A stretch of 64,000 nucleotides of DNA from Bacteroidia bacterium. Lineage in GTDB: Bacteria > Bacteroidota > Bacteroidia > Palsa-965. The position numbers were made by a program, and so were the translations under genes. Below, piece by piece: positions 1 through 64,000 of the stretch. How positions within the stretch are numbered: position 1 is the first letter of the stretch; the number at the start of each line of letters is the position of its first letter. A model generated the notes under the pieces. It was given only the letters and a program-made list of their open reading frames with translations, ran no database searches and was not told the DNA's origin. The stretch lies in contig JAKLJE010000012.1 in the NCBI GenBank assembly GCA_023151315.1, positions 27,584 through 91,583 on the forward strand, in the 5' to 3' direction.

Positions 1-41
1 CTATTTATTTCTAAACGCAGGATCAACCTAGGTATTATTCA

Positions 42-899
42 TTAATTGGACCTGGTTACATTTTTAGTTCCGCCTTTACCAATCGGGAATTGAAAACCTG
101 CATCCAGTAGCACCATACCATCCCAGAATCTGTGACTGATCAGAAAATCATTTATCGCAAGTACCTTATTGAAGTTCGCGTATACGCCTTTCACACTTGC
201 TTCAATGAAAAAGAATCGAAACAACTCTGTCCGTACTCCCGCTTCAAATCCTGCAATCTGTCCCGCAACATGAAAGCAGTGGTTCCACCGTTGACCAAAT
301 AATGTAACATCAGACCTGGGAACTACTATTCCGGCTCCGAATTTTCCTACACCTGCAACAGTGATAAACCGTCGTGAAATGAAATTGTGACGGTACATGA
401 AATTGAACATCAGAAAATTTGCTCCGTCGGTATGTTCAAGTAACAGAAAGTCCTCATTTACCAATGTGTCTTTATCTAGATACTCGCCGTTAATACTTCC
501 TTTCACACGCACCGTTTGATCATTGTAAACAATGTATTTGGCGTGATCGAATTTCAATTCTATACCCAGTTTGCTCTTCGGAAGCCAGTATCCGATTCGG
601 TAGCCGTATTGCGGAATCGTTAATGCAACTTTGAACAGTTCACCGATGTGAGTACGGTCATGTGCTTTCATACCATACAAGGTGAAATTGTAGGCGCCGG
701 ATTCGTCAAACACATTTACATTGCTCTTGGAGTACCAGTTTTTATTATAGCCCCAGGCGAAGTAGAACTTACCGCGTTCATCATTGAGAATGCAATTGCC
801 ATTCGGCTTGAAATAATCGCGGCTGATTGAATCCTGTTGTGCCGAAACACGCAGTGTGATCAGCATAAGTTGAATTGCAATTAATGAGATTCTGAGCAT
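42..899 (-). CDS. Secreted hypothetical protein with predicted beta-rich fold. The first 24 codons of the 310-aa track ORF (TTG start) are trimmed so the CDS begins at the first ATG, MLRISLIAIQLMLITLRVSAQQ.
   Basis: ORF 42..974. The internal ATG at 897-899 is followed by a clear signal peptide. I recognise no family. Confidence 0.5.
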   Translation of the reverse strand: MLRISLIAIQLMLITLRVSAQQDSISRDYFKPNGNCILNDERGKFYFAWGYNKNWYSKSNVNVFDESGAYNFTLYGMKAHDRTHIGELFKVALTIPQYGYRIGYWLPKSKLGIELKFDHAKYIVYNDQTVRVKGSINGEYLDKDTLVNEDFLLLEHTDGANFLMFNFMYRHNFISRRFITVAGVGKFGAGIVVPRSDVTLFGQRWNHCFHVAGQIAGFEAGVRTELFRFFFIEASVKGVYANFNKVLAINDFLISHRFWDGMVLLDAGFQFPIGKGGTKNVTRSN

Positions 900-1090
900 G
901 TTATTATTGCTTCTTCTTTCTTGAAATATCAATGAGCAGCAACATTGCAAACGGCAATGCGTGCACCGCAGCAATTCCGGCGAAGTAACCGTTGAGAACC
1001 AGAACAGTTGTTACAATCGCAACTGCTATCAATCCGCCAATAGCGATTTTTCTCATTTTACTCATGTGCGTAAAGATACGATGGATGCCA

Positions 1091-1135
1091 AATAAAAAAC
1101 CCGGAAATCATCAGATGAAATCCGGGTTTTATTTT
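1091..1135. terminator. Bidirectional intrinsic terminator downstream of groEL.
   Basis: AACCCGGA (1098-1105) and TCCGGGTT (1121-1128) form a perfect 8-bp stem. It is flanked by an A-run upstream and TTTTATTTT downstream. Confidence 0.6.
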
Positions 1136-1149
1136 CAGGAAGGGATGAT

Positions 1150-2784
<1,635 letters not shown>

Positions 2785-2804
2785 TCAAGTAGATTAATTA
2801 CAGA

Positions 2805-3083
2805 TTAAACAATAGCGAAAATGTCTGATTCTCTCATGATCAGGAAATCTTTACCGTCGATCTGAATTTCAGTTCCGGCATACTTGCCGTAAAGAACGGT
2901 ATCACCAACTTTCACAGTCATCGGTTCGTCTTTTTTACCTGCACCAACTGCAATCACAGTTCCACGCTGTGGTTTCTCTTTTGCGGTATCAGGAATGATA
3001 ATTCCTCCTGCTGTTTTTTCTTCCGCAGCTGCAGCCTGAATCACAACACGATCGGCGAGTGGGTTGATTTTTACTTTGCTCAT
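2805..3083 (-). CDS. groS: Co-chaperonin GroES, 92 aa.
   Basis: Sequence [47 protein letters not shown]. It lies immediately upstream of groEL. Confidence 0.95.
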
Positions 3084-3193
3084 TGCTGAATTGATTTAAT
3101 CGGTTAAACAAATTTAAGTTTCCAAATTCTTGGCGTTTCCTCTGATCAAATGGTTTGCCATCGGCTTAATCCCGCCATTTTTTCGCACTCAAA

Positions 3194-3235
3194 TAAAAAA
3201 TGTCAGGCTCATAAGACAACCTGACATTTTTTTTC
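3194..3235 (-). terminator. Intrinsic terminator of secG that also works in the other direction.
   Basis: ATGTCAGG (3200-3207) and CCTGACAT (3220-3227) form the stem. A6 precedes it and T8 follows. Confidence 0.6.
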
Positions 3236-3252
3236 GAAATGATAAGTGAAAA

Positions 3253-3606
3253 TTACTGTCCTGCTGGTGGGGTTGGAGCTCCACCGCCCGGCATTGCTTG
3301 TGGTCCCGGTGCAGCTGGCTGCTCGGTGCCCATTTCACTTGCTTTATCTTTTGTTGCAGATGAACTTCCTTCTGAACTTCCTGTGCCGTCTGACAAGCTG
3401 GTTGCAAGAATGCTGAGTACCAGAATCAGAATTGCCAGAAACCATGTTGCTTTCTCAAGGAAATCTGCTGTACGACGCACGCCCATAACCTGAGCGCCCG
3501 ACTGAAAGCCTGACGCAAGTCCGCCTCCTTTTGGATTCTGGATCAATACTGCTACAACAAGCAGTATGCACGAAAGGAAAATGATAATTGAAATTGCAGT
3601 AACCAT
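3253..3606 (-). CDS. secG: Preprotein translocase subunit SecG.
   Basis: Motif LIQNPKGGGL. Two TM segments and a Gly/Pro-rich C-tail. Confidence 0.85.
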   Translation of the reverse strand: MVTAISIIIFLSCILLVVAVLIQNPKGGGLASGFQSGAQVMGVRRTADFLEKATWFLAILILVLSILATSLSDGTGSSEGSSSATKDKASEMGTEQPAAPGPQAMPGGGAPTPPAGQ

Positions 3607-3614
3607 TGTAAGTA

Positions 3615-4886
3615 TTATTTATTCGGTGTTCGTTTCAGTTCTTCAATAAGGGCTGCAAAGTAAGCGGTTTTTTCCGGAAATTTCAAACTGAGTTTCTGGT
3701 AAGCCCGGATAGCCTTCGGAATATTGCCTTGTTTTGCGTAAATCCTTGCTAATGTTTCAGTTATGAACTCGTCCGACTCCTGTACGCTCTTCTTCGCCAT
3801 GTTCACAGGATTGAAAAAACCGGACTTTTTGACCTGAATTCGAGGTTCTTCCTTGATAAAACGTTCAATCAGCTCTTCTCCGTTAGATGAAACAGGTGCC
3901 TTCTGTTCGGCAATTGATTGCTTTTCTGTTTGCTTAACAGGTCCGTTCTGCTTCAACGATGCAACCCAAGTTGCAAATGACATTTCGCCGATGTTGATTT
4001 CCTGTTCTTCTTTTACAGGTTCAAGCGGTTTTTCAATCTCCGAATTGATAGTGTTTTCGGAAACGGTCTTAAGTTCACTTACATCCGGTAACTTATCGTC
4101 TGCTTCAAGTTCAAATACAGAGTGAATTGCCTCTACAAGTATATCCTGTTGAACAGGATCCTGCGGAACTTCAACATGGACTTGAGCCTCTTCTTTTTCT
4201 TCCTTGGAATCTTCAACAGGATGAATTTCCCACTTGGTTTCTGCTGTTGTATTCTCGATTTCAGCAACCGGCTCTTCCGATAACTCTTCGCCGATATCTT
4301 CCGATTGACCGGGTTCTACCAATACATAAAGCAGTGTATTCAGTTCATCTTTGGCATCAGGAATTTCGTGCTTCAGAACTTCGTTCGGAACTTCTTTCTG
4401 TTCTGCAGCCGGTGTGGTGTTTGCAATCGGATGTATTTCTTCCTTCGGCTTAACTTCTTCTTTTTCTTTTCCTCTCCAGTGATGCAACAACTGAAGCTGA
4501 CGCAACATTCCTGCTTCCCATTCATCGGGATTGGAAACGAATCGCTTCTCCGGAAATTTAGGCGGCGCAGATTTTATTTCCTGTTTTTGCTCTTCCACAG
4601 GCAAAGCAATTTCAACCTTCGAAACTGTTGTTTCTTCAACCGGCTCAACGGCGTCCTTACGTTTGATCAGATCATACAACACTTTACGATCAGCAACATA
4701 AATCGCGGCTGATTTAAGCTGATTGTTGTAAAGAAAACTTCCCTGATTGTGAAGATTCTTGATGTATAGCAAATGCGCAGTCTGAAAATACGGATACGAT
4801 TGCAGAAGTGAATCCAGTTGCGCACCGTCTTCTCTTCCGGACATTCCCGGTTTTCTCATCCATTCCAGCAATTGCTTCGCGTTCAT
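3615..4886 (-). CDS. Hypothetical protein with TPR-like termini and an acidic, E/K-rich low-complexity core.
   Basis: The first codon of the track ORF is GTG. ATG at 4884-4886 overlaps the lptE stop by 1 nt. The C-terminus LARIYAKQGNIPKAIRAYQKLSLKFPEK is TPR-like. Confidence 0.5.
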   Translation of the reverse strand: MNAKQLLEWMRKPGMSGREDGAQLDSLLQSYPYFQTAHLLYIKNLHNQGSFLYNNQLKSAAIYVADRKVLYDLIKRKDAVEPVEETTVSKVEIALPVEEQKQEIKSAPPKFPEKRFVSNPDEWEAGMLRQLQLLHHWRGKEKEEVKPKEEIHPIANTTPAAEQKEVPNEVLKHEIPDAKDELNTLLYVLVEPGQSEDIGEELSEEPVAEIENTTAETKWEIHPVEDSKEEKEEAQVHVEVPQDPVQQDILVEAIHSVFELEADDKLPDVSELKTVSENTINSEIEKPLEPVKEEQEINIGEMSFATWVASLKQNGPVKQTEKQSIAEQKAPVSSNGEELIERFIKEEPRIQVKKSGFFNPVNMAKKSVQESDEFITETLARIYAKQGNIPKAIRAYQKLSLKFPEKTAYFAALIEELKRTPNK

Positions 4887-5416
4887 CACCAGGCGTAAAT
4901 TGATCGGTTGATAATGTCCTGAGTGATCTGGTCGGTAATTTCTTTAATCAAAGCATCTTCCACACTCGAAATATCGGTGGTACTCGGGAAATCCGCAAAT
5001 CGGCTGAAGTTTCCGTCGAAACTGTAACGATCTTCAATGTCGTCGGTGTACTTCACTTTCACAGTGATGGTAAGTCGGTTTAATGAAGCCTGATCAGTGG
5101 CACCTCCTGTAATCGCAACCGGCGCAACGGAATATCCCGTGATTTCACCTTCGTAATTCAAATCTCCGCCTGAAGGCAGCAGCGTGAAACGCGTTTGTCT
5201 CTGGATGAAATCTCGCAAAGATTCAGTCATCGTCTGCGCTAAAGAAGGCTTTGCTAGTGGTGCTGAGTTCGTAAACAGCAACACAGATACCGTTACTGAA
5301 TCATCCAGCGTTCTACCACCAGCTCCGGTTTGGTTGTACTGAATATGCTTGCATGAGAAAATACTCAGAGCAAACAGAGTGATTACAACAGCGAAGTATG
5401 TCAGTTTTCTGCTCAT
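4886..5416 (-). CDS. lptE: LptE-family lipoprotein (LPS assembly).
   Basis: Lipobox signal peptide MSRKLTYFAVVITLFALSIFSC. About 175 aa. Sits in the conserved miaB-EBP-lptE-secG context. Confidence 0.6.
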   Translation of the reverse strand: MSRKLTYFAVVITLFALSIFSCKHIQYNQTGAGGRTLDDSVTVSVLLFTNSAPLAKPSLAQTMTESLRDFIQRQTRFTLLPSGGDLNYEGEITGYSVAPVAITGGATDQASLNRLTITVKVKYTDDIEDRYSFDGNFSRFADFPSTTDISSVEDALIKEITDQITQDIINRSIYAW

Positions 5417-6669
5417 CCCTTGATGTTGTATTCGTTGATCTTTCTGTACAATGTACGTTCTGAAATACCAAGTTCTTTTGCCGCATTCTTCCGTTTGCCG
5501 CGATGCTTGTCAAGCGCTTTCGTGATCAGCTCGATTTCTTTGTCCTGCAGGCTCAAGGAATCTTCAACAACTTCTTCCGGTGCAAGAATTTCTTCATGCG
5601 GATTATTCCATGTCGGTTGGTGAATTACAACGGCATCATCGCTGTTGCGTACTGCCGTTTGCTGATTCTGATAATCGGAAAAATGTTTCTGTATTACAGG
5701 CCCGCTTTGCTGAAGCACCTCCGGCGTAATGCGCCCTCCGTTCTGAATCAGTTGCATCGTCAGTGCTTTCAGATCGTTCAGCTCCGTGCGCATTTGCTGA
5801 AGCAATTGAAAAAGAAAATCTCTTTCCTGCGCTTCGTTGCCGGTTTGTTGTGCACGTGCCAGTACCGGAACTCCGGTCATGGCCGATTGATGATCCGGAA
5901 GATATTTCTTCAATGTTTCCGCATCTATCTCACGTGCTTTCTCAATGATGGAAAGTTGTTCAGTTACATTTTTCAGTTGACGGATATTCCCGTGCCAATA
6001 GTAATTCACAAGAAGTTTCTCGGCATCCGGCATCAGTTTAATCACCGGCATTCTGTACTTCGCTGCAAAATCAGCAGCAAATTTCCGGAACAGCAAATGA
6101 ATATCCTGACGACGATCACGCAGCGGTGGCAAGAGAATCGGAACGGTGTTCAGTCGGTAATAAAGATCTTCTCTGAATTTTCCTCTGCCGATGGCTTCAG
6201 GAATATTTACGTTGGTCGCTGCAACCACCCGCACGTTGGTCTTCTGAACTTTTGAGGATCCTACGCGGATGAATTCTCCTGTTTCCAAAACACGAAGCAA
6301 ACGCGCCTGCGTGGCCATAGGCATTTCAGCAACTTCATCAAGGAAAATAGTTCCTCCGTCAGCAACTTCAAAATATCCTTTGCGCGCTTCTGTTGCGCCT
6401 GTGAACGATCCTTTCTCGTGACCGAAAAGTTCGGAGTCAATCGTTCCTTCCGGAATCGCTCCGCAGTTCACCGCAATATAAGCACCGTGTTTTCGCGCCG
6501 ACATCTGATGAATGATCTGCGGGAAAACTTCCTTACCTGTTCCGCTTTCTCCATTGATAAGTACAGCCAGATCTGTTGGCGCCACTTGCACAGCAATATC
6601 AATCGCACGATCCAGTTGAGGTGTCGTACCGATAATGCCGAAGCGTTGTTTTATATCTTGTATTGTCAT
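5413..6669 (-). CDS. Sigma-54-dependent Fis-family transcriptional activator (AAA+ plus HTH, no receiver or sensor domain).
   Basis: Walker A motif GESGTGKE. The GAFTGA-like loop reads GSFTGA. C-terminal HTH RKNAAKELGISERTLYRKINEY. Start placed at ATG 6667-6669 (MTIQDIK) because the first track codon is TTG. Confidence 0.85.
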   Translation of the reverse strand: MTIQDIKQRFGIIGTTPQLDRAIDIAVQVAPTDLAVLINGESGTGKEVFPQIIHQMSARKHGAYIAVNCGAIPEGTIDSELFGHEKGSFTGATEARKGYFEVADGGTIFLDEVAEMPMATQARLLRVLETGEFIRVGSSKVQKTNVRVVAATNVNIPEAIGRGKFREDLYYRLNTVPILLPPLRDRRQDIHLLFRKFAADFAAKYRMPVIKLMPDAEKLLVNYYWHGNIRQLKNVTEQLSIIEKAREIDAETLKKYLPDHQSAMTGVPVLARAQQTGNEAQERDFLFQLLQQMRTELNDLKALTMQLIQNGGRITPEVLQQSGPVIQKHFSDYQNQQTAVRNSDDAVVIHQPTWNNPHEEILAPEEVVEDSLSLQDKEIELITKALDKHRGKRKNAAKELGISERTLYRKINEYNIKG

Positions 6670-6689
6670 TAAATATTCAATCAATAGAA

Positions 6690-8117
6690 TTAATCAATCG
6701 CTTTGCCGATCAGCGTTGTCGCCGTACACTTCTCTACAAGCACGTTCACGTATTCACCTTTCTTGTAATTTCCTTTAGGGAATACAACAACTGTGTTCTG
6801 TGTGTTTCTTCCCATCCACATATCTGCTGACTTCTTCGACTCATGTTCGATTAACACGCGATGAACTTTCCCTACCTGAGCTTTCGTTTTCTTCTCTGAA
6901 AGCTTCTGCTGCAGAGCAATTACTTCAGTTAATCTACGCTTCTTAACTTCTTCAGGAATATCGTCTTTGTACTGACGCTCCGCCAAGGTTTTCGGACGTT
7001 CAGAATAGGCGAACATATACGAGAAGTCATATTCCACCCATTCCATCAACGATAATGTTTCCTGATGTTCTTCTTCTGTCTCTGTACAGAATCCGGTAAT
7101 AATATCCGAGGAAATTGCACAGTCAGGCATGATCCGTTTGATGGCGTTAATACGATCCATGTATTGTTCCCGCGTGTATCCGCGATTCATCACTTCGAGC
7201 ACACGCGTGCTTCCGCTTTGCACCGGAAGATGAATGTACTTGCAGATGTTGTCGTACTTCGCCATTACATGTAATACTTCATCTGTCATATCACGCGGAT
7301 TCGATGTGCTGTAACGTATGCGAAGATCCGGATGAATTTGTGCAACCATTTCCAGCAGTTGTGCGAATGTGGTCGCATTGGCTTTTTGCTCTTCTGTGAG
7401 AATCTCTTTCTTCAGTCCGCCACCTGCAAAAATGTATGAATCCACATTCTGTCCCAGCAAAGTTACCTCGCGGTATCCCTGATCAAACAGTTCTTTTGCT
7501 TCTTTAACAATACTTTCAGGATCGCGTGAGCGTTCGCGTCCGCGCGTGAAAGGCACAACACAGAACGAACACATGTTATCACATCCTCGCATGATGCTGA
7601 TGAACGCACTGACACCATTGGAATCTAAACGTACCGGTGTGATGTCTGCATACGTTTCTTCCTTAGAAAGAATCACGTTCACCGCTTTCTGCCCGCCTTC
7701 AACTTTACCAATGAGATTCGGTAAATCACGGTATGCGTCAGGACCTACAACGATATCAACGATTTTTTCTTCGTCCAGAAATTTTTCTTTCAATCGCTCT
7801 GCCATGCAACCCAGAACACCTACAATCATTTCAGGTTTCTTCTTCTTTGCATGTTTGAATTCCACCAAGCGATTTCGCACACGCTGTTCTGCGCCTTCGC
7901 GTATCGCACATGTATTTACAAATATCACGTCCGCCTCAGTGTAATCCTGAGTCGTTGAAAATCCTTCATTCTTCAGAATGGATGCAACAATTTCACTGTC
8001 CGAGAAATTCATTTGACATCCGTAACTCTCCAGAAAAAGTTTGCGCTTGCCTTGATTATTGTCTTGCAACATCAGCGCTTCACCTTGTCTGCTTTCATCG
8101 ATCACTTTTTCTTCCAT
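6690..8117 (-). CDS. miaB: tRNA-i6A37 methylthiotransferase MiaB.
   Basis: N-terminal cysteine triad region [14 protein letters not shown]. Radical-SAM motif [15 protein letters not shown] domain. Start at the first ATG (MEEKV). Confidence 0.9.
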
Positions 8118-8223
8118 CGGTTCCTTTTTTCGGCTTCCCCGGTTTTTCGGGGACACAAAGTTACCAAAATTTACACCCACTGACAAAATGACAGATTTGT
8201 AAATCAAAAAACAGAAAAAAATC

Positions 8224-8243
8224 TACCTATATATATATAGGTA
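8224..8243. promoter_or_regulatory. Perfect 20-bp palindrome TACCTATATATATATAGGTA in the miaB/topA divergent intergenic region.
   Basis: The sequence equals its own reverse complement. Position is 8224-8243. Confidence 0.4.
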
Positions 8244-8360
8244 AGGCCCCTTCGCCCGGTCCCGGATTTGGAAAATTGAAGTTCTCTTCTTTTTCTTTGC
8301 AGCCTCCGGAACCGAAAAATCCGGCAAAATTCAAGTGTTGTAATAAAAAGTAAAGAGCTG

Positions 8361-11006
8361 ATGGCAAAGAATTTAGTGATCGTAGAGTCGCCTGCAAAGG
8401 CAAAAACAATTGAGAATTTTCTCGGTAAAGACTTTACCGTGAAATCGAGTTTTGGTCATGTGCGGGACCTCGTTAAAAAAGGACTCGCTGTAGATACAGA
8501 AAAGGGATTCACTCCCAATTACGAAATCTCTCCGGATAAGGAGAAAGTGATTGCCGAACTGAAGAGATTGGCAAAGGACGCAGACATCGTCTGGCTCGCA
8601 ACGGATGAGGACCGCGAAGGAGAAGCCATTTCGTGGCACTTGTCGGAAGCGCTGAAACTTGACGACAAGAAAACACGTCGTATTGTGTTCCACGAGATCA
8701 CGAAACCGGCAATCATGAAAGCGATTGAATCGCCGAGAAAGATTGATCGTCACTTGGTAGATGCACAGCAGGCGAGACGTATTCTCGATCGTCTCGTTGG
8801 TTTTGAATTGTCTCCGATTTTATGGAAGAAAGTAAAACCATCTCTTTCTGCGGGTCGTGTACAGAGTGTAACCGTTCGTCTTATCGTTGAACGCGAGCGA
8901 GAAATTGCTGCATTCAAATCAACTTCTTCTTACAAAGTTTCAGCGGTTTTCATCAGCAACGGACAGAAGTTCAAAGCGGAATTGCGCTCTAATTTCAAAA
9001 CGATTGAAGAAGCACGCAAATTCCTGCATGTGTGTTCCAAGTCAACGTTCACAGTTTCTTCTCTCGAAACAAAACCATCACGTAAATCTCCTTCTGCACC
9101 GTTCACAACATCAACGTTACAGCAGGAAGCTTCTCGTAAACTTGGTTTTTCTCCGAAGAGAACAATGGTTGTGGCGCAGCGACTTTACGAAAGCGGTAAG
9201 ATCACATACATGCGAACTGACTCCGTGAACCTCTCTGAACTCGCTCTTGGTAAAGCCAAAGAAGTGGTAACTAAGAGTTACGGTGCAAAGTACGTTCACA
9301 CACGTCAGTATAAAACGAAAAACAAAGGCGCACAGGAAGCCCACGAAGCAATTCGTCCGACTTACCTCGAGCGCAATATGGTCGAAGGTGAACGTGACGA
9401 ACAACGCCTTTACGATCTGATCTGGAAGCGCACAATCGCTTCTCAAATGGCGGAAGCGGAACTCGAAAAAACAACTGCAGTTATTGCGGTGTCCGGTGCT
9501 TCAGAAACTTTCGTTGCGCAGGGAGAAGTAATCAAGTTCGACGGTTTCCTTGCTGTGTACATGGAGTCATCTGATGATGATAACGAAGATGACGACAGCG
9601 AGAACTCAGAAGCAATGCTTCCTCCTCTGAAAACAGGACAGGCATTGAATTCACACGCAATCACGGCAACACAACGTTTCACACATCATCCTCCGCGTTA
9701 TACAGAAGCTGCGTTGGTGAAAAAGCTTGAAGAGCTCGGAATCGGTCGACCTTCAACTTACGCTCCGACAATTTCTACAGTACAGGAACGCGGTTACGTT
9801 GTGAAGGAAGAACGTGAAGGAAAGCAAAGATCTTACGATGTTCTCACGCTCTCCAACGGAACAATCAATGAAGAAAAGCGCACGGAGAATACCGGCGCAG
9901 AAAAAAATAAATTGTTCCCGACGGATATCGGAACAGTTGTAACCGATTTTCTCAGTCAGTACTTCCCGAAAATCATGGACTACGGTTTCACGGCAAACGT
10001 GGAAGAAGAGTTTGATGAAATTGCCGAAGGAAAAATTGATTGGAGAAAAATGCTCGAGCAGTTCTACCGTCCGTTTCACAAAGACGTGGAGAAAACGGAA
10101 GAAACTTCTGAGCGAGCAAGCGGTGAACGTTTGCTCGGAAAAGATCCGCTTACGAAAAAGAACGTTTACGTTCGTATCGGTCGTTTCGGTCCATTGGTAC
10201 AGATCGGTGAAAGTGATGATCCGGAAAAGAAATTTGCAAGTCTGCGCAAAGACATGCGTCTCGAAACAGTGACTTTCGAAGATGCAATGGAATTGTTCAA
10301 ACTTCCTAAGACAGTTGGAAGTTATAAAGGCAAGGAACTCGTGATTGGAATCGGTCGTTTCGGTCCTTACGTGAAATGGGGCGATCAGTATGTTTCAATC
10401 CCACGCGGTGAGGATCCGATGAAAGTGGAAGAGGAGCGCGCTGTTGAGTTGGTGAAACAGAAAGAAGCTGCGGATGCTCCGATCGCGCAATACAAAGGAA
10501 CTCCGGTTACAAAAGGAAAAGGTCGTTTCGGACCGTTCATTAAGTTCGGTGATATATTCATCAACGTTCCGCGTGCATATGATTTCGATAATCTTTCGCA
10601 GAATGATATCGCAGAACTGATCGAAAAGAAACTCGAGAAGGAAGCGAATCGTTACATCAGGCAGTGGCCGGAAGAAAAAATTTCATTGGAGAACGGCCGT
10701 TGGGGTCCTTTCATTCGTTTCGGAAAAGCCATGTTGAAAATCACACGCAGTGATAAGCAGGAAAAACTTTCGCCGGAAGAAGTTGCTGAACTTTCACTCG
10801 AACAAGTGAAAGCCATGATCGAAGCTCAGGTTCCGGGTGCTTTTGACAAAAAAGGTTCTAAAGCTCCTGCGAAAAAGTCCAAAGCTCCGGCCAAAGCAAC
10901 GAAGGCTCCGGCGAAGAAAACAAAGGCGCCTGCAGTAAAAAAAGCTCCGGCAAAAAAAGCTCCGGCAAAGAAAGCAGCTAAGAAGGCGGCAAAAAAACGC
11001 AAGTAG
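8361..11006 (+). CDS. topA: DNA topoisomerase I (type IA) with a lysine/alanine-rich basic C-terminal tail.
   Basis: Toprim N-terminus MAKNLVIVESPAKAKTIENFLG. Several Zn-ribbon-like repeats of the form GRFGPY. Tail KAPAKKSKAPAKATKAPAKKTKAPAVKKAPAKKAPAKKAAKKAAKKRK. Confidence 0.93.
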   Translation: MAKNLVIVESPAKAKTIENFLGKDFTVKSSFGHVRDLVKKGLAVDTEKGFTPNYEISPDKEKVIAELKRLAKDADIVWLATDEDREGEAISWHLSEALKLDDKKTRRIVFHEITKPAIMKAIESPRKIDRHLVDAQQARRILDRLVGFELSPILWKKVKPSLSAGRVQSVTVRLIVEREREIAAFKSTSSYKVSAVFISNGQKFKAELRSNFKTIEEARKFLHVCSKSTFTVSSLETKPSRKSPSAPFTTSTLQQEASRKLGFSPKRTMVVAQRLYESGKITYMRTDSVNLSELALGKAKEVVTKSYGAKYVHTRQYKTKNKGAQEAHEAIRPTYLERNMVEGERDEQRLYDLIWKRTIASQMAEAELEKTTAVIAVSGASETFVAQGEVIKFDGFLAVYMESSDDDNEDDDSENSEAMLPPLKTGQALNSHAITATQRFTHHPPRYTEAALVKKLEELGIGRPSTYAPTISTVQERGYVVKEEREGKQRSYDVLTLSNGTINEEKRTENTGAEKNKLFPTDIGTVVTDFLSQYFPKIMDYGFTANVEEEFDEIAEGKIDWRKMLEQFYRPFHKDVEKTEETSERASGERLLGKDPLTKKNVYVRIGRFGPLVQIGESDDPEKKFASLRKDMRLETVTFEDAMELFKLPKTVGSYKGKELVIGIGRFGPYVKWGDQYVSIPRGEDPMKVEEERAVELVKQKEAADAPIAQYKGTPVTKGKGRFGPFIKFGDIFINVPRAYDFDNLSQNDIAELIEKKLEKEANRYIRQWPEEKISLENGRWGPFIRFGKAMLKITRSDKQEKLSPEEVAELSLEQVKAMIEAQVPGAFDKKGSKAPAKKSKAPAKATKAPAKKTKAPAVKKAPAKKAPAKKAAKKAAKKRK
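10850..10995 (+). repeat. Coding low-complexity AAAGCTCCGGC(A/G)AAG-type repeats encoding the KAPAKK tail of TopA.
   Basis: Repeated 'aaagctccggc' units are visible in the DNA. Confidence 0.6.
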
Positions 11007-11014
11007 TACTCAAG

Positions 11015-11052
11015 AAAGTCTCTCCAATCAACGGAGAGACTTTCTTGTTTTA
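11015..11052 (+). terminator. Intrinsic terminator of topA.
   Basis: AAAGTCTCTCC and GGAGAGACTTT form a perfect 11-bp stem with loop AATCAAC, followed by CTTGTTTT. Confidence 0.7.
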
Positions 11053-11129
11053 CAATACTCACATCTCGCTATTGACAACTTTTCCCGTCCACGCAAGCGC
11101 TATTGAATCGGTGTTGGTAATATTGGATC

Positions 11130-12320
11130 ATGGCGAACACCAATCTCGATTATTCTGATTTCTTCAAACCGCTTGATCTGAATTCCATCGCAGGCGGTAA
11201 TCAATATCTGGCTACGCAACTCGGTAACCTTGCCGCAATTCATACTTCTGCATCCGGTTGGCCTGATCTTTCTGAATGTCACTTCGCAATTATCGGTGTG
11301 AACGAAGATCGTCCTGCTGTTAGCAATATCGGCGCTGCTGATGCTCCTGATGAAGTGAGAAAGTATCTGTACAGATTGTTCCAGGGAAATTGGAATGTGA
11401 AACTTGCCGACTTAGGAAATATTGCTGCCGGCGCAACACCGCAGGATACCGACTTTGCAATCAAAACCGTGATGGGTGGATTGCTTCGCAAGAATATCAT
11501 TCCGATCATCATCGGAGGAAGTCATCATCTTACATACGCGCAGTATCTCGCTTATGAAGCTATTGAGCAAACAGTAAACCTGGTTGCAATCGATCCTCGT
11601 TTCGATATTGGTGTGGGTTCAGATGAATACACCAGCCAGTCATGGGTAAGTAAAATCATTCTGCATCAACCGAATTTCCTTTTCAATTTTTCAAACGTTG
11701 GTTATCAGACATATTTCGTGGAGCAATCTGCGGTGGAACTGATGAGCAAATTGAATTTCGATATTCATCGTCTAGGAGTTTGTCGCGATAAGATTGCAGA
11801 CATAGAACCGGTAATCCGCAACGCAGATCTCGTGAGTTTTGATATTTCATGCGTGCGTCGCGCAGATGCGCCCGGTTGCGGATTTGCATCACCGAATGGT
11901 TTCTCCGGCGACGAAGCTTGTCAACTCGCTCGTTACGCAGGTATCAGTGATAAATGCACTTCATTCGGAATCTTTGAAGTGAATCCGTTGAAAGATCCGG
12001 AAGGTCATACATCACATCTTGCTGCGCAAATGATCTGGTGTTTCGTTGACGGATACTATAACAGAAAAAAAGATTTTCCTTTCGGAACGAAAGACGATTA
12101 CACGCGTTACCGCGTGTTCCTCAAAGATCAGAATCACGAAATTATTTTCTTCAAGAGCAATCGCAGCGACAGATGGTGGATGGAAGTTCCTTATCCGCCG
12201 AATCAGAAAATACGCTTCGAACGTCACGCACTTGTTCCATGCACATATTCAGATTATGAACTCGCGTGTGCAGAAGAAATGCCGGATCGTTGGTGGCAGA
12301 CGTTTCAGAAACTTTCTTAG
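11130..12320 (+). CDS. Arginase or formimidoylglutamase family protein (ureohydrolase fold).
   Basis: Motifs IIGVNEDR and IIIGGSHHLTY. 396 aa. Confidence 0.6.
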   Translation: MANTNLDYSDFFKPLDLNSIAGGNQYLATQLGNLAAIHTSASGWPDLSECHFAIIGVNEDRPAVSNIGAADAPDEVRKYLYRLFQGNWNVKLADLGNIAAGATPQDTDFAIKTVMGGLLRKNIIPIIIGGSHHLTYAQYLAYEAIEQTVNLVAIDPRFDIGVGSDEYTSQSWVSKIILHQPNFLFNFSNVGYQTYFVEQSAVELMSKLNFDIHRLGVCRDKIADIEPVIRNADLVSFDISCVRRADAPGCGFASPNGFSGDEACQLARYAGISDKCTSFGIFEVNPLKDPEGHTSHLAAQMIWCFVDGYYNRKKDFPFGTKDDYTRYRVFLKDQNHEIIFFKSNRSDRWWMEVPYPPNQKIRFERHALVPCTYSDYELACAEEMPDRWWQTFQKLS

Positions 12321-12437
12321 TGCGAATGAAATAACTGCAACTTGAATTGCTCACTTGCAGTTGTATCTTTTTTTCTCTCGTCGGTTATACTTTCAAACTC
12401 CCCTGAACGGCAAACTCAGGGCTCAAACTCCGACGGT

Positions 12438-13472
12438 ATGAAACGCATGTTTACTTACATGGCATTGCTATGCCTTGCAGCGAACGGATTTTCTCAGCAG
12501 GATCCGCAGTTCACAAACTTCAATTTCAACAGAACATTTTTCAATCCTGCTCACACAGGTGTTAAACGTGCACTGTGTTTTACGGCGCTTGCGCGTAATC
12601 AGTGGAGCGGATTTGATGGCGCACCGAAAACTGCAACACTGACCGGCGAATACTGGATGGAAAATCTCTCCAGCGGTATAGGAGGATCTGTGATGATTGA
12701 TGAACTCGGTTTCGAAAAGAACATGAGCTACAGAATCAACTACGCATTTCACATGACTGAAGTTGCCGGAGGAAATCTCTCATTCGGTATTGATGCAGGT
12801 ATAACATCGAAAGTACTTGGACCTACAGGATCACAATCATGGATATCATCTTCATCATGGCAGAATGATCCTTCCATTCCTCCGCAAATCAAAAAATCAT
12901 CTCCGGATTTCGGTGCAGGAATCTGGTATCAACATACGAAATTCTGGGCGGGCGCATCCGCTTCTCACATTGGTACGCCGTCTATGAATCAGGGGAATGT
13001 TATTGTCAACACCAGTCCGCCCACTGTGCATTCCAGAATTTTTCAGGTAGCGCGACATTATTGGTTGACGGGAGGAGTCAATCTTCAGAAGCGAAACTGG
13101 TTGTTTCAGCCTTCGTTTCTGGTGAAATCAGATGCAGTTATTACATCATTCGATTTAAATTGTATCGCCACCTACAACAATGTTTTCTGGTTCGGAGCTA
13201 CATACCGTTATCAGGATGCGCTTTGTCCTCAACTCGGTTTTACGTGGCAAACAGGAGGAGTGAAAGGTAAACCAGGAACTGAAGAAACCGCGCCTGCTGA
13301 TCCGCGAAACAGAAAAAAGCCTGTTGCCACATGGAAAATCGGATTTGCGTATGATTACACAACTTCCAAACTGAATGACTACAACAACGGCACATTCGAA
13401 GTTTTCGTGAATTATTGCATTCCGATTACGCCATGGATTCAACGCCAAGGCTGTTCCAGACTGTTTGAATGA
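12438..13472 (+). CDS. PorP/SprF-family T9SS outer-membrane protein, copy 1.
   Basis: Signal peptide followed by QQDPQFTNFNFN and NPAHTG motifs. Lies directly upstream of gldK in a porP-porK-like arrangement. Confidence 0.8.
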   Translation: MKRMFTYMALLCLAANGFSQQDPQFTNFNFNRTFFNPAHTGVKRALCFTALARNQWSGFDGAPKTATLTGEYWMENLSSGIGGSVMIDELGFEKNMSYRINYAFHMTEVAGGNLSFGIDAGITSKVLGPTGSQSWISSSSWQNDPSIPPQIKKSSPDFGAGIWYQHTKFWAGASASHIGTPSMNQGNVIVNTSPPTVHSRIFQVARHYWLTGGVNLQKRNWLFQPSFLVKSDAVITSFDLNCIATYNNVFWFGATYRYQDALCPQLGFTWQTGGVKGKPGTEETAPADPRNRKKPVATWKIGFAYDYTTSKLNDYNNGTFEVFVNYCIPITPWIQRQGCSRLFE

Positions 13473-13781
13473 TCGATTTTTTATGGCGTTTTCTGCCTGA
13501 ATTGATCGATTTTCTTATGTTCCACGCTAAATTTTAAGTACTGATTATCAGTGGTATAGCTTTTATTCACAGGGTGTGTATCTTTTCCTGTTTCCTTGGT
13601 TATATATCTCAGAAACAGGTTAAAAAGCCCCAATCTGAACGAAATTCGGCTAAAGCCAGGTGTCGAGGTTTTGAACAGATTGGGGTTAAAAAAGATTTGG
13701 CATTAAAAAATGTTTACATATCTTAGCGACCTAGTGTACCGACCGTAAAGAGGAAGACGGGCGTGTAAACACCTTTTAACT

Positions 13782-14759
13782 ATGAAGAAAAGCTTTACAA
13801 TTATTGCTTTTGTATTGGGCAGCACGGCGGTTTTTGCTCAGCAGGATCCGCAATTCTCACAATACATGCACAACAAAATGTTCATGAACCCAGCTTACGC
13901 CGGCATGCGTCAGGCTCTGTGCGGAACATTAATCGCTCGCCAGCAATGGTCAGGATTTGAAGGTGCTCCACAAAGTGGTGTTCTTTCAGTTGACATGTTC
14001 ACCCCGCAACTTCATGGTGGTGTAGGTCTCAACGTAATGTATGATAAGCTCGGTTTCGAACAAACAATGGCTTATCGTCTTGCGTATTCATTCCATTTGC
14101 CACTCGCAGGCGGTACTCTCGGTATCGGTGTTGAGGGCGGTGCTGCATCAAAAACTCTCGGACCAACAGGTTCTCAGTCTTGGATCGCTACTACCAACTG
14201 GCAGAATGACCCTTCTGTTCCGCCTCAACTGAAGAAAACTACTTTCGACGTAGGTTTCGGTCTTTGGTACCAGCGTCAGAACATGTGGTTCGGTATTTCT
14301 TCAACTCACCTCGCTGCAAATAAATTCGACGACGGAACAACGAGCGTCAACCTGATCAACCACAATCTTGTTTACCAGATGGCACGCCATTACTGGGTAA
14401 CCGGTGGTGTTACTTTGATGCAGGGAAATACTTGGGAGGTTCGTCCTTCTTTCCTTGTTAAGTCTGACGCAACGGTAACTTCGTTCGATATCAACTGTAT
14501 CGCGATGTTTAATCAGCGTTTCTGGTTCGGTGCTTCTTATCGTTATCAGGATGCGATTATTCCAATGTTGGGCTTCCAGATTCCTCACGCTGTAACTGGC
14601 GAGAATGGCGGTCTTAAAGTTGGTTTCGCATACGACTACACAACTTCGAACCTTGGTGATTACAACAACGGTTCATTCGAGTTGTTCCTGAACTACTGCG
14701 TTCCAATCAAGTTTGTACAGAAAACTGAGCGTCACGGAGACGTACGTTTGTTCGACTAA
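13782..14759 (+). CDS. PorP/SprF-family T9SS outer-membrane protein, copy 2.
   Basis: N-terminus MKKSFTIIAFVLGSTAVFAQQDPQFSQYMHNKMFMNPAYAG. It shares a conserved C-terminal half with copy 1 (GFAYDYTTS.L.DYNNGSFE). Confidence 0.85.
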   Translation: MKKSFTIIAFVLGSTAVFAQQDPQFSQYMHNKMFMNPAYAGMRQALCGTLIARQQWSGFEGAPQSGVLSVDMFTPQLHGGVGLNVMYDKLGFEQTMAYRLAYSFHLPLAGGTLGIGVEGGAASKTLGPTGSQSWIATTNWQNDPSVPPQLKKTTFDVGFGLWYQRQNMWFGISSTHLAANKFDDGTTSVNLINHNLVYQMARHYWVTGGVTLMQGNTWEVRPSFLVKSDATVTSFDINCIAMFNQRFWFGASYRYQDAIIPMLGFQIPHAVTGENGGLKVGFAYDYTTSNLGDYNNGSFELFLNYCVPIKFVQKTERHGDVRLFD

Positions 14760-14954
14760 TTCTTTAACCAACAATATCAATTGAAACTTTAAAAGTCCAG
14801 TTGACGTTAAATACAGTCCTGATTTGACGAACCGCCCGGAAACGCGGTAAATATCTTCAGGAGGGGACAATTTCGGGAAAGATTGTTCCGTTATTTGATA
14901 GAACCTGGCACAGAAAACAACTACTACAACCAAGGGAAACCAAAGGAGGCTAAA

Positions 14955-16388
14955 ATGAAAAGATTGTTGTTCGCAGGCGTTGTTGCCATGTTATTGTTCA
15001 CTTCCTGCTCACAGGAAAATGGACAATTGATTGGCGTTCAAAACCGACCGGCATGGTATCCGTTCGATCCGTACGGAATGCTGTACTGTCCAATGGGCAG
15101 CTACAACATGGGACCGTCAGATGAGGATATTCCTTATGCCCACACAACGAAAGCTAAAACAGTTTCGGTACAGGCGTTTTACATGGACCAAACGGAAATC
15201 TCAAACAATGAGTACCGTCAGTTCGTGTATGATGTGCGTGACTCTATCGCACGTCGACTCCTCTCCGAAGAATACGAGGAAGAATACCTGATTCCGGAAG
15301 AAGAATGGATCGGATACGAAGACAATGGTCCTTTGTACATCGATGTTGACTATCCTCAGGATCCTTATCGTCCGTTGAATCGTTTGGAGAAAATCCGTTG
15401 GGACGAAACAGATCCTGACTACAAAGCTGCGTTGAACGACCTTTATCTTCCTATCGAAGAGCGTTTCTACAGCCGTAAAGACGTTGATACCCGCAAACTG
15501 ATTTTCGAATACTATCGTATCGACCTTCGTCTTGCTGCGTCAAAGTCTAACCGTTACAAGCCAAAAACAACTCCAGGCCCTGAAGGTCGTCAGTTCCCTA
15601 CACGTGAACAGGGAACCTATGACGTAACTAAGAAAGAAGGACAGCGTAACGGAGTAAACCGAAGCATCTTCATCATTAAAGATGTGATCAACGTTTACCC
15701 TGATACTTTGGCTTGGATTCATGACTTTACGTATTCATTCAACGAGCCAATGACCAATATGTATTTCTGGCATCCGGCTTATGATGATTATCCGGTGGTA
15801 GGTGTAACCTGGAAGCAGGCTCGTGCATTTTGTGTATGGCGCACAATGTTGCTGAACAACTTCCTGCGTTCAAACGATGAAGCAACTGTTCAGGATTTCC
15901 GTCTCCCAACGGAGTCTGAGTGGGAATACGCTGCTCGTGCCGGTCTGCAATTGTCTCCGTTCCCTTGGGGCGGTCCGTATATCCGTAACGCACGCGGATG
16001 TTTCTTAGGAAACTTCAAGCCAATGCGCGGTTCATACATCGATGATGGCGGATTCCACACGGTTAAGATTTTCTCTTATAACCCTAACGACTGGGGCTTC
16101 TATTGCATGGCTGGTAACGCAGCTGAGTGGACGAACAACGCGTTCGATGAATCAGCTTATGACTTCATGCATGACCTCAACCCTGATTACCAGTACGAGA
16201 CTACAGTTGCAGATGAGCAGATCCCTGTTCTGTGCCGCAAAGTAATCCGTGGCGGTTCGTGGAAAGATGTAGGTTTCTACCTGCAGAACTCTTCACGTAC
16301 TTATGAGTATCAGGATACAGCTAAGTGTTATGTCGGATTCCGTTGCGTAATGACCTTCCTCGGTCGTTCGAAGGATGATGATCTATAG
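14955..16388 (+). CDS. gldK: Gliding motility/T9SS lipoprotein GldK (PorK ortholog, FGE-sulfatase fold).
   Basis: Lipobox MKRLLFAGVVAMLLFTSC. An FGE/SUMF1-like domain carrying GGSWKD. AGGAGG lies 5 nt before the ATG. Confidence 0.88.
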   Translation: MKRLLFAGVVAMLLFTSCSQENGQLIGVQNRPAWYPFDPYGMLYCPMGSYNMGPSDEDIPYAHTTKAKTVSVQAFYMDQTEISNNEYRQFVYDVRDSIARRLLSEEYEEEYLIPEEEWIGYEDNGPLYIDVDYPQDPYRPLNRLEKIRWDETDPDYKAALNDLYLPIEERFYSRKDVDTRKLIFEYYRIDLRLAASKSNRYKPKTTPGPEGRQFPTREQGTYDVTKKEGQRNGVNRSIFIIKDVINVYPDTLAWIHDFTYSFNEPMTNMYFWHPAYDDYPVVGVTWKQARAFCVWRTMLLNNFLRSNDEATVQDFRLPTESEWEYAARAGLQLSPFPWGGPYIRNARGCFLGNFKPMRGSYIDDGGFHTVKIFSYNPNDWGFYCMAGNAAEWTNNAFDESAYDFMHDLNPDYQYETTVADEQIPVLCRKVIRGGSWKDVGFYLQNSSRTYEYQDTAKCYVGFRCVMTFLGRSKDDDL

Positions 16389-16451
16389 TAGTAATCCCAA
16401 AACCAAACATAATTTAATTCCTGTTTCTTAACCAACAAACAAGCACAAACA

Positions 16452-17324
16452 ATGAGCGGTAAAAGTTTATTTGAAACCAAGAAGTGGAAGATGTTTATGG
16501 CGAAGCTTTACGGCTTCGGAGCGGCGGTTGTAATCGTCGGTGCACTCTTCAAAATTCAGCACTGGCCAGGGGCTAGTCTTATGCTTATCGTAGGTCTGGG
16601 TACTGAGGCCGTAATCTTTATCTTCTCGGCTTTCGAACCGATTCACGAAGATCTGGATTGGACATTGGTTTACCCTGAACTTGCAGGAATGAGTGACGAA
16701 GAAGGAAAGCGTGGTCGTGAACTTGGCGGTGGCGGTGCAGTAGGTGATCCGCTTACTAATCAGCTCGACAAAATGCTTGAAGAAGCTAAGATCGGACCGG
16801 AACTTCTTGAAAGTTTGGGTCAGGGAATGCGTAACCTCTCCGACAGCGTTTCTAAAATGGGCGAAATTGCTGACGCGAGCGTAGCATCTAAAGAATTCTC
16901 TGATAACCTCAACAAGGCAACTTCTAAAGTTGACAACCTTGCTCAGGCATATGATCGTGCTAACGAAAGCGTTAGTTCATCTGTTGATCAGTTGGCAAGC
17001 GCATACACTCGTGCGTCACGTACGCTTGAGTCGTTCACTGTTGCTAATGATGAGGCTTCTAATTACAGCGAACAGCTTGGCAAGGTTTCTAAAAACCTCG
17101 CTGCACTCAATGCTGCTTACGAGCTTCAGCTTCAGGGTTCAAACGAACACCTCAAGGCTACAAACACGCTTTACGAAGGAATCCAGCAGATCCTTGGAAA
17201 CCTCAACGAGTCTATGGACGACACCCGTAGATATCGCTCTGAGATTTCTAATCTCGCGTCTAACCTCGAACAACTCAACACGGTGTACGGCAACATGCTG
17301 ACCGCTATGAACGTTCGTCGCTAA
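16452..17324 (+). CDS. gldL: Gliding motility/T9SS protein GldL (PorL).
   Basis: Motif YGFGAAVVIVGALFKIQHWPGASLMLIVGLGTEAVIFIFSAFEP. Two TM helices plus a cytoplasmic coiled-coil region. Confidence 0.9.
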   Translation: MSGKSLFETKKWKMFMAKLYGFGAAVVIVGALFKIQHWPGASLMLIVGLGTEAVIFIFSAFEPIHEDLDWTLVYPELAGMSDEEGKRGRELGGGGAVGDPLTNQLDKMLEEAKIGPELLESLGQGMRNLSDSVSKMGEIADASVASKEFSDNLNKATSKVDNLAQAYDRANESVSSSVDQLASAYTRASRTLESFTVANDEASNYSEQLGKVSKNLAALNAAYELQLQGSNEHLKATNTLYEGIQQILGNLNESMDDTRRYRSEISNLASNLEQLNTVYGNMLTAMNVRR

Positions 17325-17370
17325 TAATTCTGGTATTGCCTAACAAAAATTAAAAGGAGGATACTCGAAA

Positions 17371-19005
17371 ATGGCAGGTGGAAAACAGTCTCCGCGTCAG
17401 AAGATGATTGGTATGATGTACCTCGTACTTACCGCTCTTCTTGCGCTGAACGTATCAAAAGAAATCATCAACTCGTTCATGGTAATTGAAACGGGTCTGA
17501 TCAGCACTAACAACGGTATCGACAACAAAAACGGCATTCTTTACAGCCAGTTCGAGTTGGCGTTGCTGAACGATGAGAAGAAAGCAAAACCTTTCTACGA
17601 CAAAGCGATGGAAATCCGTAAAAAGTCGGATGAACTCGTGAAGTTTATTCAGGAACTTAAGTCTGAAATCAAAACTGAAACTCAGTTTGGTGTCAACTAC
17701 TCTCCTGAACAAAAGAAGATCGGTGATACTTTGAGCTCACGTCTCATAGACAAACCGGATGATTACGATACTCCGACTCACTACATGATTGGTGAAGACC
17801 CGGCGAACGTAACCGGAAAGGCTGCTGAATTGAAGAAGAAACTGAACGAACATCACAAATTCCTGATGTCTCAGTTGGCTCCTGATCAGCAGAAAGAACT
17901 TGAGAACAACCTCAAGACTCTTGAAACCAAAGAACAGTGGAACCAGTCTGAAGAGAAGACTGTAAGCTGGGAGTGGTACAACTTCTACCATATGCCTGTT
18001 ACGGCTATGCTTGCAAACCTTACCCGTATGCAGGTTGACGTAAAGAATGCAGAAGGTGACGTTGTAAACGAGCTTCTGGGTTCAGTTTCCAAGAACGACT
18101 TTAAGTTCGATACGCTTGCTGCGAAAGTAGTTGCTCCTACGAGCTACGTTCTTTCGGGTGATAAGTATGTAGCGAACCTTTTCGTTGCGGCATTCAGCAC
18201 TACGCAGGATCCTTCAATCTGGCTTTGCGATTACGATTCAGTAACCAAACAGCCAAAAGGACCGATCGACTCAACTTCAGTTAAAGTTGCTCGTGGTATC
18301 GGAACTTACGAAGTTGCTGCTAACGCAGTTGGTCTTCAGACTTGGAAAGGTTTGATCCGCGTTAAGAAGCCGGACAATTCATGGGAAGCATATCCATTCA
18401 AATCGGAGTACATCGTTGCTACACCATCTGCAGCTGTGTTCCTCGAGAAGATGAACGTGTTCTACATCGGTGTTGACAATCCTATCACAATTTCTGCAGC
18501 AGGTGTTGCTCCTGGAGATCTTCAGCCTTCAATCACTGGCGGAACTATGCGTCCTGCCGGTAAGCCGGGATCTTACATTGTATCTGTTTCTCAGGGAACC
18601 AAAGCTACAATCAACGTAGGTGCAAAACTGAACGGAGTACAGAAATCAATGGGATCATTCGATTTCCGTATCAAGCGTGTACCGGATCCGGTAGCTTACG
18701 TAGGAAACATCAAGGGTGACGGACAGATGACGAAAGCCGAACTCAATGCAGCAAGCGGTGTGTTTGCTCGTATGGAAGGCTTCGACTTCGATCTCTCATT
18801 CTCAGTTGTATCTTTCGTAATGTCAATGAACGTTAACGGTGTATTCGTGGAGAAGAAAGGAAACGGCCCTGCGATTACAGCGGAAATGAAGTCACTGCTC
18901 GCAGGAGCTAAGCCTGGAAACAAAGTCTTCTTTGAGCAGATTACAGTTAAAGGTCCTGATGGATCATTACGTAAAATACCTGGCGTAAACATCAAGGTGA
19001 AGTAA
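17371..19005 (+). CDS. gldM: Gliding motility/T9SS protein GldM (PorM).
   Basis: N-terminus MAGGKQSPRQKMIGMMYLVLTALLALNVSKE. AGGAGG lies 10 nt upstream. Confidence 0.92.
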   Translation: MAGGKQSPRQKMIGMMYLVLTALLALNVSKEIINSFMVIETGLISTNNGIDNKNGILYSQFELALLNDEKKAKPFYDKAMEIRKKSDELVKFIQELKSEIKTETQFGVNYSPEQKKIGDTLSSRLIDKPDDYDTPTHYMIGEDPANVTGKAAELKKKLNEHHKFLMSQLAPDQQKELENNLKTLETKEQWNQSEEKTVSWEWYNFYHMPVTAMLANLTRMQVDVKNAEGDVVNELLGSVSKNDFKFDTLAAKVVAPTSYVLSGDKYVANLFVAAFSTTQDPSIWLCDYDSVTKQPKGPIDSTSVKVARGIGTYEVAANAVGLQTWKGLIRVKKPDNSWEAYPFKSEYIVATPSAAVFLEKMNVFYIGVDNPITISAAGVAPGDLQPSITGGTMRPAGKPGSYIVSVSQGTKATINVGAKLNGVQKSMGSFDFRIKRVPDPVAYVGNIKGDGQMTKAELNAASGVFARMEGFDFDLSFSVVSFVMSMNVNGVFVEKKGNGPAITAEMKSLLAGAKPGNKVFFEQITVKGPDGSLRKIPGVNIKVK

Positions 19006-19032
19006 TCACCAACTATAAGGGAGGAAATAAAA

Positions 19033-19893
19033 ATGAAAAGGTTCAGATTCTTACTGGTAGCGGTCATTACCATTCTGTCCATCAGTACTACTGATGCGCA
19101 GGTACTCGATCCGAATTTTCCTGACCAGGTTTACCTGAAGGAAAATACGAGAACGCGTCGCCCGATCCCGTACACATATCTGCGTGAAGCAGATGTGATG
19201 TGGTCAAAGCGAGTGTGGAGAACAATTGACCTCCGCGAGAAATTCAACCATCCGTTGTATTATCCGGAAACCAGAATTCAGGACCGTCGCAGTCTGTTCG
19301 ACGTTTTGAAAGATGCTTTGATGGCTGGTTCTATCACTGCATTTGACAATCCTGCAATGGATGACGAGTTCAAGGTAAAAATGTCCAAAGCGGCTATTGA
19401 AGGTCTCTTCGTACAGTGGGATTCCACCAATCAGGTGGAAGATCCGAATAACCCCGGAACTTTCATTCTTGCTCCGATCAAAACTGAGCTTTTGTCAAAC
19501 AACGTGAAAGCGTACTGGATGAAAGAAGACTGGTTCTTTGATAAGCAGCGTTCTGTAATGGATGTGCGCATTCTCGGATTGTGCCCGATGAAAGAAAAAC
19601 AGGATCCGTCAACCGGTGAGGTTGTGGGTTACCTGCCGCTCTTCTGGGTGTATTTCCCGCAGTGCCGTCCGGTTTTCGCAACAGCTGAAGTTTACAACCT
19701 GAAAACAGATGCAGAGCGTCGTTCACTCGACGACATTTTCTGGAAGCGCATGTTCCAGAGCTATGTTCACAAAGAAACCAACGTTTACGACCGTAACATT
19801 CAGTCGTACTACACAGGTCTCGACGCTCTTCTGGAGTCAGATCGTATCAAGAACGACATTTTTGTTTACGAACACGATTTGTGGCACTTCTAA
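19033..19893 (+). CDS. gldN: Gliding motility/T9SS protein GldN (PorN).
   Basis: Motifs EADVMWSKRVWRTIDLREKFNHPLYYPE and KEDWFFDKQRSVMDVRILGLCP. GGGAGG lies 8 nt upstream. Confidence 0.9.
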   Translation: MKRFRFLLVAVITILSISTTDAQVLDPNFPDQVYLKENTRTRRPIPYTYLREADVMWSKRVWRTIDLREKFNHPLYYPETRIQDRRSLFDVLKDALMAGSITAFDNPAMDDEFKVKMSKAAIEGLFVQWDSTNQVEDPNNPGTFILAPIKTELLSNNVKAYWMKEDWFFDKQRSVMDVRILGLCPMKEKQDPSTGEVVGYLPLFWVYFPQCRPVFATAEVYNLKTDAERRSLDDIFWKRMFQSYVHKETNVYDRNIQSYYTGLDALLESDRIKNDIFVYEHDLWHF

Positions 19894-19912
19894 GACACGA
19901 ATTCAATAAAAA

Positions 19913-19943
19913 GGTCCCTCGGTAACCCCGGGGGATTTTTTTT
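19913..19943 (+). terminator. Intrinsic terminator after gldN.
   Basis: CCCTCGG and CCGGGGG form a 7-bp stem (one G-U pair) with loop TAACC, followed by T8. Confidence 0.55.
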
Positions 19944-20051
19944 GCCCTTGTGCGTCATAATGCGTTCCTGAAGATTTTTTTTAATGTCGAGTGACTTTCG
20001 TCCGGCAGCTGCTTTATGCTTCTGAATCCACAAACAAGAAAGGAGCATAAA

Positions 20052-20921
20052 ATGAAAAAGCAGATCATCATTATTCCACGTCCCGGCAGTTTTGTATTTG
20101 TTGTACTAATCGCTGTTCTGATGGCTTTACCGTCAATTCTGTCAGCGCAGATTCCATCAACATTTTACGTCAAGGAAAATACCCGTAACCGCAAGCCGGT
20201 AAGTTACAATCACGAGCGTGAAACGGATATCATGTGGTCGAAACGTGTTTGGCGCACTCTCGATCTGCGAGAAAAGTTTAATCATCCTTTGTACTATCCG
20301 GAGAATCCGATCAACGACAGAAAGAGTTTGTTTGACGTGATCAAGCAGGGAATTATGGACGGAGAGATTTGGGCTTATGATAACCCTGTGTTCGACGATG
20401 AGTTCAAAGTGAAAATGAGTAAGATTCAATTTGATTCTATGGTAGCCTGGGTTGATTCTGTTGACGTTGAGGATCCGTTTAATCCGGGTACTTACATCAG
20501 AGTGGCCGTGCCGGGATTTCTGGAGTCGCGTTCGGTGAAGCAATACTGGGTGAAAGAAGATTGGTTTTTCGATCGTCAACGTTCTGTGATGGATGTACGC
20601 ATTCTGGGATTATGTCCGCTGCAGGAAAAGACAGATGCGAATGGCGAGATCATTGGATACAAACCTTTGTTCTGGGTGTATTTTCCTCAGTGTCGCGAAG
20701 TGTTTGCACGCAATGAAGTATTCAACACGCACAATGATGCGCAACGACTTTCGGTTGATGACGTTTTCTTCAAACGCATGTTCTCCAGTTACGTGCATAA
20801 GGAAAGTAACGTGTACGACAGAAGCATTAACAGTTATGCAAGCGGATTGGATGCATTGCTTGAAGCGGACCGCGTGAAGGATGATATATCGAAGACTGAG
20901 CACGATGTGTGGCATTTTTAG
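20052..20921 (+). CDS. GldN paralog 2 (GldO-like).
   Basis: Motifs ETDIMWSKRVWRTLDLREKFNHPLYYPE and KEDWFFDRQRSVMDVRILGLCP. AGGAG lies 6 nt upstream. Confidence 0.88.
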   Translation: MKKQIIIIPRPGSFVFVVLIAVLMALPSILSAQIPSTFYVKENTRNRKPVSYNHERETDIMWSKRVWRTLDLREKFNHPLYYPENPINDRKSLFDVIKQGIMDGEIWAYDNPVFDDEFKVKMSKIQFDSMVAWVDSVDVEDPFNPGTYIRVAVPGFLESRSVKQYWVKEDWFFDRQRSVMDVRILGLCPLQEKTDANGEIIGYKPLFWVYFPQCREVFARNEVFNTHNDAQRLSVDDVFFKRMFSSYVHKESNVYDRSINSYASGLDALLEADRVKDDISKTEHDVWHF

Positions 20922-20941
20922 TCACGGGTGCTTTTTGCGGG

Positions 20942-20981
20942 GCGGCATTCTCTCTTCGGAGCGGATGCCGCTGTTTTTTTT
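20942..20981 (+). terminator. Intrinsic terminator after the second gldN paralog.
   Basis: Outer stem GCGGCAT/ATGCCGC with inner CTC-TTCG-GAG, followed by TGTTTTTTTT. Confidence 0.65.
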
Positions 20982-21091
20982 AGCATTCCTTCACACTAAG
21001 CGGCATGGTGTTTCGTTATTAATAGAACAAAGCATCAACTCATGCAAACCGATACACGAGCGTATTGTATCCATTTAGAAAGGAGGAACCT

Positions 21092-22030
21092 ATGTATTCT
21101 TCATTGCATGAGAAACGCGAACAGCCGGGAACCGCAAAGGTTGTGTTTCGCGAAGTGATTACATTCATCCGCATTTTTGTTTTTTTCGGTTTACTGTTTC
21201 TGTTTACGCAGGCGTGTGCACAGACTCAAACTGCAACACGTTATCCTGAATCGCATGTGATGATCTCTCCGGAATCGCACGGTGCTACTCTTCAGCGAAA
21301 AGCAGTTCCATATCCGTATGTACGTGAAGCTGATGTAATGTGGGCGAAACGTATCTGGAGAACGATTGATTTGCGGGAGAAAATGAATCACCCGTATTAT
21401 TATCCCGAAACACCGCATAACGGATTGATGAGTTTGTTTGACATTGTTAAGGAAGCTGTGTTGACAGGACAGGCAACTGCATTTGATAATCCGGCGATGG
21501 ATGATGAATTCAAAGTGAAGATGAACGCGGAAGCTGTAGCCGCATTGTTGCAGAGTAAAGAACTTGTAGAAGTGGAAGATCCGTACAACCCCGGAACTTA
21601 CATTCTCGATACAGTTGTTAACGAAGTAATGAGTTCTGATGTAATGGCTTGGTGGGTAAAAGAGGATTGGTTCTTCGATAAGCAACGTTCGGTGATGGAC
21701 GTTCGTATAGTCGGAATTTGTCCGCTGATGCAGAAGAAGGATCCTAACTCAGGAGATCCGATAGGAATGAAACCTTTGTTCTGGTGCTACTTTCCTCAGT
21801 TGCGACCGATATTGGTTAAGCATGAGATTTATCTCGGGCAAAACAACGGTCAACGATTAACCTACGATGATATTTTTCAGAAACGTTTTTTCGGAAGTTA
21901 TATTCACAAGGAATCCAATGTTTATGATCGTCCTATCCCGGAATACCTCAAAGGATTGGATGCGTTGCTGGAATCCGAAAGTGTGAAAGAAGGAATAATG
22001 AACTTCGAAAGTGACCTGTGGCACTATTAG
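21092..22030 (+). CDS. GldN paralog 3.
   Basis: Motifs EADVMWAKRIWRTIDLREKMNHPYYYPE and KEDWFFDKQRSVMDVRIVGICP. AGGAGG lies 5 nt before ATG 21092. Confidence 0.88.
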   Translation: MYSSLHEKREQPGTAKVVFREVITFIRIFVFFGLLFLFTQACAQTQTATRYPESHVMISPESHGATLQRKAVPYPYVREADVMWAKRIWRTIDLREKMNHPYYYPETPHNGLMSLFDIVKEAVLTGQATAFDNPAMDDEFKVKMNAEAVAALLQSKELVEVEDPYNPGTYILDTVVNEVMSSDVMAWWVKEDWFFDKQRSVMDVRIVGICPLMQKKDPNSGDPIGMKPLFWCYFPQLRPILVKHEIYLGQNNGQRLTYDDIFQKRFFGSYIHKESNVYDRPIPEYLKGLDALLESESVKEGIMNFESDLWHY

Positions 22031-22056
22031 CAGTTCGCGGTGAGCAGTTGTCGGTA

Positions 22057-22719
22057 TTAATCAATAGCACGTTGGAGAAAATCGTTCAAAGGTTTCATCG
22101 CCTTGAAGATTTTCTCCGCTGTTTTCGCGAAGTCTTTCGAAAGCAATTCTTTGTCAGATAATTCTGCGACAGCAACAAAGCTTTTCAGTTTCAGAATATC
22201 AATTGCTTCATGATCTTTCGGATATCCTTTCGGAGCAGTTGCCAGTTTATCTTCCTGATCGAGATCTCCGAAACAATCTTTAAATGATTTCGCTTTCAGA
22301 ATCTTTCTGAATTCATCCAGATTGTAATCGATTTCCTGGCGGATCTTCGCCAACTCAGGAGCTGGTGGCATCCACATTCCGCCGGCTAAAAATGCTTTGC
22401 CGGGTTCGATATGAATGTAATAACCCGGAGCAATGGTTTTCTTTCCGCCCGGACTGATATAAGCCCCCATGTTTGTTTTGTATGGACGTTTATCACCTGA
22501 GAAACGCACATCGCGATAAATGCGGAATAAACTTTTCTTCGCGGTGATTTCATCACCAATGCGCTTATCGAATTTCTTCACCGCTGCGATGATTTTTTCT
22601 ACACTCGCCTCCACATCCGATTTGGCTGCTTCATATTGCGCACGGTTTTTTTCAAACCATTCACGGTTGTTGTTTTTACTCAGACGGGTCAGAAAGTCAA
22701 GTGTGGATTTGCTGATCAT
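22057..22719 (-). CDS. DUF2461 (TIGR02453) family protein.
   Basis: RIYRDVRFSGDKRPYKTN motif. Start at the first ATG (MISKS); the first codon of the track ORF is TTG. Confidence 0.65.
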   Translation of the reverse strand: MISKSTLDFLTRLSKNNNREWFEKNRAQYEAAKSDVEASVEKIIAAVKKFDKRIGDEITAKKSLFRIYRDVRFSGDKRPYKTNMGAYISPGGKKTIAPGYYIHIEPGKAFLAGGMWMPPAPELAKIRQEIDYNLDEFRKILKAKSFKDCFGDLDQEDKLATAPKGYPKDHEAIDILKLKSFVAVAELSDKELLSKDFAKTAEKIFKAMKPLNDFLQRAID

Positions 22720-22733
22720 GGCTACTGAAATTT

Positions 22734-23852
22734 TCAATCATCCGGCGTTACTTCGTCGAGTTCGTCGGTGAGTTTTTTTACAAAGCGGGATTGCGTTACG
22801 AATTCACGCAGGATAATACGGAACACCGTGTAAACAGGTACAGCTGCCACCATTCCGCCGATCCCAGCAAGCGATCCTGCGACGAGAATTACAGTGAATA
22901 TTTCCAGTGGATGTGCCTTTACACGGCTGCTGAAAATGAAAGGTTGTACCAGGAAAGCATCAGTCAGATTCATTGCAACAAAGACAAGGAAAATTTTCAG
23001 TGCAAGAGGGAGCATACCATCGTAGAAATCGAGAGTGAGGTTAGTGGAAATGGCCACAACAATTGCAAATGAACCGCCGATGAGCGGACCGACATAGGGA
23101 ATGATGTTCATGATTCCGGCAAAAATTCCTATGATGAGCGCGTTTTTAACCCCGAGTATCATCATACCAATCGTGATGAATGCAGAAACGAAGAGCACAT
23201 CAATTAATACACCTGTGAAATACTTCGACAACATGAGTTGCGTATCCCGGATAACATTCCGGATACGTTTTACCTGCCGTGATGGAATAAGCAGGAGCAA
23301 CATGTGCAGAATCACATCACCATCCTTAATGAAGAAGAATGTGAAAAAGGAGATACAGAAGAACGCAACGAGAGTTCCGCTCAGAATGGAAACAATTCCG
23401 TTTGCCACTGAAGTCACCTGCGCTGCACTCATGAATGAAGCTAAATGCTGTTGCATATACTGTTCCAGTGTGACTTGATTGGGCTGATTCTGCTGAAACT
23501 GGGCGAATAAGGCTTCCAGTTGAGAAATCGGCTCATGTAAAGCCTGTGTAACCTGTTTCTGATCTACACTGCTGATGATTTTTATTTCGTTTGCAATAAG
23601 CGGGATAAAAATCGAGATGAACGCAAAAATGAACACATAAACCATCAGCAATAAGGAGATGGCGCGCAATGCACGTGGGATTTTCCACTTCTTGATACGG
23701 ACTTTTTCAAGTTTTTTATCAAGCGGGCGCAAAATCATTGTGATGATCGCTGCGACTGTGATGTACAGCAGAATGGAACGGATGAACCAAGCCACTACCA
23801 GAAAAAGGGCAATTCCACCAATCCACCACCAGCGATTCGATTTCATAGGCAT
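22734..23852 (-). CDS. AI-2E family transporter (UPF0118, PerM/TqsA-like).
   Basis: Eight TM helices. Motif MNIIPYVGPLIGGSFAIVVAI. Confidence 0.8.
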   Translation of the reverse strand: MPMKSNRWWWIGGIALFLVVAWFIRSILLYITVAAIITMILRPLDKKLEKVRIKKWKIPRALRAISLLLMVYVFIFAFISIFIPLIANEIKIISSVDQKQVTQALHEPISQLEALFAQFQQNQPNQVTLEQYMQQHLASFMSAAQVTSVANGIVSILSGTLVAFFCISFFTFFFIKDGDVILHMLLLLIPSRQVKRIRNVIRDTQLMLSKYFTGVLIDVLFVSAFITIGMMILGVKNALIIGIFAGIMNIIPYVGPLIGGSFAIVVAISTNLTLDFYDGMLPLALKIFLVFVAMNLTDAFLVQPFIFSSRVKAHPLEIFTVILVAGSLAGIGGMVAAVPVYTVFRIILREFVTQSRFVKKLTDELDEVTPDD

Positions 23853-23936
23853 AAAGATAATGAATTCGTTTATGGGTTACAGTTCCGAGACAAGCCGCAT
23901 ACTTACGGATCGCTGAATTGCTTACCTTTGCACCCC

Positions 23937-25859
23937 ATGATTTCAGTGAGTAATTTAACAGTGGAATTCGGCGGTTTTACGCTGTATGATAACATTTCGT
24001 TCATGATCAATGCGCGGGATCGAATTGGTCTTGCGGGAAAGAACGGTGCCGGTAAATCTACGCTTCTAAAAATTATTGCAGGGTTGCAGAAATGCGATAC
24101 CGGAGACATCGGCATGCCCAATGGCTGCACTGTTGGATACCTTGCTCAGGATATGCAGCACAACATGGGTAAAACCGTGTATGATGAAGCAGCATCAGCA
24201 TTCAAAGAACTGCGTGAGATGGAAGAGAAGGTGGCTCGTATCACCAAGGAGCTTGAAACACGCACGGATTATGAATCGGATGAATACATGAATCTGATTA
24301 CAGAGCTGACGGAAGCAAGCGAACGCTCGCATGTACTCGGGGGCAGCTCATTGGAAGGGCAGATTGAACAAACATTAAAGGGACTTGGATTCAAGCATGA
24401 AGACATGCATCGGTTGATGGATGAGTTCAGCGGTGGATGGAGAATGCGTGTTGAGCTTGCGAAGCTATTGTTGCGTCGTCCGGATGTTTTGCTGCTTGAC
24501 GAACCAACGAACCACCTCGATATTGAATCTATTTTGTGGTTGGAGGAATTTCTGACAACATATGAAGGGTCTGTTGTGTTGGTGTCGCACGATAAATCAT
24601 TCCTTGACAACGTAACGAATCGTACTGTGGAAATTTCCATGGGCAAGATTCATGATTACAAAGCGAATTACTCAAAATATCTCGTGCTTCGTAAAGAGCG
24701 TCGCGAAACGCAGCTTGCTGCTGCAAAGAACCAACAGCGTGAGATTGAGAAAACGGAGAAGTTGATTGATCAGTTCCGTGCGAAAGCGAGCAAGGCTTCA
24801 TTCGCGCAATCGTTGATCAAGAAGCTGGATCGCATGGAGATTATTGAAATTGACGATGAGGACAATTCCACATTGCGATTCAAATTTCCACCGGCACCTC
24901 GTTCAGGTAAAGTTGTTGTGGAAGCAAACGACGTGACAAAAGTTTACGACGATAAAACAATTCTGAGTCGTGTGGATTTTCACATTGAACGCGAAGACAA
25001 AGTTGCATTCGTCGGAAAGAACGGAGAAGGAAAGTCGACAATGGTTCGTATGATCATGGGGGAGAAAACCACGAGCGGAACTGTTGGTCCGGGCTTCAGT
25101 GTTGAAGTCGGGTATTTCGCGCAGGACGATGCAGACAATCTTGATGGAAACAAAACCGTTTTCGAAACGATTGATGAGTTGGCAATCGGAGATGTGCGCA
25201 AACAGGTGCGCGGCATCCTTGGATCGTTCCTTTTTTCCGGTGATTCAATCGATAAAAAAGTGAAAGTATTGTCAGGCGGAGAGAGAACTCGTTTAGCACT
25301 GTGTCGTCTGCTGTTAAAGCCGCACAATTTGCTGATTCTCGACGAGCCTACCAACCACCTCGATCTTCGTTCGAAAGACGTATTGAAGCAAGCGCTGTCG
25401 AATTTTGACGGTACATTGATTGTGGTTTCACACGATCGCGATTTCCTTTCCGGACTGACAACAAAAACTTTCGAGTTCAAGGATAAACGCGTGAAGCAAT
25501 ACATCGGAGATGTGAACGAATTTCTTCTCGCTAAGAAAGCTGAAGATTTCCGCGCGATTGAACAGGCGGCAGCTTCAAATGTTTCCACGACCAATCAGGA
25601 CAAGAAACAGGAATCCGGCGATACACGAGATAAAGAGTCGCGTACATTGAAATCGCAGCTCAATACAGTGGAGAAGAAAATCGCAGAACTCGAGAAGAGG
25701 ATTGCGGATTTTGACGCGATTCTGAACGACGCGAACCGTTATCAGGAGTTGGTGAACGACCGCAAGAAGTTTGATGAATACGAGGCGATGAAGAAAGAGT
25801 TGGAGTCGAAAATGGAAGAATGGGAACGTATTCAGATGGAAATCGACAAATTGAAATAA
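23937..25859 (+). CDS. ABC-F family ATPase (tandem ABC domains plus C-terminal coiled coil, EttA/Uup/YheS-like).
   Basis: Two Walker A motifs (GKNGAGKST, GKNGEGKST). Two LSGG signatures. A K/E-rich C-terminal arm. Start at ATG 23937 because the first track codon is TTG. Confidence 0.85.
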   Translation: MISVSNLTVEFGGFTLYDNISFMINARDRIGLAGKNGAGKSTLLKIIAGLQKCDTGDIGMPNGCTVGYLAQDMQHNMGKTVYDEAASAFKELREMEEKVARITKELETRTDYESDEYMNLITELTEASERSHVLGGSSLEGQIEQTLKGLGFKHEDMHRLMDEFSGGWRMRVELAKLLLRRPDVLLLDEPTNHLDIESILWLEEFLTTYEGSVVLVSHDKSFLDNVTNRTVEISMGKIHDYKANYSKYLVLRKERRETQLAAAKNQQREIEKTEKLIDQFRAKASKASFAQSLIKKLDRMEIIEIDDEDNSTLRFKFPPAPRSGKVVVEANDVTKVYDDKTILSRVDFHIEREDKVAFVGKNGEGKSTMVRMIMGEKTTSGTVGPGFSVEVGYFAQDDADNLDGNKTVFETIDELAIGDVRKQVRGILGSFLFSGDSIDKKVKVLSGGERTRLALCRLLLKPHNLLILDEPTNHLDLRSKDVLKQALSNFDGTLIVVSHDRDFLSGLTTKTFEFKDKRVKQYIGDVNEFLLAKKAEDFRAIEQAAASNVSTTNQDKKQESGDTRDKESRTLKSQLNTVEKKIAELEKRIADFDAILNDANRYQELVNDRKKFDEYEAMKKELESKMEEWERIQMEIDKLK

Positions 25860-25885
25860 TCAGGTTGCGGGAATACTGTTTTTTA

Positions 25886-25893
25886 TATATTTG
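25886..25893 (+). promoter_or_regulatory. Candidate Bacteroidota sigma-A -7 box TATATTTG upstream of the hisG leader.
   Basis: It matches the TAnnTTTG consensus. A TTG sits at 25865-25867, about 18 nt upstream. The motif ends 4 nt before the leader ATG. Confidence 0.45.
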
Positions 25894-25897
25894 CCAC

Positions 25898-25954
25898 ATG
25901 AAAATGAACAACACAATGAAACATCACCATCAGTTTGCAGGGCGCAAGCTGTGA
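25898..25954 (+). CDS. Putative his leader peptide MKMNNTMKHHHQFAGRKL.
   Basis: An 18-codon ORF with CAT CAC CAT at 25922-25930. It lies between the promoter box and a terminator hairpin upstream of hisG. Confidence 0.5.
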   Translation: MKMNNTMKHHHQFAGRKL

Positions 25955-25979
25955 TTTTTCATTTGAGAAATATTTCACG

Positions 25980-26010
25980 AGGCTTGCTGTAAAGGCAAGC
26001 CTTTTTTATT
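25980..26010 (+). terminator. Attenuator/terminator hairpin upstream of hisG.
   Basis: AGGCTTGC (25980-87) and GCAAGCCT (25995-26002) form a perfect 8-bp stem with loop TGTAAAG, followed by TTTTTTATTT. A leader segment GCGCAAGCT (25943-51) can alternatively pair with the 5' arm. Confidence 0.7.
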
Positions 26011-26020
26011 TGTTAACGGT

Positions 26021-26887
26021 ATGAAAACAGAAACGAAACTCAGAATTGCAATTCAGAAGTCGGGACGGCTGAACGACGATTCCATCCGGATGCTGAAAGA
26101 ATGCGGAATTGAATTCGACAACGGCTTGAACAAACTGAAAGCATCCGCATTTAACTTTCCACTCGAAGTTCTTTTTCTTCGCGATGATGATATTCCGGAG
26201 TACGTTGAACAAGGTGTAGCGGATATCGGAATTGTTGGTGAGAATGTTCTTGTAGAATCAGGAGCCAAAGTGAAACTTATTGAGAAACTGGGTTACGGAA
26301 AATGCCGTTTGAGTATTGCGGTTCCGAAGGATGTTAAGTATTCCGGGATAAAAGATTTGAACGGAAAGCGTATCGCTACAACTTACAGTCGAGTGTTGCA
26401 GAAATATCTCGCGAAGAATAAAGTGAAAGCAGAGATACACGAAATCAGCGGATCAGTGGAGATTGCAACAGGAATCGGACTTGCGGAAGCAATCTGTGAT
26501 ATTGTAAGTTCCGGCAGCACACTGTTTACAAACGGTCTCAAAGAGGTGGAAACCGTGATGAAATCTGAAGCTGTTCTGATCGGTAACAATAAACTGAATG
26601 CAGCTCAACTGCGTATAGTTGAACGCTTGTTGTTCCGCATCCGTGCATCGAGAACTGCGAAGCGCAACAAGTATTTGCTTCTGAATGCGCCGGACAATAA
26701 ACTTGACACTATCTGCAAATTGATTCCGGGAATGAAAAGTCCGACTGTACTTCCTTTAAAGCAAAAGGGATGGAGCTCTGTTCATTCAGTTATTGATGAG
26801 GAAAAATTCTGGGACATCATTGAGCAGCTTCGTGACGCCGGAGCTGAAGGAATACTTGTAGTGCCAATCGAAAAAATGGTAGTGTGA
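26021..26887 (+). CDS. hisG: ATP phosphoribosyltransferase HisG (long form).
   Basis: N-terminus MKTETKLRIAIQKSGRLNDDS. 288 aa including the C-terminal regulatory domain. Confidence 0.9.
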   Translation: MKTETKLRIAIQKSGRLNDDSIRMLKECGIEFDNGLNKLKASAFNFPLEVLFLRDDDIPEYVEQGVADIGIVGENVLVESGAKVKLIEKLGYGKCRLSIAVPKDVKYSGIKDLNGKRIATTYSRVLQKYLAKNKVKAEIHEISGSVEIATGIGLAEAICDIVSSGSTLFTNGLKEVETVMKSEAVLIGNNKLNAAQLRIVERLLFRIRASRTAKRNKYLLLNAPDNKLDTICKLIPGMKSPTVLPLKQKGWSSVHSVIDEEKFWDIIEQLRDAGAEGILVVPIEKMVV

Positions 26888-28167
26888 TGATAAAGTACAT
26901 TGAATATCCGGATGCGGAGATGTTGAAGTTGCTTCTGCAACGTCCCGTGAACAACAATTCCGCTGACGAATCTGTAGTTGCTTCAATACTTGAAGATGTT
27001 CGTGCGAATGGAGACGCAGCAGTGCGACAATACACCGAGAAGTTCGATCACTGCACAATTGGTGAAATGCTGGTCAGTGAACAGGAAATTTTCAATGCCT
27101 ATCAGGCGGTTTCCATTGAATTGAAAGAGGCGATTGAGACAGCAAAAGCAAATATTGAACGTTTTCACCGAACGCAACACGTAGGCAGTGCACCGATAGA
27201 AACCATGCCGGGTGTTCGATGCTGGAGAAAATCGGTTCCAATTGAAACTGTCGGACTTTATATTCCCGGTGGTTCAGCTCCTCTGTTTTCTACTGTGCTC
27301 ATGCTTGCTGTTCCTGCAGTGATTGCAGGCTGCGGAAGAATCGTGTTGTGTACTCCGCCGGATAAGAACGGGAATATCAATCCTGCGATATTATATGCCG
27401 CGAGTACTTGCGGTGTTTCTGAAATTTATAAAGTGGGAGGAGTGCAGGCAATTGCAGCAATGTATTTCGGAACGGAGTCTGTTCCGCAGGTTTCAAAAAT
27501 CTGCGGCCCGGGAAACAGTTGGGTGACTATGGCGAAGCAACTCATCGCAAAAAACGGATTTCCTATTGACATTCCTGCCGGACCTTCAGAGTTGGCTGTG
27601 TATTGCGATAACACTGTTCCAGCAGAGTTCGTTGCAGCGGATTTATTGTCACAAGCTGAACACGGTGCCGACAGTCAGGTTCTTGTACTTTCAGAAGACA
27701 AAGGAATACTTCAGGAGATAATTGAAGCAATCAAAGTTCAGGTTGATGTTTTGCCTCGCAAGGAGATTGCGATGAAAGCGTTGGCGAACAGTGCAGCAGT
27801 TCTTGTAAAGAATCAGAATGATGCAATGGAAATCTTCAATAAGTATGCACCTGAGCATTTGATTCTCGCATGTGATTCCGCGGAGATACTGGCGCAGCAA
27901 GTAGTGAACGCAGGAAGTGTTTTCATTGGCGCATGGTCTCCGGAGAGCGCGGGAGATTACGCATCGGGAACGAATCATACATTGCCAACCAATGGAAATG
28001 CAAGAGGGTGGAGTGGCGTTTCTGTGGATACATTCGTTCGGAAGATAACTTTTCAGCACCTGAGTAAAGAAGGATTGCAACGAATCGGGAAGACGGTTGA
28101 AGTGATGGCGGAAGCAGAAGGCTTACAAGCGCACAGGAATGCAGTAACAATTCGTTTAGGAAAATAA
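26887..28167 (+). CDS. hisD: Histidinol dehydrogenase HisD.
   Basis: ATG at 26887 overlaps the hisG stop (TGATG). Roughly 426 aa with conserved HisD motifs. Confidence 0.9.
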   Translation: MIKYIEYPDAEMLKLLLQRPVNNNSADESVVASILEDVRANGDAAVRQYTEKFDHCTIGEMLVSEQEIFNAYQAVSIELKEAIETAKANIERFHRTQHVGSAPIETMPGVRCWRKSVPIETVGLYIPGGSAPLFSTVLMLAVPAVIAGCGRIVLCTPPDKNGNINPAILYAASTCGVSEIYKVGGVQAIAAMYFGTESVPQVSKICGPGNSWVTMAKQLIAKNGFPIDIPAGPSELAVYCDNTVPAEFVAADLLSQAEHGADSQVLVLSEDKGILQEIIEAIKVQVDVLPRKEIAMKALANSAAVLVKNQNDAMEIFNKYAPEHLILACDSAEILAQQVVNAGSVFIGAWSPESAGDYASGTNHTLPTNGNARGWSGVSVDTFVRKITFQHLSKEGLQRIGKTVEVMAEAEGLQAHRNAVTIRLGK

Positions 28168-28177
28168 AAGGAAGATA

Positions 28178-29245
28178 ATGTTCAATTTAGAGAAACTGAT
28201 CAGAGCTAACATTCTTGCACTGACACCTTACTCCTCTGCACGCGATGAGTTTAAAGGCGAAGCAAAAGTATTTCTTGACGCGAATGAGAATAGTTTCGGT
28301 TCTCCGGCTGGAGATTCGCATAATCGATATCCGGATCCGATGCAGAAGAATCTGAAGGATCGCTTGTCGGCAATTAAAGGCGTGCCGGCGGGAAATATTT
28401 TTCTCGGCAATGGAAGTGATGAAGTAATCGATATTCTGTTCCGCGTATTCTGCGAGCCGGGACGCGATAATGTGATTATTGTTCCACCCACGTACGGAAT
28501 GTATGAAGTGAGTGCCAACATTAATGCAGTTGAGGTGAGAAAAGTTCCGCTGACGGCAGAGTTTCAGCTGAACGTTGAAGGTATTTCCGAATCGGTTGAT
28601 GAAAATACCAAGTTGATTTTCATTTGCTCTCCGAATAATCCAACCGGAAACAGTATTGACCGAGATGATGTTGAATTCGTGCTCAATAACTTCAATGGCA
28701 TTGTCGCAGTGGATGAAGCGTACATCAATTATTCAAGGCAGAAGTCGTTTATAGCGGAGCTGACAGAATATCCGAACCTGGTTGTGATGCAGACGTTGTC
28801 TAAAGCATGGGGGCTTGCCGGTGTACGCATAGGAATGTTGTTTGCGTCAGATGAGATTATTGCCGTGATGAATAAGGTGAAGCCACCGTACAATATCGGC
28901 ACTCCGGCACAGGAGCTCGCACTAAATGCGTTAAACCGTATTCAGGAAGTAAATGAATGGATTCGCAGTACGGTGAGTGAAAGAGACAGGTTGGTACGTC
29001 AGTTGGCGCACAATCTGTTGATTCGAAAAATATATCCTTCAGATGCTAATTTTCTATTGGTAAAAGTTGATGAACCGAAGAAGGTATATAATTACCTTGT
29101 TGATAAAGGTATTATTATACGAGATCGTTCAGGGGTAACGTTATGCGAAGGATGTTTGCGAATTACCGTTGGTACTCCTGCAGAGAACGAAATGTTGATT
29201 ACCGAGTTGAATAACTATTCGAAACAGTTTTCATTTAATCAATAA
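28178..29245 (+). CDS. hisC: Histidinol-phosphate aminotransferase HisC.
   Basis: 355-aa class-II aminotransferase with the PLP lysine region TLSKAWGLAGVRIG. Confidence 0.88.
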   Translation: MFNLEKLIRANILALTPYSSARDEFKGEAKVFLDANENSFGSPAGDSHNRYPDPMQKNLKDRLSAIKGVPAGNIFLGNGSDEVIDILFRVFCEPGRDNVIIVPPTYGMYEVSANINAVEVRKVPLTAEFQLNVEGISESVDENTKLIFICSPNNPTGNSIDRDDVEFVLNNFNGIVAVDEAYINYSRQKSFIAELTEYPNLVVMQTLSKAWGLAGVRIGMLFASDEIIAVMNKVKPPYNIGTPAQELALNALNRIQEVNEWIRSTVSERDRLVRQLAHNLLIRKIYPSDANFLLVKVDEPKKVYNYLVDKGIIIRDRSGVTLCEGCLRITVGTPAENEMLITELNNYSKQFSFNQ

Positions 29246-29251
29246 AGCGCA

Positions 29252-30364
29252 ATGAAACAGAAACTGCTTTTCATCGACAGAGACGGAACACTAATTTGGG
29301 AGCCGCCGGATACTTTTCAGATTGACTCGTTCAGCAAGTTGAAATTTCTGCCGGGTGTTTTTTACTGGTTGAGAAAAATCGCCGAAGAACTGGATTATGA
29401 ATTGGTGATGGTCACGAATCAGGACGGTCTTGGCACGGCTTCTTTTCCTGAGGATACATTCTGGCCGGTGCAGAATTTCATTGTGCAATCAATGAAGAAT
29501 GAAAACATAATTTTCTCTGAAGTTTGCATCGACAGAAGTTTTCCTGCGGATAGTCTTCCGACGCGTAAACCAGGAACAGGAATGCTGACGAAGTATTTTG
29601 CTCCTGAGTACGATCTGCAAAATTCATTTGTGATCGGAGACCGTTTGACAGACGTGAAACTGGCGAAGAATCTCGGGGCAAAATCAATTTTCATCCGTAA
29701 CTATGATGAAGCGGGAGAATACGCTGCTTCAATAGATCTCATCGCCGAAGATTGGTCGCAAATCTATCAGTTTCTGAAACTTCCTCCTCGCAGAGTTTCT
29801 CATTCACGCAACACCAACGAAACCAGAATAAGCATTGATTTGAATCTGGATGGAAGTGGAAAAGGTAAGATACGAACGGGTCTTTCATTCTTTGATCACA
29901 TGCTGGAGCAACTGGTTCGTCACGGAAATATTGATCTTGATTTGGTAGCAGAAGGAGATCTTCACATTGATGAACATCACACAATTGAAGATACGGGAAT
30001 TGCGTTGGGAGAAGCGTTCACCGCCGCATTGAAAGAGAAGCGTGGAATTAATCGTTACGGATTTCTTTTACCCATGGACGATTGTTTGGCGCAAGTAGCA
30101 GTTGATTTCGGAGGAAGACCATGGATTGAATGGAATGCCGAGTTTAAACGGGAAAAAGTCGGAGACATGCCAACAGAAATGTTTTTTCACTTTTTCAAAT
30201 CATTCAGTGATGCGGCGCGATGCAATCTGAATATTAAAGCAGAAGGTGATAACGAGCATCACAAAATAGAAAGCATTTTCAAGGCCTTTGCGAAAGCGAT
30301 CAGAATCGCAGTGAAGCGGAATCCGGATGATAATTCATTGCCGACAACAAAAGGGATAATCTGA
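29252..30364 (+). CDS. hisB: Bifunctional histidinol-phosphatase / imidazoleglycerol-phosphate dehydratase HisB.
   Basis: N-terminal HAD motif [10 protein letters not shown]-terminal IGPD domain with [14 protein letters not shown]. Confidence 0.9.
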
Positions 30365-30371
30365 TTGACGA

Positions 30372-31481
30372 CTATTTCTGTTCTGGTGATTTAATCGGAT
30401 AATACGTGTTCAGAAGATTGTAGTACGGACCGAAATAGTGATGTGTGAAAATACTTTTACCGTTATCCGGAAAAAGTTTGTGATAGTTTTCGTCCGGCTG
30501 GAGAATAATAGGAATGCCGCATGGATAATAAGCCATGCTCTTTACGTATTTCTGTTTAGGCATACCCGGAATTCGCTTACGCACCAGTTTTCCTGTTTTG
30601 TGAGCGAGATATTTTCGGAATCTTCGTTCCGCTCTTTTTGCTCCGCGGTTCATTTTTTTAATCACGTGATTTCCGATGAGTTTGGCGGGGAATCCAATTC
30701 GCACGCGTTTATCAAATTCCGAAAAAGGATTTCCGGGGCTAAGATCATTTATGGTTTGTACACTGAATGGAACTTCCGGGACCCAATCAGCTGTGTTCAC
30801 TATTCTGAATGCCCATCCGCCCCGCGAAATAAAATCGAAGTCGTATGAATACTTCAGATTTCCGGGTTTTGGTGCAGCACTTCCGTAAACTTTTAATCTG
30901 ATATCTGCAGGAATCGTTACTCCTCGTTTGTAATGAAGATACGAGTACAGCAGAAACGAAATTGCTGCACCTTGTGAATGACCGACGATTATAAAATCGC
31001 GAATACCGTTTTTGTACTGTTCATTGATTTTATCAGTCACGTTTTTAGCAATGCTCGCGAGTCCGATTGTCCATCCGATATGCACATAAGCCAGTGAATC
31101 CTGCGCAAGTTTATAATCGAATAATATTCCGTTTCCCAAGTTCAGCTTTCCGGTTGCGGGAATCATTCCGGCATAGAAATTCTCCAACCAAGAATCATTA
31201 GAAGCAGTAGTTCCCCGCACGCTGATTACTGCCACTGAATCGTTGCTCAGCCACATGTCCCAGCGGTTGTCAAGTCCGCCAACGGTAGAGCGATGAATCA
31301 TATTATATCCGGCAGGATAAGGAACCCGCATTTTATTCCAAGGCGTGTCAATCTGATGAGCACTGATCTGAAACATTTTTCTGAATTCAGCACCGTCAAA
31401 ACCCGGTTGAATACGACGGGCTTCAGCCGCAGCATCAAACTGCAGCAGAAATAGTAGCGTTAAGACGAGAGCTCTGCCCAT
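30372..31481 (-). CDS. Secreted class-3 lipase-like alpha/beta hydrolase.
   Basis: Signal peptide MGRALVLTLLFLLQFDAAAEA. Nucleophile elbow IVGHSQGAAISFL. Encoded on the opposite strand between the two his sub-operons. Confidence 0.7.
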   Translation of the reverse strand: MGRALVLTLLFLLQFDAAAEARRIQPGFDGAEFRKMFQISAHQIDTPWNKMRVPYPAGYNMIHRSTVGGLDNRWDMWLSNDSVAVISVRGTTASNDSWLENFYAGMIPATGKLNLGNGILFDYKLAQDSLAYVHIGWTIGLASIAKNVTDKINEQYKNGIRDFIIVGHSQGAAISFLLYSYLHYKRGVTIPADIRLKVYGSAAPKPGNLKYSYDFDFISRGGWAFRIVNTADWVPEVPFSVQTINDLSPGNPFSEFDKRVRIGFPAKLIGNHVIKKMNRGAKRAERRFRKYLAHKTGKLVRKRIPGMPKQKYVKSMAYYPCGIPIILQPDENYHKLFPDNGKSIFTHHYFGPYYNLLNTYYPIKSPEQK

Positions 31482-31570
31482 GACGTGAAATTACGCTATT
31501 CCATGTAAGATTATTCTCATTTTGCCTGTGAAAATATTAAGGCTGGTATCATTTACGTGTGATCTACGAT

Positions 31571-31578
31571 TATATTTG
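31571..31578 (+). promoter_or_regulatory. Candidate -7 box TATATTTG upstream of the second his leader.
   Basis: TATATTTGCC occurs 4 nt before leader ATG 31583, identical to the hisG arrangement. Confidence 0.45.
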
Positions 31579-31582
31579 CCTT

Positions 31583-31630
31583 ATGATTCTTAAACACATC
31601 TCAGTACATCATCATTTCTTATCGTTTTAA
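31583..31630 (+). CDS. Putative second his leader peptide MILKHISVHHHFLSF.
   Basis: A 15-codon ORF with CAT CAT CAT at 31607-31615. It is followed by a terminator hairpin before the PabA/TrpG-type gene and hisH. Confidence 0.5.
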   Translation: MILKHISVHHHFLSF

Positions 31631-31664
31631 GGAAGCGATGGTAACTCTGTTGATATAAATCAGA

Positions 31665-31690
31665 ACCCGCTTCCAAAGCGGGTTTTTTAT
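31665..31690 (+). terminator. Attenuator/terminator hairpin upstream of the PabA/TrpG-hisH-hisA-hisF-hisIE genes.
   Basis: ACCCGCTT (31665-72) and AAGCGGGT (31676-83) form a perfect 8-bp stem with loop CCA, followed by TTTTTATTAT. GGAAGCG (31631-37), just after the leader stop, is perfectly complementary to CGCTTCC (31668-74) and can form an antiterminator. Confidence 0.7.
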
Positions 31691-31702
31691 TATCTTGAAA
31701 CT

Positions 31703-32287
31703 ATGCCTGATTTCAGAATCTTGATTATTGACAACTACGATTCGTTCACCTACAATTTGGTGCACGAAATCGGGCGAGTGTGTCCTGAGGCATATATACA
31801 CGTTGTGCAAAATGATGTTGTAGATCCGTCGGATTGTTTCAACTACAATTGCATTGTGCTTTCTCCGGGCCCGGGTATTCCTGAAGAGTCCGGAAAATTG
31901 CTGGATGTGATTCGGGTGGCGGCAGGAAAGATTCCTATTCTCGGAGTGTGCCTTGGTCACCAAGCTTTGAATGTTGCATGCGGAGGTCAATTGAAAAATC
32001 TCAGTAAGGTTTTTCACGGCGTGAGTACGCCGATCGTTGTTACCGACAAAGACTCTGTTTTATTCCAAGGTTTTGGAACACAGTTTAACGCAGGTCGCTA
32101 TCATTCCTGGGTGATCGATGAAGAAACGCTGCCGGAGTCATTTACGATTACAGCGCAGGATGAATCAGGTAATGTGATGGCCATCGAAAACAAAGAGAAA
32201 AAAATGTTTGGAATACAATTTCATCCGGAGTCAATCATGACACCTGAAGGCAAACGTATCATACGTAATTTTTTATCCGTTGTATGA
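31703..32287 (+). CDS. Class-I glutamine amidotransferase of the PabA/TrpG type (aminodeoxychorismate or anthranilate synthase component II).
   Basis: The hallmark IIDNYDSFTYNLV is present, with catalytic GVCLGHQ and a His at the expected position in FHPES. Distinct from the HisH gene that follows. Confidence 0.8.
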   Translation: MPDFRILIIDNYDSFTYNLVHEIGRVCPEAYIHVVQNDVVDPSDCFNYNCIVLSPGPGIPEESGKLLDVIRVAAGKIPILGVCLGHQALNVACGGQLKNLSKVFHGVSTPIVVTDKDSVLFQGFGTQFNAGRYHSWVIDEETLPESFTITAQDESGNVMAIENKEKKMFGIQFHPESIMTPEGKRIIRNFLSVV

Positions 32288-32868
32288 AGATCGTAATTGT
32301 TAAATATAACGCTGGCAATGCAACGTCTGTTCGATTTGCGCTGCAACGTTTGGGAGCAGACGCTGTAGTCTCCAATGAACCGGAGATTATCAAGAGTGCA
32401 GATCGTGTGATTTTTCCCGGAGTTGGCGAAGCGTCTTCTGCAATGCAGTTTTTACGCAAAGCCGGACTTGATAATGTGATAAAGGAACTGCGTCAACCGG
32501 TTCTGGGTATTTGCCTTGGAATGCAGTTGATGTGTTCCCAAAGTGAAGAAGGTAATACCGAAGCGCTTGGAATATTTCCTGTTCAGGTGAAGAAATTTCC
32601 TGAAGCTGAATTCAAAGTTCCGCATATGGGATGGAACACGCTGTCCAATCTTAAAGGACCATTGTTTGCAGGCGTTCCCGATCAGGCATTTATGTATTAC
32701 GTACATAGTTTCTATGCCGAACAATGTGCGTATACTATTGCAAGCACTGAATACATTCTGAATTATTCTGCTGCGTTGCAAAAAGACAATTACTTCGGTG
32801 TGCAATTTCACCCTGAGAAAAGCGGCGCTGAGGGAGAACGTATTATCAAAAACTTTCTGGAAGTATGA
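32284..32868 (+). CDS. hisH: Imidazole glycerol phosphate synthase glutamine amidotransferase subunit HisH.
   Basis: N-terminus MKIVIVKYNAGN. GICLGMQ motif. FHPEKSG motif. ATGA overlap with the upstream gene. Confidence 0.88.
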   Translation: MKIVIVKYNAGNATSVRFALQRLGADAVVSNEPEIIKSADRVIFPGVGEASSAMQFLRKAGLDNVIKELRQPVLGICLGMQLMCSQSEEGNTEALGIFPVQVKKFPEAEFKVPHMGWNTLSNLKGPLFAGVPDQAFMYYVHSFYAEQCAYTIASTEYILNYSAALQKDNYFGVQFHPEKSGAEGERIIKNFLEV

Positions 32869-33596
32869 TTGAGATTATTCCTGCAATAGACATTATTGAC
32901 GGCAAGTGCGTGCGACTTACCGAGGGGGATTACCAACGCATGACCGTTTACAATAGCGATCCGGTTGCGGTTGCGTCTCAGTTTGAACAGGCGGGTGTAC
33001 GCCGACTGCATCTCGTGGATCTGGATGGAGCGAAAGCGGGAACAGTGAAGAATCTTGCGGTACTGGAACGCATTGCTGCAGCTACTAAACTTATAATTGA
33101 TTTTGGTGGCGGAGTAAAAACAGAGACAGAAATGAATTCTGTTTTATCTGCCGGAGCTTCTTTTGTAACGGTTGGTAGTCTGGCTGCTAAATCGCCTGAA
33201 GTATTTGAAATGTGGTTGGCAAATTCCGGAGCGGATAATTTTTTCATCGGTGCGGATGTCAGAGCGGGAAAGATCGCAGTGAGTGGTTGGTTGGAGCAAA
33301 CAGATATCGAAGTGGTTGAGTTTATTCGCGATCTGATGAATAAACGGGTGCATTATTTTTTCTGTACGGATATTTCAAAAGATGGTAAACTGGAAGGGCC
33401 TTCGGAAGAGCTTTACAGAATGATCATCGCTCGCTGTCCGGGAATACGTTTGGTGGCGAGTGGAGGTATCAGTAATTGGGAAGATATTTATTGCATGGAG
33501 AAGCTGGGCTGTGAAGGTGTGATAATTGGTAAAGCATTTTATGAAAATCGTATTTCTATCAAGGAAATCGAAAAGTTTAATCTGAACGCTTTGTGA
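32865..33596 (+). CDS. hisA: ProFAR isomerase HisA.
   Basis: N-terminus [18 protein letters not shown]. (beta/alpha)8 fold. Overlaps the hisH stop. Confidence 0.88.
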
Positions 33597-33597
33597 A

Positions 33598-34353
33598 ATG
33601 CTGACGAAAAGAATTATTCCATGCCTTGATGTGAAGAATGGTCGCACCGTTAAAGGTGTCAACTTTGTAAATCTGCGTGACGCAGGTGATGCAGTTGAAC
33701 TGGCTTCGCGTTATGCGGAAGAAGGGGCTGACGAGTTGGTGCTTCTGGATATCTCTGCAACCGATGAAAAACGGAAAACATTAGCAGAACTCGTTAGGAA
33801 TGTAGCAGCAGCGGTGAATATTCCATTCACTGTTGGAGGCGGTATTGTCGGGATAGAAGATGTGCGTTCAATACTTGAAAACGGTGCGGATAAGGTTTCC
33901 GTGAATTCAGCCGCAGTGCGGGATCATCTGTTGATTGATGCGTTGGCGCGCGAGTTCGGAAGTCAATGCGTGGTTGTGGCGGTAGATACGCGTCGCACTG
34001 CTCAAGGGAATCGCGTATTTCTGAATGGAGGAAAGGTTGCAACCGAGCTTGATACTTTGGAATGGATCAAAGAAGCAGAACAACGCGGTGCAGGAGAAAT
34101 TCTTCTGACTTCCATGGATCATGACGGAACGAAGAACGGTTTTGATGTGGAATTTCTGAAAGAGGTTTCCTCATCCGTACGGATACCGGTTATCGCGTCA
34201 GGAGGAGCGGGCACAATGGAACATTTCGCAGAAGCATTTCTTAAATCGGGAGCTGATGCAGCACTGGCAGCGAGTATTTTTCATTTCGGTGAAATCCGCA
34301 TCAAGGACCTGAAGGATTATCTTTACAAGCAAGGAATTCAGATTCGCTTATGA
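33598..34353 (+). CDS. hisF: Imidazole glycerol phosphate synthase cyclase subunit HisF.
   Basis: N-terminus [23 protein letters not shown]. Confidence 0.9.
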
Positions 34354-35003
34354 GAACATTTACTATTGCAGCACTTCTGATTGTATTGATATCAGGATGT
34401 TCGCATTCCAGATTTGTGAAGCCGCTCAATCCGGGGCAACATGCAGTTACTGCTTCGTTCGGCGGACCATTGATAAAGTTCAGCGGTGCGGTAATTCCGA
34501 TTCCGCTTACTTCGATAGGTTACGGGTACGGAGTGGATACAAATCTTACGTTGTTCGGGAATCTGCACACTACTTCATTGTTGTACGGTACAGGACAAGT
34601 TGATGCCGGTGTGTGTTGGAATGTGTTTACCGTAAATCGTTTCGGTTTAAATGCTGCTGTGTCCGCGAATATGACCATGGATAAGTGGGAGAAGAATTTC
34701 AGAGCGTGGCCGGTAGTTGATTTGAATCTCACTTTCGACAGAAAGCAAGGCGGCTATTGGTATCTGGGATGCAATAACTGGATTGAGTTTACAAAGCAGC
34801 GCTCTCATGGCGTGAATCAGGAGCGACAATTGATATTCTCTCCGCAAATCGGGCATATGTTCCTGAAGGAAAAGTGGCGTTTCCAGATTGAAGCAAAATA
34901 CATTTTACCATACGTGAAGAACCAACCCAATGCAGTGGATTACATCGGGTTGAATCACTACGGAGCAACAGGAGTTTATTTCGGACTTTACAGAACATTC
35001 TGA
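34350..35003 (+). CDS. Hypothetical lipoprotein translationally coupled to hisF.
   Basis: Lipobox [10 protein letters not shown]. The ATGA overlap with the hisF stop, the beta-rich sequence and the C-terminal Phe suggest an outer-membrane protein. Confidence 0.5.
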
Positions 35004-35902
35004 TGAGAAATCTGATCATAGCATTCTTAAGCGCAGCGTTGATATTTACTGCCTGTCAGCGCCTTGATACCAATCTGTACAACAGAACTGATAAATTGAC
35101 GCAGTATGAACTGGATGATTACACAGGCGAACAGGATTTCAAACTGGATGCGTCTTACGATATTCCGGATTCGCTTGTTCATGTTTTCTCATTGCAGAGT
35201 CAGGCTGACGGAGAAGGCAGTTCGACCACGATTTATGCAATTTACATTGGTGAAATTTCCAACATAGCAACAGATACAGTGATTCTGTATTGTCATGGCA
35301 ACAAGTGGCATATGGATTTTTACTGGCAACGTGCGAAGTTGCTGGCTCATTGCGGAGGAAAGAATCGCTTTGGTGTGTTGATGATTGATTACCGCGGATA
35401 TGGAATGTCTGATGGAGATCCTACCGAAGAAGGTTTGTATGCCGATGTTGATGCTGCAATGAAATGGTTGCAACAAAACGGGATGAACAATGATCGTTTA
35501 GCGATCTATGGTTTCAGTATGGGAAGTGCCCCTGCAACTGAACTTTGTTCAAAGCCAAGAACATTAACTCCGGGCTGGTTGCTGCTCGAAGCACCGTTTG
35601 CGTCAGCTGCTGTTATGGTGGAAGACGGTACACAACTGGCAATGCCTTCTTCGTATTTCACCAATCTCGAGATTGACTGTGCTGAAGAAATTAAACGTTG
35701 CAATCAGCCATTGTTCTGGACGCACGGGCTAGCGGATATGTTTCTCGGATACAACACGCACGGTCAGGTTGTATATGATAACCATCGCGGTGTGTACAAA
35801 GAATCTCATCCGGTTGACAATGCCGATCACGGAGAAGTGCCTGCGAAAACAGGATTCACAACATATTGCAACAACATCAGCAACTTCATAACACAACATT
35901 AA
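35003..35902 (+). CDS. Alpha/beta hydrolase lipoprotein.
   Basis: Lipobox FTAC. Nucleophile elbow GFSMGS. TGATG overlap upstream and TAATG overlap with hisIE downstream. Confidence 0.6.
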   Translation: MRNLIIAFLSAALIFTACQRLDTNLYNRTDKLTQYELDDYTGEQDFKLDASYDIPDSLVHVFSLQSQADGEGSSTTIYAIYIGEISNIATDTVILYCHGNKWHMDFYWQRAKLLAHCGGKNRFGVLMIDYRGYGMSDGDPTEEGLYADVDAAMKWLQQNGMNNDRLAIYGFSMGSAPATELCSKPRTLTPGWLLLEAPFASAAVMVEDGTQLAMPSSYFTNLEIDCAEEIKRCNQPLFWTHGLADMFLGYNTHGQVVYDNHRGVYKESHPVDNADHGEVPAKTGFTTYCNNISNFITQH

Positions 35903-36495
35903 TGAAACCGGATTATTCCAAATATTCAGACGGACTTGTTCCCGCTGTAATTCAGGACGCAGCTACAGGAGTTGTGTTAATGCTTGGCTTTATGAATGAA
36001 GATGCATTGCAAGCAACTCATTCTTCGGGGAACGTTACGTTCTGGTCGCGCAGTAAAAATCGCTTGTGGACAAAAGGAGAAGAGAGCGGTAATTTCCTCA
36101 GAGTTGTCGATGTTCGTATTGATTGCGATAATGATACGTTGCTCGTTAAAGCAAATCCTGTTGGGCCGGTGTGTCATACGGGTGCTGATACATGCTGGAA
36201 TGAATTGAACACGGGAGATTTTCTCCGTCAGATGGAAAGAGTAATTCAATCGCGAAAAGGCGCTGATCCTTCCACTTCATATACAGCACAATTGTATTTC
36301 AAAGGAATCAACAAGATTGCTCAAAAAGTAGGAGAGGAGGCGGTTGAATTGGTGATTGAAGCGAAGGACGATGACAAAGAAAAGTTTTTGGGAGAAGCAG
36401 CAGATCTGCTGTTTCATTACACTGTTTTACTTTCTGCTAAAGGATTTGCAATTAAAGATGTGGAAGAAGTGCTGAAAGCACGTCACAAGAAATAA
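35902..36495 (+). CDS. hisI: Bifunctional phosphoribosyl-AMP cyclohydrolase / phosphoribosyl-ATP pyrophosphatase HisIE.
   Basis: HisI motif CHTGADTCW followed by the HisE helical domain. Start ATG overlaps the upstream TAA. Confidence 0.85.
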   Translation: MKPDYSKYSDGLVPAVIQDAATGVVLMLGFMNEDALQATHSSGNVTFWSRSKNRLWTKGEESGNFLRVVDVRIDCDNDTLLVKANPVGPVCHTGADTCWNELNTGDFLRQMERVIQSRKGADPSTSYTAQLYFKGINKIAQKVGEEAVELVIEAKDDDKEKFLGEAADLLFHYTVLLSAKGFAIKDVEEVLKARHKK

Positions 36496-36497
36496 CC

Positions 36498-37241
36498 CTA
36501 CATTTTTTTCTCTTCCACCATCTGTCCGCGAACGTACTCCTGTACTGCGATCAGTTTACCGGTTTCGTCGTACACATTCCACTTGCCTTCTTTCAGAAAG
36601 TTATCCAGTTCTTCATAATACTGCATCGTGCCTTCGGTTTGCATTTTGCCGTTTTCGAAATATTCCTTGTGTGAATACCTTTTCTTTTTCTTGTCGAGCA
36701 ACTGCATGTCGGATTGCAGATTTCCGTTTTCGTAATAAAACTGACGGAACTTCAGATAGTCACATTTATCAGCAAACTCTTCCATGAATTCCGGTTTACC
36801 ATTGGAATAATATTCCATGGTAATCATTTCCGCACCTTGATAATATGTGATGTTTGATCGAATCTGTCCGTTGTCGTAGTACAGAATCATTTGATAACGG
36901 AAATAGTCAAGCGACTTGAACTCGCGCTCCATCTGTCCGTTCTCATAATAGTTTTTGTAAGTGGTGAGCATTCCATCCTGATAATATCCGGAATGCATCA
37001 GCGTGCCGTTTTTGTAGTAATCTTCCCACCAACCTTGAGACGCGTATCCTTTTGGGTTATAGCGAACGGAATCACCGCCCATTAAACGGTTCAGCTTTTC
37101 ATAAATATCTATTCCCGAAGCGGAATCATAAATAGCTGCGAATTCATAATACTTCCGCGTGTCTTTCTGTTTACCGAACTGGGCAAAAGAAGGAACCGAA
37201 ATGAACAGTGCCAGAAATAAAATTGAAATCCGCAGAATCAT
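36498..37241 (-). CDS. MORN-repeat-variant (YwqK-like) secreted protein.
   Basis: Signal peptide followed by repeated YYENG/YYDNG/YYSNG units. Confidence 0.65.
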   Translation of the reverse strand: MILRISILFLALFISVPSFAQFGKQKDTRKYYEFAAIYDSASGIDIYEKLNRLMGGDSVRYNPKGYASQGWWEDYYKNGTLMHSGYYQDGMLTTYKNYYENGQMEREFKSLDYFRYQMILYYDNGQIRSNITYYQGAEMITMEYYSNGKPEFMEEFADKCDYLKFRQFYYENGNLQSDMQLLDKKKKRYSHKEYFENGKMQTEGTMQYYEELDNFLKEGKWNVYDETGKLIAVQEYVRGQMVEEKKM

Positions 37242-37277
37242 GGTGTTCCGCGAAGATACAAAATCGCGCTTACAGGA

Positions 37278-38225
37278 TTAGTGTCCTTTGGCTGCTAAAT
37301 AACGTTCAGCATCCAAAGCACCCATACATCCGCTTCCTGCAGCAGTTACAGCCTGACGGTAAACTTTGTCCTGAGCATCACCAACTGCGAATACACCTTC
37401 GATATTGGTTTTGCTTGTGCCCGGAATAGTTTTGATATAACCGGATTCATCCATATCCAGCCATCCTTTGAAGATGTCCGTATTCGGTTTGTGTCCGATC
37501 GCCACGAAGAAACCGTAAATATCTATTGTACGATCCTGACCTGTCTTGGAATTGTGAATGATTGCCCCGGTTACACCGGTATCATTTCCGAGAACTTCTT
37601 TCGTCTCAGAATCGAAAAGCACTTCAATGTTCGGTGTATTGAGTACACGATGTTGCATTGCTTTAGAGGCACGCATCTCGCCTTTGCGAACAATCATGTA
37701 AACCTTATTGCAAAGTTTAGCCAGATAAGTAGCTTCTTCAGCCGCAGTATCTCCTGCACCAACAATAGCTACATCTTTACCGCGATAGAAAAATCCGTCA
37801 CAAACTGCGCACGCAGAAACGCCACCGACTGAACGATATTTTTGTTCTGATTCAAGTCCTAGCCACTTCGCAGAAGCACCTGTAGCAACAATTACCGTAT
37901 CAGCATGAATTTCGATTTTGTCGTCAATCCACACTTTGTGAACCGGTCCGGAAAAATCCACTTTAGTTGCCCATCCGAAGCGAATGTCAGTCTTGAAACG
38001 CTCCGCCTGCGCTTTGAAAAGTTCCATCATCTCAGGACCCTGTACTCCGTGAGGAAATCCCGGATAGTTTTCCACTTCAGTTGTTGTGGTCAACTGGCCG
38101 CCTGGCTCAGGACCCATGTACATCATTGGTTTCAGATCTGCACGAGCGGCATAAATTGCAGCAGTATATCCGGCAGGACCTGATCCTATGATCAGGCAGC
38201 TAACTTTTTCAGGTGATTGGCTCAT
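37278..38225 (-). CDS. trxB: Thioredoxin-disulfide reductase.
   Basis: FAD motif IIGSGPAGYTAA. Redox CAVCDG. NAD(P) motif GAGDTA. Start at ATG (MSQSPEK). Confidence 0.9.
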   Translation of the reverse strand: MSQSPEKVSCLIIGSGPAGYTAAIYAARADLKPMMYMGPEPGGQLTTTTEVENYPGFPHGVQGPEMMELFKAQAERFKTDIRFGWATKVDFSGPVHKVWIDDKIEIHADTVIVATGASAKWLGLESEQKYRSVGGVSACAVCDGFFYRGKDVAIVGAGDTAAEEATYLAKLCNKVYMIVRKGEMRASKAMQHRVLNTPNIEVLFDSETKEVLGNDTGVTGAIIHNSKTGQDRTIDIYGFFVAIGHKPNTDIFKGWLDMDESGYIKTIPGTSKTNIEGVFAVGDAQDKVYRQAVTAAGSGCMGALDAERYLAAKGH

Positions 38226-38346
38226 AGTGCGTGTTGTATTTTTTGTGTTGAGTGCGGACAAAAATAGCAACTATCCTGAACCTTGCACATTCGATTCGGC
38301 TGATACCCCGATTGTTTTTGTCTATCCGGGCTGATTCATGTCATTT

Positions 38347-39207
38347 CTACTGACAAATCAGCGTATCATAGGTTGGCGCGTAACCGCAGAAAATACCAAG
38401 ACCGCCGGTTACATTATGCTCGATAACGCCTGGTGCTGCAAACGGATTGCCGTTGTTGCTGACCTCAATTTCATAAGTACGGAAAAAGTCAGCTTCTGCC
38501 TGGCCAATCGCACAGAACTTCACAACAACAACGTCGCCTGTGATGAAGTATCCTCTGCGGAAGTCGTTGTCTTCAGGCAAAGTTGAACCGGGTGCTGCCG
38601 GACGGTTGTAAGCAAAATCGAAACTCTTGCCTTCAATGAAATTATCGTCGAACGTAGAGCCGAACGGAGCAAGAAATGCATCATCTTCTCCAATGCGTTT
38701 TGTGAACCAACGATAACCGTTACCCATACCAACAGGTTCCGTCATATGTGCCCATACGAATCCTAAACTGTCGCCAGGGATTTCCGGTTTGAACCATACA
38801 CTGTCCAGCGGAACAGGTTGAGGAATTGTTGTGGTTGCAGTTGCGCTGTGATCAGTGGTGCTGACATTCAATGTGTAGGTTCTTCCTGCTTGACCAATAA
38901 TATTGCTGCCACGATACACAAACGGAATAGGTCGTGAGAAGTCCACTGTAAGGTTAAGTGTGTCCGTTGTGATTCCGTCAGTAACTGTTACTGTTGCGTT
39001 CGTTATAACGTAGTTCGCAATGGAAGCAGAATCGATAGGATCGAAGTAACCCGCACTCCAGGTCAATGTTACTTCTGCAGGCTCACCTGTTGTAATACCA
39101 CCGTCAACAACGATGAGTTGTTCCGGTTGCGGAAGATCAACGGAAATTTCCTTTTCACATGAAAAGAGTGCAAAGCTCAGAACGAAAAATGCGATTGTTT
39201 TTTTCAT
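38347..39207 (-). CDS. DUF4249-family lipoprotein (TonB-receptor-associated).
   Basis: Lipobox MKKTIAFFVLSFALFSC. Adjacent to a TonB-dependent receptor as is typical for this family. Confidence 0.55.
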   Translation of the reverse strand: MKKTIAFFVLSFALFSCEKEISVDLPQPEQLIVVDGGITTGEPAEVTLTWSAGYFDPIDSASIANYVITNATVTVTDGITTDTLNLTVDFSRPIPFVYRGSNIIGQAGRTYTLNVSTTDHSATATTTIPQPVPLDSVWFKPEIPGDSLGFVWAHMTEPVGMGNGYRWFTKRIGEDDAFLAPFGSTFDDNFIEGKSFDFAYNRPAAPGSTLPEDNDFRRGYFITGDVVVVKFCAIGQAEADFFRTYEIEVSNNGNPFAAPGVIEHNVTGGLGIFCGYAPTYDTLICQ

Positions 39208-39212
39208 GATTC

Positions 39213-41594
39213 TCAGAATGAAAAGTTCCACGTTACAGAAGGAAGAATAGGGAAGAGCGAAACCTGCTTCGCGGTTACGCGGAGATTTCCTTCCTGAATG
39301 CTTCCTTCGTTATCGAAATAAATGAAATACGGATTCATGCGGTTGTAGATGTTGTACACCGAGAAGTTCCAACTGCTGCTGTAAGGTACACGGCGGAAAA
39401 GTTTTTTCGGTTTGCATGTATATGTTACCGAAATATCCGCACGGTGATAAGCCGGCATACGGAAACTGTTTCTGTCACCGTATTCCGGAACAATCTGTCC
39501 TTCGATGATGTAACGTGATTCCGGCAAAGTGATCGCGTTACCAGTTCCGTAAACAAATACAAAACTGAATGTCCAGCGTTCATTCAACTCGTAAACATTT
39601 ACAAAGCTCACATCATGACGACGGTCGTAGCGTGCATAAAAAACTCTTCCGTCTTCAATGTCCGGGAATGATCTTGTAGTCCATGATAAAGTATAACCGA
39701 TCCAGCCTGTGTACTGACCTTTTCTCTTCTTGAAGAAAAATTCCGCGCCGTATGATTCGCCGGTTCCGAAAACGAAATTATTATCAGTGTTGTTGTTTAC
39801 ATTGTCTTCTGGCAATGCACCAGGTGTGAATTCAACCTGGTTGAGCATTTTCTTGTAGTAGATTTCCACTGACGATTCGTACTGATTGTCGAAGAGATTC
39901 TTGAAGTAACCCAATGCATATTGCGTTCCGATCTGCGGTTTAACAACATCTGAACATGGAACCCAGATGTCTGTAGGAAGCGAAATAGGGGACAACGTGG
40001 CCAGATGCACATATTGGTAATTGTGTGTATAAGCTGCTTTGATAGATGAGGTTTTGTCAATCTGGAAGCGCACTGTAAGTCGCGGTTCTATTCCGTAATA
40101 GTCCTGAACTTTATCAAACTTTCCGTAGGAGACCGTGTCAACAGTCCGGCCGGTTACATCTTTCACGTAACGATCGAATGGACCAACCTGCATGAAGTAA
40201 GAAAAACGCATTCCACCTGAAACTCTCCAGCGTTCACTGATGTCCCAATCATCGTTGATGTAAACACCGGCTTCATGTGCGTATTGCTTTACGAGTCCGC
40301 CAAGGTCAAATACAGTTTCACCTGATTTCGCAGAGACGTTGTTCGGGGTGAAAATATGCCATGTGTACGCACTGCCGAAACGGATGTTGTGTTTCGTGTT
40401 TGGCTGATAATAGAAATCGGTTTTCACATTGAAATCTCGGATGCCTGAAAACAGTTTAAACTCGAAACCATCCTGCTCTGCAGCAAACTCAAATTGATAA
40501 TCGCTGAACACCGCTGTTGTATTCATAAACAGCTTCGGACCGAAAAGATGGTTCCATCGTATAGAAGTGGTCGCATTTCCCCAAGGAATACTCACATTGA
40601 AATCCGCTTCCGAATTTTTGTAAGTAAACACATCTCGTCCGAAATATCCGCTGGCAAAAACACGGTTACGGTCATTGATCCTCCAGTTTACTTTAGCGTT
40701 CATGTCGTAGAAGTAGTATCCGCTGCCGTTGAAGCGCGATGTTTCCTTAATGAACGGTTTCATTAAAATATCGATATAAGTTCTTCTGGCTGACACAATG
40801 AAAGAGGCTGTATCCTTCTTGATCGGACCTTGTACCGTGAGTCGAGAAGCAATTACTCCGATTCCTCCATCTGCCTGAAAGCGTTGATCATTTCCTTCTT
40901 TCATGGTGATATCCAAAACGGATGAAAGTCTTCCTCCGTACTGTGCAGGCATACCTCCTTTGATCAGATTGATATCTTTCACAGCGTCACCGTTGAACAC
41001 AGAGAAAAATCCGAATAAGTGTCCCGCATTGTATACGGTTGCTTCATCCAGCAGAATCAGATTCTGATCCGGTCCGCCTCCTCGTACATAAAATCCGGAA
41101 TTTCCCTCCGCTCCGCCTTTCACACCCGGAAGAAGCTGAATTGTTTTTAATACATCCACTTCACCCATGAATGCAGGAATTACCTTCACCTGCTTCATGT
41201 CCAGTTTCATCTTTCCCATCTGAGGATCCTGCACGTTACCATCAGCTTTATCTGAGGTAATTAATACAGTCTGCATTTGTTTCGATTTCAATCTGATCTC
41301 GAAAAATGTATCTTTCTGCAGCTTGATGTGTGTATTGAAAGGTTCAAGACCGATATACGAAACCGTCATGTCATATTCTCCTGCTTCAGCAGTAAGAGAG
41401 AAAAATCCGTAAACATTGGTTGCTGTTCCTTTGATAGGATCTTTAATCATCACCGATGCACCAATGAGTGCTTCACCGTTTGATTCATCACGGACATATC
41501 CGCTGATGGTGAATTTTTGCGTTTGCGCTTCTGCATTAAGTCTGAGGAAAAACATCATCAGAAACAGAATGAAACGGGAGTGCTGCTTTAACAT
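39213..41594 (-). CDS. TonB-dependent receptor with an N-terminal carboxypeptidase-regulatory-like domain.
   Basis: Signal peptide, CarbopepD_reg-like FTISGYVRDESNGEALIGASV, a plug domain, a roughly 600-aa barrel and C-terminal Phe. Confidence 0.85.
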   Translation of the reverse strand: MLKQHSRFILFLMMFFLRLNAEAQTQKFTISGYVRDESNGEALIGASVMIKDPIKGTATNVYGFFSLTAEAGEYDMTVSYIGLEPFNTHIKLQKDTFFEIRLKSKQMQTVLITSDKADGNVQDPQMGKMKLDMKQVKVIPAFMGEVDVLKTIQLLPGVKGGAEGNSGFYVRGGGPDQNLILLDEATVYNAGHLFGFFSVFNGDAVKDINLIKGGMPAQYGGRLSSVLDITMKEGNDQRFQADGGIGVIASRLTVQGPIKKDTASFIVSARRTYIDILMKPFIKETSRFNGSGYYFYDMNAKVNWRINDRNRVFASGYFGRDVFTYKNSEADFNVSIPWGNATTSIRWNHLFGPKLFMNTTAVFSDYQFEFAAEQDGFEFKLFSGIRDFNVKTDFYYQPNTKHNIRFGSAYTWHIFTPNNVSAKSGETVFDLGGLVKQYAHEAGVYINDDWDISERWRVSGGMRFSYFMQVGPFDRYVKDVTGRTVDTVSYGKFDKVQDYYGIEPRLTVRFQIDKTSSIKAAYTHNYQYVHLATLSPISLPTDIWVPCSDVVKPQIGTQYALGYFKNLFDNQYESSVEIYYKKMLNQVEFTPGALPEDNVNNNTDNNFVFGTGESYGAEFFFKKRKGQYTGWIGYTLSWTTRSFPDIEDGRVFYARYDRRHDVSFVNVYELNERWTFSFVFVYGTGNAITLPESRYIIEGQIVPEYGDRNSFRMPAYHRADISVTYTCKPKKLFRRVPYSSSWNFSVYNIYNRMNPYFIYFDNEGSIQEGNLRVTAKQVSLFPILPSVTWNFSF

Positions 41595-41737
41595 CTTGAG
41601 TTGGAGTGCTGCTGGGTGGCAAAATTAGTCATATTGCTTTGCGGGTTTATCCGTATTTGCCCGTTTCTTGATGGTAATTGAAGCTTTTTTAACAAACGCG
41701 ACGGTATTCTGCTAATGTTATCTATCCATAGACGTGC

Positions 41738-41781
41738 GTCTGGTCTGAAAGTTACTTGCCATCTGAAAAGTCTGGTCTGAA
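41738..41781. promoter_or_regulatory. Direct repeat GTCTGGTCTGAA twice, 32 bp apart, in a divergent intergenic region.
   Basis: Copies at 41738-41749 and 41770-41781. TCTGAAA occurs three times. Confidence 0.35.
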
Positions 41782-41873
41782 TTTTCCACTTTGTCGACCG
41801 GTGCTCATTATGTCACGACGAGTTAAGTGCATTTTGCATTCCCATTAAATTTTTGTAAAGTTGTTAAGGCAAT

Positions 41874-42263
41874 ATGAAATCACTTTTACCATCACTTTTT
41901 ATCGGCATTTCTTCACTGTTTCTCATCTCGTGTGAGGAAGCGCAGAAAGTTCCTGTCGTGTCAGCAGATCCCGTTCCTCAAACTATCCAGCCCGAAGCCT
42001 ATTCAGCTTCTGCTTTTGAGGTTGTGGACAGTACCGGGAAATTTCTCGGATTCGGTTATGACATTTACAATGGTTCAAAGAAAATGATTCATCAATCCAC
42101 TATTCCGGGAGAACCTGGTGTCAATGGATTCGTAAGCGCTGAAGAGGCAGAACGTGTTGCCAAACTGGTAATTCATAAGCTGGAAAGTAATGCGGGGTTT
42201 CCGACAATTAACAGGGCGGAGCTGGACAGTTTGAAAATAACATTGCAAACAATTACTCAATGA
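41874..42263 (+). CDS. Small hypothetical lipoprotein.
   Basis: Lipobox SSLFLISC. Stop overlaps the start of the first Kelch-like gene. Confidence 0.5.
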   Translation: MKSLLPSLFIGISSLFLISCEEAQKVPVVSADPVPQTIQPEAYSASAFEVVDSTGKFLGFGYDIYNGSKKMIHQSTIPGEPGVNGFVSAEEAERVAKLVIHKLESNAGFPTINRAELDSLKITLQTITQ

Positions 42264-43450
42264 AGAACATTATTACGCTAACCTTATTGTGCATTGTGTT
42301 GGTTGCGGAGGCGCAAACACAATACGGTTGGGTGCAGAAAGCGTCCATCCCGGCAACAGGCAGACATAGATCTACAGCATTGTCTTGCGGCAATCGTGGT
42401 TATGTTGGATTGGGACACATCAATTCCATTGTAGATGTGTTATTCGATGACTGGTGGGAATATGATCCCGGTTCTGATACCTGGTCGCAGAAGGCAAACT
42501 TTGCAGGTGGGTTGCGCTATCATGCAGCAGGATTTACAATAGGAAATGAAATATTCGTTGGAACCGGACGCGCACCAAGTTCTGTTTTGATGAATGATTT
42601 TTACAAATACAGTCCTGCAACAAACACATGGACACCTGTGGCAAGTTTTCCCGGAACAGCACGTCGCGGTGCAGTGTCGTTTGAAATAAATGGCGCCGGT
42701 TATGTAGGTACCGGATCGTACTATGGTGATTGGTACAAATACAATCCTGTTACCAACAGTTGGAGCGGAATTGCATCAGGACCGCCCGCTCGTATTTCAG
42801 GTGTGGGAATGTCGGTGAACGGAAAAGGTTATTGTGGTACGGGTGATGTTGGCGGAAATACAGGAGACTGGTGGGAATACAATCCTGTAACCAATCAATG
42901 GACACAGAAAGCAACATTGACCGGACTTCCGAGAATGGAAGCATGTGGTTTTGCATATGATGGAAAATGTTTTGTGGGCACGGGTGATGATTATTCCAGC
43001 GGAACAAACTATCAGGATTTCTGGTGCTGGAATCCGGTAACGAATGCATGGACACAGGTTACTGATTTCGGTGGTGCTGCGCGCCGTTATCTTGTTGCAT
43101 TAACTATCGGACAGCGCGTCTATGCCGGTACAGGAACCAGCGGAATGAATTACAATGATTGGTGGGAATATGGTTCTATCTCCTCGATTGATGAGCAGCA
43201 GGTGAATGCAGAAGTAGTTGCATTTCCTTCTCCGGCAGTAGAGTCGGTTACGTTGCGATCCGATGTTTTTCCATTGCAGAACATGACTTGTGTTCTCTAT
43301 GACGTGAACGGAAAAGCAGTTCGAATTGAGAATTTCTCCAATGAAGCAATGCCTGTCATTCAGCGCAATGATTTGCCGGCAGGTGTTTACACATTCGTGT
43401 GTACGGCGAATTCTCAATTTGTTTCAACCGGTAAATTTATTTTCCAATGA
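42260..43450 (+). CDS. Kelch/galactose-oxidase-like beta-propeller protein with a T9SS C-terminal sorting domain, paralog 1.
   Basis: Repeats of roughly 45 aa DWWEY(D/N)P.TN.WT.KA.F.G..R (seven to eight copies). C-terminal roughly 80-aa T9SS tail (AFPSPAVESVTL...GVYTFVCTANSQFVSTGKFIFQ). Confidence 0.75.
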   Translation: MKNIITLTLLCIVLVAEAQTQYGWVQKASIPATGRHRSTALSCGNRGYVGLGHINSIVDVLFDDWWEYDPGSDTWSQKANFAGGLRYHAAGFTIGNEIFVGTGRAPSSVLMNDFYKYSPATNTWTPVASFPGTARRGAVSFEINGAGYVGTGSYYGDWYKYNPVTNSWSGIASGPPARISGVGMSVNGKGYCGTGDVGGNTGDWWEYNPVTNQWTQKATLTGLPRMEACGFAYDGKCFVGTGDDYSSGTNYQDFWCWNPVTNAWTQVTDFGGAARRYLVALTIGQRVYAGTGTSGMNYNDWWEYGSISSIDEQQVNAEVVAFPSPAVESVTLRSDVFPLQNMTCVLYDVNGKAVRIENFSNEAMPVIQRNDLPAGVYTFVCTANSQFVSTGKFIFQ

Positions 43451-44658
43451 GAACGCTGCTGTTCATTATTGCGACATTGATTGTAACGAACATTGGTGCG
43501 CAGAATTCGTGGGAGAAGAAAGAAGCGTTCGGCAGCGACAAACGTTCGCGAGGAATAGCATTCGCTATCGGTAATCGCGGTTACTATGGGATGGGTGAGG
43601 ATACTGCCGATATGGTGCGCAATGACTTGTGGGAATATGACCCGGGAACAGATTCTTGGATGCAGAGAGCAACGCTTCCTGCACCGGGAAGAAGAGATGC
43701 CGTTGGTTTTGCGATTGGAAACAAAGGTTATGTAGGTACCGGAATTGATGCTGCTGAATCTTTGTTTGGAAATAACCTTAACGATTGGTGGGAATATAAT
43801 CCTGCAACAAACACTTGGACTCAGAAAGCAACTTATCCTGGAAGTTCTTCATGGGGAGGTATTTATTTCGGTTGCGGATTCACCGTGAACGGGATGGGTT
43901 ATATTGTTGGAGGCAAGCAGGGCAACTCTCAATATGTTGCCGGATTATGGCAGTACAATCCAGCAACTAATTCATGGTTGCAAAGAGCAACTTTCCCCGG
44001 AGGAACGCGCTACGCGATGAGTGCATTCACGATTAATGGTAAAGCTTATGCCGGCTGCGGTACAGATGAAAATATTCTTCAGAACGACTGGTGGCAATAC
44101 GATCCGGTAACGAATATCTGGACCCAGAAGAATAATTTTCCGGGAACAGGCAGATTCGCTGCCGCAGGATTTGCAATCGGACAATACGGTTATCTGTTGG
44201 GTGGATCAGACGGCGGTTACAAAGATGAATTATGGCAATATGATTACACGTCGGATTCCTGGTATCCGAAAGCACCTTATGGTGGCGGAGAACGTCGTTC
44301 GTTGGGTGTATTCGTAATTGCAAACGCGGCTTACGGATGTTGCGGAAGCGGTTTCTCGGGTAAACGCCGCGACGTGTGGCAATACGAACAGTTCCTCACT
44401 GACATCGAGACACGTGACGTGCATACAATTTCAGTTTACCCTAATCCTGCGTCTGATCGCATTACAATCGCAGGTGGTAATACTTCAGCTAGATATTCGG
44501 TTGAGATAATATCAGCGTTTGGAGAAATTGTAAGCATTGAAAATTACAATGGTGTGCAAAACGCAACCATTGATATCGCTGATCTCACTCCCGGATATTA
44601 CATCATCCGCATGACGTCAAACGGCGTTGCAACCAACAGCTCATTCGTAAAACACTGA
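43447..44658 (+). CDS. Kelch-like T9SS-CTD protein, paralog 2.
   Basis: Same repeat architecture. C-terminal tail ISVYPNPASDRITI...GYYIIRMTSNGVATNSSFVKH. ATGA overlap with paralog 1. Confidence 0.75.
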   Translation: MRTLLFIIATLIVTNIGAQNSWEKKEAFGSDKRSRGIAFAIGNRGYYGMGEDTADMVRNDLWEYDPGTDSWMQRATLPAPGRRDAVGFAIGNKGYVGTGIDAAESLFGNNLNDWWEYNPATNTWTQKATYPGSSSWGGIYFGCGFTVNGMGYIVGGKQGNSQYVAGLWQYNPATNSWLQRATFPGGTRYAMSAFTINGKAYAGCGTDENILQNDWWQYDPVTNIWTQKNNFPGTGRFAAAGFAIGQYGYLLGGSDGGYKDELWQYDYTSDSWYPKAPYGGGERRSLGVFVIANAAYGCCGSGFSGKRRDVWQYEQFLTDIETRDVHTISVYPNPASDRITIAGGNTSARYSVEIISAFGEIVSIENYNGVQNATIDIADLTPGYYIIRMTSNGVATNSSFVKH

Positions 44659-44667
44659 TTCATCATT

Positions 44668-45885
44668 ATGAGAAAATATATATTTCTATCCGCCTGTTCG
44701 CTGTTGTTCACCGCGTTCTCTGCAAAAGCCTGGATACAGCGCGATACGATAGGTGGAGGTGCAAGATCTTCTGCGTGCAGTTTCAGCATTGGCAGTGCTG
44801 CCTTCGTCGCTACTGGACTTGATAGCAATTCATTCAAGCGGAGCATGTGGATGTACAATCCGGCTACAGACATCTGGACACAAATGACCAGTCTGGGAAA
44901 TTCCACAGGACAAGGTCTGGAGCGTAACGTGGCAATGAGTTTTTCTATCGGGAATAAAGGTTATGTCGTTGGCGGACAAGGTTCCAACCCTTATTTCAGT
45001 GATACGTGGGAATGGGATTTTGCAACTGACACCTGGTCGCAGAAACAGACTTTTACGGGCGGCGGTCGTCGCGCCGGAGTGGGATTTGCTATCAATGGAA
45101 AAGGATATGTTGGATTGGGGCAATCTTCAACAGGTTTGCGTAACGACATGTGGGAGTACAATCCAACTACCAATCAGTGGACCGCAAAAGCGAATTTCCC
45201 GGGAACAGCAAGAAGATTTCCCGCATGCTTTATCATTGCGAATGTCGCGTACATCGGAACAGGAGATGACGGAGCATTCAAGTCGGATATGTTTGCATTC
45301 GATCCTGCTTCCAATTCATGGACTGCCAAAGCTTCTTTTACAGGAACACCGCGTTATTCAACCGTGAGTTTTTCACTCTTCGGTAAAGGTTATATCGGAC
45401 TCGGTTACGACAATACGTTGCAGAATACCGATGATATATGGGAATACGATCCTGTTGGCAACAACTGGATTTTCAAAGACAATTTCCCGGGATCAAAACG
45501 TGCCAATGCAAGTGCCGTTACAACATCAAACAACAAATGTTACATCGGTTTGGGATATGATTCACTGCTGCGTGATGACTGGTGGGAGTTTGATCCGCTC
45601 GTTGACGGAATCAATGACAACAACGGCCTTGCTTCGCGTGTTGAAGTTTATCCGAACCCTGCTCAGGAATTTGTTACGATCAGTATACCATCAACCGCTG
45701 TTCCGTTCAATTCAGATTATGCAATCCGTATTTATGATGCTGCAGGAAGAACCGTGTACTGCAGTAATGCATTCGGCACCGGCCCGGTGAACGTCAGTCT
45801 GGCAAACTTCAGCAGCGGCTCATATCAGATTGTTCTGGAGAACGAACATTTCGGTCGTGTTACCAAACCTCTGATTGTTCAGTAA
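44668..45885 (+). CDS. Kelch-like T9SS-CTD protein, paralog 3.
   Basis: Same architecture. C-terminal tail VEVYPNPAQEFVTI...SYQIVLENEHFGRVTKPLIVQ. Confidence 0.75.
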   Translation: MRKYIFLSACSLLFTAFSAKAWIQRDTIGGGARSSACSFSIGSAAFVATGLDSNSFKRSMWMYNPATDIWTQMTSLGNSTGQGLERNVAMSFSIGNKGYVVGGQGSNPYFSDTWEWDFATDTWSQKQTFTGGGRRAGVGFAINGKGYVGLGQSSTGLRNDMWEYNPTTNQWTAKANFPGTARRFPACFIIANVAYIGTGDDGAFKSDMFAFDPASNSWTAKASFTGTPRYSTVSFSLFGKGYIGLGYDNTLQNTDDIWEYDPVGNNWIFKDNFPGSKRANASAVTTSNNKCYIGLGYDSLLRDDWWEFDPLVDGINDNNGLASRVEVYPNPAQEFVTISIPSTAVPFNSDYAIRIYDAAGRTVYCSNAFGTGPVNVSLANFSSGSYQIVLENEHFGRVTKPLIVQ

Positions 45886-46118
45886 TGGAACAGATTGTTC
45901 GCGGACGTTACCTTCATTATAAAGGCAACGAATACGAAGTATTAGGAACCGCCCGTCACAGCGAAACCGAAGAAGTTTTTGTTTTGTATCGCCCGCTGTA
46001 TAACACGAAAGAAAAAGGTGAACACCAATATTGGATTCGTCCAATAGCGATGTTCACCGAAAATGTTTTGGTTGAAGGTAAATTACAACCTCGATTCGCT
46101 TTAATTGAAGCGTACTAG
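45885..46118 (+). CDS. DUF1653-family small protein.
   Basis: 77 aa, RYLHYKGNEYEVLG...YRPLY pattern. TAATG overlap with Kelch paralog 3. Confidence 0.55.
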   Translation: MEQIVRGRYLHYKGNEYEVLGTARHSETEEVFVLYRPLYNTKEKGEHQYWIRPIAMFTENVLVEGKLQPRFALIEAY

Positions 46119-46577
46119 TTACGCACGTCCGCCTTCAGTATTTACAGGAGGAGCCGGATCCCAGCAGCCTTGATATTTGAATGAAAGTTTGGAATAGTAG
46201 TCGGTGCTGTAAAACGCAACGCGATCCAGCGATGCATCAATTTCGCTTTGATCAATATTCGCAGTTTCACGCAATGTCAAAACATAAATCCATCCGTCTT
46301 TCTTACACATCCATGATCCGTACATCTGATAGTTGATTTCGAGAAGATCCTGGTAGAATTCTGCCGTTTTACGAGCAGGCAGAGCGCAGAGCGGACTCAT
46401 TACCTGAAAATACCATTTACCTTGATTGGCGTCTGAACTGAAGACATCGATCCAAACATTCGCGTCTTTCAATTTGTATGACCATTGTCCGGGTTTCTGA
46501 CCTCTGCACAATGCAGGATCCACTTTCAAACCGGCAAGACTGTTTTCGATGAGCGGTGTGATTTCCTGAAGATTCAT
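46119..46577 (-). CDS. YbjN-domain protein (putative sensory-transduction regulator or chaperone-like).
   Basis: About 150 aa starting MNLQEITPLIE. YbjN-like alpha/beta pattern. Confidence 0.5.
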   Translation of the reverse strand: MNLQEITPLIENSLAGLKVDPALCRGQKPGQWSYKLKDANVWIDVFSSDANQGKWYFQVMSPLCALPARKTAEFYQDLLEINYQMYGSWMCKKDGWIYVLTLRETANIDQSEIDASLDRVAFYSTDYYSKLSFKYQGCWDPAPPVNTEGGRA

Positions 46578-46767
46578 AATGATTTGTTGTTTAGGGTTTG
46601 TGATTGTTTCAAATGTGAAGTTAGAAGACAAATTACCAATCACAAGCGGAGAAAGCGATTTTATTTTGTGCATTGACAAAGATCATTTGCGACAAACGTC
46701 AATTCTTTGCGGGTAAACACAGCATGTTTTAACACGGGTTGTGACTTCAGGCGATTATCTTTGCCCG

Positions 46768-49638
46768 ATGATCACCGCGAAACGGTTTATTCTTGCGACA
46801 CTGTTGCTTCTTGCGGCTTCTTGCGGTTTGAACGCGCAGGTAACTGTAAGCGGACAGCTTGTTAGTACGCGAGACACTACAGCACTCTACGGGGCCGTGA
46901 TTGTGATGCGGAGTTTCCCGGATTCCACATTGATCGGAACAACAGCTGATACTGCCGGCAAGTTTGAACTGAGCAACGTTAAAGACGGTCGTTACCGTAT
47001 GACGATTCGATATTCCAGTTTTCTACCGGTTGTTAAGATGATTCGTGTGGAAGGAAAAGCAATTGATCTCGGAGTGATTCCAATGTATCCGGATTCCTCT
47101 TATCTGAAGACAGTTGTTATAGGCAGTACAATGATTCGTGTTGTACAGAAGAACGATACAACGGAAATGAACGCAGCGGCATTTAAAACAAATCCAGATG
47201 CAACTGCAGAAGATCTTGTGGGTAAAATGCCCGGTATTCAAGTGCAGAACGGCGAAGTAAAAGCTCAGGGTGAAACTGTGCAGAAAGTACTCGTTGATGG
47301 CAAAGAGTATTTCGGCGATGATGCGTCTTCGGTATTGCGGAATATGCCTGCCGATATGGTTGATAAAGTCCAGATTTTCGATCAGCGCAGCGACATGGCA
47401 ATATTTACAGGCGTTGATGACGGGAACACGAAAAAAACACTGAACATCATTACTAAGAATCAATATTCCAATGCAACATTCGGAAAAGTGTACGCAGGTT
47501 ACGGTACCGATAATCGTTATCAGGCAGGTTTCGTGCTGAACGATTTCAGAAAGGATCAGAAAATCACGCTGCTTGGAAATTTCAATAACATCAATCAGGT
47601 CAATTTTTCCATGCAGGACATGAGCGGAATATCAGGGAATAATTCCGGCGGCTCACGCGGAGGAGGAATGATGGGCAGAGGCGGAATGGGCCGTGGAGGC
47701 GATAACAGTTTCATGGTTGGACAACAGAAGGGAATAACTCAAGTGAGTTCATTCGGTATGAATTATGCCAATAAGTGGGGAACGAAGACACAGTTGTCCG
47801 GAAGTTATTTCTTCAACGCAACAGACAATACCAATCAGTCGTTGACTGCGCGTACGTTTTATGCGCCTGCATCAGGAACATTCTATTATCAGGATAATTC
47901 AACTTCTTCGTACAACCTCGGACATCGTGCCAATTTGCGCCTCGAATACAATCCGGATTCAGTGAACAGTTTCACATTTGCACCTCGTTACAGTTATCAG
48001 TATACGGACTATCGTAATCTGATTTCCGGAGCCAATTACACAACGGAAGATACGTTGAACTCAACTTCTACTGATAACGCGTCATTGAACACATCCAACA
48101 GCATCAGCGGAAATCTCAGTTACAGACATCGCTTTAAGAAAGCGGGACGCACTTTCTCGGCTGAAGTCAGCGGCAGTTTTCTCAGCAGAGACGGAAGCGG
48201 AGATTTGTTTTCTCTGAACAAATGGTTTTCAGGCGGTGATTCAAGTGTAGTTGTTGATCAGAACTCCGATTTGAATTCCGTAAGCTGGAGTGTTGCACCG
48301 ACCCTTACCTGGACTGAAAAAGCCGGTAAAGCAGGAATATTGTCATTCAGTTACAGTCCGTCCTACTCATTGAATGCATCAACGAAGATGGCACTCAGCT
48401 TTGATTCAACCTACAGTGATTACATTCTCGTTGATACTACAGTCAGCAATGATTACGACAACTATGTTGTGGTGAACAAAGCCGGAGTGAATTACAGAAC
48501 AGGCGGTAAGGGAAATATGTTCTCTTTCGGATTGGATGCGCAGCGCACTGACTTAATCGGTTATCGGTATTTTCCTTCCGAGGTAAATACAGAAGAACAG
48601 TTTTATAATCTGCTCCCGAGTTTTACCGCACACATTAAAAAAGGGAAGAAGATTTCCGCACGTATCAATTACCGTACTTCAGCAAATGCTCCTTCACTAT
48701 CCCAATTGCAGAACGTAATTGATAACTCGAATCCGCTTTCATTGTCTGCAGGTAATCCGTTTCTTAAACAGAGTTATTCGCACACTTTGTTCTCACGCTA
48801 TTCGTATAACAATACTGATAAAGCACGAAATCTTTTCCTCTTTGTAACTGCAACGTTGACGAACAATTACATTGGTTCATCATTACTTCTTGCGGGTGCG
48901 GATACTGTTCTCGGCAACGGTGTGGTACTTGGAAAAGGAGCACAGTACTCGCAGCCGGAAAATCTCTCGGGTTACTACTCAGCCAGTACATTTGGTGCAT
49001 ACAGTTTTCCATTGCTGAAACTTAAATCGAATTTCAGTTTTAACTGGATGTACAGTTTGCTCTCTTCGCCGGGATTAATCAACGGAGTAAAGAATATTGC
49101 CTTGAGCAATACTGTTGGTGGCGGATTTACTTTAAGCTCCAATATCAGTCAGCGAATAGATTTTTCTGCAGGATGGAATGCTAACTATGTGGTTGTGGCG
49201 AATTCAGTGAATGAATCTTCCGACAACAGTTACTATTATCATACTCCGAACGCACGACTTAATCTTCTTCTTGGAAAAGGATTTGTATTGAGCAGCGATG
49301 TAAACTTTACAAGTTATCGTGGATTAGGAGATGGCTTCAATCAGGATTTTCTGTTGTGGAATGCCTCATTCGGATACAAGTTTGCAAAGAATCGTCAGTG
49401 TGAATTCCGTATTACAGCGTTTGATATCCTCAAACAGAATCAGAGTTTATCGCGTACTATCGGAGAAACTTACATTGAAGACCAGCGCACGCAAGTATTG
49501 CAGCAATATCTGATGTTTACGTTCACCTGGAACTTCAAAAAGTTCAGAGGTGGCGGCGAGCCTACCGAAAATCAGACTCCTGCGGAAGGTCCTCGTCCGC
49601 AATTTCCTCCGGGACCACCTCCCGGACACATGCATTAA
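46768..49638 (+). CDS. Large outer-membrane beta-barrel / TonB-dependent-receptor-like protein with a CarbopepD_reg domain.
   Basis: Signal peptide MITAKRFILATLLLLAASCGLNAQ. Plug-like region. Internal Gly/Arg-rich segment GGSRGGGMMGRGGMGRGG. The barrel ends FTWNF and is followed by a Pro-rich tail. Confidence 0.7.
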   Translation: MITAKRFILATLLLLAASCGLNAQVTVSGQLVSTRDTTALYGAVIVMRSFPDSTLIGTTADTAGKFELSNVKDGRYRMTIRYSSFLPVVKMIRVEGKAIDLGVIPMYPDSSYLKTVVIGSTMIRVVQKNDTTEMNAAAFKTNPDATAEDLVGKMPGIQVQNGEVKAQGETVQKVLVDGKEYFGDDASSVLRNMPADMVDKVQIFDQRSDMAIFTGVDDGNTKKTLNIITKNQYSNATFGKVYAGYGTDNRYQAGFVLNDFRKDQKITLLGNFNNINQVNFSMQDMSGISGNNSGGSRGGGMMGRGGMGRGGDNSFMVGQQKGITQVSSFGMNYANKWGTKTQLSGSYFFNATDNTNQSLTARTFYAPASGTFYYQDNSTSSYNLGHRANLRLEYNPDSVNSFTFAPRYSYQYTDYRNLISGANYTTEDTLNSTSTDNASLNTSNSISGNLSYRHRFKKAGRTFSAEVSGSFLSRDGSGDLFSLNKWFSGGDSSVVVDQNSDLNSVSWSVAPTLTWTEKAGKAGILSFSYSPSYSLNASTKMALSFDSTYSDYILVDTTVSNDYDNYVVVNKAGVNYRTGGKGNMFSFGLDAQRTDLIGYRYFPSEVNTEEQFYNLLPSFTAHIKKGKKISARINYRTSANAPSLSQLQNVIDNSNPLSLSAGNPFLKQSYSHTLFSRYSYNNTDKARNLFLFVTATLTNNYIGSSLLLAGADTVLGNGVVLGKGAQYSQPENLSGYYSASTFGAYSFPLLKLKSNFSFNWMYSLLSSPGLINGVKNIALSNTVGGGFTLSSNISQRIDFSAGWNANYVVVANSVNESSDNSYYYHTPNARLNLLLGKGFVLSSDVNFTSYRGLGDGFNQDFLLWNASFGYKFAKNRQCEFRITAFDILKQNQSLSRTIGETYIEDQRTQVLQQYLMFTFTWNFKKFRGGGEPTENQTPAEGPRPQFPPGPPPGHMH

Positions 49639-51846
49639 TTATTTAAGAGCCTGTGCTGCGGCGAGATTGTTTTTCGCCAATTCCCATTCAGGATTCAATT
49701 CAACAGCCTTCGTGCCTGCATCAATAGCGCATTGCTTGTCTTTAAGTTGCGTACACGCTGCACAGATATTGTTGTAACCTGCTGCGCTTTTCGGATCGAT
49801 CTTTACTGCCTCCTGTGCTGCATCTCGGCTCGCTGCATAATTTCCTACGTTGTAATAACCTAAACTCAGGTTGAGCCATGTGTCATGTGTAGGTGTTGCA
49901 TCTACTGCAGCCTTCAGCGACTCAATCTGCGCTTTCTGACGCTGCGCTTCCGCAAGGTTATTGCGACTCATTTCATCGGTTGGTAACAATTGCACGGCTT
50001 TTTGTCCGGCTTCAATTGCTTTGTCAAATTGTCCGAGTTTATTGTAAGCTGCGCAAATATTATTGTACGCCAATCCGTAATCGGATTTCATCTCTGCAGC
50101 TTTTTCCGCTGCCAATGCGCTCTCCATATATTGACCATCAAGATAATATTGCAGAGAGAGATTAACGTAGTTTTCCGGAGTAGGTTTTTCCGTAGCCGCC
50201 TTCTTGGCTAAGTCCAACGCGGAAACAAAATTCGGAGTGTCGTAGAATGCCAGGTAATTGTTGATTCCCTGATGTCCCGGTGATTTCTCATGTCCTGTTC
50301 TCAGGAAAGGGATTGCTTCTTTTTCGCGATGTGTGCGAATCAGGAAATCTGCGTAATAATAGTAAGGCTCCGGATTTCCGGGATCAACAGCCAGAGCTTC
50401 CTTATAATAACGCTCCGCTTCCGCATTCATATTCTTTCTGGAAAGCGCAACTCCCATGTTGATTTTCGCATAAGCGTAGCCCGGAGCGAGATCAAGTGCT
50501 TTCTGGAATACAATAATTGCGCTGTCAACATTTCCACGTGCCATCAAAGCGTTACCGTAGTTCATCCAGCCACGTCCGTTTTCAGGACTCTTAATGGTTA
50601 CATCTTTCCAAAGAGATTCACCGCTGCCCCAAACTTCACAACGTTCTCTTGTTCCGATCATATGAGCAGTCAGAAGGAATCCCGTAAATCCGAGAGCAAC
50701 CATTTTGTGCAAGCTGAATCCGGATTCTGTATTAATGCGTCTCCAGCCAATCACAGCGAAATTCGCAACTACCAGAATCAATCCGATATAAGGGAAAAAG
50801 ACACGGTGATCGTTCATCACTTCCGCAAACGAGAATATACTGCTTGTAGGTGCAAGTGCTATGAAGAACCACGCAATGCCGAATGCCGCTGCCTTTGTTT
50901 CTTCTTTGAATGACCAGCGTATACCTGCAACAATCAGTGTTCCCAGAATAAATGCCCCTGCAAAAACACGCGTATCAAACAGATTGGAGAAATATGCCCA
51001 ATCTGTATCAGCGCTCAGATTAACAGGAAGTATGAACGTGTACAGATAATGGACGATCACGAACGATTGCGTGAACAAGTAATGTAAAGGGTCTGCTCCT
51101 CCGCTGGTCCAGGTTGACAGTGTCATTTTTCTCGAAATCAGAAATAACACGGCAGCAAGTATGAATGAGACAATTATTCCCGGGGATACAAGATTGCGAT
51201 TGGATTCATTTCGTACAAAGAGCAAGTGGTATACGAGCAACATTGGAGCGAACATGATGGCTGTTTCTTTAATCAGGAATCCATAAGCTATCGGTAACAG
51301 ATAGATGTAATATTTTCTTCCTTTTTCCCAATAGAAATACAGGTTGAAGGCCAGAATGATAAATAACGTGGATTGTGAATCAGATCGTGCCGAGATATAA
51401 TTAATGGTTTCCGCATTGGCGGTATGCAGCATATAAAACCCGGTTGAGAGAAGAGCAATCCAATTTGTCCACTCAATGGAAGGGAAGCATTTTTTCAGCA
51501 AGTGCAGAATGAAAAAATAGAGCAGCACTCCAAGTATCAGATACAGAATAAAGATGTGAATGTGAAACACTACCGGATCAGGTGTGCCATCAGATAAAAT
51601 AGTGTCAATACTATTGGTAATTGTCATCCCGGGTCGCCAAGCCTGATTGGCAGGAAGTGTGCTGAACGCTGTCGGATCAGTCAGAAATCTTCCGATATCA
51701 AGAGTGTCGAGAGAACTGTTTTTGACAATAGTGTGGTCATCGTCAAAGTGAAAAGGATTGTCGAAATGATTCTGGTAGGCTAGAAACACCATGAGGAGCA
51801 GTGCCAGGGCCACGCCGAAGAATGGAATAGAGTAGGGTTTTTTCAT
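49639..51846 (-). CDS. Polytopic membrane protein with C-terminal TPR repeats (PMT/TMTC-like, possible GT39-type glycosyltransferase).
   Basis: N-terminal roughly 400-aa multi-TM domain with FHFDDDHTIV, followed by at least eight TPR motifs. Confidence 0.5.
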   Translation of the reverse strand: MKKPYSIPFFGVALALLLMVFLAYQNHFDNPFHFDDDHTIVKNSSLDTLDIGRFLTDPTAFSTLPANQAWRPGMTITNSIDTILSDGTPDPVVFHIHIFILYLILGVLLYFFILHLLKKCFPSIEWTNWIALLSTGFYMLHTANAETINYISARSDSQSTLFIILAFNLYFYWEKGRKYYIYLLPIAYGFLIKETAIMFAPMLLVYHLLFVRNESNRNLVSPGIIVSFILAAVLFLISRKMTLSTWTSGGADPLHYLFTQSFVIVHYLYTFILPVNLSADTDWAYFSNLFDTRVFAGAFILGTLIVAGIRWSFKEETKAAAFGIAWFFIALAPTSSIFSFAEVMNDHRVFFPYIGLILVVANFAVIGWRRINTESGFSLHKMVALGFTGFLLTAHMIGTRERCEVWGSGESLWKDVTIKSPENGRGWMNYGNALMARGNVDSAIIVFQKALDLAPGYAYAKINMGVALSRKNMNAEAERYYKEALAVDPGNPEPYYYYADFLIRTHREKEAIPFLRTGHEKSPGHQGINNYLAFYDTPNFVSALDLAKKAATEKPTPENYVNLSLQYYLDGQYMESALAAEKAAEMKSDYGLAYNNICAAYNKLGQFDKAIEAGQKAVQLLPTDEMSRNNLAEAQRQKAQIESLKAAVDATPTHDTWLNLSLGYYNVGNYAASRDAAQEAVKIDPKSAAGYNNICAACTQLKDKQCAIDAGTKAVELNPEWELAKNNLAAAQALK

Positions 51847-52013
51847 ACTGGAGGAAGTCCGGAATACGGATTCTGCAATGGTTCCGAAGATAAGAAAAGT
51901 TCTACCTGCAAGTGCTTTATCGTGCCGGTATTCATACCTGTATCCGCATTGTAATTGTATCTTTGCGCCCTGTGGGACTTTTTACAAAACGAAGCGATAA
52001 GAAAGAAGGCGAA

Positions 52014-52799
52014 ATGTCTTTCCTAAGCCACATCGAAGCATTACGATGGCATTTGGTGCGTTCCGTTATTGTAATTCTGATTCTTGCCGGCGTAGCATTC
52101 GGCTTCCCGGAAATATTATTCGGCAAAATAATACTCGGTCCTTCAAAACCTGAATTCGGTACTTATCAGGTGTTGTGTTCACTATCAAACAGCTGGGGCA
52201 TGGGCGACGCTTTGTGCTTCAAAACATTTGAGTTTACTTTTCAGAATACCGCTGTAACCGGCCAGTTTACTTTGCACATGTGGGCGGCGTTCGTAGCCGG
52301 CCTCATTGCCGGATTTCCTTACCTGTTGTGGGAGTTATGGAGATTTGTGAAACCGGCATTGCAAATCAAGGAAATCAAAGCTGCCCGCGGATTTATTTTT
52401 TACGCTTCTGTACTCTTTCTCATGGGCGTTGCTTTTGCCTATTGGATCGTTTCGCCGATGGCCATCTACTTTCTCGGTAACTACAAGGTGGATCCTACGA
52501 TTCAGAACGATTTTGCCATCGACTCCTATATTTCTGTAGTTACCACTCTGGTGCTGCTGATGGGTTTGGTGTTTGAGTTGCCTATCATCATGTATTTTCT
52601 CGCACGTTTCGGAATCATCACTGCCGAATTCCTTCGCAAATACCGAAAGCACGCGTTGGTTGTGATCCTTATTGTTTCTGCTGTTATTACTCCGACTACC
52701 GATGTGTTCACGCAGGCTTTGGTGGCAGTTCCGCTCTGGATTCTTTTCGAAGCCAGCATCATCGTCGTGGCACGCACGCAGAAGCGGAGCGAAGTCTGA
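52014..52799 (+). CDS. tatC: Twin-arginine translocase subunit TatC.
   Basis: N-terminus MSFLSHIEALRWHLVRSVIV. Six TM helices. Start at the first ATG. Confidence 0.88.
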   Translation: MSFLSHIEALRWHLVRSVIVILILAGVAFGFPEILFGKIILGPSKPEFGTYQVLCSLSNSWGMGDALCFKTFEFTFQNTAVTGQFTLHMWAAFVAGLIAGFPYLLWELWRFVKPALQIKEIKAARGFIFYASVLFLMGVAFAYWIVSPMAIYFLGNYKVDPTIQNDFAIDSYISVVTTLVLLMGLVFELPIIMYFLARFGIITAEFLRKYRKHALVVILIVSAVITPTTDVFTQALVAVPLWILFEASIIVVARTQKRSEV

Positions 52800-52864
52800 T
52801 CTTCATGCATTGGTTTTTTACCGATGCGAATTCCTATTTTTAACATCCTAAAATTCTACCGACC

Positions 52865-53212
52865 ATGACACTGGTAAATGAGTTCAATGCATACAGAGAG
52901 AAGATGAATGCGAAAATTCTGGACGCAGACAATCTTGTTCTTAAACGACTTTTCAATCTCGACACCAATACGTATCAGGACGGAGCATTGCCTGCGAAAA
53001 CGAAAGAGCTGTTGGGCCTTGTAGCATCAATGGTGCTGCGTTGTGATGACTGTATTAAGTACCATTTGGGCAAATGCTATGAACTGGGTGTTACTAAAGA
53101 GGAAATATTTGAAACATTCGCTGTGGCTAATATCGTAGGCGGTACGATTGTCATCCCCCATACACGCCGTGCTGTGGAGTATTGGGACGCATTGAGCGAA
53201 AACGCAGACTGA
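52865..53212 (+). CDS. Carboxymuconolactone decarboxylase (CMD)/AhpD-like family protein.
   Basis: CxxxH-type motif LRCDDCIKYHL. 115 aa. Confidence 0.75.
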   Translation: MTLVNEFNAYREKMNAKILDADNLVLKRLFNLDTNTYQDGALPAKTKELLGLVASMVLRCDDCIKYHLGKCYELGVTKEEIFETFAVANIVGGTIVIPHTRRAVEYWDALSENAD

Positions 53213-53252
53213 TTGTGCCGTTTTCCCATTGTCAATTCTTATATTCGTAGGG

Positions 53253-55718
53253 ATGATGCGCCCCGTATTTTCGCTTCTGATATTTATACTGTGTTTTGCA
53301 CCTTCCGGTGTATTCGCGCAGGCGCAGACCATCATCACCGGTACTGTTTACGATTCATTGACAAACGAACCAATGCCGTTCGTCAATATTATTCTTCCCG
53401 GAACGAAAGCCGGTGCTGTTTCCGATATCGAAGGAAAGTTTACAATCGTTACAACTGTGCATGCAGATTCCATTCGTGCACAGTACATCGGTTACAAACC
53501 AACAACACTTCCAATTCGTAACGGGGTTAAACAGAATATCAATATTCCCCTAAGTAAAAATACGGTTGCACTCGGTGAGATTATAGTTTATGCAGGAGAG
53601 AATCCCGCTCACATTCTGCTTCGAAAAGTTTGGGCGAAGAAGCCGGACAACAATAAAGAGAAACTGGATTGCTACCAATACGAAGCATACAATAAACTGG
53701 AATTCGATCTGAATAATATTTCCGAAGATTTCCAGAAGCGTAAAGTGATGAAACCGGTAAGTTTCATTTTCGATCGTATCGACAGTACAAATCCAACTGA
53801 GAAACCGCATCTTCCGATGTTTTTCTCTGAATCCATCTCGGATTTTTATTATCGCAAGGATCCGAAAACAAAAAAGGAGATCATCAAAGGCTCGAAGGTT
53901 TCCGGCGTTGAAGATGCTTCCATCTCTCAGTTCACCGGCGAGATGTACCAGGATGTAAACATCTACGATAACAATATTATTCTTTTCGGTAAGCATTTCG
54001 TCAGCCCCATGAGTACCAACGGCTTGTTGTTCTATAAGTACTTTCTGGTTGATAGTATGAATGTTGACGGACATTGGTGTTATCAGGTACAGTTCAAACC
54101 GAAGCGTAAACAGGAATTACTCTTCGTAGGGAATATGTGGATCGCTGATTCGTCATACGCTGTAAAACGCCTTGAAATGACAATCACTGAGGATGCCAAC
54201 CTTAACTATGTTACTGCGTTTTATGTGATTCAGGATTACGATAATGTTTCAGGAGAATGGATGCTCTCAAAAGAAAAAGTTGTTGCGGATTTCGCTCTCA
54301 CAAAACGACAGATGGGATTGTATGGACGCAAAACAACGTCGTATCGTAATGTCAAAGTGAATCAGTGTAAGGACGATGAGTTTTATACACGCACCGAGAA
54401 TCTGATCGTGGAGGAGGGCGCGGAAAAGAGAGACAGTGTATTCTGGGCTCAGGCACGTCACGATACACTTTCGCGAACTGAACAGGGTATTTATGATATG
54501 GTGGATTCAGTGCAGAATCTTCCCGTATACCGAACGTGGGAGAATATCATGATCACTGCCTATTCCGGTTACAAAATCATCGGTCCGTTTGAATTCGGTC
54601 CTTGGTATAAAACGGTTTCCGGCAACCAGATTGAAGGAGTTCGATTCCGTTTGGGAGGTCGAACGAGTAACGCGTTTTCAAAGTGGGTTGAGTTCAGCGG
54701 TTACGCTGCTTACGGGACGAAGGACGAAGAGTTTAAATACAATTTCGGATTCAAATCATTTATCACGAAGAAACCGCGTCAACTCGTTGGTGTAAACTAC
54801 AAGAACGACTACGAGATTCTCGGCCAAAGTAATAACGCATTCACAAGCGATAACCTCCTGGCTTCCATCTTCCGGAGAAATCCACTGAACAACATGACAA
54901 GAGTTGAGCAGTACGAAGTTTGGTATGAACGTGATTGGTTCACCGGATTCAACATGCGACTTTCATTGGTGAACAGAAACATGTACGCGTTGAACGATAC
55001 TGCTTACTATCATCTCATGCCTTCCGGAGCGCCTGAGTATCACTCTTCAATTCAGACTTCTGAGGTCCGCGCCAATTTCCGTTTTGCGTGGGATGAAAAG
55101 TATATTGAAGGTGTATTCTCCCGTGTAAGTATGGGAACACGTTATCCTGTTGTACAAGTGCAGTATGTTGCAGGATTGAAAGGAGTTTTCAATTCCGATT
55201 ACACTTACCACAGAGTTAGTATTAACGTGGACGACAGAATACGTATCAATCCGATCGGTTATACCAACTACATACTGGAAGCCGGAAAAATTTTCGGAAC
55301 TGTTCCTTATCCATTAATGATCCTGCATCCGGGTAATGAAACCTACGTGTACGATTGGGCGTCATTTAATATGATGAACTACTATGAATTTGCAAGCGAT
55401 CAGTACGCAATGGCAACGCTGATTCATCACTTCGACGGATTCTTCCTCAATAAGATTCCACTGATGCGAAAACTGAAATGGCGTGAAGTGGCATCGTTCC
55501 GTGCAGTATACGGCAGTGTTTCAAATTCAAACAAGGATGCGCTCGTGTTTCCGTCTACTTTGTATTCTCTGAATCGCGGTCCTTATATGGAAGCCGGTGC
55601 AGGAATCGAGAATATATTCCGTTTCTTCAGAGTAGACTGTTTCTGGCGACTGACTTATCTCGATAATCCGCGCGTGAAACCTGTAGGAGTGCGGATTTCA
55701 CTTCAGGTATTGTTCTGA
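53253..55718 (+). CDS. DUF5686-family protein with an N-terminal carboxypeptidase-regulatory-like domain.
   Basis: Signal peptide, IITGTVYDSLTNEPMPFVNIILPGT, roughly 820 aa. Confidence 0.6.
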   Translation: MMRPVFSLLIFILCFAPSGVFAQAQTIITGTVYDSLTNEPMPFVNIILPGTKAGAVSDIEGKFTIVTTVHADSIRAQYIGYKPTTLPIRNGVKQNINIPLSKNTVALGEIIVYAGENPAHILLRKVWAKKPDNNKEKLDCYQYEAYNKLEFDLNNISEDFQKRKVMKPVSFIFDRIDSTNPTEKPHLPMFFSESISDFYYRKDPKTKKEIIKGSKVSGVEDASISQFTGEMYQDVNIYDNNIILFGKHFVSPMSTNGLLFYKYFLVDSMNVDGHWCYQVQFKPKRKQELLFVGNMWIADSSYAVKRLEMTITEDANLNYVTAFYVIQDYDNVSGEWMLSKEKVVADFALTKRQMGLYGRKTTSYRNVKVNQCKDDEFYTRTENLIVEEGAEKRDSVFWAQARHDTLSRTEQGIYDMVDSVQNLPVYRTWENIMITAYSGYKIIGPFEFGPWYKTVSGNQIEGVRFRLGGRTSNAFSKWVEFSGYAAYGTKDEEFKYNFGFKSFITKKPRQLVGVNYKNDYEILGQSNNAFTSDNLLASIFRRNPLNNMTRVEQYEVWYERDWFTGFNMRLSLVNRNMYALNDTAYYHLMPSGAPEYHSSIQTSEVRANFRFAWDEKYIEGVFSRVSMGTRYPVVQVQYVAGLKGVFNSDYTYHRVSINVDDRIRINPIGYTNYILEAGKIFGTVPYPLMILHPGNETYVYDWASFNMMNYYEFASDQYAMATLIHHFDGFFLNKIPLMRKLKWREVASFRAVYGSVSNSNKDALVFPSTLYSLNRGPYMEAGAGIENIFRFFRVDCFWRLTYLDNPRVKPVGVRISLQVLF

Positions 55719-55803
55719 TGCGTTTGTAGCAGATCAAACTGATCGATTTCCCAAAATAATCCAACTGAACTCAACCTGTTCTGCAAATACATAACTTTAC
55801 TTC

Positions 55804-56535
55804 ATGATTCTTGGTGCAGATAATATCATCAAAAAGTACAAGAGCAGAACAGTGGTTCAGGGCGTTTCTATTGAAGTGCGTCAGGGAGAAATCGTGGGTT
55901 TGCTCGGTCCGAACGGTGCAGGAAAAACCACTTCGTTCTACATGATCGTGGGGATGATTCAGCCGAATTCAGGTCGCGTTTATCTTGATGATGTGGATAT
56001 CACCGGAGAACCTATGTATCGCCGTGCGCAGCGCGGAATCGGGTATCTCGCGCAGGAAGCATCAGTGTTTCGTAAACTCAGTGTGGAATCAAACATCAAA
56101 GCGATTCTCGAGATGACGAAACTTACGAAGGGAGAGCAGGAGAAGAAGCTGGAACAACTTCTGGATGAATTCGGCTTGCAACACATACGCAAGAACAATG
56201 GTGATTCTCTTTCCGGCGGTGAGCGTCGCAGAACGGAAATTGCACGTTGTCTGGCAAACGATCCGAAGTTCATTCTATTGGATGAGCCTTTCGCAGGTGT
56301 GGATCCTATTGCCGTGGAAGACATTCAAACTGTAGTATATAGCTTGAAGAAGAAGAACATCGGCATTCTGATTACCGATCACAACGTTCACGAAACGCTT
56401 TCAATTACTGATCGCGCTTATCTGCTTTTCGAAGGACGTATCCTGAAAGCAGGGACCGCTGAAGAACTTGCTGCCGATGAAAAAGTGCGGCGCGTTTATC
56501 TCGGTAAGAATTTCGAACTACGCAAACACGTATAA
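55804..56535 (+). CDS. lptB: LPS export ABC transporter ATPase LptB.
   Basis: Walker [10 protein letters not shown]. Signature LSGGERRR. 243 aa. Confidence 0.88.
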
Positions 56536-56567
56536 AAAAAGGCTCTGATTTCAGAGCCTTTCATTTT
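56536..56567. terminator. Bidirectional intrinsic terminator between the convergent lptB and dsbD genes.
   Basis: AGGCTCTGA and TCAGAGCCT form a perfect 9-bp stem with loop TT. It is flanked by A7 and T-rich runs. Confidence 0.7.
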
Positions 56568-58721
56568 TTACTTTCCGCTTCGTTTCTTGAATTCACTTAC
56601 TCCTGATTTCAGCAGGTTGGAATACTGGGTAACATCAGGTGTGTATGGAATAGGAGGAAGGAGTGTTTTTTCGTTATGATCGAGTAAAACATATAATGGC
56701 TGCGCATTACTTCCGTAACGGTCAATCTGCATCTGACTCCATTTATTTCCCCATGTTTTAATCTTTATTCCGTCAGGAGTTGTGTATTGCAGGTTTTCCG
56801 GCATTGCTTCTTTGTCGTCGCAGTATAATGACACAAGCACGTAATCATCGCTCAACTGACGCAGTACTTCCGGCTGCGGCCACACGTTATCTTCCATACG
56901 ACGGCAATTTGCGCAATTGTATCCTGTGAAATCCACAAACAAAGGCTTGCCTACTTTCTTTGCATAAGCGAGTGCAGCATCGTAATTATGGAAGCAGTTC
57001 AGGTTAAGCGGACAATGCGCAGGATCCACACCTTCCGGCAATGCTTCTCCGTCTGATTTAGCTGTTGTTTTCGATCCGCTGAAAGCTGCGATGTTTTCAC
57101 TGTAATAGGAAGGAGGAAGAATTCCGCTCAGCATACGAACAGGCGCTCCCCACAATCCCGGAATCATATACATCACAAAAGCGAATGTAATGATGGCGAA
57201 AGTGATTCGCGGTACAGAGATAAACGGCAGATCACTGTCGTGTGAGAATTTGAGTTTCCCGAGAAGATAGAATCCGATGAGCGAGAAGCAAACGATCCAC
57301 ACCGCAAGGAAAATTTCACGGGTTACAATTCCCCAGTGGTAAGAAAGGTCAACGTTGGAAAGGAACTTCAAAGCAAGTGCGAATTCCAAAAGTCCCATTA
57401 CCACTTTAACAGAGTTAAGCCAGCCTCCAGATTTCGGAAGTGAATTCAACCATCCCGGGAACATCGCGAACAACGCGAATGGCAATGCAAGTGCAATTGA
57501 GAAACCAAGCATCACGAACAATGGACCTGTAATTCCGGCTTTGGTTGCTTCTACAAGTGCTGTTCCTACTATCGGACCTGTGCATGAGAATGAAACAAGT
57601 GACAGCGTAAACGCCATGAAGAAAATTCCCATCAAACCGCCTTTGTCTGAAGCACGGTCGATCTTATTCACGAATGCTGATGGTAATGTAATTTCAAATG
57701 CTCCGAGGAATGAAACACCGAATACGATGAACACCAGGAAGAAGATCAGGTTGAACCAGATGTTGGCACTGAGCTGATTCAATGTTTGCGGATCTCCTGT
57801 TGCAAGCGTTACAAGCAATCCGAGTGATACATAAATTCCAATGATGGACAACGCATAAATAAGTGCATCGCGGATTCCTTTCTTTCTGTTCTTAGCGCGT
57901 TTCGTGAAGAAACTCACAGTCATCGGAATCATCGGGAATACGCATGGCGTAATCAATGCAAGCAATCCGCCTGCGAATCCGCCGCCGAATGCAGTCCAGA
58001 TGGATTTATCTTTCAACTCACCCGATTGGGGAGCAACCGATGCGGTATCACTGTTCTCCGGAGTAATTGCCGTTGCAACAGAATCTGTATTGTGGTTGCT
58101 TGTGTCCGATGTTGTTGTTCCGCCGGTCAGCGTTGCGATCACCTGATTCAGACTGTCGCAATTACAGCTTCCGCCATTAGTGTTCGCTCCGTTTTCCGGA
58201 TTTACATTTTGCGAAGCGTCACCGGGTTTGCCTTGTACATTAAATGTAAATGCAGGTTGCGGAAAGAAGTTCACACATTGCTGATCGCTGCAAACCATTC
58301 CGTCAATAACACCTGTAATTTTTACCGGCTTGTCTGTTTTTACTTTGATTCGCTGCTTGAAAACGGCTTTGTCTTCAAAGTATTTGATCACCTGATTGTC
58401 AAATACAGGTTCAGCCTTTTCAATTCCTTTCGGCTCGGTTGCTTTACCGACCAAAACGTAATCCGGACTTGGATCAAAAAGGAATGCCGTAGGAAGCGGG
58501 CCGTCTTTTACTTCAACCTGCGAATACAGATGCCAATGTTTATCAATTGTTGCAGTGAAAATCAGATCGAATTCAGAATCATTGATCTGTTTGGTGGAAT
58601 AACTCCATGAACAATGCAGATCCGGTTTTTGCGCATACAGATTGCTGCCGCTGAATAATAAAGTAAGCAACGCAATCATTGCGCTGAATCCAAATGTTCT
58701 TTTCATCACAATTCGCTTCAT
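56568..58721 (-). CDS. dsbD: Thiol:disulfide interchange protein DsbD (alpha domain, CcdA-like TM core, thioredoxin gamma domain).
   Basis: N-terminal alpha domain with CSDQQC. TM core with LITPCVFPMIP. C-terminal thioredoxin domain with YNCANC. The alternative start MKRTFGFS lies 5 codons downstream. Confidence 0.85.
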   Translation of the reverse strand: MKRIVMKRTFGFSAMIALLTLLFSGSNLYAQKPDLHCSWSYSTKQINDSEFDLIFTATIDKHWHLYSQVEVKDGPLPTAFLFDPSPDYVLVGKATEPKGIEKAEPVFDNQVIKYFEDKAVFKQRIKVKTDKPVKITGVIDGMVCSDQQCVNFFPQPAFTFNVQGKPGDASQNVNPENGANTNGGSCNCDSLNQVIATLTGGTTTSDTSNHNTDSVATAITPENSDTASVAPQSGELKDKSIWTAFGGGFAGGLLALITPCVFPMIPMTVSFFTKRAKNRKKGIRDALIYALSIIGIYVSLGLLVTLATGDPQTLNQLSANIWFNLIFFLVFIVFGVSFLGAFEITLPSAFVNKIDRASDKGGLMGIFFMAFTLSLVSFSCTGPIVGTALVEATKAGITGPLFVMLGFSIALALPFALFAMFPGWLNSLPKSGGWLNSVKVVMGLLEFALALKFLSNVDLSYHWGIVTREIFLAVWIVCFSLIGFYLLGKLKFSHDSDLPFISVPRITFAIITFAFVMYMIPGLWGAPVRMLSGILPPSYYSENIAAFSGSKTTAKSDGEALPEGVDPAHCPLNLNCFHNYDAALAYAKKVGKPLFVDFTGYNCANCRRMEDNVWPQPEVLRQLSDDYVLVSLYCDDKEAMPENLQYTTPDGIKIKTWGNKWSQMQIDRYGSNAQPLYVLLDHNEKTLLPPIPYTPDVTQYSNLLKSGVSEFKKRSGK

Positions 58722-58827
58722 ATTTTCTTCGGTTGAAGTATTGATGCGGCTAAGTTAACGGTATTAAACATCTTGCTGATGCGCGGACAGAACATGCAAA
58801 CAATCAGTCAAAATCGCTCAGTTCTGT

Positions 58828-58862
58828 AAAAATAAAAAGAGGCTGTCCCTTAAACAGCCTCT
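58828..58862 (-). terminator. Intrinsic terminator of the DsbD-alpha-like gene.
   Basis: AGAGGCTGT and ACAGCCTCT form a perfect 9-bp stem with loop CCCTTAA. On the minus strand it is followed by TTTTTATTTTT. Confidence 0.7.
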
Positions 58863-58883
58863 TTAACATAGTTTTCAAAACAC

Positions 58884-59369
58884 TTACTGTATGGTAATCT
58901 CAAAATCTTCGTCGTCAGGTGAAAGACTTTCTCCTGTGCGGTTGAGCATGTAGTTTGCAACAGCCTTAATAATGAAGTTGTTTGCGCCGTCTTTAATTTT
59001 AATATGCTGAATGTAATGAACTTGTCCTTCCAGACACGTCACTTCAAAGCCATATTGAGAATCATAGAAATTGGTTGTCTTCCCTGATTCTTTAAGTTCT
59101 CCAACCAATTCATATGAATCTGAAGGATCGAAATCAATCGTTGTTGCCAAAGGACCGTCTTTTCCTACCATTGATTTGGAGTAAATCTTCCATCCGGCAG
59201 GAACTGAACCGATAAAATGTACATCCGCCTCATTATTCTGCTGGTGTACTACATAGCTCGACCATTTAACGCGAACAGCATTGGTTTGCTTAAAACTGCC
59301 CATTAAGATGATTGAGGAAAGGAGAATCGCAACAAGCGAAACTCTTGAAACTAACCCTGATGCCTTCAT
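58884..59369 (-). CDS. Stand-alone DsbD N-terminal (alpha) domain-like secreted protein.
   Basis: Signal peptide followed by VRVKWSSYVVHQ...GWKIYSKSMVGKDGPLATTIDFDPSDSYELVG. This parallels HCSWSYSTKQ...HWHLYSQVEVKDGPLPTAFLFDPSPDYVLVG of the adjacent DsbD. Only one Cys is retained. Confidence 0.55.
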   Translation of the reverse strand: MKASGLVSRVSLVAILLSSIILMGSFKQTNAVRVKWSSYVVHQQNNEADVHFIGSVPAGWKIYSKSMVGKDGPLATTIDFDPSDSYELVGELKESGKTTNFYDSQYGFEVTCLEGQVHYIQHIKIKDGANNFIIKAVANYMLNRTGESLSPDDEDFEITIQ

Positions 59370-59499
59370 TTTCAGCTTTTTAGTTAAAATAAAGGGCAGA
59401 TATTGTGCCTCCTGCCTTAAAACAAAGGTAAGAAACAAAAAGTTATTAACAAAATAATGTTGAAGGGAATAATCGGCGATTTTAAGCTAAAATCGCAGG

Positions 59500-59793
59500 T
59501 TAGGTAATAATCTGATGAATACGACGAATCGGAATCACCATTCCGCTCTTAAGAATGATACGTTCCTCTGTTACTGCCCAAATGGTGGTTTCCACCTGCT
59601 TCATTCCTGTCATATCTGAGAATATGATTTTCACTTTGGAATGATCCACGTTGCCCAATATAAGCGCACGATCCAGCTCATTTCTCCTCTGTCGGCGTTC
59701 GTCCGCGTTGGATAAAACATCTTCTTTAGGAAAGCTCATTTCGCTGATAGTTTCCTTTTCGATTTTCTGGATGTTGGTAGCTGAGAACGACAT
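59500..59793 (-). CDS. Small hypothetical protein, 97 aa.
   Basis: Complete ORF with no signal peptide. I recognise no family. Confidence 0.4.
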   Translation of the reverse strand: MSFSATNIQKIEKETISEMSFPKEDVLSNADERRQRRNELDRALILGNVDHSKVKIIFSDMTGMKQVETTIWAVTEERIILKSGMVIPIRRIHQIIT

Positions 59794-59922
59794 GGGAGTG
59801 TGTTTTGATGCGTGTGTATACGTTTTACGTAAAATTGCGATAAGAGTTCAGCGACTCCCGCATGTAAATAGGGACGAGTTATACCCAACTTTCACAATTA
59901 ATAGAAAATCCTCTAAATCTTA

Positions 59923-60471
59923 TCAATTTTCAGGGTTTTGACGTTGTGTGTGCAACAGGCTTCTCAGTATTTGAACCAATTCACCCGATTTCTGCGTGCC
60001 GATTCTGTAAATCTCTCCGGCGTTATCACGGATTTCAACGAATTCGTTGCCCCAGGTATAAAACCTGATCTTGCCCTTAATTTTCAAATTGAAAACCGGT
60101 CGCGCAAAAATTGTAGGTCGTACCGTCACTTTTCTGACTTGAACAATCGATTGAATCGGGATCTCAACTATTCTTCCCGCAAGCTTCCCTTTAATTCTGA
60201 TGATTCGATTGTCCACTTTGATTTTCATGTGAGGAACAAACAACAGAATCACCGACAATGCAACTAACGCTAATCCCAGTACGAAAAAGAGTTCACCGTA
60301 TCTCACATCACCCGGATATTCACCAATGTGAATCATCGCCACGTCAACCGGTTTCGGGTTTTCAGACCAGTAATAAGCAACGAAGCAAAATACACTCAGA
60401 AGCAATCGCCTGATCATGGAGTGTTTGTTGAGACCATGATATTGCTGTTCTTCAAAAATCAGTTTTTCCAT
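59923..60471 (-). CDS. Membrane protein with a bacterial PH (bPH_2/YdbS-like) domain.
   Basis: Two TM helices followed by a beta-rich PH-like domain. Start at ATG (MEKLIF), which overlaps the 3' end of tilS by 13 nt. Confidence 0.5.
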   Translation of the reverse strand: MEKLIFEEQQYHGLNKHSMIRRLLLSVFCFVAYYWSENPKPVDVAMIHIGEYPGDVRYGELFFVLGLALVALSVILLFVPHMKIKVDNRIIRIKGKLAGRIVEIPIQSIVQVRKVTVRPTIFARPVFNLKIKGKIRFYTWGNEFVEIRDNAGEIYRIGTQKSGELVQILRSLLHTQRQNPEN

Positions 60472-61775
60472 GATAAATGAATTACTGTTGTTGAAGAAGG
60501 TGTGACTTTGTATTTGTCGGCAATTCTGTATCCCGGCACCCAAACAATTTCATTATTGAAAACCACAACAGGATAATTTCTTTTAAGATGCGACGGAACC
60601 TGAATTTCATTCAGCACATCACTGATTTTTTTTGTGCCTGAAAATCCGAAAGGAACAAATGCATCTCCGGTTTCCCATTGTCGTACTTCAAGTTCTCCCG
60701 CGCCCGGATCAATACTCAGGAGTGCATCATATCCGCGAAATTCTCGAGGATCTGCTCCACTGATAATGCGACAGCTCCAACCATTATGTGTAACTGAGTC
60801 GGGCTGCAGGCGGAATGAAATAAATTCATCACTGTTTTCCTGTTTCAGAATAAAATCTTCGCGATCCACATGCAGCGACATTCTATTGGAGAGGAATTTC
60901 TTACCGGTTTGCAGTTCGAAAAGTGAGTCGAATGTTGCTTCGTCGAAGTAAAAATCAAATCCTTCCTCTCTCAGCAAATGATTGAACAGCAATCTCGGTT
61001 CCGGACTATGCCGCAGTGAACTTTTCCTGAAGTGTATTCCGTCTTTATGCGGTGTTGCAATTTGTTCTGCAAATGAATCGGCAAGAGCATTCAACAATGC
61101 ACTTTCATCCGCAAGGTTGTCAATTGAATTTTTCCAACCTTCTCCGTTCCGTTCATCACATTCATTAAGCACCGGAATCAGGTGGTGACGGATTCTGTTG
61201 CGGAGGTACGCATCAGAGCTGTTGGAAGAATCTTCTCTCCAGCTGATATTTTTCTGTGTGAGATAATTTCTCAGTTCAGTGCCTGAAACATTCAGAAACG
61301 GGCGAACAACTTTTCCTTCGTGAAATTTCATTCCGCTCATTCCGTTAATTCCGGATCCACGCAGAAAATTCATGAGCACCGTTTCCAGTTGATCGTCGGC
61401 ATGATGGGCAGTAGCGATGAAATTGATTTGTTCCGTTTCAATTATAGTGTGAAAGAAATCGTAACGGATTTTCCGTGCCGCATTCTGAAGATTAGAAGAA
61501 ATGGAATCAAGCTCGGCCTGCGATGTTTGCCGGATGTACAACGGAACGTTAAGTGTTGTGCACAAATCAGAAACGAACTTTTCATCTCCGCCGGATTCGA
61601 CACCACGCAAATTGTAATTCACATGAGCAACGCAAAACGGGATTTCGCATTCCCGTAATGCATGAACGAGAGCAACCGAATCAGCACCTCCTGAACATGC
61701 GGCAAGAACGGTTTGCCCCGAATGGAAACCGCAACGCGTTAATAAACTATTCCGAAGATGATCCGCAATATTCAT
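60459..61775 (-). CDS. tilS: tRNA(Ile)-lysidine synthetase TilS.
   Basis: PP-loop LAACSGGADSVAL. About 439 aa from ATG (MNIADHL). Confidence 0.85.
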   Translation of the reverse strand: MNIADHLRNSLLTRCGFHSGQTVLAACSGGADSVALVHALRECEIPFCVAHVNYNLRGVESGGDEKFVSDLCTTLNVPLYIRQTSQAELDSISSNLQNAARKIRYDFFHTIIETEQINFIATAHHADDQLETVLMNFLRGSGINGMSGMKFHEGKVVRPFLNVSGTELRNYLTQKNISWREDSSNSSDAYLRNRIRHHLIPVLNECDERNGEGWKNSIDNLADESALLNALADSFAEQIATPHKDGIHFRKSSLRHSPEPRLLFNHLLREEGFDFYFDEATFDSLFELQTGKKFLSNRMSLHVDREDFILKQENSDEFISFRLQPDSVTHNGWSCRIISGADPREFRGYDALLSIDPGAGELEVRQWETGDAFVPFGFSGTKKISDVLNEIQVPSHLKRNYPVVVFNNEIVWVPGYRIADKYKVTPSSTTVIHLSWKN

Positions 61776-61789
61776 TTCCCTGTTCTTGA

Positions 61790-63055
61790 TCAGGCATTTT
61801 CGATTACTCGTTTCATCGCTTCCATTTTCAGCATGCACTCTTCATATTCGAGGTCAGGATCTGAAAGTGATGTTATGGCACTCCCGGCCATTACTGAAAG
61901 ATAACCCGTTTTTGCATTCCAAGTGATGCTTCTGATCACAACGTTGAAATCAAAATCGCCATTTGGACTGATTACACCTACGGTTCCGGAATAGATTCCT
62001 CTGGATTGCGTTTCAAATTCTTCAGCAAGTTGGAGTGCACGTCGTTTCGGCGCTCCTGTCATTGATCCCATTGGAAATGTGTTCCTGATGATTTCTGAAG
62101 TTGTAACGTTGCTGTTAACGCTGCAACGCACGGTTGAAATCATCTGATGAACAGTTTTGAAAGTATAAATTCCAAACAGCTCTGCAACCTCCACCGTTCC
62201 TCGTTCAGCAATTCTGGACAAATCATTTCTGACGAGATCAACGATCATCACATTTTCCGCGCGTTCTTTTGCATCATTCCGGAGTTCATCTTTCAGTCGC
62301 GCATCTTCAATCGTATCGTTGCTCCGTTTGCGCGTACCTTTTATCGGCTGCGAAATAAGCGTTGACCCTGTTCTGTTCATATATCGTTCCGGACTTCCGC
62401 AAATGAGCCAGGAGTTGTTGAATTTATATAACGCACCGAAAGGCGCATCCGTCAATTCCATCAGACTTAGAAAGGCATTAGCCGGATTGAATTCAGTATT
62501 CATTGCGCTGAAGCCCTGACAAAAATTTACCTCGTAAATGTCGCCACGCTGAATATGCCTTAGCAACGATTGCACTCTTGAAATGTATTCTTTTCTGGTG
62601 AGATGTGGTTGTAATTCGACTGAATTCCCGGAAGCTGTTCTCTTTCGGATGTGAGCCAGTCTGTACATGAATGTATTCAGATGAAATTCGCTTTGGTATC
62701 CGATTTCAACGTTGTTGCTTTCGCTGTGGCGAATTACAATTTCCGCATTGAAAAAACCATAATCAGGAAATCCATCAACGTTTGGGAATTGGCAGCGAAC
62801 ATCTGCAGTAGCGGATTTAAAGTTGTACCCGACGTGTCCGAAAACGTACTCATTCCTAGTAGGGTTTTTCAGATCAAGTGCAGCTTCAAAAGTTGCATTT
62901 GTTTCAGAATCGGAAAACGCTGCGATCACGCCGGTTTTCCACCCGTTCGCAGATTTGTTGAAGAATATCGCGTGTTTGTATGCAGAAGTTGCATCGGTCA
63001 GGTTTTCATTTGTGAATAGTCCGGCCATTTCCGGTGCAACCAGTTCGAACTTCAT
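61790..63055 (-). CDS. pabB: Aminodeoxychorismate synthase component I / anthranilate-synthase component I family (chorismate-binding) protein.
   Basis: Chorismate-binding motifs PMGSMTGAPKRRALQL and RGIYSGTVG. Start at ATG (MKFEL) with GGAGA 8 nt upstream; the first track codon is TTG. Confidence 0.75.
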   Translation of the reverse strand: MKFELVAPEMAGLFTNENLTDATSAYKHAIFFNKSANGWKTGVIAAFSDSETNATFEAALDLKNPTRNEYVFGHVGYNFKSATADVRCQFPNVDGFPDYGFFNAEIVIRHSESNNVEIGYQSEFHLNTFMYRLAHIRKRTASGNSVELQPHLTRKEYISRVQSLLRHIQRGDIYEVNFCQGFSAMNTEFNPANAFLSLMELTDAPFGALYKFNNSWLICGSPERYMNRTGSTLISQPIKGTRKRSNDTIEDARLKDELRNDAKERAENVMIVDLVRNDLSRIAERGTVEVAELFGIYTFKTVHQMISTVRCSVNSNVTTSEIIRNTFPMGSMTGAPKRRALQLAEEFETQSRGIYSGTVGVISPNGDFDFNVVIRSITWNAKTGYLSVMAGSAITSLSDPDLEYEECMLKMEAMKRVIENA

Positions 63056-63212
63056 TGGGTAAATCTCCGAAAAAAAAGCGATTTTCAACGAATAACGCGA
63101 TATTAACAGGAGTGAGGCCGTTGTTAATTTTCACTGACTATTTTCGCTTCCAAAAATTGGAAAGATCGGTGTGTTTTTACGTAACTTGCGTACCTGAATA
63201 ACCTCCTACCCA

Positions 63213-64000
63213 ATGAAGAAAATTTACGTTTTGGCTGTTACAGCCTGTTCTATTCTTGCGTCAGAAGTAAGTGGACAAAATGTAGCAATTAACGCTACCG
63301 GAGCAGCTCCAGCGGCTTCCGCGATGCTTGATGTCGCATCTACAACCACCGGTATTTTGATTCCCCGAATGACATCGGCGCAAAGAACTGCAATTGCCGC
63401 TCCTGCAACCGGCCTGCAGGTGTATGACACAACTACAGGAACTTTCTGGTATTATGATGGTACACAGTGGTTGGAAATGCTCAATGGCAGTATCGGATGG
63501 AGGCTCACAGGAAATTCTATCGCTGCTGCAAATTTCATTGGTACAACCAACGCGCAGCCGTTCCGCTTCTACGCAAATAACGTTGAACGTATGCGTATCA
63601 ACCCAACAGATGGAGAAGTCGTGGCAGGAGCTACCGCATCACCGTATGCGGGAGATATGATCGCGGCAGTCGGTTCGGCCGCACTTCCATTCGCTGTGAA
63701 TGGTTACAGCGCACAAAACGGTTCCGGCACTTGGGGTGAGATTCTTGCTGCTGGTACAACAGCATTTTCTGCCGTTCAAGGTGTATACGGTGGTAGCGGT
63801 GCAGGAGCCGGCTCACTTGGAAACTATAATGGAACGAATACATCAAATGTGCGTGCCGGAGTGTATGGTGTAGCAAGTACACCTGCTGCCAGTGCTGGAG
63901 GAGCCGGTGTTTACGGATACAGCGCAATGACAAGTGGAAATGCGCACATGGGTGTTTTAGGATTTTACAATGGATCTTCATTCGGGCTTGGTGTTGTTGG
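63213..64000 (+). CDS. 5' portion of a large secreted protein; the ORF continues beyond the window.
   Basis: ATG at 63213, then signal peptide MKKIYVLAVTACSILASEVSGQ, then ...GILIPRMTSAQRTAIAAPATGLQVYDTTTGTFWYYDGTQW and Gly/Ala/Thr-rich repeats. No stop before 64000. It is absent from the ORF track because it is incomplete. Confidence 0.6.
   Translation, partial: MKKIYVLAVTACSILASEVSGQNVAINATGAAPAASAMLDVASTTTGILIPRMTSAQRTAIAAPATGLQVYDTTTGTFWYYDGTQWLEMLNGSIGWRLTGNSIAAANFIGTTNAQPFRFYANNVERMRINPTDGEVVAGATASPYAGDMIAAVGSAALPFAVNGYSAQNGSGTWGEILAAGTTAFSAVQGVYGGSGAGAGSLGNYNGTNTSNVRAGVYGVASTPAASAGGAGVYGYSAMTSGNAHMGVLGFYNGSSFGLGVV

Follow-up and report, generated by a model that had tools for sequence, protein, structure and literature searches.

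A split histidine operon with two leader units

In the window, by which we mean the whole stretch of DNA that was analysed (64 kb), the genes for histidine biosynthesis are found in two blocks separated by a gene on the opposite strand, the order being ABC-F, a first leader unit (unit 1), hisG-hisD-hisC-hisB, Lipase_3 on the minus strand, a second leader unit (unit 2), and trpG/pabA-hisH-hisA-hisF-unknown-alpha/beta-hydrolase-hisIE. The ABC-F gene runs from an ATG at 23937 to 25859, hisGDCB occupies 26021-30364, and the lipase gene 30372-31481. The operon under unit 2 (31703-36495, plus strand) is made up of a gene for a TrpG/PabA-type amidotransferase (31703-32287), hisH (32284-32868), hisA (32865-33596), hisF (33598-34353), an unknown gene of 217 aa (34350-35003), an alpha/beta-hydrolase gene (35003-35902) and hisIE, which ends at 36495. 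Pfam and NCBIfam scans, from which the named genes from hisG onward are assigned, agree with an earlier description made from the letters of the DNA (the sequence-only reading), which had placed unit 2 upstream of a PabA/TrpG-type gene and hisH-hisA-hisF-hisIE. As a PabB-like gene is also present in the window (61790-63088, minus strand; TIGR00553, 305 bits, below the cut-off of 328), the orphan trpG probably serves as pabA, standing under histidine control by historical accident, and caution is due in annotating it as trpG.

Unit 2 opens with TATATTTGCC (31571-31580), which had been noticed as a box preceding the leader ORF. The box is indeed there, 4 nt before the ATG, and can now be described more precisely as a match to TAnnTTTG, the sigma-A -7 element of Bacteroidota (PMC7366714): its core TATATTTG (31571-31578, plus strand), a putative promoter, is followed by 4 nt and then by the ATG at 31583. 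The leader ORF (31583-31630, plus strand) encodes MILKHISVHHHFLSF in 15 codons and ends with TAA, its codons 9-11 being the putative regulatory His codons CAT CAT CAT (31607-31615), with an additional His codon, CAC, at 31595-97. Further along the same strand follow segment 1 (31608-31621), consisting of His codons and the nucleotides after them and forming the 5' side of a 1:2 hairpin in MFE and centroid folds; segment 2 (31628-31642), consisting of the stop codon and GGAAGCGATGGT, which in the folds is the alternative partner of segment 1 or segment 3; and segment 3 (31665-31674), ACCCGCTTCC, the 5' arm of the terminator, with which segment 2 forms the antiterminator when nascent RNA is folded with ribosome positions masked. 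Within these, GGAAGCG (31631-37) is perfectly complementary to CGCTTCC (31668-74). The intrinsic terminator (3:4; 31662-31689) has as its core the hairpin ACCCGCTT-CCA-AAGCGGGT (31665-83) with T5ATTAT 3' of it, and the terminator scan lengthens this hairpin to 11 pairs around a 3-nt loop (31662-86), followed by the T-run. In the scan of 25000-37000, which lists 15 terminator-like sites, this hairpin ranks first and that of unit 1 (25979-26003) second. The box, the ORF, the three CAT codons, the complementary heptamers, the hairpin and T5ATTAT were all re-read where the sequence-only reading had put them. The unit thus has a promoter-proximal short ORF with at least two consecutive codons for the amino acid of the operon (CAT three times, with his genes downstream), and an intrinsic terminator between this ORF and the first structural gene.

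Unit 1 (25886-26010, plus strand), which lies 5' of hisGDCB, consists of a box (25886-93), N4, an ATG at 25898, the leader MKMNNTMKHHHQFAGRKL and a terminator (25979-26003). The proposed common architecture of the two units stood up to alignment as far as the box, the spacing and the length are concerned, each unit measuring 125 nt from box to T-run, but past the box the similarity of sequence is weak (z of about 4 against mononucleotide shuffles; 20.5 bits and E=0.03 with a covariance model), and origin of one unit from the other by duplication is unsupported. Chance is a poor account of the features of unit 2. The string TATATTTGCCNNATG occurs exactly twice in the 64 kb, with 0.1 occurrences expected when one mismatch is allowed. 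There are 23 TAnnTTTG boxes in the window, both strands counted, and among them only the two HHH leaders, both directly 5' of his genes, combine box-N4-ATG with a short ORF. With His making up 1.8% of codons, the probability of HHH in 15 aa is about 8e-5, and the fold of the 108-nt leader has a z of -4.2 against dinucleotide shuffles. The argument that two such similar units speak against chance is upheld.

The position of the box also bears on the start of transcription. In the start-site map of F. psychrophilum, obtained by dRNA-seq, TAnnTTTG lies at -12 to -5, and the mapped TSS of its hisG promoter, TATATTTG, is the fifth nucleotide after the G (PMC9723704). Because the spacing of the box in unit 2 equals this placement, +1 is predicted to be the A of the ATG at 31583, and the leader ORF is predicted to be leaderless, with a 5'-terminal AUG; the same spacing rule puts the predicted +1 of unit 1 at the ATG at 25898, making its leader ORF leaderless as well. 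Among Bacteroidota trp and his leaders with an exact box upstream, the gap from box to ATG is mostly 4-10 nt, and by this spacing trp and his leader ORFs across Bacteroidota are predicted to be typically leaderless or nearly so. Two ordinary genes of the window have such a layout, one being TATCTTTG-N4-ATG (46756/46768), which opens a gene of 956 codons whose product has a signal-peptide-like start, and the other, similar one being TACCTTTG-N6-ATG (23923/23937), which opens the ABC-F gene. We count against the leaderless reading that only about 4-6% of mRNAs are leaderless in the two Bacteroidota whose start sites have been mapped (PMC7366714, PMC9723704), and that the leaders of one group of relatives (clade C, below) open with GTG. 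An exact -33 TTTG element is absent at the expected distance from the unit-2 box, and none is annotated.

As the preceding lipase gene lies on the opposite strand, the second his block is out of reach of the hisG promoter and needs a promoter of its own. From the T-run to the ATG of trpG there are only 13 nt, with no TAnnTTTG box between them. A strong terminator is therefore placed between the sole plausible promoter and the first gene, and it must be conditional.

Competing pairings in the leader RNA

The MFE and centroid folds of the leader contain the 1:2 hairpin (31608-21 with 31628-42), which includes His codons, along with the terminator. In equilibrium folds with the full terminator, the terminator is favoured in almost every state, and folding of the complete leader with masks was rejected as a test of states, the finished terminator always winning; nascent-RNA folds were used instead, in which the RNA extends up to the terminator loop and the footprint of a ribosome is masked at a chosen position. 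As the equilibrium of the complete leader favours the terminator nearly throughout, the switch must be kinetic, like that of classical attenuators. When the masked ribosome stands at the last His codon, segments 2 and 3 pair, at -16.5 kcal/mol in the window and at -10.8 to -13.0 kcal/mol in the related leaders of clade B; moving the mask to the stop codon abolishes the pairing and leaves the 5' arm of the terminator free. Without a mask, the clade B leaders fold into the 1:2 hairpin, whereas the MFE of the window leader already has the 2:3 pairing, so that window transcripts that are not translated might, on this model, read through instead of super-attenuating. Unit 1 and the unit-2 leader of a distant relative (L178) behave in the same way under masks. 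Mutually exclusive 2:3 and 1:2 pairings, correctly placed relative to the ribosome, are thus seen in silico.

The duplex between segment 2 and the terminator 5' arm amounts to -15.1 kcal/mol in the window and is matched by 0.5% of shuffles (p=0.005). The antiterminator complementarity likewise exceeds shuffles in L178 (p=0.017), unit 1 (p=0.019) and the trp-bearing relative L088 (p=0.028); it is marginal in clade B (p=0.05-0.135) and in L089 (p=0.11), and in clade C it is no better than shuffles (p=0.37). The clean antiterminator alternative that the sequence-only reading had seen in GGAAGCG is, for the window, borne out both by the masked folds and by the comparison with shuffles. The RNAalifold consensus of clades A and B recovers the 1:2 hairpin and the terminator, with no compensatory change in the 1:2 hairpin. 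As the CAUCAUCAU repeat lets the register of pairing slip between clades, we rely on conservation at the level of structure and not on column covariation.

We read unit 2 as a ribosome-mediated leader-peptide attenuator through which the supply of charged tRNA-His governs the second half of the split his operon, and give this reading a probability of about 0.8. In this model, where we infer the start of transcription, that the ORF is translated and that histidine is sensed, transcription would proceed from the TATATTTG -7 box, the A of the ATG at 31583 being the most likely +1, and a ribosome would load on the 5'-terminal AUG. With His-tRNA plentiful, the ribosome would reach the TAA (31628-30) and cover segment 2 (GGAAGCGATGG), the hairpin at 31662-86 with its T-run would form, and transcription would end 13 nt before trpG/pabA. 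With His-tRNA scarce, the ribosome would stall at CAT CAT CAT (31607-15) and segment 1 would be held open; segment 2, now free, would pair with ACCCGCTTCC (31665-74), and the polymerase would read through into trpG/pabA-hisH-hisA-hisF-...-hisIE. The sensitivity to histidine may be modest, as there are three consecutive His codons here and two in clade B, compared with seven in hisL.

Relatives of the leader and its probable origin

Relatives of the locus were gathered by a protein search with TrpG and by contig look-ups, and all those found are Bacteroidota. A search of genome contigs with TrpG turned up no relative above 54% identity, most of the matches being TrpG of trp operons, and these served only for a survey of trp leaders; a TrpG-alignment scan of metagenome contigs, run with patterns that were too general, recovered no close relative. 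Unit 2 is present at the same site in four other lineages that share the gene order, namely clade B (L081-85, L170-173), clade C (L086/87, L174), clade F (L178) and L177, a second sample, which is identical to the window. The gene order downstream is the same in L081, L083, L086, L170, L172 and L178. The box, a start codon 4-5 nt on, the terminator and a short ORF that contains HH or HHH are retained in every lineage. The ORF has 15 codons in three of the four other lineages (clades B and F included) and 14 in clade C, the peptides being MFKQINQWNHHCSSN, MFMQIIQWNHHCTSL, MLKQINQGNHHCSSI and MFMQINKWNHHCTSI in clade B, (GTG)KKNSKSQNHHHRI and (GTG)KMNSKSQNHHHRM in clade C, and MSAQLSTIHNVHHAH in clade F. 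When relatives are aligned, the TATATTTG box does not vary, and neither does CATCAT in the seven relatives aligned. Apart from HH, the peptide sequence is not conserved. The terminator stem is 100% paired in eight distinct homologues, three of its pairs being changed on both sides.

This persistence is seen in DNA that has otherwise changed a great deal. Identity across clades B, C and F is 63-97% for the flanking proteins, versus only 50-57% for the leader DNA, which is the most divergent stretch of the locus. Between the window and clades B and C, flanking proteins are mostly 77-97% identical, TrpG 64-70% and HisH about 65%; between the window and clade F, proteins are 49-78% identical and TrpG 57%. 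Loss of the hairpin or of HHH in relatives had been named as an observation that would speak against attenuation; the hairpin and the His ORF are kept, but often with only two consecutive His codons, as in clade B, compared with three in the window. The leader of hisG is by comparison near-invariant in relatives (MKMNNTM[KNS]HHHQFAGRKL), that of L178 being MKMISTAKHHHGLATRKL.

A conditional attenuator at this site might also respond not to translation of the ORF but to another signal, such as an RNA-binding protein, an uncharged tRNA or a small ligand, with the His codons kept as part of a stem. CAUCAU pairs with GAUGG in every fold and, because it lies in a stem, its conservation cannot separate coding from structural constraint; nor is there covariation to part the two, and the lack of conservation in the peptide outside HH fits such a switch as well. 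We nevertheless consider it quite unlikely, since clades A, B and F retain both the length of the ORF and the position of its stop beside segment 2 despite sequence change, the HHH of unit 1 sits in a different stem context, T-box and riboswitch models find no match at gathering threshold or even at E<=10, and relatives with trp genes have HWWH at this place, which tracks the amino acids of the operon, not a stem. Translation of the ORF is thus retained as the switch in the attenuator that we propose.

The trp-bearing relatives also suggest where the leader of unit 2 came from. One of them (L088), whose HisG is 98% identical to that of the window, has hisGDCB, the lipase gene on the minus strand, a leader, and then trpE-trpG-trpD-trpC-trpF-trpB up to the end of the contig; a locus of the same clade as judged by TrpG (L175; 91% identical) continues with trpG-D-C-F-B-A-aroG-hisH-hisA-hisF. 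Another (L089) has the lipase gene on the minus strand, a leader and trpEGDCFBA-aroG-hisHAF-IE. The leaders of L088 and L089 read MKMNLINKHWWHNLKNLQTV and MNKITINKHWWHNSNSRIV, in each of which a pair of Trp codons stands between two His codons (HWWH), and in these nearest relatives the Trp/His leader occupies the exact position of unit 2. The order hisGDCB-trpEGDCFBA-hisHAFIE is also found in Chitinophaga, Flavihumibacter, Pontibacter and others. In close relatives (HisG 98% identical) and in more distant ones, the bivalent leader ahead of trpEGDCFBA-aroG-hisHAF-IE reads K-H-W-W-H-N, and the leaders of lineages with only trpG before hisH read W-N-H-H, N-H-H-H, V-H-H-H or H-N-V-H-H-A-H.

A covariance model trained only on the window and clade B was used to search 1.5 Mb of loci, and its best matches outside the training set were the clade C leaders (40.7-44.3 bits), followed by the leader of L088 (32.5 bits, E of about 8e-4) and that of L089 (25 bits). 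The peptide cores can be aligned as well, I-N-K-H-W-W-H-N (L089) with I-N-K-W-N-H-H (L172). As the model finds the Trp/His leaders and the cores align, unit 2 appears to go back to a bivalent Trp/His leader, which would have shed its Trp codons, gained His codons and so become re-tuned to His once trpE and trpD-aroG had been lost, and it may exemplify an attenuator whose amino-acid specificity was rewritten as the gene content of the operon changed, a proposition for which we hold the odds to be even. The position and the covariance-model similarity that tie unit 2 to the HWWH leader make it doubtful that unit 2 is an independent attenuator, as the sequence-only reading had called it. That reading had also recommended a search of related genomes for leaders enriched in one amino acid. 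Trp leaders with WW or WWW were found upstream of trpE in dozens of Bacteroidota loci, and in the survey of trp leaders a His codon adjoins the W-run in 7/7 operons with hisH downstream versus 7/26 without (Fisher p=8e-4, uncorrected for phylogeny), and two leaders outside this tally, those of L003 (HWRWH) and L088 (HWWH), fit the same pattern.

The locus has a mosaic make-up. The window is 87% identical in nucleotides to clade D up to 31408 and 90% identical from 32284 on, while the segment from leader to trpG hardly resembles clade D; the TrpG of the window is 59% identical to that of clade D and is closest to that of clade B (70%). The difference between 59% for TrpG and about 87-90% (nt) for the flanks excludes that a clade-D-like ancestor simply underwent a recent deletion, and either recombinational exchange of a cassette or very fast divergence may have produced the mosaic.

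No part of the locus diverges more than the leader-trpG segment (50-60% nt identity versus about 80% in the flanks), which would also suit a decaying relic of an ancestral trp-his attenuator, now a leaky constitutive 5' region with no useful sensing of His, as would the weak U-tract of clade C along with its non-significant antiterminator, and the fact that the MFE of the window RNA already contains the antiterminator when no ribosome is present. Such decay is very unlikely in our view, given that among the clades the terminator of the window is the strongest and its antiterminator the most significant, that His codons have been gained (HHH and an extra H, versus HH in clade B), that none of the five orphan-trpG lineages examined has a broken ORF, and that the leader in the second sample (L177) is identical.

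Implications and comparison with known attenuators

The third alternative, of an independent small gene for an sRNA of about 105 nt or a 15-aa peptide with no control over downstream genes, whose transcripts would start elsewhere, can draw on the promoter box and strong terminator that bound a compact unit of this size and on weak, sub-threshold similarity to sRNA models in a permissive Rfam scan, but it is scarcely probable, as only 13 nt without a TAnnTTTG box separate the T-run from the trpG ATG, the divergent upstream gene would leave trpG-hisHAF-IE promoterless if there were no read-through, the peptide is not conserved, and the same design precedes hisG. The interpretation of unit 2 as a His attenuator, offered at first from the letters alone, is supported by the his genes downstream, the need for a separate promoter, the masked folds, and the conservation of position and logic.

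If this attenuator operates as proposed, both halves of a his operon that was split by insertion of an opposite-strand gene would have stayed under histidine control, each with its own attenuator. The mechanism itself, ribosome-sensing attenuation, is already known in kind. The comparative data suggest, in addition, that trp-his super-operons may be controlled by bivalent Trp/His attenuation, re-tuned to His after trp loss, and that leader peptides in Shine-Dalgarno-poor Bacteroidota may often be translated from 5'-terminal AUGs. If the re-tuning is true, the strains would make a ready series on how codon content sets the specificity of an attenuator, and they would also bear on how leaderless translation and transcription are coupled where, as in this phylum, Shine-Dalgarno initiation is lacking.

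Unit 2 also adds a well-delimited His leader of Bacteroidota that lies outside every curated RNA family. No Rfam family matched at gathering threshold in the window and seven loci, and none matched credibly at E<=10 on two stretches; the matches were weak ones, to Trp_leader (24.7 bits) and to assorted sRNA models, and mostly terminator-driven. His_leader (RF00514) had no match at gathering threshold, nor at E<=10 in 25600-32000. In the mainly non-subscription literature that was searched, we came across no account of a second, internal His attenuator, nor of leaders bivalent for Trp and His in Bacteroidota. Vitreschak and colleagues reportedly predicted, in 2004, attenuators in Bacteroidetes/Chlorobi.

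Several known systems resemble unit 2 in part. One example is presented by the mycobacterial polycysteine sORFs (bioRxiv 10.1101/834739), in which an ORF at the 5' end of the transcript (AUG/GUG) senses one amino acid and thereby controls the operon genes downstream; these belong to another phylum and respond to another amino acid, and the leaderless state of unit 2 is a prediction from promoter spacing. Another example is Bacteroid-trp (RF01692; Weinberg 2010, PMC2864571), which comprises trp leaders of Bacteroidota, the HWWH version being found, in the nearest relatives, at the position of unit 2. Unlike these, the window leader has no Trp codon and its operon has no trpE, D, C, F, B or A; RF01692 has no match in the window, and even the leader of L089 scores only 20.4 bits, compared with the gathering score of 49.

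A counterpart within the phylum is the hisG element of F. psychrophilum (PMC9723704, table S7), with the same TATATTTG box, a His-rich leader and a terminator. This species has leader-peptide elements at hisG, pheA, trpE and ilvE, described as His, Trp, Phe and Ile attenuators, and its hisG leader, MSLNQLHHHHFHICSQAKC, has a mapped TSS and condition-dependent read-through (PMC9723704). That leader has a 15-nt 5' UTR and precedes hisG, while unit 2 has no predicted 5' UTR, precedes trpG-hisH, and has a different sequence.

In its logic, unit 2 is like enterobacterial hisL (RF00514), with its short ORF containing a run of His codons, its 1:2, 2:3 and 3:4 hairpins and its terminator 5' of the his genes, where a race involving the ribosome decides on read-through (PMC3896937, PMC1183508). 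There is no detectable similarity between the two in sequence or by covariance model, and the number of consecutive His codons is seven in hisL versus three in unit 2. Unlike hisL, unit 2 has a Bacteroidota promoter and a predicted 5'-terminal AUG in place of a Shine-Dalgarno leader, and its control would extend to no more than the distal half of an operon that is split, along with a pabA-like gene.

The hisG leader and the clade C form of the second leader

The leader upstream of hisGDCB (25886-26010) shares its design with that upstream of the trpG/pabA-hisHAF genes (31571-31690). Its TAnnTTTG box, a match to the -7 promoter element of Bacteroidota sigma-A, lies at 25886-93, followed by the ATG at 25898 of a leader peptide (MKMNNTMKHHHQFAGRKL) whose codons 3 and 7 are ATGs as well; the 1:2 hairpin (CAGTTTGC/GCAAGCTG), the alternative 2:3 pairing (GCAAGC/GCTTGC) and the terminator (25979-26003) are predicted to fold into the same three states as in the second leader. 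In the relatives, the hisG leader shows almost no variation. In clade C (L086, 7860-7990; L174, 398-528), the second leader starts with GTG, 5 nt past the box, and its U-tract is weak (CTTTGTTGCTT); the candidate antiterminator of this clade, pairing GTGTGA with TCACAC in the terminator loop, does not beat shuffled sequence. In this clade the leader may employ a different mode of action, or it may be decaying.

A mosaic his locus

When window positions 31409-32283 were compared with L088 and L175, the trp-carrying relatives of clade D, and with L081 of clade B, the locus proved to be a mosaic. Both flanks are approximately 87-90% identical in nucleotide sequence to clade D, while the leader and trpG segment is unrelated to the clade D counterpart and only approximately 70% identical (protein) to that of clade B. 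HisH is likewise just approximately 65% identical in clades B, C, and F, versus approximately 88% for the clade B HisA and HisF. Either cassette exchange or fast evolution could have produced this mosaic. The his cluster is divided by a gene for a class-3 lipase (30372-31481, minus strand), which runs against the his genes, lies between hisB and the second leader, and is found at the same spot in every relative of the group, including those carrying trp operons. The genes between hisF and hisIE, encoding a 217-aa protein (34350-35003) and an alpha/beta-hydrolase (35003-35902), are kept in the window's own lineage and in clades B, C, and F; in L089, another trp-carrying relative, they are missing, and hisIE directly follows hisF.

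Trp/His leaders and the orphan trpG

Trp leaders of trp-his super-operons (trpEGDCFBA[-aroG]-hisHAFIE, often with hisGDCB upstream) are found before trpE in L088 (5730-5870) and L089 (5810-5945), as well as in L003, L011, L012, L020, L035, L042, and L058. In these leaders, a His codon adjoins the Trp run (HWWH, WWWH), whereas in trp operons without downstream his genes the run mostly reads WWWN/L/S/Q/F. His is present beside the run in 7/7 leaders with his genes downstream versus 7/26 without (Fisher p = 8e-4, a value that ignores phylogeny), suggesting, on the codon pattern, bivalent Trp/His attenuation. A gene for a PabB-like aminodeoxychorismate synthase component I (61790-63088, minus strand; TIGR00553, 305 bits, slightly below the cut-off of 328) suggests that the orphan TrpG-type gene (31703-32287) now acts as PabA, which would place pABA/folate synthesis under histidine control.

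Boxes close to the start codons of ordinary genes

A TAnnTTTG box also lies 4 nt upstream of the ATG of a 956-codon gene whose product begins with a signal-peptide-like segment (46756-46770), and another 6 nt upstream of that of an ABC-F ATPase gene (23923-23939). The prediction for both genes is a leaderless or near-leaderless mRNA; if so, such mRNAs would be unusually common here for Bacteroidota.

Follow-up and report, generated by a model that had tools for sequence, protein, structure and literature searches.

Why does the second half of a his locus begin with a glutamine amidotransferase gene that is not hisH? The stretch of DNA analysed here, 64 kb in length and called the window throughout, carries such a gene directly behind the second of two His attenuators. 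A preliminary description had classed it as TrpG/PabA, had named a component I gene elsewhere in the window as its likely partner, and had suggested either a glutaminase shared with the histidine pathway or co-regulation through PRPP and chorismate as the reason for its position. The related loci compared below point to a historical explanation instead. We consider it likely that the gene is a relic trpG of a trp operon once nested in the his operon, and that it now acts as pabA behind a hisHAFIE attenuator whose leader peptide was recoded from Trp to His.

The amidotransferase gene and its surroundings

The gene is a 194-residue ORF running from ATG to TGA, with the N-terminus MPDFRILIIDNYDSFTYNL. 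Comparison of HMMs on this ORF and the next one bore out the initial classification. The NCBIfam model TIGR00566 (trpG_papA) scored 182.4 bits against a cutoff of 121.05 and Pfam PF00117 matched with 173 bits, whereas the HisH model TIGR01855 reached 31 bits, below its cutoff of 105.4. The following ORF, which shares an ATGA overlap with the amidotransferase gene, scored 209 bits with TIGR01855 (NCBIfam) and is HisH, as had also been proposed. The catalytic triad C83/H174/E176 (GVCLGHQ ... HPES) is present and was invariant across a 78-sequence alignment of relatives, and the closest solved structures were the glutaminase 6qur (160.8 bits), E. coli PabA 8rp0 (152.4 bits) and TrpG 1qdl_B (141.5 bits). 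All equivalog models remained below cutoff (for instance, 168.5 versus 332 bits for the PabA model NF005946 and 164 versus 265 bits for the TrpG model NF005367). Neither trpE nor pabB adjoins the gene, so its neighbours do not assign it to PabA or TrpG. The two are interchangeable families that are inseparable by sequence (PMC2395257).

The features of the locus are collected in the table below. The promoter box of the hisGDCB unit keeps its spacing to the leader in two relatives, L001 and L087, where leader peptide 1 is also nearly identical (M..NHHHQFAGRKL). As the preliminary description had stated, the amidotransferase gene stands directly behind the second attenuator: it heads the hisHAF..IE unit as first cistron, and its start codon lies 10 nt after the end of the terminator U-tract. 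Further downstream, the two non-his genes nested between hisF and hisIE are kept in L001, L087, L096 and L099 and missing in L088 and L089. A single-sequence AlphaFold model of the first of these proteins had a pLDDT of 29.7, too low to use.

The component I gene singled out as the likely partner proved to be of the PabB type. Its best model was TIGR00553, with 305 bits slightly below the 328-bit cutoff; residues 248-252 read PIKGT, a motif with the catalytic lysine, against PIAGT in the two TrpEs compared, and its best solved relative was the PabB structure 3h9m (269 bits over nearly the full length). It lies about 29.5 kb from the amidotransferase gene on the opposite strand, with tilS downstream, a divergent secreted-protein gene on the other side and no pabA on either side. 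The amidotransferase gene is the only TrpG-type gene in the 64-kb window, and none of trpE, trpD, trpC, trpF, trpB or trpA was found in it. Thus, within the window, the ORF was not a HisH paralog and there was no separate pabA or trpG beside pabB or in a trp operon, the two findings that the preliminary description had named as speaking against its reading. From its sequence and setting, this PabB is the putative partner of the amidotransferase.

Table. Positions of the genes and regulatory elements discussed in the text (numbering of the 64-kb window)
Feature	Position	Strand	Remarks
-7 promoter box TATATTTG, hisGDCB unit	25886..25893	+	Bacteroidota type; 4 nt upstream of leader 1
His leader peptide 1	25898..25954	+	MKMNNTMKHHHQFAGRKL, then stop; precedes hisG
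Terminator of attenuator 1	about 25979..26009	+	10-bp stem and T-run; precedes hisG
hisG	26021-26887	+	NCBIfam equivalog above cutoff
hisD	26884-28167	+	NCBIfam equivalog above cutoff
hisC	28178-29245	+	NCBIfam equivalog above cutoff
hisB, bifunctional	29252-30364	+	NCBIfam equivalog above cutoff
Class-3 lipase gene	30372..31481	-	Pfam PF01764; splits the his locus
-7 promoter box TATATTTG, second unit	31571..31578	+	4 nt upstream of leader 2 ATG
His leader peptide 2	31583..31630	+	MILKHISVHHHFLSF, then stop; 15 codons; His codons 31607-31615; stop 31628-31630
Hairpin 1:2	31607..31640	+	His codons CAUCAU with GCGAUG around an inner stem
Antiterminator 2:3	31631..31674	+	GGAAGCG (31631-31637) with CGCUUCC (31668-31674)
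Intrinsic terminator	31662..31692	+	AGAACCCGCUU-CCA-AAGCGGGUUUU and U-run; G+C-rich hairpin, -14.6 kcal/mol, U6 tail
TrpG/PabA-type glutamine amidotransferase	31703..32287	+	Class I; TIGR00566, PF00117; putative relic trpG, now PabA
hisH	32284-32868	+	TIGR01855
hisA	32865-33596	+	Coupled translationally with hisH and hisF
hisF	33598-34353	+	Coupled translationally with hisH and hisA
217-aa protein gene without assigned function	34350-35003	+	Nested non-his gene between hisF and hisIE
Alpha/beta hydrolase gene	35003-35902	+	Nested non-his gene between hisF and hisIE
hisIE	35902..36495	+	ATG at 35902 fits 197-aa orthologs; start in the ORF list is TTG 35866
pabB (aminodeoxychorismate synthase component I)	61790..63055	-	ORF extends to 63088; 63055 is the first ATG

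The same site in related genomes

Relatives were collected through a protein database, and their contigs, from metagenomes, were then read for gene order. Lineages that share an outer synteny of an ABC-F gene, the lipase, a MORN-repeat gene and a TonB-dependent receptor gene occur in three states: window-like, with a complete trp operon at the site, and further reduced. Window-like loci were L001 and L002 (70% amidotransferase identity), L087 (66%), L096-L098, the contig of cluster P0011 and the deep-branching L099 (57%). Among the trp-bearing (trp+) lineages, L088 reads lipase(-) / leader / trpE-trpG-trpD-trpC-trpF-trpB-trpA-DAHP synthase-hisH-hisA-hisF-hisIE; the order is similar in L090 and L091, and L093 and L094 read hisGDCB / lipase(-) / leader / trpE-trpG and onwards. 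A full or cut trp set thus lies between lipase and hisH in L088, L090, L093 and L094. L089, which is nested among trp+ sisters, has only leader / amidotransferase-hisHAFIE, and its amidotransferase is 84% identical to the TrpG of L088. In L003 and L004 the lipase and the amidotransferase gene are retained, and the his genes, the leader ORF and the terminator are all absent; a hisC-like aminotransferase survives in L003. The position and orientation of the lipase gene are shared by L001, L003, L087-L089, L091, L093, L094, L096 and L099, and this gene serves as a conserved landmark to the left of the site that the trp operon once occupied. The arrangement that the preliminary description had called unusual is so only in part: all members of the subclade examined share it (L001, L002, L087, L096-L099 and the contig of P0011), and L089 has it independently of them.

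Beyond the family, the order hisGDCB-trpEGDCFBA-hisHAF(IE) occurs in Chitinophaga, Flavihumibacter, Pontibacter and several metagenome-assembled genomes, and trp genes also interrupt the his operon in Thermoflavifilum thermophilum and Filimonas lacunae (Del Duca et al. 2021, PMC8305728). Since these outgroups contain trp, the ancestral arrangement is that with a nested trp operon, and at least three losses of the trp genes other than trpG have followed: one in the window clade with L099, one in L089 and one in L003. At the trpG-hisH junction left by the deletion, the two genes overlap by 1-4 nt in the trp-less lineages that still bear the operon (ATGA in the window); trp+ operons show 4-nt overlaps at trpG-trpD and at DAHP synthase-hisH. 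Bacteroidetes trp operons are reportedly covered by Xie et al. 2003 (MMBR) and Merino et al. 2008.

The window resembles the his-trp-his arrangement of Chitinophagaceae (PMC8305728) in that the trp site lies between hisB and hisH on the same strand. It differs in retaining only trpG from the set trpE-G-D-C-F-B-A at that site, in the opposite-strand lipase that separates its two halves, in the promoter and attenuator of its second half (PMC8305728 describes no internal leader peptides) and in the two non-his genes that it also nests between hisF and hisIE. Lacking the full nested trp block, the window is a reduced derivative and not a member of the Chitinophagaceae type.

The position of the gene could also have arisen by independent acquisition, either through insertion of a pabA before hisH or through horizontal replacement of the local trpG. 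Neighbour-joining trees, which are distance-based, without support values and with long branches, placed the window-clade amidotransferases (with P0022 and L099) apart from the TrpGs of L094 and clade B. In addition, the TrpG of L094 is only 58% identical to the amidotransferase of the window, despite hisGDCB genes that are 92-98% identical between the two. Nevertheless, the nearest proteins are the TrpGs of the family itself (55-61%), and outside groups reached at most 54% among the matches listed; likewise, a search of genome contigs with the amidotransferase returned, among the matches listed, relatives of at most 54% identity, none of them from the family of the window. The gene also occupies the exact trpG slot, between the same leader and terminator and hisH, and L089 arrived at the same end state from an undoubted trpG. 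As for L094, its lipase and everything to the right of it are much more distant from the window, with dS values of 0.5-1.0 rising to 1.7 at the hisB-lipase junction. This jump points to a mosaic, and the contig is best read as a product of recombination or chimeric assembly. We therefore regard independent acquisition as quite improbable and retention of the trpG of the family as the better account.

The amidotransferase is under purifying selection, with a dN/dS of 0.13 at a dS of 0.57 for the L001-L096 pair. No other gene of the locus reaches this value (neighbours, 0.026-0.079), which is nonetheless far below 1; the TrpG of trp+ relatives has a dN/dS of about 0.06. Identity to outgroup TrpGs was lower as well, at 46-49% for the window clade versus 52-54% for trp+ copies. 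Both the higher dN/dS and the greater divergence from outgroups fit the loss of the TrpE partner. The top position in the locus might also be expected of a decaying passenger without function, kept only since its deletion would disturb the translation of hisH. That idea is scarcely credible: across more than 13 diverged clusters the ORF is intact and of constant length (190-195 aa), protein identity is still 53-70% where synonymous sites are saturated, the catalytic triad does not vary, and L003 has kept the gene alone.

Another possibility is that trpE and trpDCFBA moved elsewhere in the genome and that a single glutaminase serves both TrpE and PabB. There is a precedent for a single trpG/pabA that supplies both pathways (Slock et al. 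1990, as cited in PMC7609029), the protein still resembles a standard TrpG, and the visible portion of the genome amounts to 64 kb. When the TrpEs of L088 and L094 were searched against 5.8 billion proteins, 11 close clade-B clusters and only two L094-type clusters were recovered, and no TrpE clusters matched the 12 window-clade amidotransferase clusters (P0001-P0012) in that set. A search of metagenome contigs with the L088 TrpE and highly specific search patterns found three close loci. P0241, a TrpE-like protein of 652 aa, was rejected as a TrpE of the family and belongs to an unrelated trpB-E-G-D-C-F-A operon. The protein searches with the two TrpEs suggest that the window-clade organisms lack an anthranilate synthase. 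Moreover, a relocated trp operon would normally carry the overlapping trpE-trpG pair along, L003 kept the gene even though it has neither his nor trp neighbours, and amino-acid evolution is roughly twice that of the trp+ lineages by the two measures given above. A glutaminase still shared with a relocated TrpE is thus unlikely. Retention of trpG after loss of the other trp genes remains our preferred account, and the host organism probably no longer makes tryptophan.

The second attenuator and its leader peptide

The promoter box of the second unit was invariant across all aligned orthologous leaders, and a conserved box stood 4-7 nt upstream of each orthologous leader ORF. Between 25800 and 36600, the + strand contains three TAnnTTTG boxes, two of which lie exactly 4 nt upstream of leader ATGs. 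Since the leader ORF begins 4 nt after such a box, the mRNA is probably leaderless or nearly so. A sigma-70 match (TTGACA/TACAAT) inside the amidotransferase gene (31728-31756) was disregarded, as a sigma-70 scan is uninformative for Bacteroidota.

Leader peptide 2 contains three consecutive His codons at codons 9-11. In the free RNA these codons pair with GCGAUG further downstream (hairpin 1:2), in a minimum-free-energy fold of -28.8 kcal/mol for the whole leader region (z = -3.7). In folds of the truncated nascent RNA, taken before the 3' arm of the terminator exists, a ribosome at any of these His codons allowed an antiterminator of -16.5 kcal/mol, compared with -7 +/- 2.6 kcal/mol for shuffled sequences, in which GGAAGCG:CGCUUCC pairing sequesters the terminator's 5' arm. 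When the ribosome was placed at the stop codon in co-transcriptional folds, this pairing was lost and the terminator was free to form. In equilibrium minimum-free-energy folds with a masked ribosome, the terminator usually won. Equivalent alternative pairings were found in L001, L087, L088 and L089. The terminator itself was present in 11 of 11 orthologous leaders (-11.5 to -20.9 kcal/mol), with compensatory changes in its stem (ACCCGC/GCGGGU, GUCCGC/GCGGAC and GCCCGC/GCGGGC). Leader ORF and terminator occur together at these 11 loci and are missing only where the his genes are missing (L003). The region has the anatomy of a ribosome-mediated attenuator, namely clustered regulatory codons, a terminator before the first structural gene and an antiterminator that, in the co-transcriptional folds, depends on the position of the ribosome.

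Because the U-tract lies so close upstream and the preceding gene is on the opposite strand, the amidotransferase gene would be transcribed only through attenuator 2; from this anatomy, the attenuator appears to be its sole transcription route, and the unit that it heads is presumably attenuated in vivo. The layout resembles hisL and trpL of E. coli and Salmonella in its short leader ORF, its tandem regulatory codons, its 1:2, 2:3 and 3:4 pairings and its terminator before the first gene. It differs from them in having only three His codons, in its probably leaderless or nearly leaderless mRNA and in regulatory codons that, according to the comparative data, were switched from Trp to His. In addition, neither the window nor any of five related loci gave an Rfam match at the gathering threshold (His_leader, RF00514; Trp_leader, RF00513). 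A sub-threshold match to Trp_leader (24.7 versus 41 bits) was not accepted as homology, as it was driven mainly by the terminator-like hairpin; His_leader was not listed.

All five trp+ leaders contain KHWWH (MNKITINKHWWHNSNSRIV, MTTININKHWWHNSNSRIV, MKITINKHWWHVSNPRTV, MNKITNNKHWWHTSNSLRTV and MKMNLINKHWWHNLKNLQTV). The Trp pair is absent from the trp-less leaders, which are MNKITINKHCAHISESRTV, MFKQINQWNHHCSSN, MFMQIIQWNHHCTSL, (GTG)KKNSKSQNHHHRI, MSAQLSTIHNVHHAH and that of the window, MILKHISVHHHFLSF. Their motifs are VHHHF, QWNHHC (twice), QNHHHR, IHNVHHAH and KHCAHI, and all but one of these leaders have a run of His codons. Within the window clade, WW is replaced by QWNHH, QNHHH, VHHH or HNVHHAH; in L089, a leader otherwise nearly identical to that of L088 has changed WW to CA (MNKITINKHCAHISESRTV). 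Trp+ and trp-less leaders have kept their promoter box, position and terminator in common, and leaders with Trp runs precede most of the Bacteroidota trp operons examined. For these reasons, we take leader 2 to be the positional descendant of a Trp leader, recoded to His after the trp genes were lost. Among the lineages without trp that kept their his genes, at least two replaced the Trp codons separately. We see an even chance that this represents a natural change of attenuator specificity from Trp to His, through which the promoter, the terminator and the logic of the antiterminator persisted, and that the synthesis of p-aminobenzoate, a folate precursor, has as a side effect long been wired to the charging of His-tRNA. 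In the hybrid trp+his operons, the ..NKHWWH.. leader may sense both Trp and His. The His codon of WWWH was discarded as a mark of dual sensing in nested operons, WWWH being common in Bacteroidota trp leaders with or without his genes.

The opposite reading of the locus is adaptive, and the explanations offered by the preliminary description belong here. In this reading, the gene would have been recruited to the his operon to follow His-tRNA charging, for example so that HisF could share the glutaminase or so that the use of PRPP, chorismate and folate would be coordinated. The arrangement is indeed old and stable, being present in L099, whose HisD is only 65% identical to that of the window, and both HisH and the amidotransferase have diverged with unusual speed within the window clade (64-70% identity versus 88-89% for HisA and HisF). 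However, an intact canonical HisH is encoded immediately downstream, and deletion from a nested trp operon fully explains the position of the gene. The loss of the attenuator together with the his genes in L003, where the amidotransferase gene stayed, shows that the attenuator goes with the his genes rather than with the amidotransferase gene. We find recruitment for His control highly improbable and favour the historical account drawn from the trp+ loci of the relatives, in which the amidotransferase gene is what remained of trp.

Proposed history and role of the amidotransferase gene

According to this account, the ancestral locus would have consisted of hisGDCB, the opposite-strand lipase gene, a promoter, a Trp/His leader (..NKHWWH..), trpE-G-D-C-F-B-A and hisH-hisA-hisF-hisIE, and a DAHP synthase gene would have been added to the trp block in some members of the family. 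In the lineage of the window, a clean deletion of trpE and of trpD to trpA would then have left trpG right behind the attenuator, joined to hisH by ATGA, and the leader peptide would have lost its Trp codons and gained its run of His codons. We propose that trpG survived because it had a second job, most likely the supply of glutamine-derived ammonia to PabB for the synthesis of p-aminobenzoate and folate. The repeated retention of the gene in spite of trp loss, and in L003 of his loss, argues for a function outside both pathways. PabA is the obvious candidate, since the PabB of the window has no glutaminase gene of its own, the TrpG and PabA families are interchangeable, and the B. subtilis protein has a dual role. 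On these grounds the amidotransferase is a putative PabA.

As to its expression, stalling of the ribosome at codons 9-11 would let GGAAGCG pair with CGCUUCC and block the terminator, and a ribosome that reached the stop codon would cover GGAAGCG, so that the terminator could form. Control of pabA by histidine would then be a by-product of its position. It may be tolerated, as basal read-through should suffice for a low-flux cofactor pathway.

The closest known parallel for the gene itself is trpG (pabA) of B. subtilis, which is described as amphibolic and as part of the folate operon, at a distance from trpE (Slock et al. 1990, J Bacteriol 172:7211, as cited in PMC7609029). In both cases, a lone TrpG/PabA glutaminase that is encoded apart from its usual component I partners serves, or in the window would serve, PabB. 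The B. subtilis gene, on the same account, lies with pab and fol genes and serves TrpE too, whereas that of the window lies in a His-attenuated his operon and TrpE is apparently absent. The ingredients, namely a trp operon nested in a his operon, a dual-use trpG/pabA and leader-peptide attenuation, are all known. Their combination is new and recurs in several lineages; in the literature searched, we found no description of a lone trpG in a his operon behind a leader recoded from Trp to His.

The locus illustrates that a gene which looks out of place in a biosynthetic operon can be a remnant of earlier gene order and no designed coupling, and it calls for caution in deducing function from operon membership alone. 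The related loci form a natural series in which the re-coding of a leader-peptide attenuator can be followed as the content of its operon changes. They also reflect stepwise pathway loss in uncultured Bacteroidota, where survival falls to genes that have a further task, such as trpG as pabA and the hisC-like aminotransferase of L003. The surviving genes point to a probable auxotrophy for tryptophan in these organisms and, in L003, for histidine too.

Leader elements of trp and hybrid trp-his operons

A scan of 66 trp operons from Bacteroidota located short leader ORFs with a WW or WWW run ahead of trpE (or trpB) in 57 cases, mostly accompanied by a terminator. None of the Rfam families detected these Trp leader elements. 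In the Chitinophaga-type nested operons, the internal Trp attenuator was located between hisB and trpE and, therefore, would gate hisHAFIE as well.

In the window's own family, the relatives that carry a trp operon nested in the his operon presented a common leader motif, KHWWH, in which two Trp codons have His codons on either side (5/5 leaders). Judging from the codon content, a single attenuator of this type could sense both Trp and His and place the genes of both pathways under its control. However, a His codon commonly follows the Trp run in those Bacteroidota trp leaders, too, that have no his genes behind them and, for this reason, dual sensing by the KHWWH leaders is unproven. In two of these loci, the gene for DAHP synthase, the first step of the shikimate pathway, overlapped both trpA and hisH, and thus belongs to the hybrid operon.

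A TAnnTTTG box, the Bacteroidota -7 promoter element, was present 4-7 nt upstream of every leader ORF start, both in the window and at the orthologous sites. Since the ORFs start so close to this box, the mRNAs that encode the leader peptides are probably leaderless, or almost so, and lack a Shine-Dalgarno sequence. Regarding the window attenuator, the best Rfam match of 31633-31691 was the enterobacterial Trp_leader (RF00513; 24.7 bits, E = 0.004), well under the gathering score of 41 bits, and it probably reflects merely a similar terminator hairpin.

Coordinates of leaders, promoter boxes and associated genes
Feature	Position	Context
KHWWH-containing leader	L088:5826-5885	hybrid operon
KHWWH-containing leader	L090:5192-5251	hybrid operon
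KHWWH-containing leader	L091:1332-1388	hybrid operon
KHWWH-containing leader	L093:9864-9926	hybrid operon
KHWWH-containing leader	L094:5742-5804	hybrid operon
DAHP synthase gene	L088:12272-13288	clade-B operon, between trpA and hisH
DAHP synthase gene	L090:11750-12760	clade-B operon, between trpA and hisH
WW/WWW leader (examples)	L005:8402, L009:8442, L027:8361, L048:8451	among the 66 scanned trp loci
TAnnTTTG box and leader start	25886-25900	window
TAnnTTTG box and leader start	31571-31585	window
Two translationally coupled non-his genes	34350-35902	window, between hisF and hisIE

Uneven divergence and nested genes

Compared with L001 and L087, two members of the window clade, HisH (32284-32868) showed 64% identity, while HisA, HisF and the lipase reached 77-90%. 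The adjoining amidotransferase gene was likewise much more diverged within the clade. The leader-amidotransferase-hisH segment seems to be a hot spot of local change. Between the hybrid-operon relative L094 (1-5607) and the window (26021-31481), the hisGDCB proteins were 92-98% identical (dS 0.5-1.0), divergence rose to dS 1.7 from the lipase gene onward, and the right side of L094 held a full trp operon. This mosaic represents either a recombination breakpoint at the hisB/lipase junction or a chimeric metagenome contig.

The gene pair nested between hisF and hisIE was kept in four relatives (L001, L087, L096 and L099) with 49-95% identity and dN/dS of 0.03-0.07, and was absent from the L088 and L089 loci. 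One gene encodes a 217-aa protein that had no match in Pfam or NCBIfam and whose single-sequence AlphaFold model reached a pLDDT of only 29.7; the second encodes an alpha/beta hydrolase (PF12146/PF00561). Elsewhere in the window, three tandem paralogous Kelch-repeat genes (42260-45885), two of which carry a C-terminal sorting domain for type IX secretion, adjoined a DUF4907 gene, an arrangement also seen in related loci.

Gene loss in L003 and L004

In L003 (2763-10576) and L004, hisG, hisD, hisB and hisHAFIE were all lost. The survivors were the amidotransferase gene and a hisC-like aminotransferase gene, whose product was 63% identical to the window HisC. Plausibly, these are two genes with second jobs, as PabA and as an aromatic aminotransferase, respectively. 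The losses suggest a combined auxotrophy for His and Trp.

Follow-up and report, generated by a model that had tools for sequence, protein, structure and literature searches.

Two genes for predicted exported proteins, here called X and Y, lie between the histidine-biosynthesis genes hisF and hisIE in a metagenome-assembled genome of the Bacteroidia, and all three junctions are formed by overlapping coding sequences. Do X and Y contribute to histidine synthesis, do they serve some other function under histidine-dependent control, or is their position an accident of genome history? We addressed this question for the window, the whole 64,000-nt stretch of contig JAKLJE010000012.1 (GCA_023151315.1) that was analyzed, and for related loci of other Bacteroidota.

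Gene Order at the hisF–hisIE Junction

Read from the sequence, hisF (33598..34353, plus strand; TIGR00735, 358 bits, above cut-off), X (34350..35003, plus strand; 217 aa), Y (35003..35902, plus strand; 299 aa), and hisIE (35902..36495, plus strand; NF002747, 272.6 bits, above cut-off) overlap in series. The TGA stop of hisF (34351–34353) overlaps the X start (34350–34352) as ATGA (4 nt), the TGA stop of X (35001–35003) has 1 nt in common with the Y start (35003–35005) as TGATG, and the TAA stop of Y (35900–35902) has 1 nt in common with the hisIE start (35902–35904) as TAATG; the coordinates are those given by an earlier reading of the window made from the letters alone (herein referred to as the sequence-only reading), which had proposed coupling through these three junctions. 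A longer hisIE frame could begin at TTG 35866; however, ATG 35902 is the likely start, because the HisIE profile match starts at residue 4 when counted from this ATG, and the HisIE proteins of relatives are 197–202 aa long. With non-his genes on the same strand and overlaps of 4, 1, and 1 nt, which leave no room for separate regulation, the locus is a heterogeneous his operon as defined in PMC8305728.

The his cluster of the window is divided into two units, hisGDCB and trpG-hisHAF-X-Y-hisIE, by a class-3 lipase gene on the opposite strand (30372..31481, minus strand; Pfam Lipase_3) that is kept at the same place in relatives. The second unit begins with a trpG/pabA-like glutamine amidotransferase gene (31703..32287, plus strand; Pfam GATase; TIGR00566, 182 bits vs. 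a cut-off of 121), the 3′ end of which overlaps the start of hisH (32284..32868, plus strand; TIGR01855, 209 bits), and continues with hisA (32865..33596, plus strand; TIGR00007, 233.6 bits) ahead of hisF.

Predicted Properties of X and Y

Export is predicted for both proteins, as the sequence-only reading had claimed, and neither X nor Y is a his gene. Its description of Y as a GFSMGS alpha/beta-hydrolase lipoprotein also holds: Y matches Hydrolase_4 (45.6 bits, cut-off 27) and Abhydrolase_1 (42 bits, cut-off 25.8) above the gathering scores and carries a lipobox (FTAC), an HGN oxyanion motif (residues 98–100), the GFSMGS motif (170–175, with Ser172), Asp245, and His276. S172, D245, and H276 do not vary among 51 sequences and sit at the canonical triad sites after strands 5, 7, and 8 of the alpha/beta-hydrolase fold (166–171, 237–242, and 266–271 in the structural model), and a lipobox of the form [L/F]-[S/T/A]-[S/G/A]-C is present in all 51, which marks the family as lipoproteins. 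Among solved structures, those nearest to Y belong to esterases and lipases rather than to peptidases; identity to the Pf2001 esterase, the MARTX toxin ABH domain, and monoacylglycerol lipases is only 17–19%, and Y differs from these enzymes in its lipoprotein nature and in an N-terminal extension of ~70 residues that is conserved. From the modeled fold and triad we infer that Y is probably a lipid-anchored serine hydrolase of the Ser-Asp-His carboxyl-esterase type, with a lipid or another envelope ester as its substrate. One conceivable identity for Y that we considered is LpxZ, the Bacteroidota lipid A deacylase (PGN_1123 of P. gingivalis).

X begins with a signal peptide, ends in Phe, and carries an invariant Cys17; it is predicted to be a transmembrane outer-membrane beta-barrel of ~10 strands, and the signal peptide, the closed antiparallel amphipathic barrel of the model, and the C-terminal aromatic residue are the features expected of such barrels. 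The sequence-only reading had called X a lipoprotein, of which the predicted export stands, but simply a lipoprotein it is not. Its lipobox-like site reads ISGC in the window; all 59 sequences share the Cys, but position −1 varies across the family (S, N, G, R, A, C, or Y). Profile searches matched no Pfam or NCBIfam family to X, and an X profile run against PDB sequences returned nothing meaningful (best E = 0.74). The predicted 10-strand antiparallel barrel, signal peptide, and C-terminal Phe liken X to OpcA, OmpT, autotransporter beta-domains, KdgM/NanC porins, and LpxR; however, identity to these small barrels is only 6–11%, and X is set apart by its lipobox-like invariant Cys, its constant place beside the esterase Y, and a sequence with neither a passenger domain nor a recognized catalytic motif. 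We rejected an autotransporter or two-partner secretion role, which would call for a fused passenger domain or for an Omp85-type barrel with POTRA domains (X comprises a barrel only, in 217 aa, with no Pfam hit, and it is like autotransporter beta-domains in fold alone), as well as a lipid A deacylase or phospholipase such as LpxR or OMPLA, for which X shows neither the family profile nor the catalytic His/Ser site.

X–Y Is a Conserved Cassette across Bacteroidota

X lies directly upstream of Y in 77 of 80 genome loci, and the two adjoin in all 96 loci in which both genes are complete, with a gap of ≤10 nt in 77 of the 96 and a median gap of 1 nt. No his gene is found within ~7–8 kb of X–Y in 80 genome loci and 23 metagenome loci with both genes, and at least 87 loci of other Bacteroidota hold X–Y without a his gene within that distance. 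X–Y is one pre-existing, strictly conserved two-gene cassette that is independent of his genes, and not the product of two separate insertions. In other lineages X follows lipoyl synthase (lipA), a GatA-type amidase, Tex, an FtsX/LolE-like permease, or a family-9 glycosyltransferase (heptosyltransferase family) at ≤20 nt. In ~60% of lineages other than the his-embedded one, X–Y has an upstream intergenic region of its own. Outside the his-embedded clade no conserved neighborhood was detected beyond the pair itself, the largest neighbor cluster covering 13 of 84 loci. X–Y hence constitutes an uncharacterized, strictly paired family, widespread in environmental Bacteroidota and with cultured carriers in Chitinophagaceae, Cytophagaceae, or Flavobacteriales, that joins a predicted barrel without a Pfam model to a highly conserved lipoprotein, the putative esterase.

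Insertions of this general kind have precedents. In the passages of Del Duca et al. (2021; PMC8305728) on Bacteroidetes his operons, alien genes with very short spacers are documented, trp genes are introgressed into his operons, and the hisF–hisIE junction is a repeated insertion point that holds an aspartate racemase gene in Maribacter, an acetyltransferase gene in Mucilaginibacter, a MarR regulator gene in Polaribacter, and genes for two hypothetical proteins (OAQ39658.1 and OAQ39659.1) in Pedobacter psychrophilus. The window resembles the operons of those passages in its non-his genes between his genes and its very short spacers, but its passengers are two envelope genes conserved together as a module, not one cytoplasmic enzyme or regulator, and the table passages of that study do not name X–Y among the alien genes. 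We regard hisF-X-Y-hisIE as a fresh example of a known phenomenon, with an uncharacterized envelope gene pair; it leaves knowledge of histidine biosynthesis unchanged and adds one more well-documented alien-gene case.

A Single Clade Carries X–Y between hisF and hisIE

The order hisF-X-Y-hisIE was found in the window and in ten other assemblies (L081–L088, L118, and the P0096 contig), all from one clade of uncultured Bacteroidia. The His proteins of these assemblies are 54–94% identical to those of the window, and their junctions are overlaps or gaps of ≤6 nt almost everywhere. Conservation of the order, the check that the sequence-only reading had proposed, is thus seen in ten other independent assemblies, which is more than chance. 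The upstream context varies among the embedded members, with the trp operon in some and hisGDCB plus the lipase gene in others.

In simple neighbor-joining trees, computed without support values, of X, Y, and X+Y, the window and L081–L088 fall into one clade together with L010, and a tree of His proteins nests the relative L119 within the embedded clade. At the L119 locus hisF overlaps hisIE directly by ATGA and X–Y is absent from the site, which has the same flanks (trpBA-aroG-hisHAF upstream; a MORN-repeat gene and trxB downstream). Relatives in which hisF abuts hisIE had been named by the sequence-only reading as evidence against its view, and L119 provides this evidence in part. One gain and one loss of X–Y at hisF/hisIE is a tentative polarity, because the neighbor-joining trees carry no support values. 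The insertion history is nonetheless readable from relatives, as a pre-formed cassette, an empty site, a preserved ATGA overlap, and later rearrangement around the insertion.

Measured against L085, X has a dN/dS of 0.07 and Y one of 0.03, compared with 0.02–0.05 for most his genes; purifying selection acts on both genes as strongly as on the his genes, and they are functional genes, not debris. Y is 95% identical to its L085 counterpart and the His enzymes are 90–92% identical to theirs. Recent horizontal transfer of X–Y is unsupported, since the GC and GC3 of both genes match those of the neighboring genes.

Putative Histidine Attenuators and Expression of X–Y

We searched for promoters with the pattern TAnnTTTG, which we take to be the Bacteroidetes −7 promoter element, because a sigma-70 scan is uninformative for Bacteroidota (16 sites vs. 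22.5 expected). TAnnTTTG is depleted in the window (23 matches vs. 45 expected), and one match (TATATTTG; 31571..31578, plus strand) precedes the second his unit, with similar −7 motifs at the equivalent position in L081 and L085–L088. Between 31400 and 36500 the plus strand has a single further match (TACGTTTG at 33445, inside hisA), and none occurs on it between 33453 and 36495. Behind the first motif lies a candidate leader peptide ORF (31583..31630, plus strand; MILKHISVHHHFLSF, then a stop) that has a row of three His codons (CAT CAT CAT) and one further His before them, followed by an antiterminator segment, GGAAGCG (31631..31637, plus strand), that is complementary to CGCTTCC (31668–31674) in the left arm of a predicted intrinsic terminator (31662..31691, plus strand), which has an 11-bp stem and a T-run and ends 12 nt before the trpG-like start. 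The leader RNA of this unit folds with z = −3.4 relative to shuffled sequences. A separate His attenuator is predicted ahead of hisGDCB (25886..26003, plus strand), consisting of a −7 motif (TATATTTG; 25886–25893), a leader (MKMNNTMKHHHQFAGRKL, then a stop; 25898–25954), and a terminator (25979–26003). In relatives, leaders that are rich in His, or that combine His with Trp, occupy the place of the internal leader of the window, and the leader, terminator, and antiterminator features of the his units are conserved.

With the ribosome masked (over the final His codon in the internal leader) and the RNA ending short of the 3′ arm, a static rather than kinetic imitation of co-transcriptional folding, in silico pairing with the antiterminator sequestered 11 of 11 bases of the terminator left arm in the internal leader and 7 of 10 in the hisG leader. 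In the minimum-free-energy fold with a masked ribosome and the full terminator, the terminator persists and the antiterminator is absent. The leaders of the window show the marks of a leader-peptide attenuator, namely a short ORF with a run of His codons, a terminator directly before the first gene, and predicted mutually exclusive pairings; an Rfam search over the whole window gave no family at the gathering score, His_leader included. The leader of the window resembles classical his and trp attenuation of enterobacteria in its short His-codon ORF, a terminator before the first structural gene, and an antiterminator favored by a stalled ribosome. Enterobacterial his leaders have seven His codons, whereas those of the window have three or four, lack an Rfam match, and form two attenuators for two halves of the pathway; some relatives, in a further departure from enterobacteria, have a single leader with both Trp and His codons. 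The paired His attenuators, together with the mixed Trp/His leaders of relatives, offer a tidy system for studying changes in the amino-acid specificity of attenuators.

Histidine-controlled expression of X–Y is likely, because the unit that contains X–Y stands behind a promoter-like motif, a His leader, and a terminator/antiterminator pair. The sequence-only reading had proposed such control, which we rate as plausible given this leader and the presence of only one other −7 motif, that in hisA, before hisIE.

X–Y as a Probable Passenger of the his Operon

We consider it probable that X–Y is a conserved outer-membrane module that is a passenger in the his operon and has no part in histidine synthesis. 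The module often has no upstream intergenic region of its own and rides behind unrelated housekeeping genes. It would have entered the hisF/hisIE overlap as a single piece in the ancestor of one uncultured Bacteroidia clade, with X inheriting the ATGA overlap with hisF and hisIE becoming coupled to the Y stop codon. We infer that X–Y is since then probably co-transcribed within trpG-like-hisH-hisA-hisF-X-Y-hisIE, from the promoter and through a leader-peptide attenuator that would sense charged His-tRNA, with translation passing from gene to gene by termination-reinitiation. Increased expression of X–Y under histidine starvation would then be a by-product of location.

Several other explanations must be set against this one. 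An assembly or binning artefact might be suspected of a single metagenome-assembled genome such as the source of the window, but the same order in independent NCBI, JGI, ENA, and Logan assemblies at 5% to 50% divergence refutes this and leaves it with practically no probability. Y could also be imagined to carry out a step of histidine biosynthesis that is otherwise missing, or to do so by another route, for example as a histidinol-phosphate phosphatase; only its place in the operon speaks for this, although non-homologous histidinol-phosphate phosphatases do exist in other bacteria (PMC9798254). However, HisG, HisD, HisC, HisB, HisH, HisA, HisF, and HisIE are all found, so that the pathway is complete without Y, and HisB is a bifunctional histidinol-phosphatase/IGP dehydratase (NF003937, 518 bits vs. 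a cut-off of 443) with a full N-terminal phosphatase domain (TIGR01261, 159 bits); Y therefore fills no gap, as the sequence-only reading had argued. Y is moreover of the Ser-Asp-His esterase type and, with a lipoprotein signal in every family member, would sit outside the cytoplasm. The intact phosphatase domain of HisB effectively refutes a phosphatase role for Y, and we consider any histidine-pathway step for Y exceedingly improbable. It is also improbable, though far less so, that X–Y is transcribed independently of the attenuator from a promoter within hisA or hisF, in which case its position would say little about regulation: the motif in hisA could give some attenuator-independent transcription, and a majority of other lineages provide X–Y with its own upstream region, but the hisA motif would drive hisF too, the 900 nt before X are free of TAnnTTTG, and the 4-nt and 1-nt overlaps are too tight for regulatory elements.

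Adaptive co-regulation, in which X–Y is a starvation module recruited into a His/Trp-attenuated operon because induction under amino-acid starvation is advantageous (for example, an outer-membrane channel paired with an esterase or aminopeptidase for nutrient scavenging or envelope remodeling), is unlikely. The arrangement is kept in 11 diverged assemblies (His proteins down to 54–69% identity) despite upstream rearrangement, which could reflect selection for co-regulation and not inertia, Y matches the His enzymes in conservation in the L085 comparison, the leaders change yet retain His and/or Trp codons, the best Pfam match of Y is named "serine aminopeptidase S33", and X resembles the small specific porins KdgM and NanC. 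Against this, most X–Y pairs lie in contexts unrelated to amino-acid biosynthesis, a relative nested in the clade lacks X–Y at the site, and the structures nearest to Y are not those of peptidases. Distinctly unlikely, too, is an uncharacterized, phylum-wide X–Y machine whose barrel would export or anchor the esterase or supply it with substrate, and which would have been recruited in this clade under a His/Trp-sensing attenuator; such a machine would correspond, in split form, to esterase autotransporters or to barrel-dependent surface-lipoprotein systems, and amino-acid starvation would then directly set off outer-membrane remodeling or nutrient scavenging via X–Y.

We hence prefer the reading of X–Y as a passenger. 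The cassette is mostly found outside his loci and the site is empty in L119; therefore, its link to histidine appears to be an accident of gene location peculiar to this lineage, and the operon position is no evidence of a histidine-related function for X or Y. In the lineage of the window, histidine limitation should nevertheless offer a natural and predictable switch with which the function of X–Y may be probed.

A Gene Pair Embedded in the hisF–hisIE Junction

Between hisF and hisIE of this metagenome-assembled "Bacteroidia bacterium" lie a 217-aa ORF (X; publicly annotated as "hypothetical protein", MCK6640224.1) and a 299-aa ORF (Y; "alpha/beta hydrolase", MCK6640225.1). On the + strand, the TGA stop of hisF (33598–34353) overlaps the ATG of X (34350–35003). 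At both the X–Y and the Y–hisIE junction, the last base of the stop codon (TGA and TAA, respectively) doubles as the first base of the following ATG; Y spans 35003–35902 and hisIE 35902–36495. A sequence-only reading had described these overlaps, which are borne out, and had argued that Y does not fill a missing step in histidine biosynthesis. Indeed, hisF and hisIE match equivalog models above cut-off, HisB is a bifunctional phosphatase/dehydratase (NF003937, 518 bits vs. a cut-off of 443), and HisG, HisD, HisC, HisH, and HisA are each found in the window; the pathway is therefore without a gap. Between hisB and a trpG/pabA-like glutamine amidotransferase gene (herein trpG-like) directly 5′ of hisH, the his cluster is split by a gene (30372–31481, − strand) for a class-3 lipase bearing a signal peptide. 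This lipase is a second exported lipid hydrolase encoded in the region, and its gene is kept at the same position in the compared loci L081, L085–L088, and L118 and in the P0096 contig. Convergent to hisIE are a MORN-repeat gene with a signal peptide and a thioredoxin reductase gene, trxB (36498–38270, − strand).

Predicted Folds and Selection

Structures were predicted for both proteins, as the same reading had proposed. X matched no family in Pfam or NCBIfam; a search of 1.84 billion cluster representatives assigned 521 to its own family at E ≤ 0.001, with full-length members of ~220 aa. The AlphaFold model of X (59 homologues as input) is confident (pLDDT 88.9) and has a signal helix ahead of some ten long strands in antiparallel arrangement, several of them amphipathic; given these strands and a nearly invariant C-terminal Phe, X most plausibly forms a small beta-barrel in the outer membrane. 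Its earlier designation as simply a lipoprotein needs correction, as the predicted fold is that of a beta-barrel. Cys17 is invariant and the window X has a canonical lipobox (ISGC), but lipidation is uncertain because the residue before the Cys varies across the family (S, N, G, R, A, and others).

Y fits its proposed identity as an alpha/beta hydrolase lipoprotein: it carries GFSMGS, scores above the Pfam thresholds for Hydrolase_4 and Abhydrolase_1, gives a confident model of a standard alpha/beta-hydrolase (pLDDT 89.1), and has a canonical lipobox in 51/51 sequences. The oxyanion motif H98-G99-N100 and residues S172, D245, and H276 are invariant across these sequences, and each of the three triad residues follows its expected strand in the model. 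Identity among Y proteins is 61–70% across many Bacteroidota, which is unusually high for such an enzyme. From predicted fold and localization, Y would hydrolyze a lipid or another ester in association with the outer membrane, and X would serve as its anchor, channel, or partner.

Judging from their low dN/dS relative to the his-embedded locus L085 (0.07 for X and 0.03 for Y; 0.02–0.05 for most his genes), X and Y are clearly functional genes. Their GC content equals that of their neighbors. X, Y, and the flanking his genes are 87–95% identical between the window and L085, vs. 70% for the trpG-like gene and 66% for hisH (window 31703–32868; L085 4354–5495), a mosaic pattern that points to recombination having swapped out the leader-trpG-hisH segment.

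Distribution of the Embedded Pair

The order hisF-X-Y-hisIE recurs in ten other assemblies (the P0096 contig, L081–L088, and L118), whose X proteins are 41–87% identical to that of the window; other metagenome loci with a full-length X match reach at most 45%, and no his genes were found near them. Neighbor-joining trees of X, Y, and X+Y all group the window with L081–L088 in one clade that has a sole interloper, L010, whose X-Y lies 3′ of tex. Window-like members have hisGDCB, the opposite-strand lipase gene, trpG-like-hisHAF-X-Y-hisIE, the MORN-repeat gene, and trxB; L083 and L084 have trpGDCFBA-aroG-hisHAF-X-Y-hisIE. This trp-aroG-his supraoperon (trpG-D-C-F-B-A, a DAHP synthase gene, hisH-A-F-(X-Y)-hisIE) spans L083 1–10161, L084 1–9490, and L119 1–5594, with very short gaps or overlaps throughout; beyond the trpG-like gene 5′ of hisH, the 64 kb of the window contain no trp genes or aroG.

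L119 provides an empty site, reading trpB-trpA-aroG-hisH-hisA-hisF-hisIE without X-Y. The MORN-repeat and trxB pair, kept downstream in most clade members, is conserved there as well, and the empty site is therefore recognizable. The HisIE of L119 is 74% identical, and its hisF and hisIE overlap by ATGA; hisF thus joins whichever gene follows it through the same ATGA, whether or not the cassette is present. Direct abutment of hisF and hisIE in a relative, which would count against the sequence-only reading, thus occurs in L119, whereas the ten other assemblies retain X-Y. L119 nests among the X-Y carriers in a HisH+HisA+HisF+HisIE tree whose root is L120, a Ferruginibacter locus with a his operon of canonical form. 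Most simply, X-Y would have been inserted once near the clade base and then lost or relocated at least once; this polarity is tentative because the trees carry no support values.

Paired Putative Histidine Attenuators

With the cluster split by the opposite-strand lipase gene, transcription of hisHAF-X-Y-hisIE requires a separate promoter. In the 221-nt spacer that leads up to the trpG-like gene lies, on the + strand, TATATTTG at 31571, which fits the Bacteroidetes −7 consensus TAnnTTTG, followed by a 15-codon leader ORF, MILKHISVHHHFLSF (31583–31630), and an 11-bp terminator with a T-run (31662–31691). The leader RNA fold beats all of its shuffles (z = −3.4); at rest, the His codons are base-paired with sequence further downstream. 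When a ribosome footprint was masked at the last His codon and the RNA was cut before the terminator 3′ arm, GGAAGCG (31631–31637) paired with CGCTTCC of the terminator left arm, sequestering 11/11 left-arm bases; the predicted folds follow classical attenuator logic. The same design precedes hisG (25886–26003, + strand), with TATATTTG, the leader MKMNNTMKHHHQFAGRKL* (CAT CAC CAT), and a terminator (10 bp, with a T-run) whose end lies 18 nt upstream of the start of hisG. No Rfam family matches the leaders, including that of hisG.

Between 31571 and the end of hisIE, the only other + strand TAnnTTTG lies inside hisA (33445). From the promoter motif, leader, terminator, and this lone further motif, we infer, on good grounds, that transcription of X and Y would be histidine dependent; the His-regulated expression claimed earlier thus gains a leader, a terminator, and antiterminator pairing, from which the histidine response itself is deduced. 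TAnnTTTG is strongly under-represented in the window (23 matches vs. 44.8 ± 7.3 in shuffles), a deficit that would fit selection against spurious promoters.

In relatives, the equivalent leaders 5′ of the trpG-like gene read MKDNKNKHLHCRHHSIIS in L081, MFMQINKWNHHCTSI in L085, MSSQFSKIHNVHHAQ in L086, and MNIATTTFHWWHSGCLNCAV in L087, with L088 near-identical. Those of the window and L081 contain His codons only; Trp and His codons are mixed in L087 (4164–4226) and L088 (3486–3548), which share the core FHWWHS, and in L085 (4233–4280; KWNHH), which suggests that the attenuator changed amino-acid specificity after trp-his operon fusion.

X-Y as a Probable Passenger of the his Operon

A Y-profile scan of one genome per species returned 80 loci, all metagenome bins and mostly labeled Bacteroidota (Bacteroidia, Flavobacteriales, Chitinophagaceae, Cytophagaceae, Sphingobacteriaceae), with a few labels from other phyla. 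X lies directly upstream of Y in 77/80, and none has his genes within 8 kb. With metagenome loci added, 96 loci carry both genes complete; in every one of them X and Y are neighbors, separated by ≤10 nt in 77 (median 1 nt), and no neighborhood conservation was found beyond the pair. In 25/87 loci, X starts within 20 nt of a preceding gene of the same strand; besides hisF, such genes encode lipoyl synthase, a GatA-type amidase, Tex, an FtsX/LolE-like permease, and a family-9 glycosyltransferase (heptosyltransferase family), and X-Y therefore repeatedly ends up behind unrelated housekeeping genes. X-Y is a cassette that pre-dates its his location. In five loci, it is accompanied by lipoyl synthase and an uncharacterized 250-aa exported protein without a Pfam match (5652–6416 in L008), encoded upstream of X-Y in L008, L016, L024, and L027 and downstream in L037.

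X-Y is most likely a passenger, an envelope module that would have entered the hisF/hisIE overlap in one piece and been retained there through adequate expression and the difficulty of removing it without damage to the operon. A functional link to amino-acid starvation may exist instead, as the arrangement is old and has outlived the rearrangements around it; such a link is made less likely by L119, with its empty site, and by the many X-Y pairs that occur in unrelated contexts. Overall, the original observation is confirmed and its interpretation partly supported.

Non-his "alien" genes in Bacteroidetes his operons have already been described: PMC8305728 lists other genes at the hisF–hisIE junction (in Maribacter, Mucilaginibacter, Polaribacter, and Pedobacter) and reports that trp genes have invaded his operons. 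The window cluster is a further case of such a heterogeneous operon; its value beyond this precedent lies in the uncharacterized X-Y family and the paired His attenuators. The Ferruginibacter operon of L120 has foreign genes of its own (200–559 and 4832–5011): hisD and hisC are separated by a 23S-rRNA-IVP four-helix-bundle gene, and a 59-aa ORF bridges hisF and hisIE.

Follow-up and report, generated by a model that had tools for sequence, protein, structure and literature searches.

A run of three tandem Kelch-like genes, found in a 64,000-nucleotide stretch of Bacteroidia DNA (hereafter, the window), raises the question of what the encoded proteins do and which of their neighbours belong with them. 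The initial annotation described them as T9SS cargo paralogs, coupled to a lipoprotein gene upstream and to a DUF1653 gene downstream, and the ORFs it placed at 41874-46118, as well as a convergent ORF beyond them, are borne out by the ORF list. A small DUF4907 lipoprotein gene (129 aa; 41874-42263, plus strand; ORF list and PF16250 match) is followed on the same strand by K1 (396 aa; 42260-43450), K2 (403 aa; 43447-44658) and K3 (405 aa; 44668-45885). Next come the DUF1653 ORF (77 aa; 45885-46118; PF07866) and the opposed ORF that had been called YbjN-like (46119-46577/46679). On the other side, a TonB-dependent receptor/DUF4249 pair (38347-41594, minus strand) is divergent from the operon. 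The 279-nt intergenic region separating the receptor gene from the DUF4907 gene (41595-41873) is presumably the promoter region of the operon; a scan of it with the sigma-70 consensus, which does not cover Bacteroidota promoters, gave no hit above shuffled sequences. Stop and start codons overlap as ATGA at both the DUF4907/K1 and K1/K2 junctions, and as TAATG at the K3/DUF1653 junction, as originally described, but the series is broken between K2 and K3, where a 9-nt spacer replaces the overlap. The 4-nt overlaps indicate translational coupling, and the tight coupling of the Kelch genes to the upstream lipoprotein gene, already pointed out in the initial annotation, proved to be the strongest conserved feature of the locus. 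DUF4907-K1-K2-K3 is a four-gene operon, and represents one local form of an old DUF4907 and Kelch module that is widespread in Bacteroidota.

The Kelch-like nature of the three proteins was upheld by Pfam, AlphaFold2 and Foldseek. K1, K2 and K3 matched PF24681 with 67.7, 86.1 and 98.1 bits, respectively (cut-off 50), and Kelch_1 with 54-73 bits (cut-off 20.1); several Kelch models were matched by all three, whose repeated motifs thus exceed the curated cut-offs of Kelch beta-propellers. The repeats contain the motif WxYxPxxNxW, with five full copies in K1 and K2 and four in K3 under a strict pattern, and the motif count places a sixth blade split between the N- and C-terminal ends of the propeller. 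An AlphaFold2 model of K2 (pLDDT 87.8) displays six four-stranded blades, with an N-terminal strand closing blade 6. The Foldseek comparison proposed in the initial annotation was carried out on this model and ranked six-bladed Kelch domains at the top, namely KLHL17, KEAP1, NS1-BP and LZTR1 (target-normalised TM-score 0.80-0.89, E = 1e-18 to 1e-20), together with SAKe6 designer proteins, consistent with a closed propeller. In a profile search of the PDB, the closest entries were SAKe6 designs, KLHL20 and KEAP1 (E = 1e-23 to 1e-25). Motif count, model and structural neighbours all point to six blades, so that the seven to eight repeats initially reported have to be abandoned. In blade number they also differ from Kelch enzymes of the galactose oxidase and glyoxal oxidase type, which are defined by seven blades with a copper and Tyr-Cys site. 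K1-K3 share six four-stranded blades and N-terminal strand closure with LZTR1 and the BTB-Kelch proteins KLHL17, KLHL20, KEAP1 and NS1-BP, but identity is only 17-28% and, unlike these eukaryotic proteins, they are bacterial, are predicted to leave the cytoplasm via Sec, end in a T9SS sorting domain and lack BTB and BACK domains. Kelch domains of eukaryotic BTB-Kelch proteins and of LZTR1 bind peptides or proteins on their loop face.

Each of the three proteins is predicted to be a Sec-exported six-bladed Kelch propeller with a type-A T9SS sorting domain. Their translations begin with a hydrophobic stretch that runs up to a plausible signal-peptidase site (...AEA in K1, ...GAQ in K2 and ...AKA in K3), followed by a propeller (~42317-43183, ~43504-44394 and ~44731-45606) and a C-terminal sorting domain, or CTD (~43184-43447, ~44407-44655 and ~45607-45882). 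All three tails pass the TIGR04183 cut-off of 23 bits (28.9, 38.3 and 32.8 for K1, K2 and K3), confirming the type-A assignment of the initial annotation; with PF18962 (Por_Secre_tail; cut-off 27), K2 and K3 pass (48.5 and 40.0 bits) and K1 falls just short (25.0 bits). In the K2 model, residues 329-402 fold into a seven-stranded beta-sandwich. Type-A cargo proteins, among them RgpB and HBP35 of P. gingivalis, likewise start with a signal peptide and end in a beta-sandwich of ~80 aa (CTD structure: PMC11285876). In K1-K3, the payload between the two is a Kelch propeller.

The three genes are true paralogs, with similarities far beyond chance (pairwise BLASTP E = 5e-64, 7e-60 and 9e-50, identity 30-33%; 30-35% in a MAFFT alignment). 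Their age was addressed with 39 array loci from other genomes of Flavobacteriales, Crocinitomicaceae, Chitinophagales and others, 30 of which contain three Kelch genes and nine four. When the sequences were clustered at k = 3, cluster and array position agreed for 39 of the 40 members in last position, and likewise for 39 of the 40 in second-to-last position; K1 fell into the first-position, K2 into the second-to-last-position and K3 into the last-position cluster. Mean identity reached 38-45% within position groups, as compared with 27-30% between groups. K1, K2 and K3 are three distinct ortholog groups, anciently separated and co-inherited in a fixed order, and the triplication is ancient and older than the split of several Bacteroidota orders. 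Compared with their orthologs in a close relative (locus L086), the propellers show 93-96% identity and dN/dS values of 0.014-0.022 (0.022 for K1); the latter are approximate because dS is near saturation (dS > 1.3); these figures imply strong purifying selection rather than variation. A dN/dS of 0.09 was obtained for DUF4907.

Membership of the upstream gene in the DUF4907 family is supported by a PF16250 match of 58.3 bits (cut-off 25; E = 6.5e-16). Its product is predicted to be a small exported protein, a lipoprotein in this genome: a signal peptide bearing the lipobox LFLIS-C leads into a linker of ~22 aa, for which model confidence is low, and this in turn into a domain of ~77 aa. This domain (residues 43-119; AlphaFold2 pLDDT > 90) comprises three strands, one long helix and one short helix, and its nearest fold is that of the small beta3-alpha domains of UPF0339/YegP (DUF1508). 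A conserved core, GYDIY...HQ...P, and the invariant residues G61, Y62, D63, H73, Q74, P78, F86, A92, K102, P110 and E116 characterise the family, which comprises 3155 representatives when clustered at 50%. Among these, the best 150 range from 99 to 177 aa, and a hydrophobic N-terminus, in many cases with a cysteine after it, is nearly universal. No paper on DUF4907 was found in the literature searched. Of the 80 genome loci retrieved with the Kelch profile, 49 contain DUF4907, which always adjoins the Kelch ORFs; it was not detected in five Kelch arrays. The reverse search, a DNA-motif scan of metagenomes for DUF4907, yielded 118 verified loci with 78 informative genes, 67 of which (~86%) are adjoined by a same-strand Kelch ORF, the other 14% having no Kelch neighbour. 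Giant ORFs with five to eight propellers adjoin DUF4907 at three loci (L053, L077 and L079), the pattern expected of parts working together, and partners without a CTD have surface modules of other kinds (Big_2, List_Bact_rpt, Mfa-like fimbrillin and TIG). DUF4907 is the true conserved partner of the Kelch genes.

These data bear directly on the initial view that a recent tandem duplication gave rise to variable surface lectins or adhesins, with the DUF1653 and YbjN-like genes as functional companions. The genes are indeed tandem paralogs with T9SS tails, and the adhesin-type modules of DUF4907 partners elsewhere make a binding role plausible. Yet the paralogs share only 30-35% identity, their three types are orthologs whose collinearity holds across taxonomic orders in the 39 loci, and the propellers are 93-96% identical to those of the close relative even though synonymous sites between the two are saturated (dN/dS ~0.02), so that diversification by surface variation finds no support. 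As for the companions, K3 and DUF1653 overlap as TAATG, which points to their co-transcription in this genome, and the 77-aa ORF is a member of its family (PF07866, 89.7 bits; cut-off 23.5). The convergent ORF, however, scored 14.5 bits against PF10722 (YbjN; cut-off 22, E = 0.042), below the threshold required for its label; remote YbjN kinship is possible, since the match spans profile positions 7-124 of 126. Neither gene was found at any of the 80 genome loci with homologous Kelch genes, and for DUF1653 this is the outcome that the initial annotation had itself named as refuting its view. Between K3 and DUF1653, the close relative (L086/L087) has a 549-aa Peptidase_S8 gene with a CTD; at L006, too, an S8 gene follows K3 and is cut off by the end of the contig. 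Conversely, DUF4907, DUF1653 and the convergent ORF succeed each other on the L100 contig, from which Kelch genes are entirely absent. The DUF1653 gene and the convergent ORF are only local backbone neighbours, which probably came to abut K3 through loss of an S8 peptidase gene, and the variable-adhesin scenario as a whole is scarcely credible.

Two further explanations give the three propellers another task. They might be secreted enzymes of the NanM/YjhT type, acting as mutarotases of sialic acid or other sugars, or another Kelch-fold enzyme, with a different substrate for each paralog. NanM/YjhT (COG3055), a periplasmic sialic-acid mutarotase, is likewise an exported six-bladed Kelch propeller of bacteria, many homologs of K1-K3 carry the JGI name N-acetylneuraminic acid mutarotase, and an enzyme would also fit the very strong purifying selection. 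The JGI name is, however, an automatic COG label, and the matches to NanM profiles are weak: 43.3, 47.5 and 40.5 bits for K1, K2 and K3 with PF24996 (NANM; cut-off 45), over only about one-third of the profile; 60.9, 50.1 and 53.3 bits with PRK14131 (cut-off 416), far from NanM membership; and 51.3, 42.3 and 47.8 bits with TIGR03547 (cut-off 256), with TIGR03548 also weakly matched. No NanM structure appeared among the best 50 Foldseek and best 60 sequence matches, all of which are protein-binding Kelch domains, and NanM has neither a T9SS tail nor a tandem paralog set nor a DUF4907 partner. Sialic-acid genes were not found near the operon, and sugar-catabolic genes do not recur in the flanks of the module, which in Flavobacteriales consist of housekeeping genes. 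An enzymatic role is therefore improbable. Even less likely is a capture arm of TonB-dependent uptake, with the propellers binding a nutrient for delivery to the divergent receptor/DUF4249 pair. The receptor gene stands head-to-head with the operon here and at L001, L006, L007 and L086, with a DUF4249 gene beyond it at L001, L006 and L086, and a homologous receptor lies near the module at two distant loci (L050 and L077). But the receptor is present at only four of 80 genome loci and none of 120 metagenome loci, more than 30 loci of Flavobacteriales and Crocinitomicaceae have housekeeping genes with no relation to it in their flanks, and linkage within the clade of the window may be simple synteny.

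We favour instead a module of co-inherited, exported and non-enzymatic binding propellers served by a dedicated DUF4907 accessory within the four-gene operon, a reading whose chances we put at about even. The propellers would cross the outer membrane via the T9SS and work on the cell surface or close to it, none of the three being redundant, with the binding of a conserved glycan or protein ligand as their task rather than an enzymatic reaction; the sub-threshold NanM scores and the protein-binding fold neighbours are what suggest binding over catalysis. K1-K3 are probably in physical association, and it is gene order, coupling and fusions that suggest an association of the three with one another and with DUF4907. 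As a dedicated accessory factor of the propellers, DUF4907 might be a membrane-tethered partner or anchor, or else an assembly or holding factor in the periplasm, which they would encounter before export. A bolder and rather doubtful extension is that DUF4907 and the fixed set of three or four Kelch propellers, fused in some lineages into giants of five to eight, form an undescribed hetero-oligomeric, T9SS-exported surface assembly of Bacteroidota. Such an assembly would depend on DUF4907 as an obligatory subunit, for anchoring or for assembly, and would as a whole serve one conserved ligand or task, for instance as a receptor or attachment platform, rather than being a mere collection of adhesins. 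PorZ, a surface component of the T9SS that acts in a surface complex, also combines beta-propellers with a CTD, but its two propellers are seven-bladed and are not known to be of the Kelch type. PorZ was not among the best matches of the PDB profile and Foldseek searches, and the resemblance of K1-K3 to its general architecture is a lead only.

Since its parts, namely Kelch repeat proteins, T9SS type-A cargo, DUF4907 and DUF1653, are all in families already catalogued, the locus is an unremarkable representative of a large family annotated by automatic means. The useful outcome is a firm genomic partner for DUF4907, the exported Kelch propellers, and a three-paralog array that is old, co-inherited and strongly constrained across several Bacteroidota orders. 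The functions of DUF4907 and of a widespread group of T9SS cargo thereby gain a concrete starting point for tests, and fast-varying adhesins and an involvement of DUF1653 are removed from consideration. The sorting domain of K3 is only 38% identical to that of its L086 ortholog, as against 93% for the K3 propeller.

ORF calling recovered all six genes of the initial annotation. The plus-strand run begins with a DUF4907 lipoprotein gene (41874-42263; PF16250, E = 6.5e-16), the product of which carries an N-terminal signal peptide with a lipobox (MKSLLPSLFIGISSLFLIS-C). It is followed on the same strand by three Kelch genes, K1 (42260-43450, 396 aa), K2 (43447-44658, 403 aa) and K3 (44668-45885, 405 aa), each displaying many matches to Kelch models and, as read from the translations, a hydrophobic, signal-like N-terminal segment. 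The type IX secretion system (T9SS) type-A C-terminal sorting domains (CTDs) proposed for all three were confirmed, with TIGR04183 scores of 28.9, 38.3 and 32.8 bits, respectively, against a cut-off of 23 bits. Their paralogy was likewise supported by BLASTP (E = 5e-64 to 9e-50), with an identity of only 30-35%. Start/stop overlaps had been described along the whole run; these occur as ATGA between the lipoprotein gene and K1 and between K1 and K2, and as TAATG between K3 and the DUF1653 gene, but K2 and K3 are separated by a 9-nt spacer. The DUF1653 stop codon (TAG) directly abuts that of a convergent ORF (46116-46121, 0 nt apart), so that their transcripts must overlap or share no terminator. 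Scanning 41500-46900 for sigma-70 promoters and terminators gave counts equal to those of shuffled sequences, the sigma-70 consensus being one that does not cover Bacteroidota promoters.

The Kelch proteins are six-bladed propellers. K1, K2 and K3 each contain four or five complete WxYxPxxxxW motifs, and their sixth blade is split between a C-terminal "DWWEY" strand and an N-terminal "W.QK" strand. The AlphaFold2 model of K2 (23 homologs, pLDDT 87.8) exhibits six four-stranded blades at residues 20-315, with strand 20-25 closing blade 6, and then a beta-sandwich at residues 329-402. Foldseek searches of the PDB with this model identified a canonical six-bladed Kelch fold, the top matches being the Kelch domains of KLHL17, KEAP1, NS1-BP and LZTR1 and the designed SAKe6 (target-length normalised TM-scores 0.80-0.89, identity 17-28%), and a PDB sequence profile search concurred. 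With motifs, model and structural matches all pointing to six blades, the earlier count of seven to eight repeats per protein was wrong. The designed symmetric SAKe6 proteins were also the best PDB sequence matches, with E-values down to 1e-34, above every natural protein, so that this bacterial family differs little from an idealised consensus of Kelch repeats.

With 2886 matches among 8000 candidates scored, the K2 family is very large; the usual annotation of its members is "kelch repeat-containing" or "T9SS type A sorting domain-containing" protein. Scanning one genome per species with the family alignment yielded 80 loci, all in Bacteroidota-type MAGs, in which ORFs were called and compared with the window proteins as queries. 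Arrays of Kelch-CTD genes of about 400 aa were found in 39 loci, with three genes in 30 and four in nine. Based on average-linkage clustering, the 129 array proteins fall into three clusters that track array position: the last gene groups with K3 and the second-to-last with K2 (39/40 in agreement at each position), while the first one or two group with K1. Mean identity reaches 38-45% within these paralog groups and 27-30% between them. Such position-matched groups show that the triplication is older than the split of the lineages concerned, namely Flavobacteriales, Crocinitomicaceae, Fluviicola, Chitinophagales, Aureispira and unclassified Bacteroidia. The first gene of the operon in Flavobacteriales and Crocinitomicaceae encodes a GEVED-domain protein (ca. 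378 aa) that ends in a T9SS CTD (5704-6843 in locus L020, and 31 other loci, L036 and L010, 3883-5604, among them), so that the unit comprises five genes, GEVED-K-K-K-DUF4907. The only recurring flanking genes in these two groups are unrelated housekeeping genes, and the operon is thus self-contained. No GEVED-CTD gene was found in the window, where similarity to it is confined to the CTDs.

DUF4907 is a small exported protein whose gene is linked to those of the Kelch propellers. It occurs in 49 of the 80 genome loci, each time beside Kelch ORFs, as the first gene in the clade of the window and as the last, often overlapping K3, in Flavobacteriales and Crocinitomicaceae; loci with a single Kelch gene are devoid of it. 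Giant ORFs, ranging from 1400 to over 3700 aa, also lie next to DUF4907, those of L053 (4125-15336), L077 (3981-13061) and L079 (6789-11108) being directly downstream and carrying five to eight propellers, with a further one in L154 (569-11569). The association was also assessed independently of Kelch sequences by searching metagenome contigs for the DUF4907 core (GYDIY-x6-xHQ-x3-P), written as a degenerate DNA pattern. DUF4907 was verified in 118 of the 121 loci analysed (120 from the scan, plus L088), and 67 of the 78 genes with enough flanking DNA (86%) had an adjacent Kelch ORF on the same strand, while 11 had unrelated neighbours and no adjacent Kelch; among these 78 informative genes, the Kelch ORF lay downstream 43 times and upstream 26 times. 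DUF4907 is thus the true conserved partner of the Kelch genes. Some of its Kelch partners lack the T9SS CTD and carry instead other modules of cell-surface proteins, namely Big_2, Listeria-Bacteroides repeat, Mfa-like fimbrillin or, in Mucilaginibacter calamicampi, TIG domains, which suggests that DUF4907 recognises the propeller itself rather than the secretion pathway. A natural fusion was found at L126 (2280-3500, minus strand), where a single 406-aa ORF combines a signal peptide, DUF4907, one Kelch blade, a Cys/Thr-rich segment and a T9SS CTD; this single case could be a remnant of rearrangement. With clustering at 50%, a full profile search retrieved 3155 representatives of DUF4907; the 150 best are without exception stand-alone and 99-177 aa long. 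A lipobox, or failing that a hydrophobic N-terminus, is present in most homologs, with no clear enrichment across them of acidic residues after the cysteine, a surface-export signal of lipoproteins. DUF4907 matched PDB sequences at chance level only (E >= 0.2).

The DUF1653 gene and the convergent ORF had also been regarded as companions of the Kelch genes, but both are missing from all 80 genome loci with Kelch homologs. The latter had been labelled "YbjN-like" and matches YbjN only below threshold (14.5 bits versus 22). In the close relative represented by L086 and L087, the whole neighbourhood is syntenic with the window, but a gene for a T9SS-tailed Peptidase_S8 protein of 549 aa (L086, 12030-13679) separates K3 from DUF1653, which overlaps the S8 gene (ATGA) rather than K3. 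An S8 gene also directly follows K3 in the next relative, L006 (10497-11059, the contig ending inside the gene), implying that the window, where the gene is cleanly absent (45883-45887), has lost it; DUF1653 abuts K3 there because of this absence. A deletion by CTD-CTD recombination leaving the S8 tail on K3 was considered and rejected, since the K3 tail is not S8-derived: the K3 CTD of the window is 39% identical to that of L086 K3 (E = 3e-21) and 19% to the S8 CTD. In a related metagenome contig (L100, 330-1639), DUF4907 is followed after 177 nt by DUF1653 and then by the convergent ORF. Kelch genes are absent from this contig, their block having been either deleted there or inserted in the others. 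DUF1653 and the convergent ORF thus form a stable pair of the backbone that does not depend on the Kelch genes, and they are neighbours of these genes, not partners.

The three paralogs had been proposed to diversify as surface lectins or adhesins. Ratios between K1, K2 and K3 are not meaningful at 30-35% identity, and dN/dS was thus estimated by the Nei-Gojobori method against the orthologous operon of L086. The propellers are 93-96% identical in amino acids, with dN/dS of 0.014-0.022, values that are approximate because dS (1.3-1.8 for whole genes and propellers) is near saturation. This is the opposite of surface variation, and the diversification model is hardly credible. The CTDs of K1, K2 and K3 are 83%, 67% and 38% identical (dN/dS 0.10-0.22), and DUF4907 73% (dN/dS 0.09). 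The K3 CTD (45607-45882) changes very fast, with only 38% identity to its L086 ortholog compared to 93% for the propeller.

K1-K3 are thus three distinct, co-inherited and strongly constrained six-bladed Kelch proteins with export and T9SS signals. These propellers would be exported through the T9SS and may act together at the cell surface as putative binding modules. DUF4907 would be their dedicated accessory, serving as an anchor or subunit or else as an assembly factor in the periplasm. Four features favour a physical association: the genes keep a fixed order, some of them overlap by 4 nt, propellers occur fused into multi-propeller proteins, and the paralog types are non-redundant. The chances that this overall picture of jointly binding propellers served by DUF4907 is right seem to us about even. 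That the propellers are NanM-like enzymes is unlikely, since they score 50-61 bits where the cut-off is 416 and their fold neighbours in Foldseek disfavour this function. A link between the operon and the divergent pair encoding a TonB-dependent receptor and a DUF4249 protein is more doubtful still, as the receptor was found in only 4 of the 80 genome loci and in none of the 120 metagenome loci. The jointly acting, T9SS-exported propellers remain our preferred reading.

All components of the locus belong to catalogued families. The library searched holds no paper on DUF4907, only an incidental proteomics mention of DUF1653, and nothing relevant on Kelch proteins as T9SS cargo. What the analysis adds is the link between DUF4907 and Kelch genes and the recognition of the three-paralog array as ancient and fixed, which together make a small DUF testable.

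Several other genes surround the operon. The TonB-dependent receptor (with a CarboxypepD_reg domain) and DUF4249 genes occupy 38347-41594 on the minus strand, an arrangement kept in the clade of the window; L050 and L077 also have a homologous receptor close to the module, and of these two only L050 showed a DUF4249 gene. Downstream, 46741-49638 encodes a 965-aa outer-membrane beta-barrel protein with OMP_b-brl_3 and CarboxypepD_reg domains, a low-complexity insert rich in Gly, Met and Arg (GGSRGGGMMGRGGMGRGG) and a C-terminal tail rich in Pro. It is followed on the minus strand by a 735-aa ORF (49639-51846), the N-terminal part of which contains many hydrophobic segments, while its C-terminal half, by eye, appears TPR-like.
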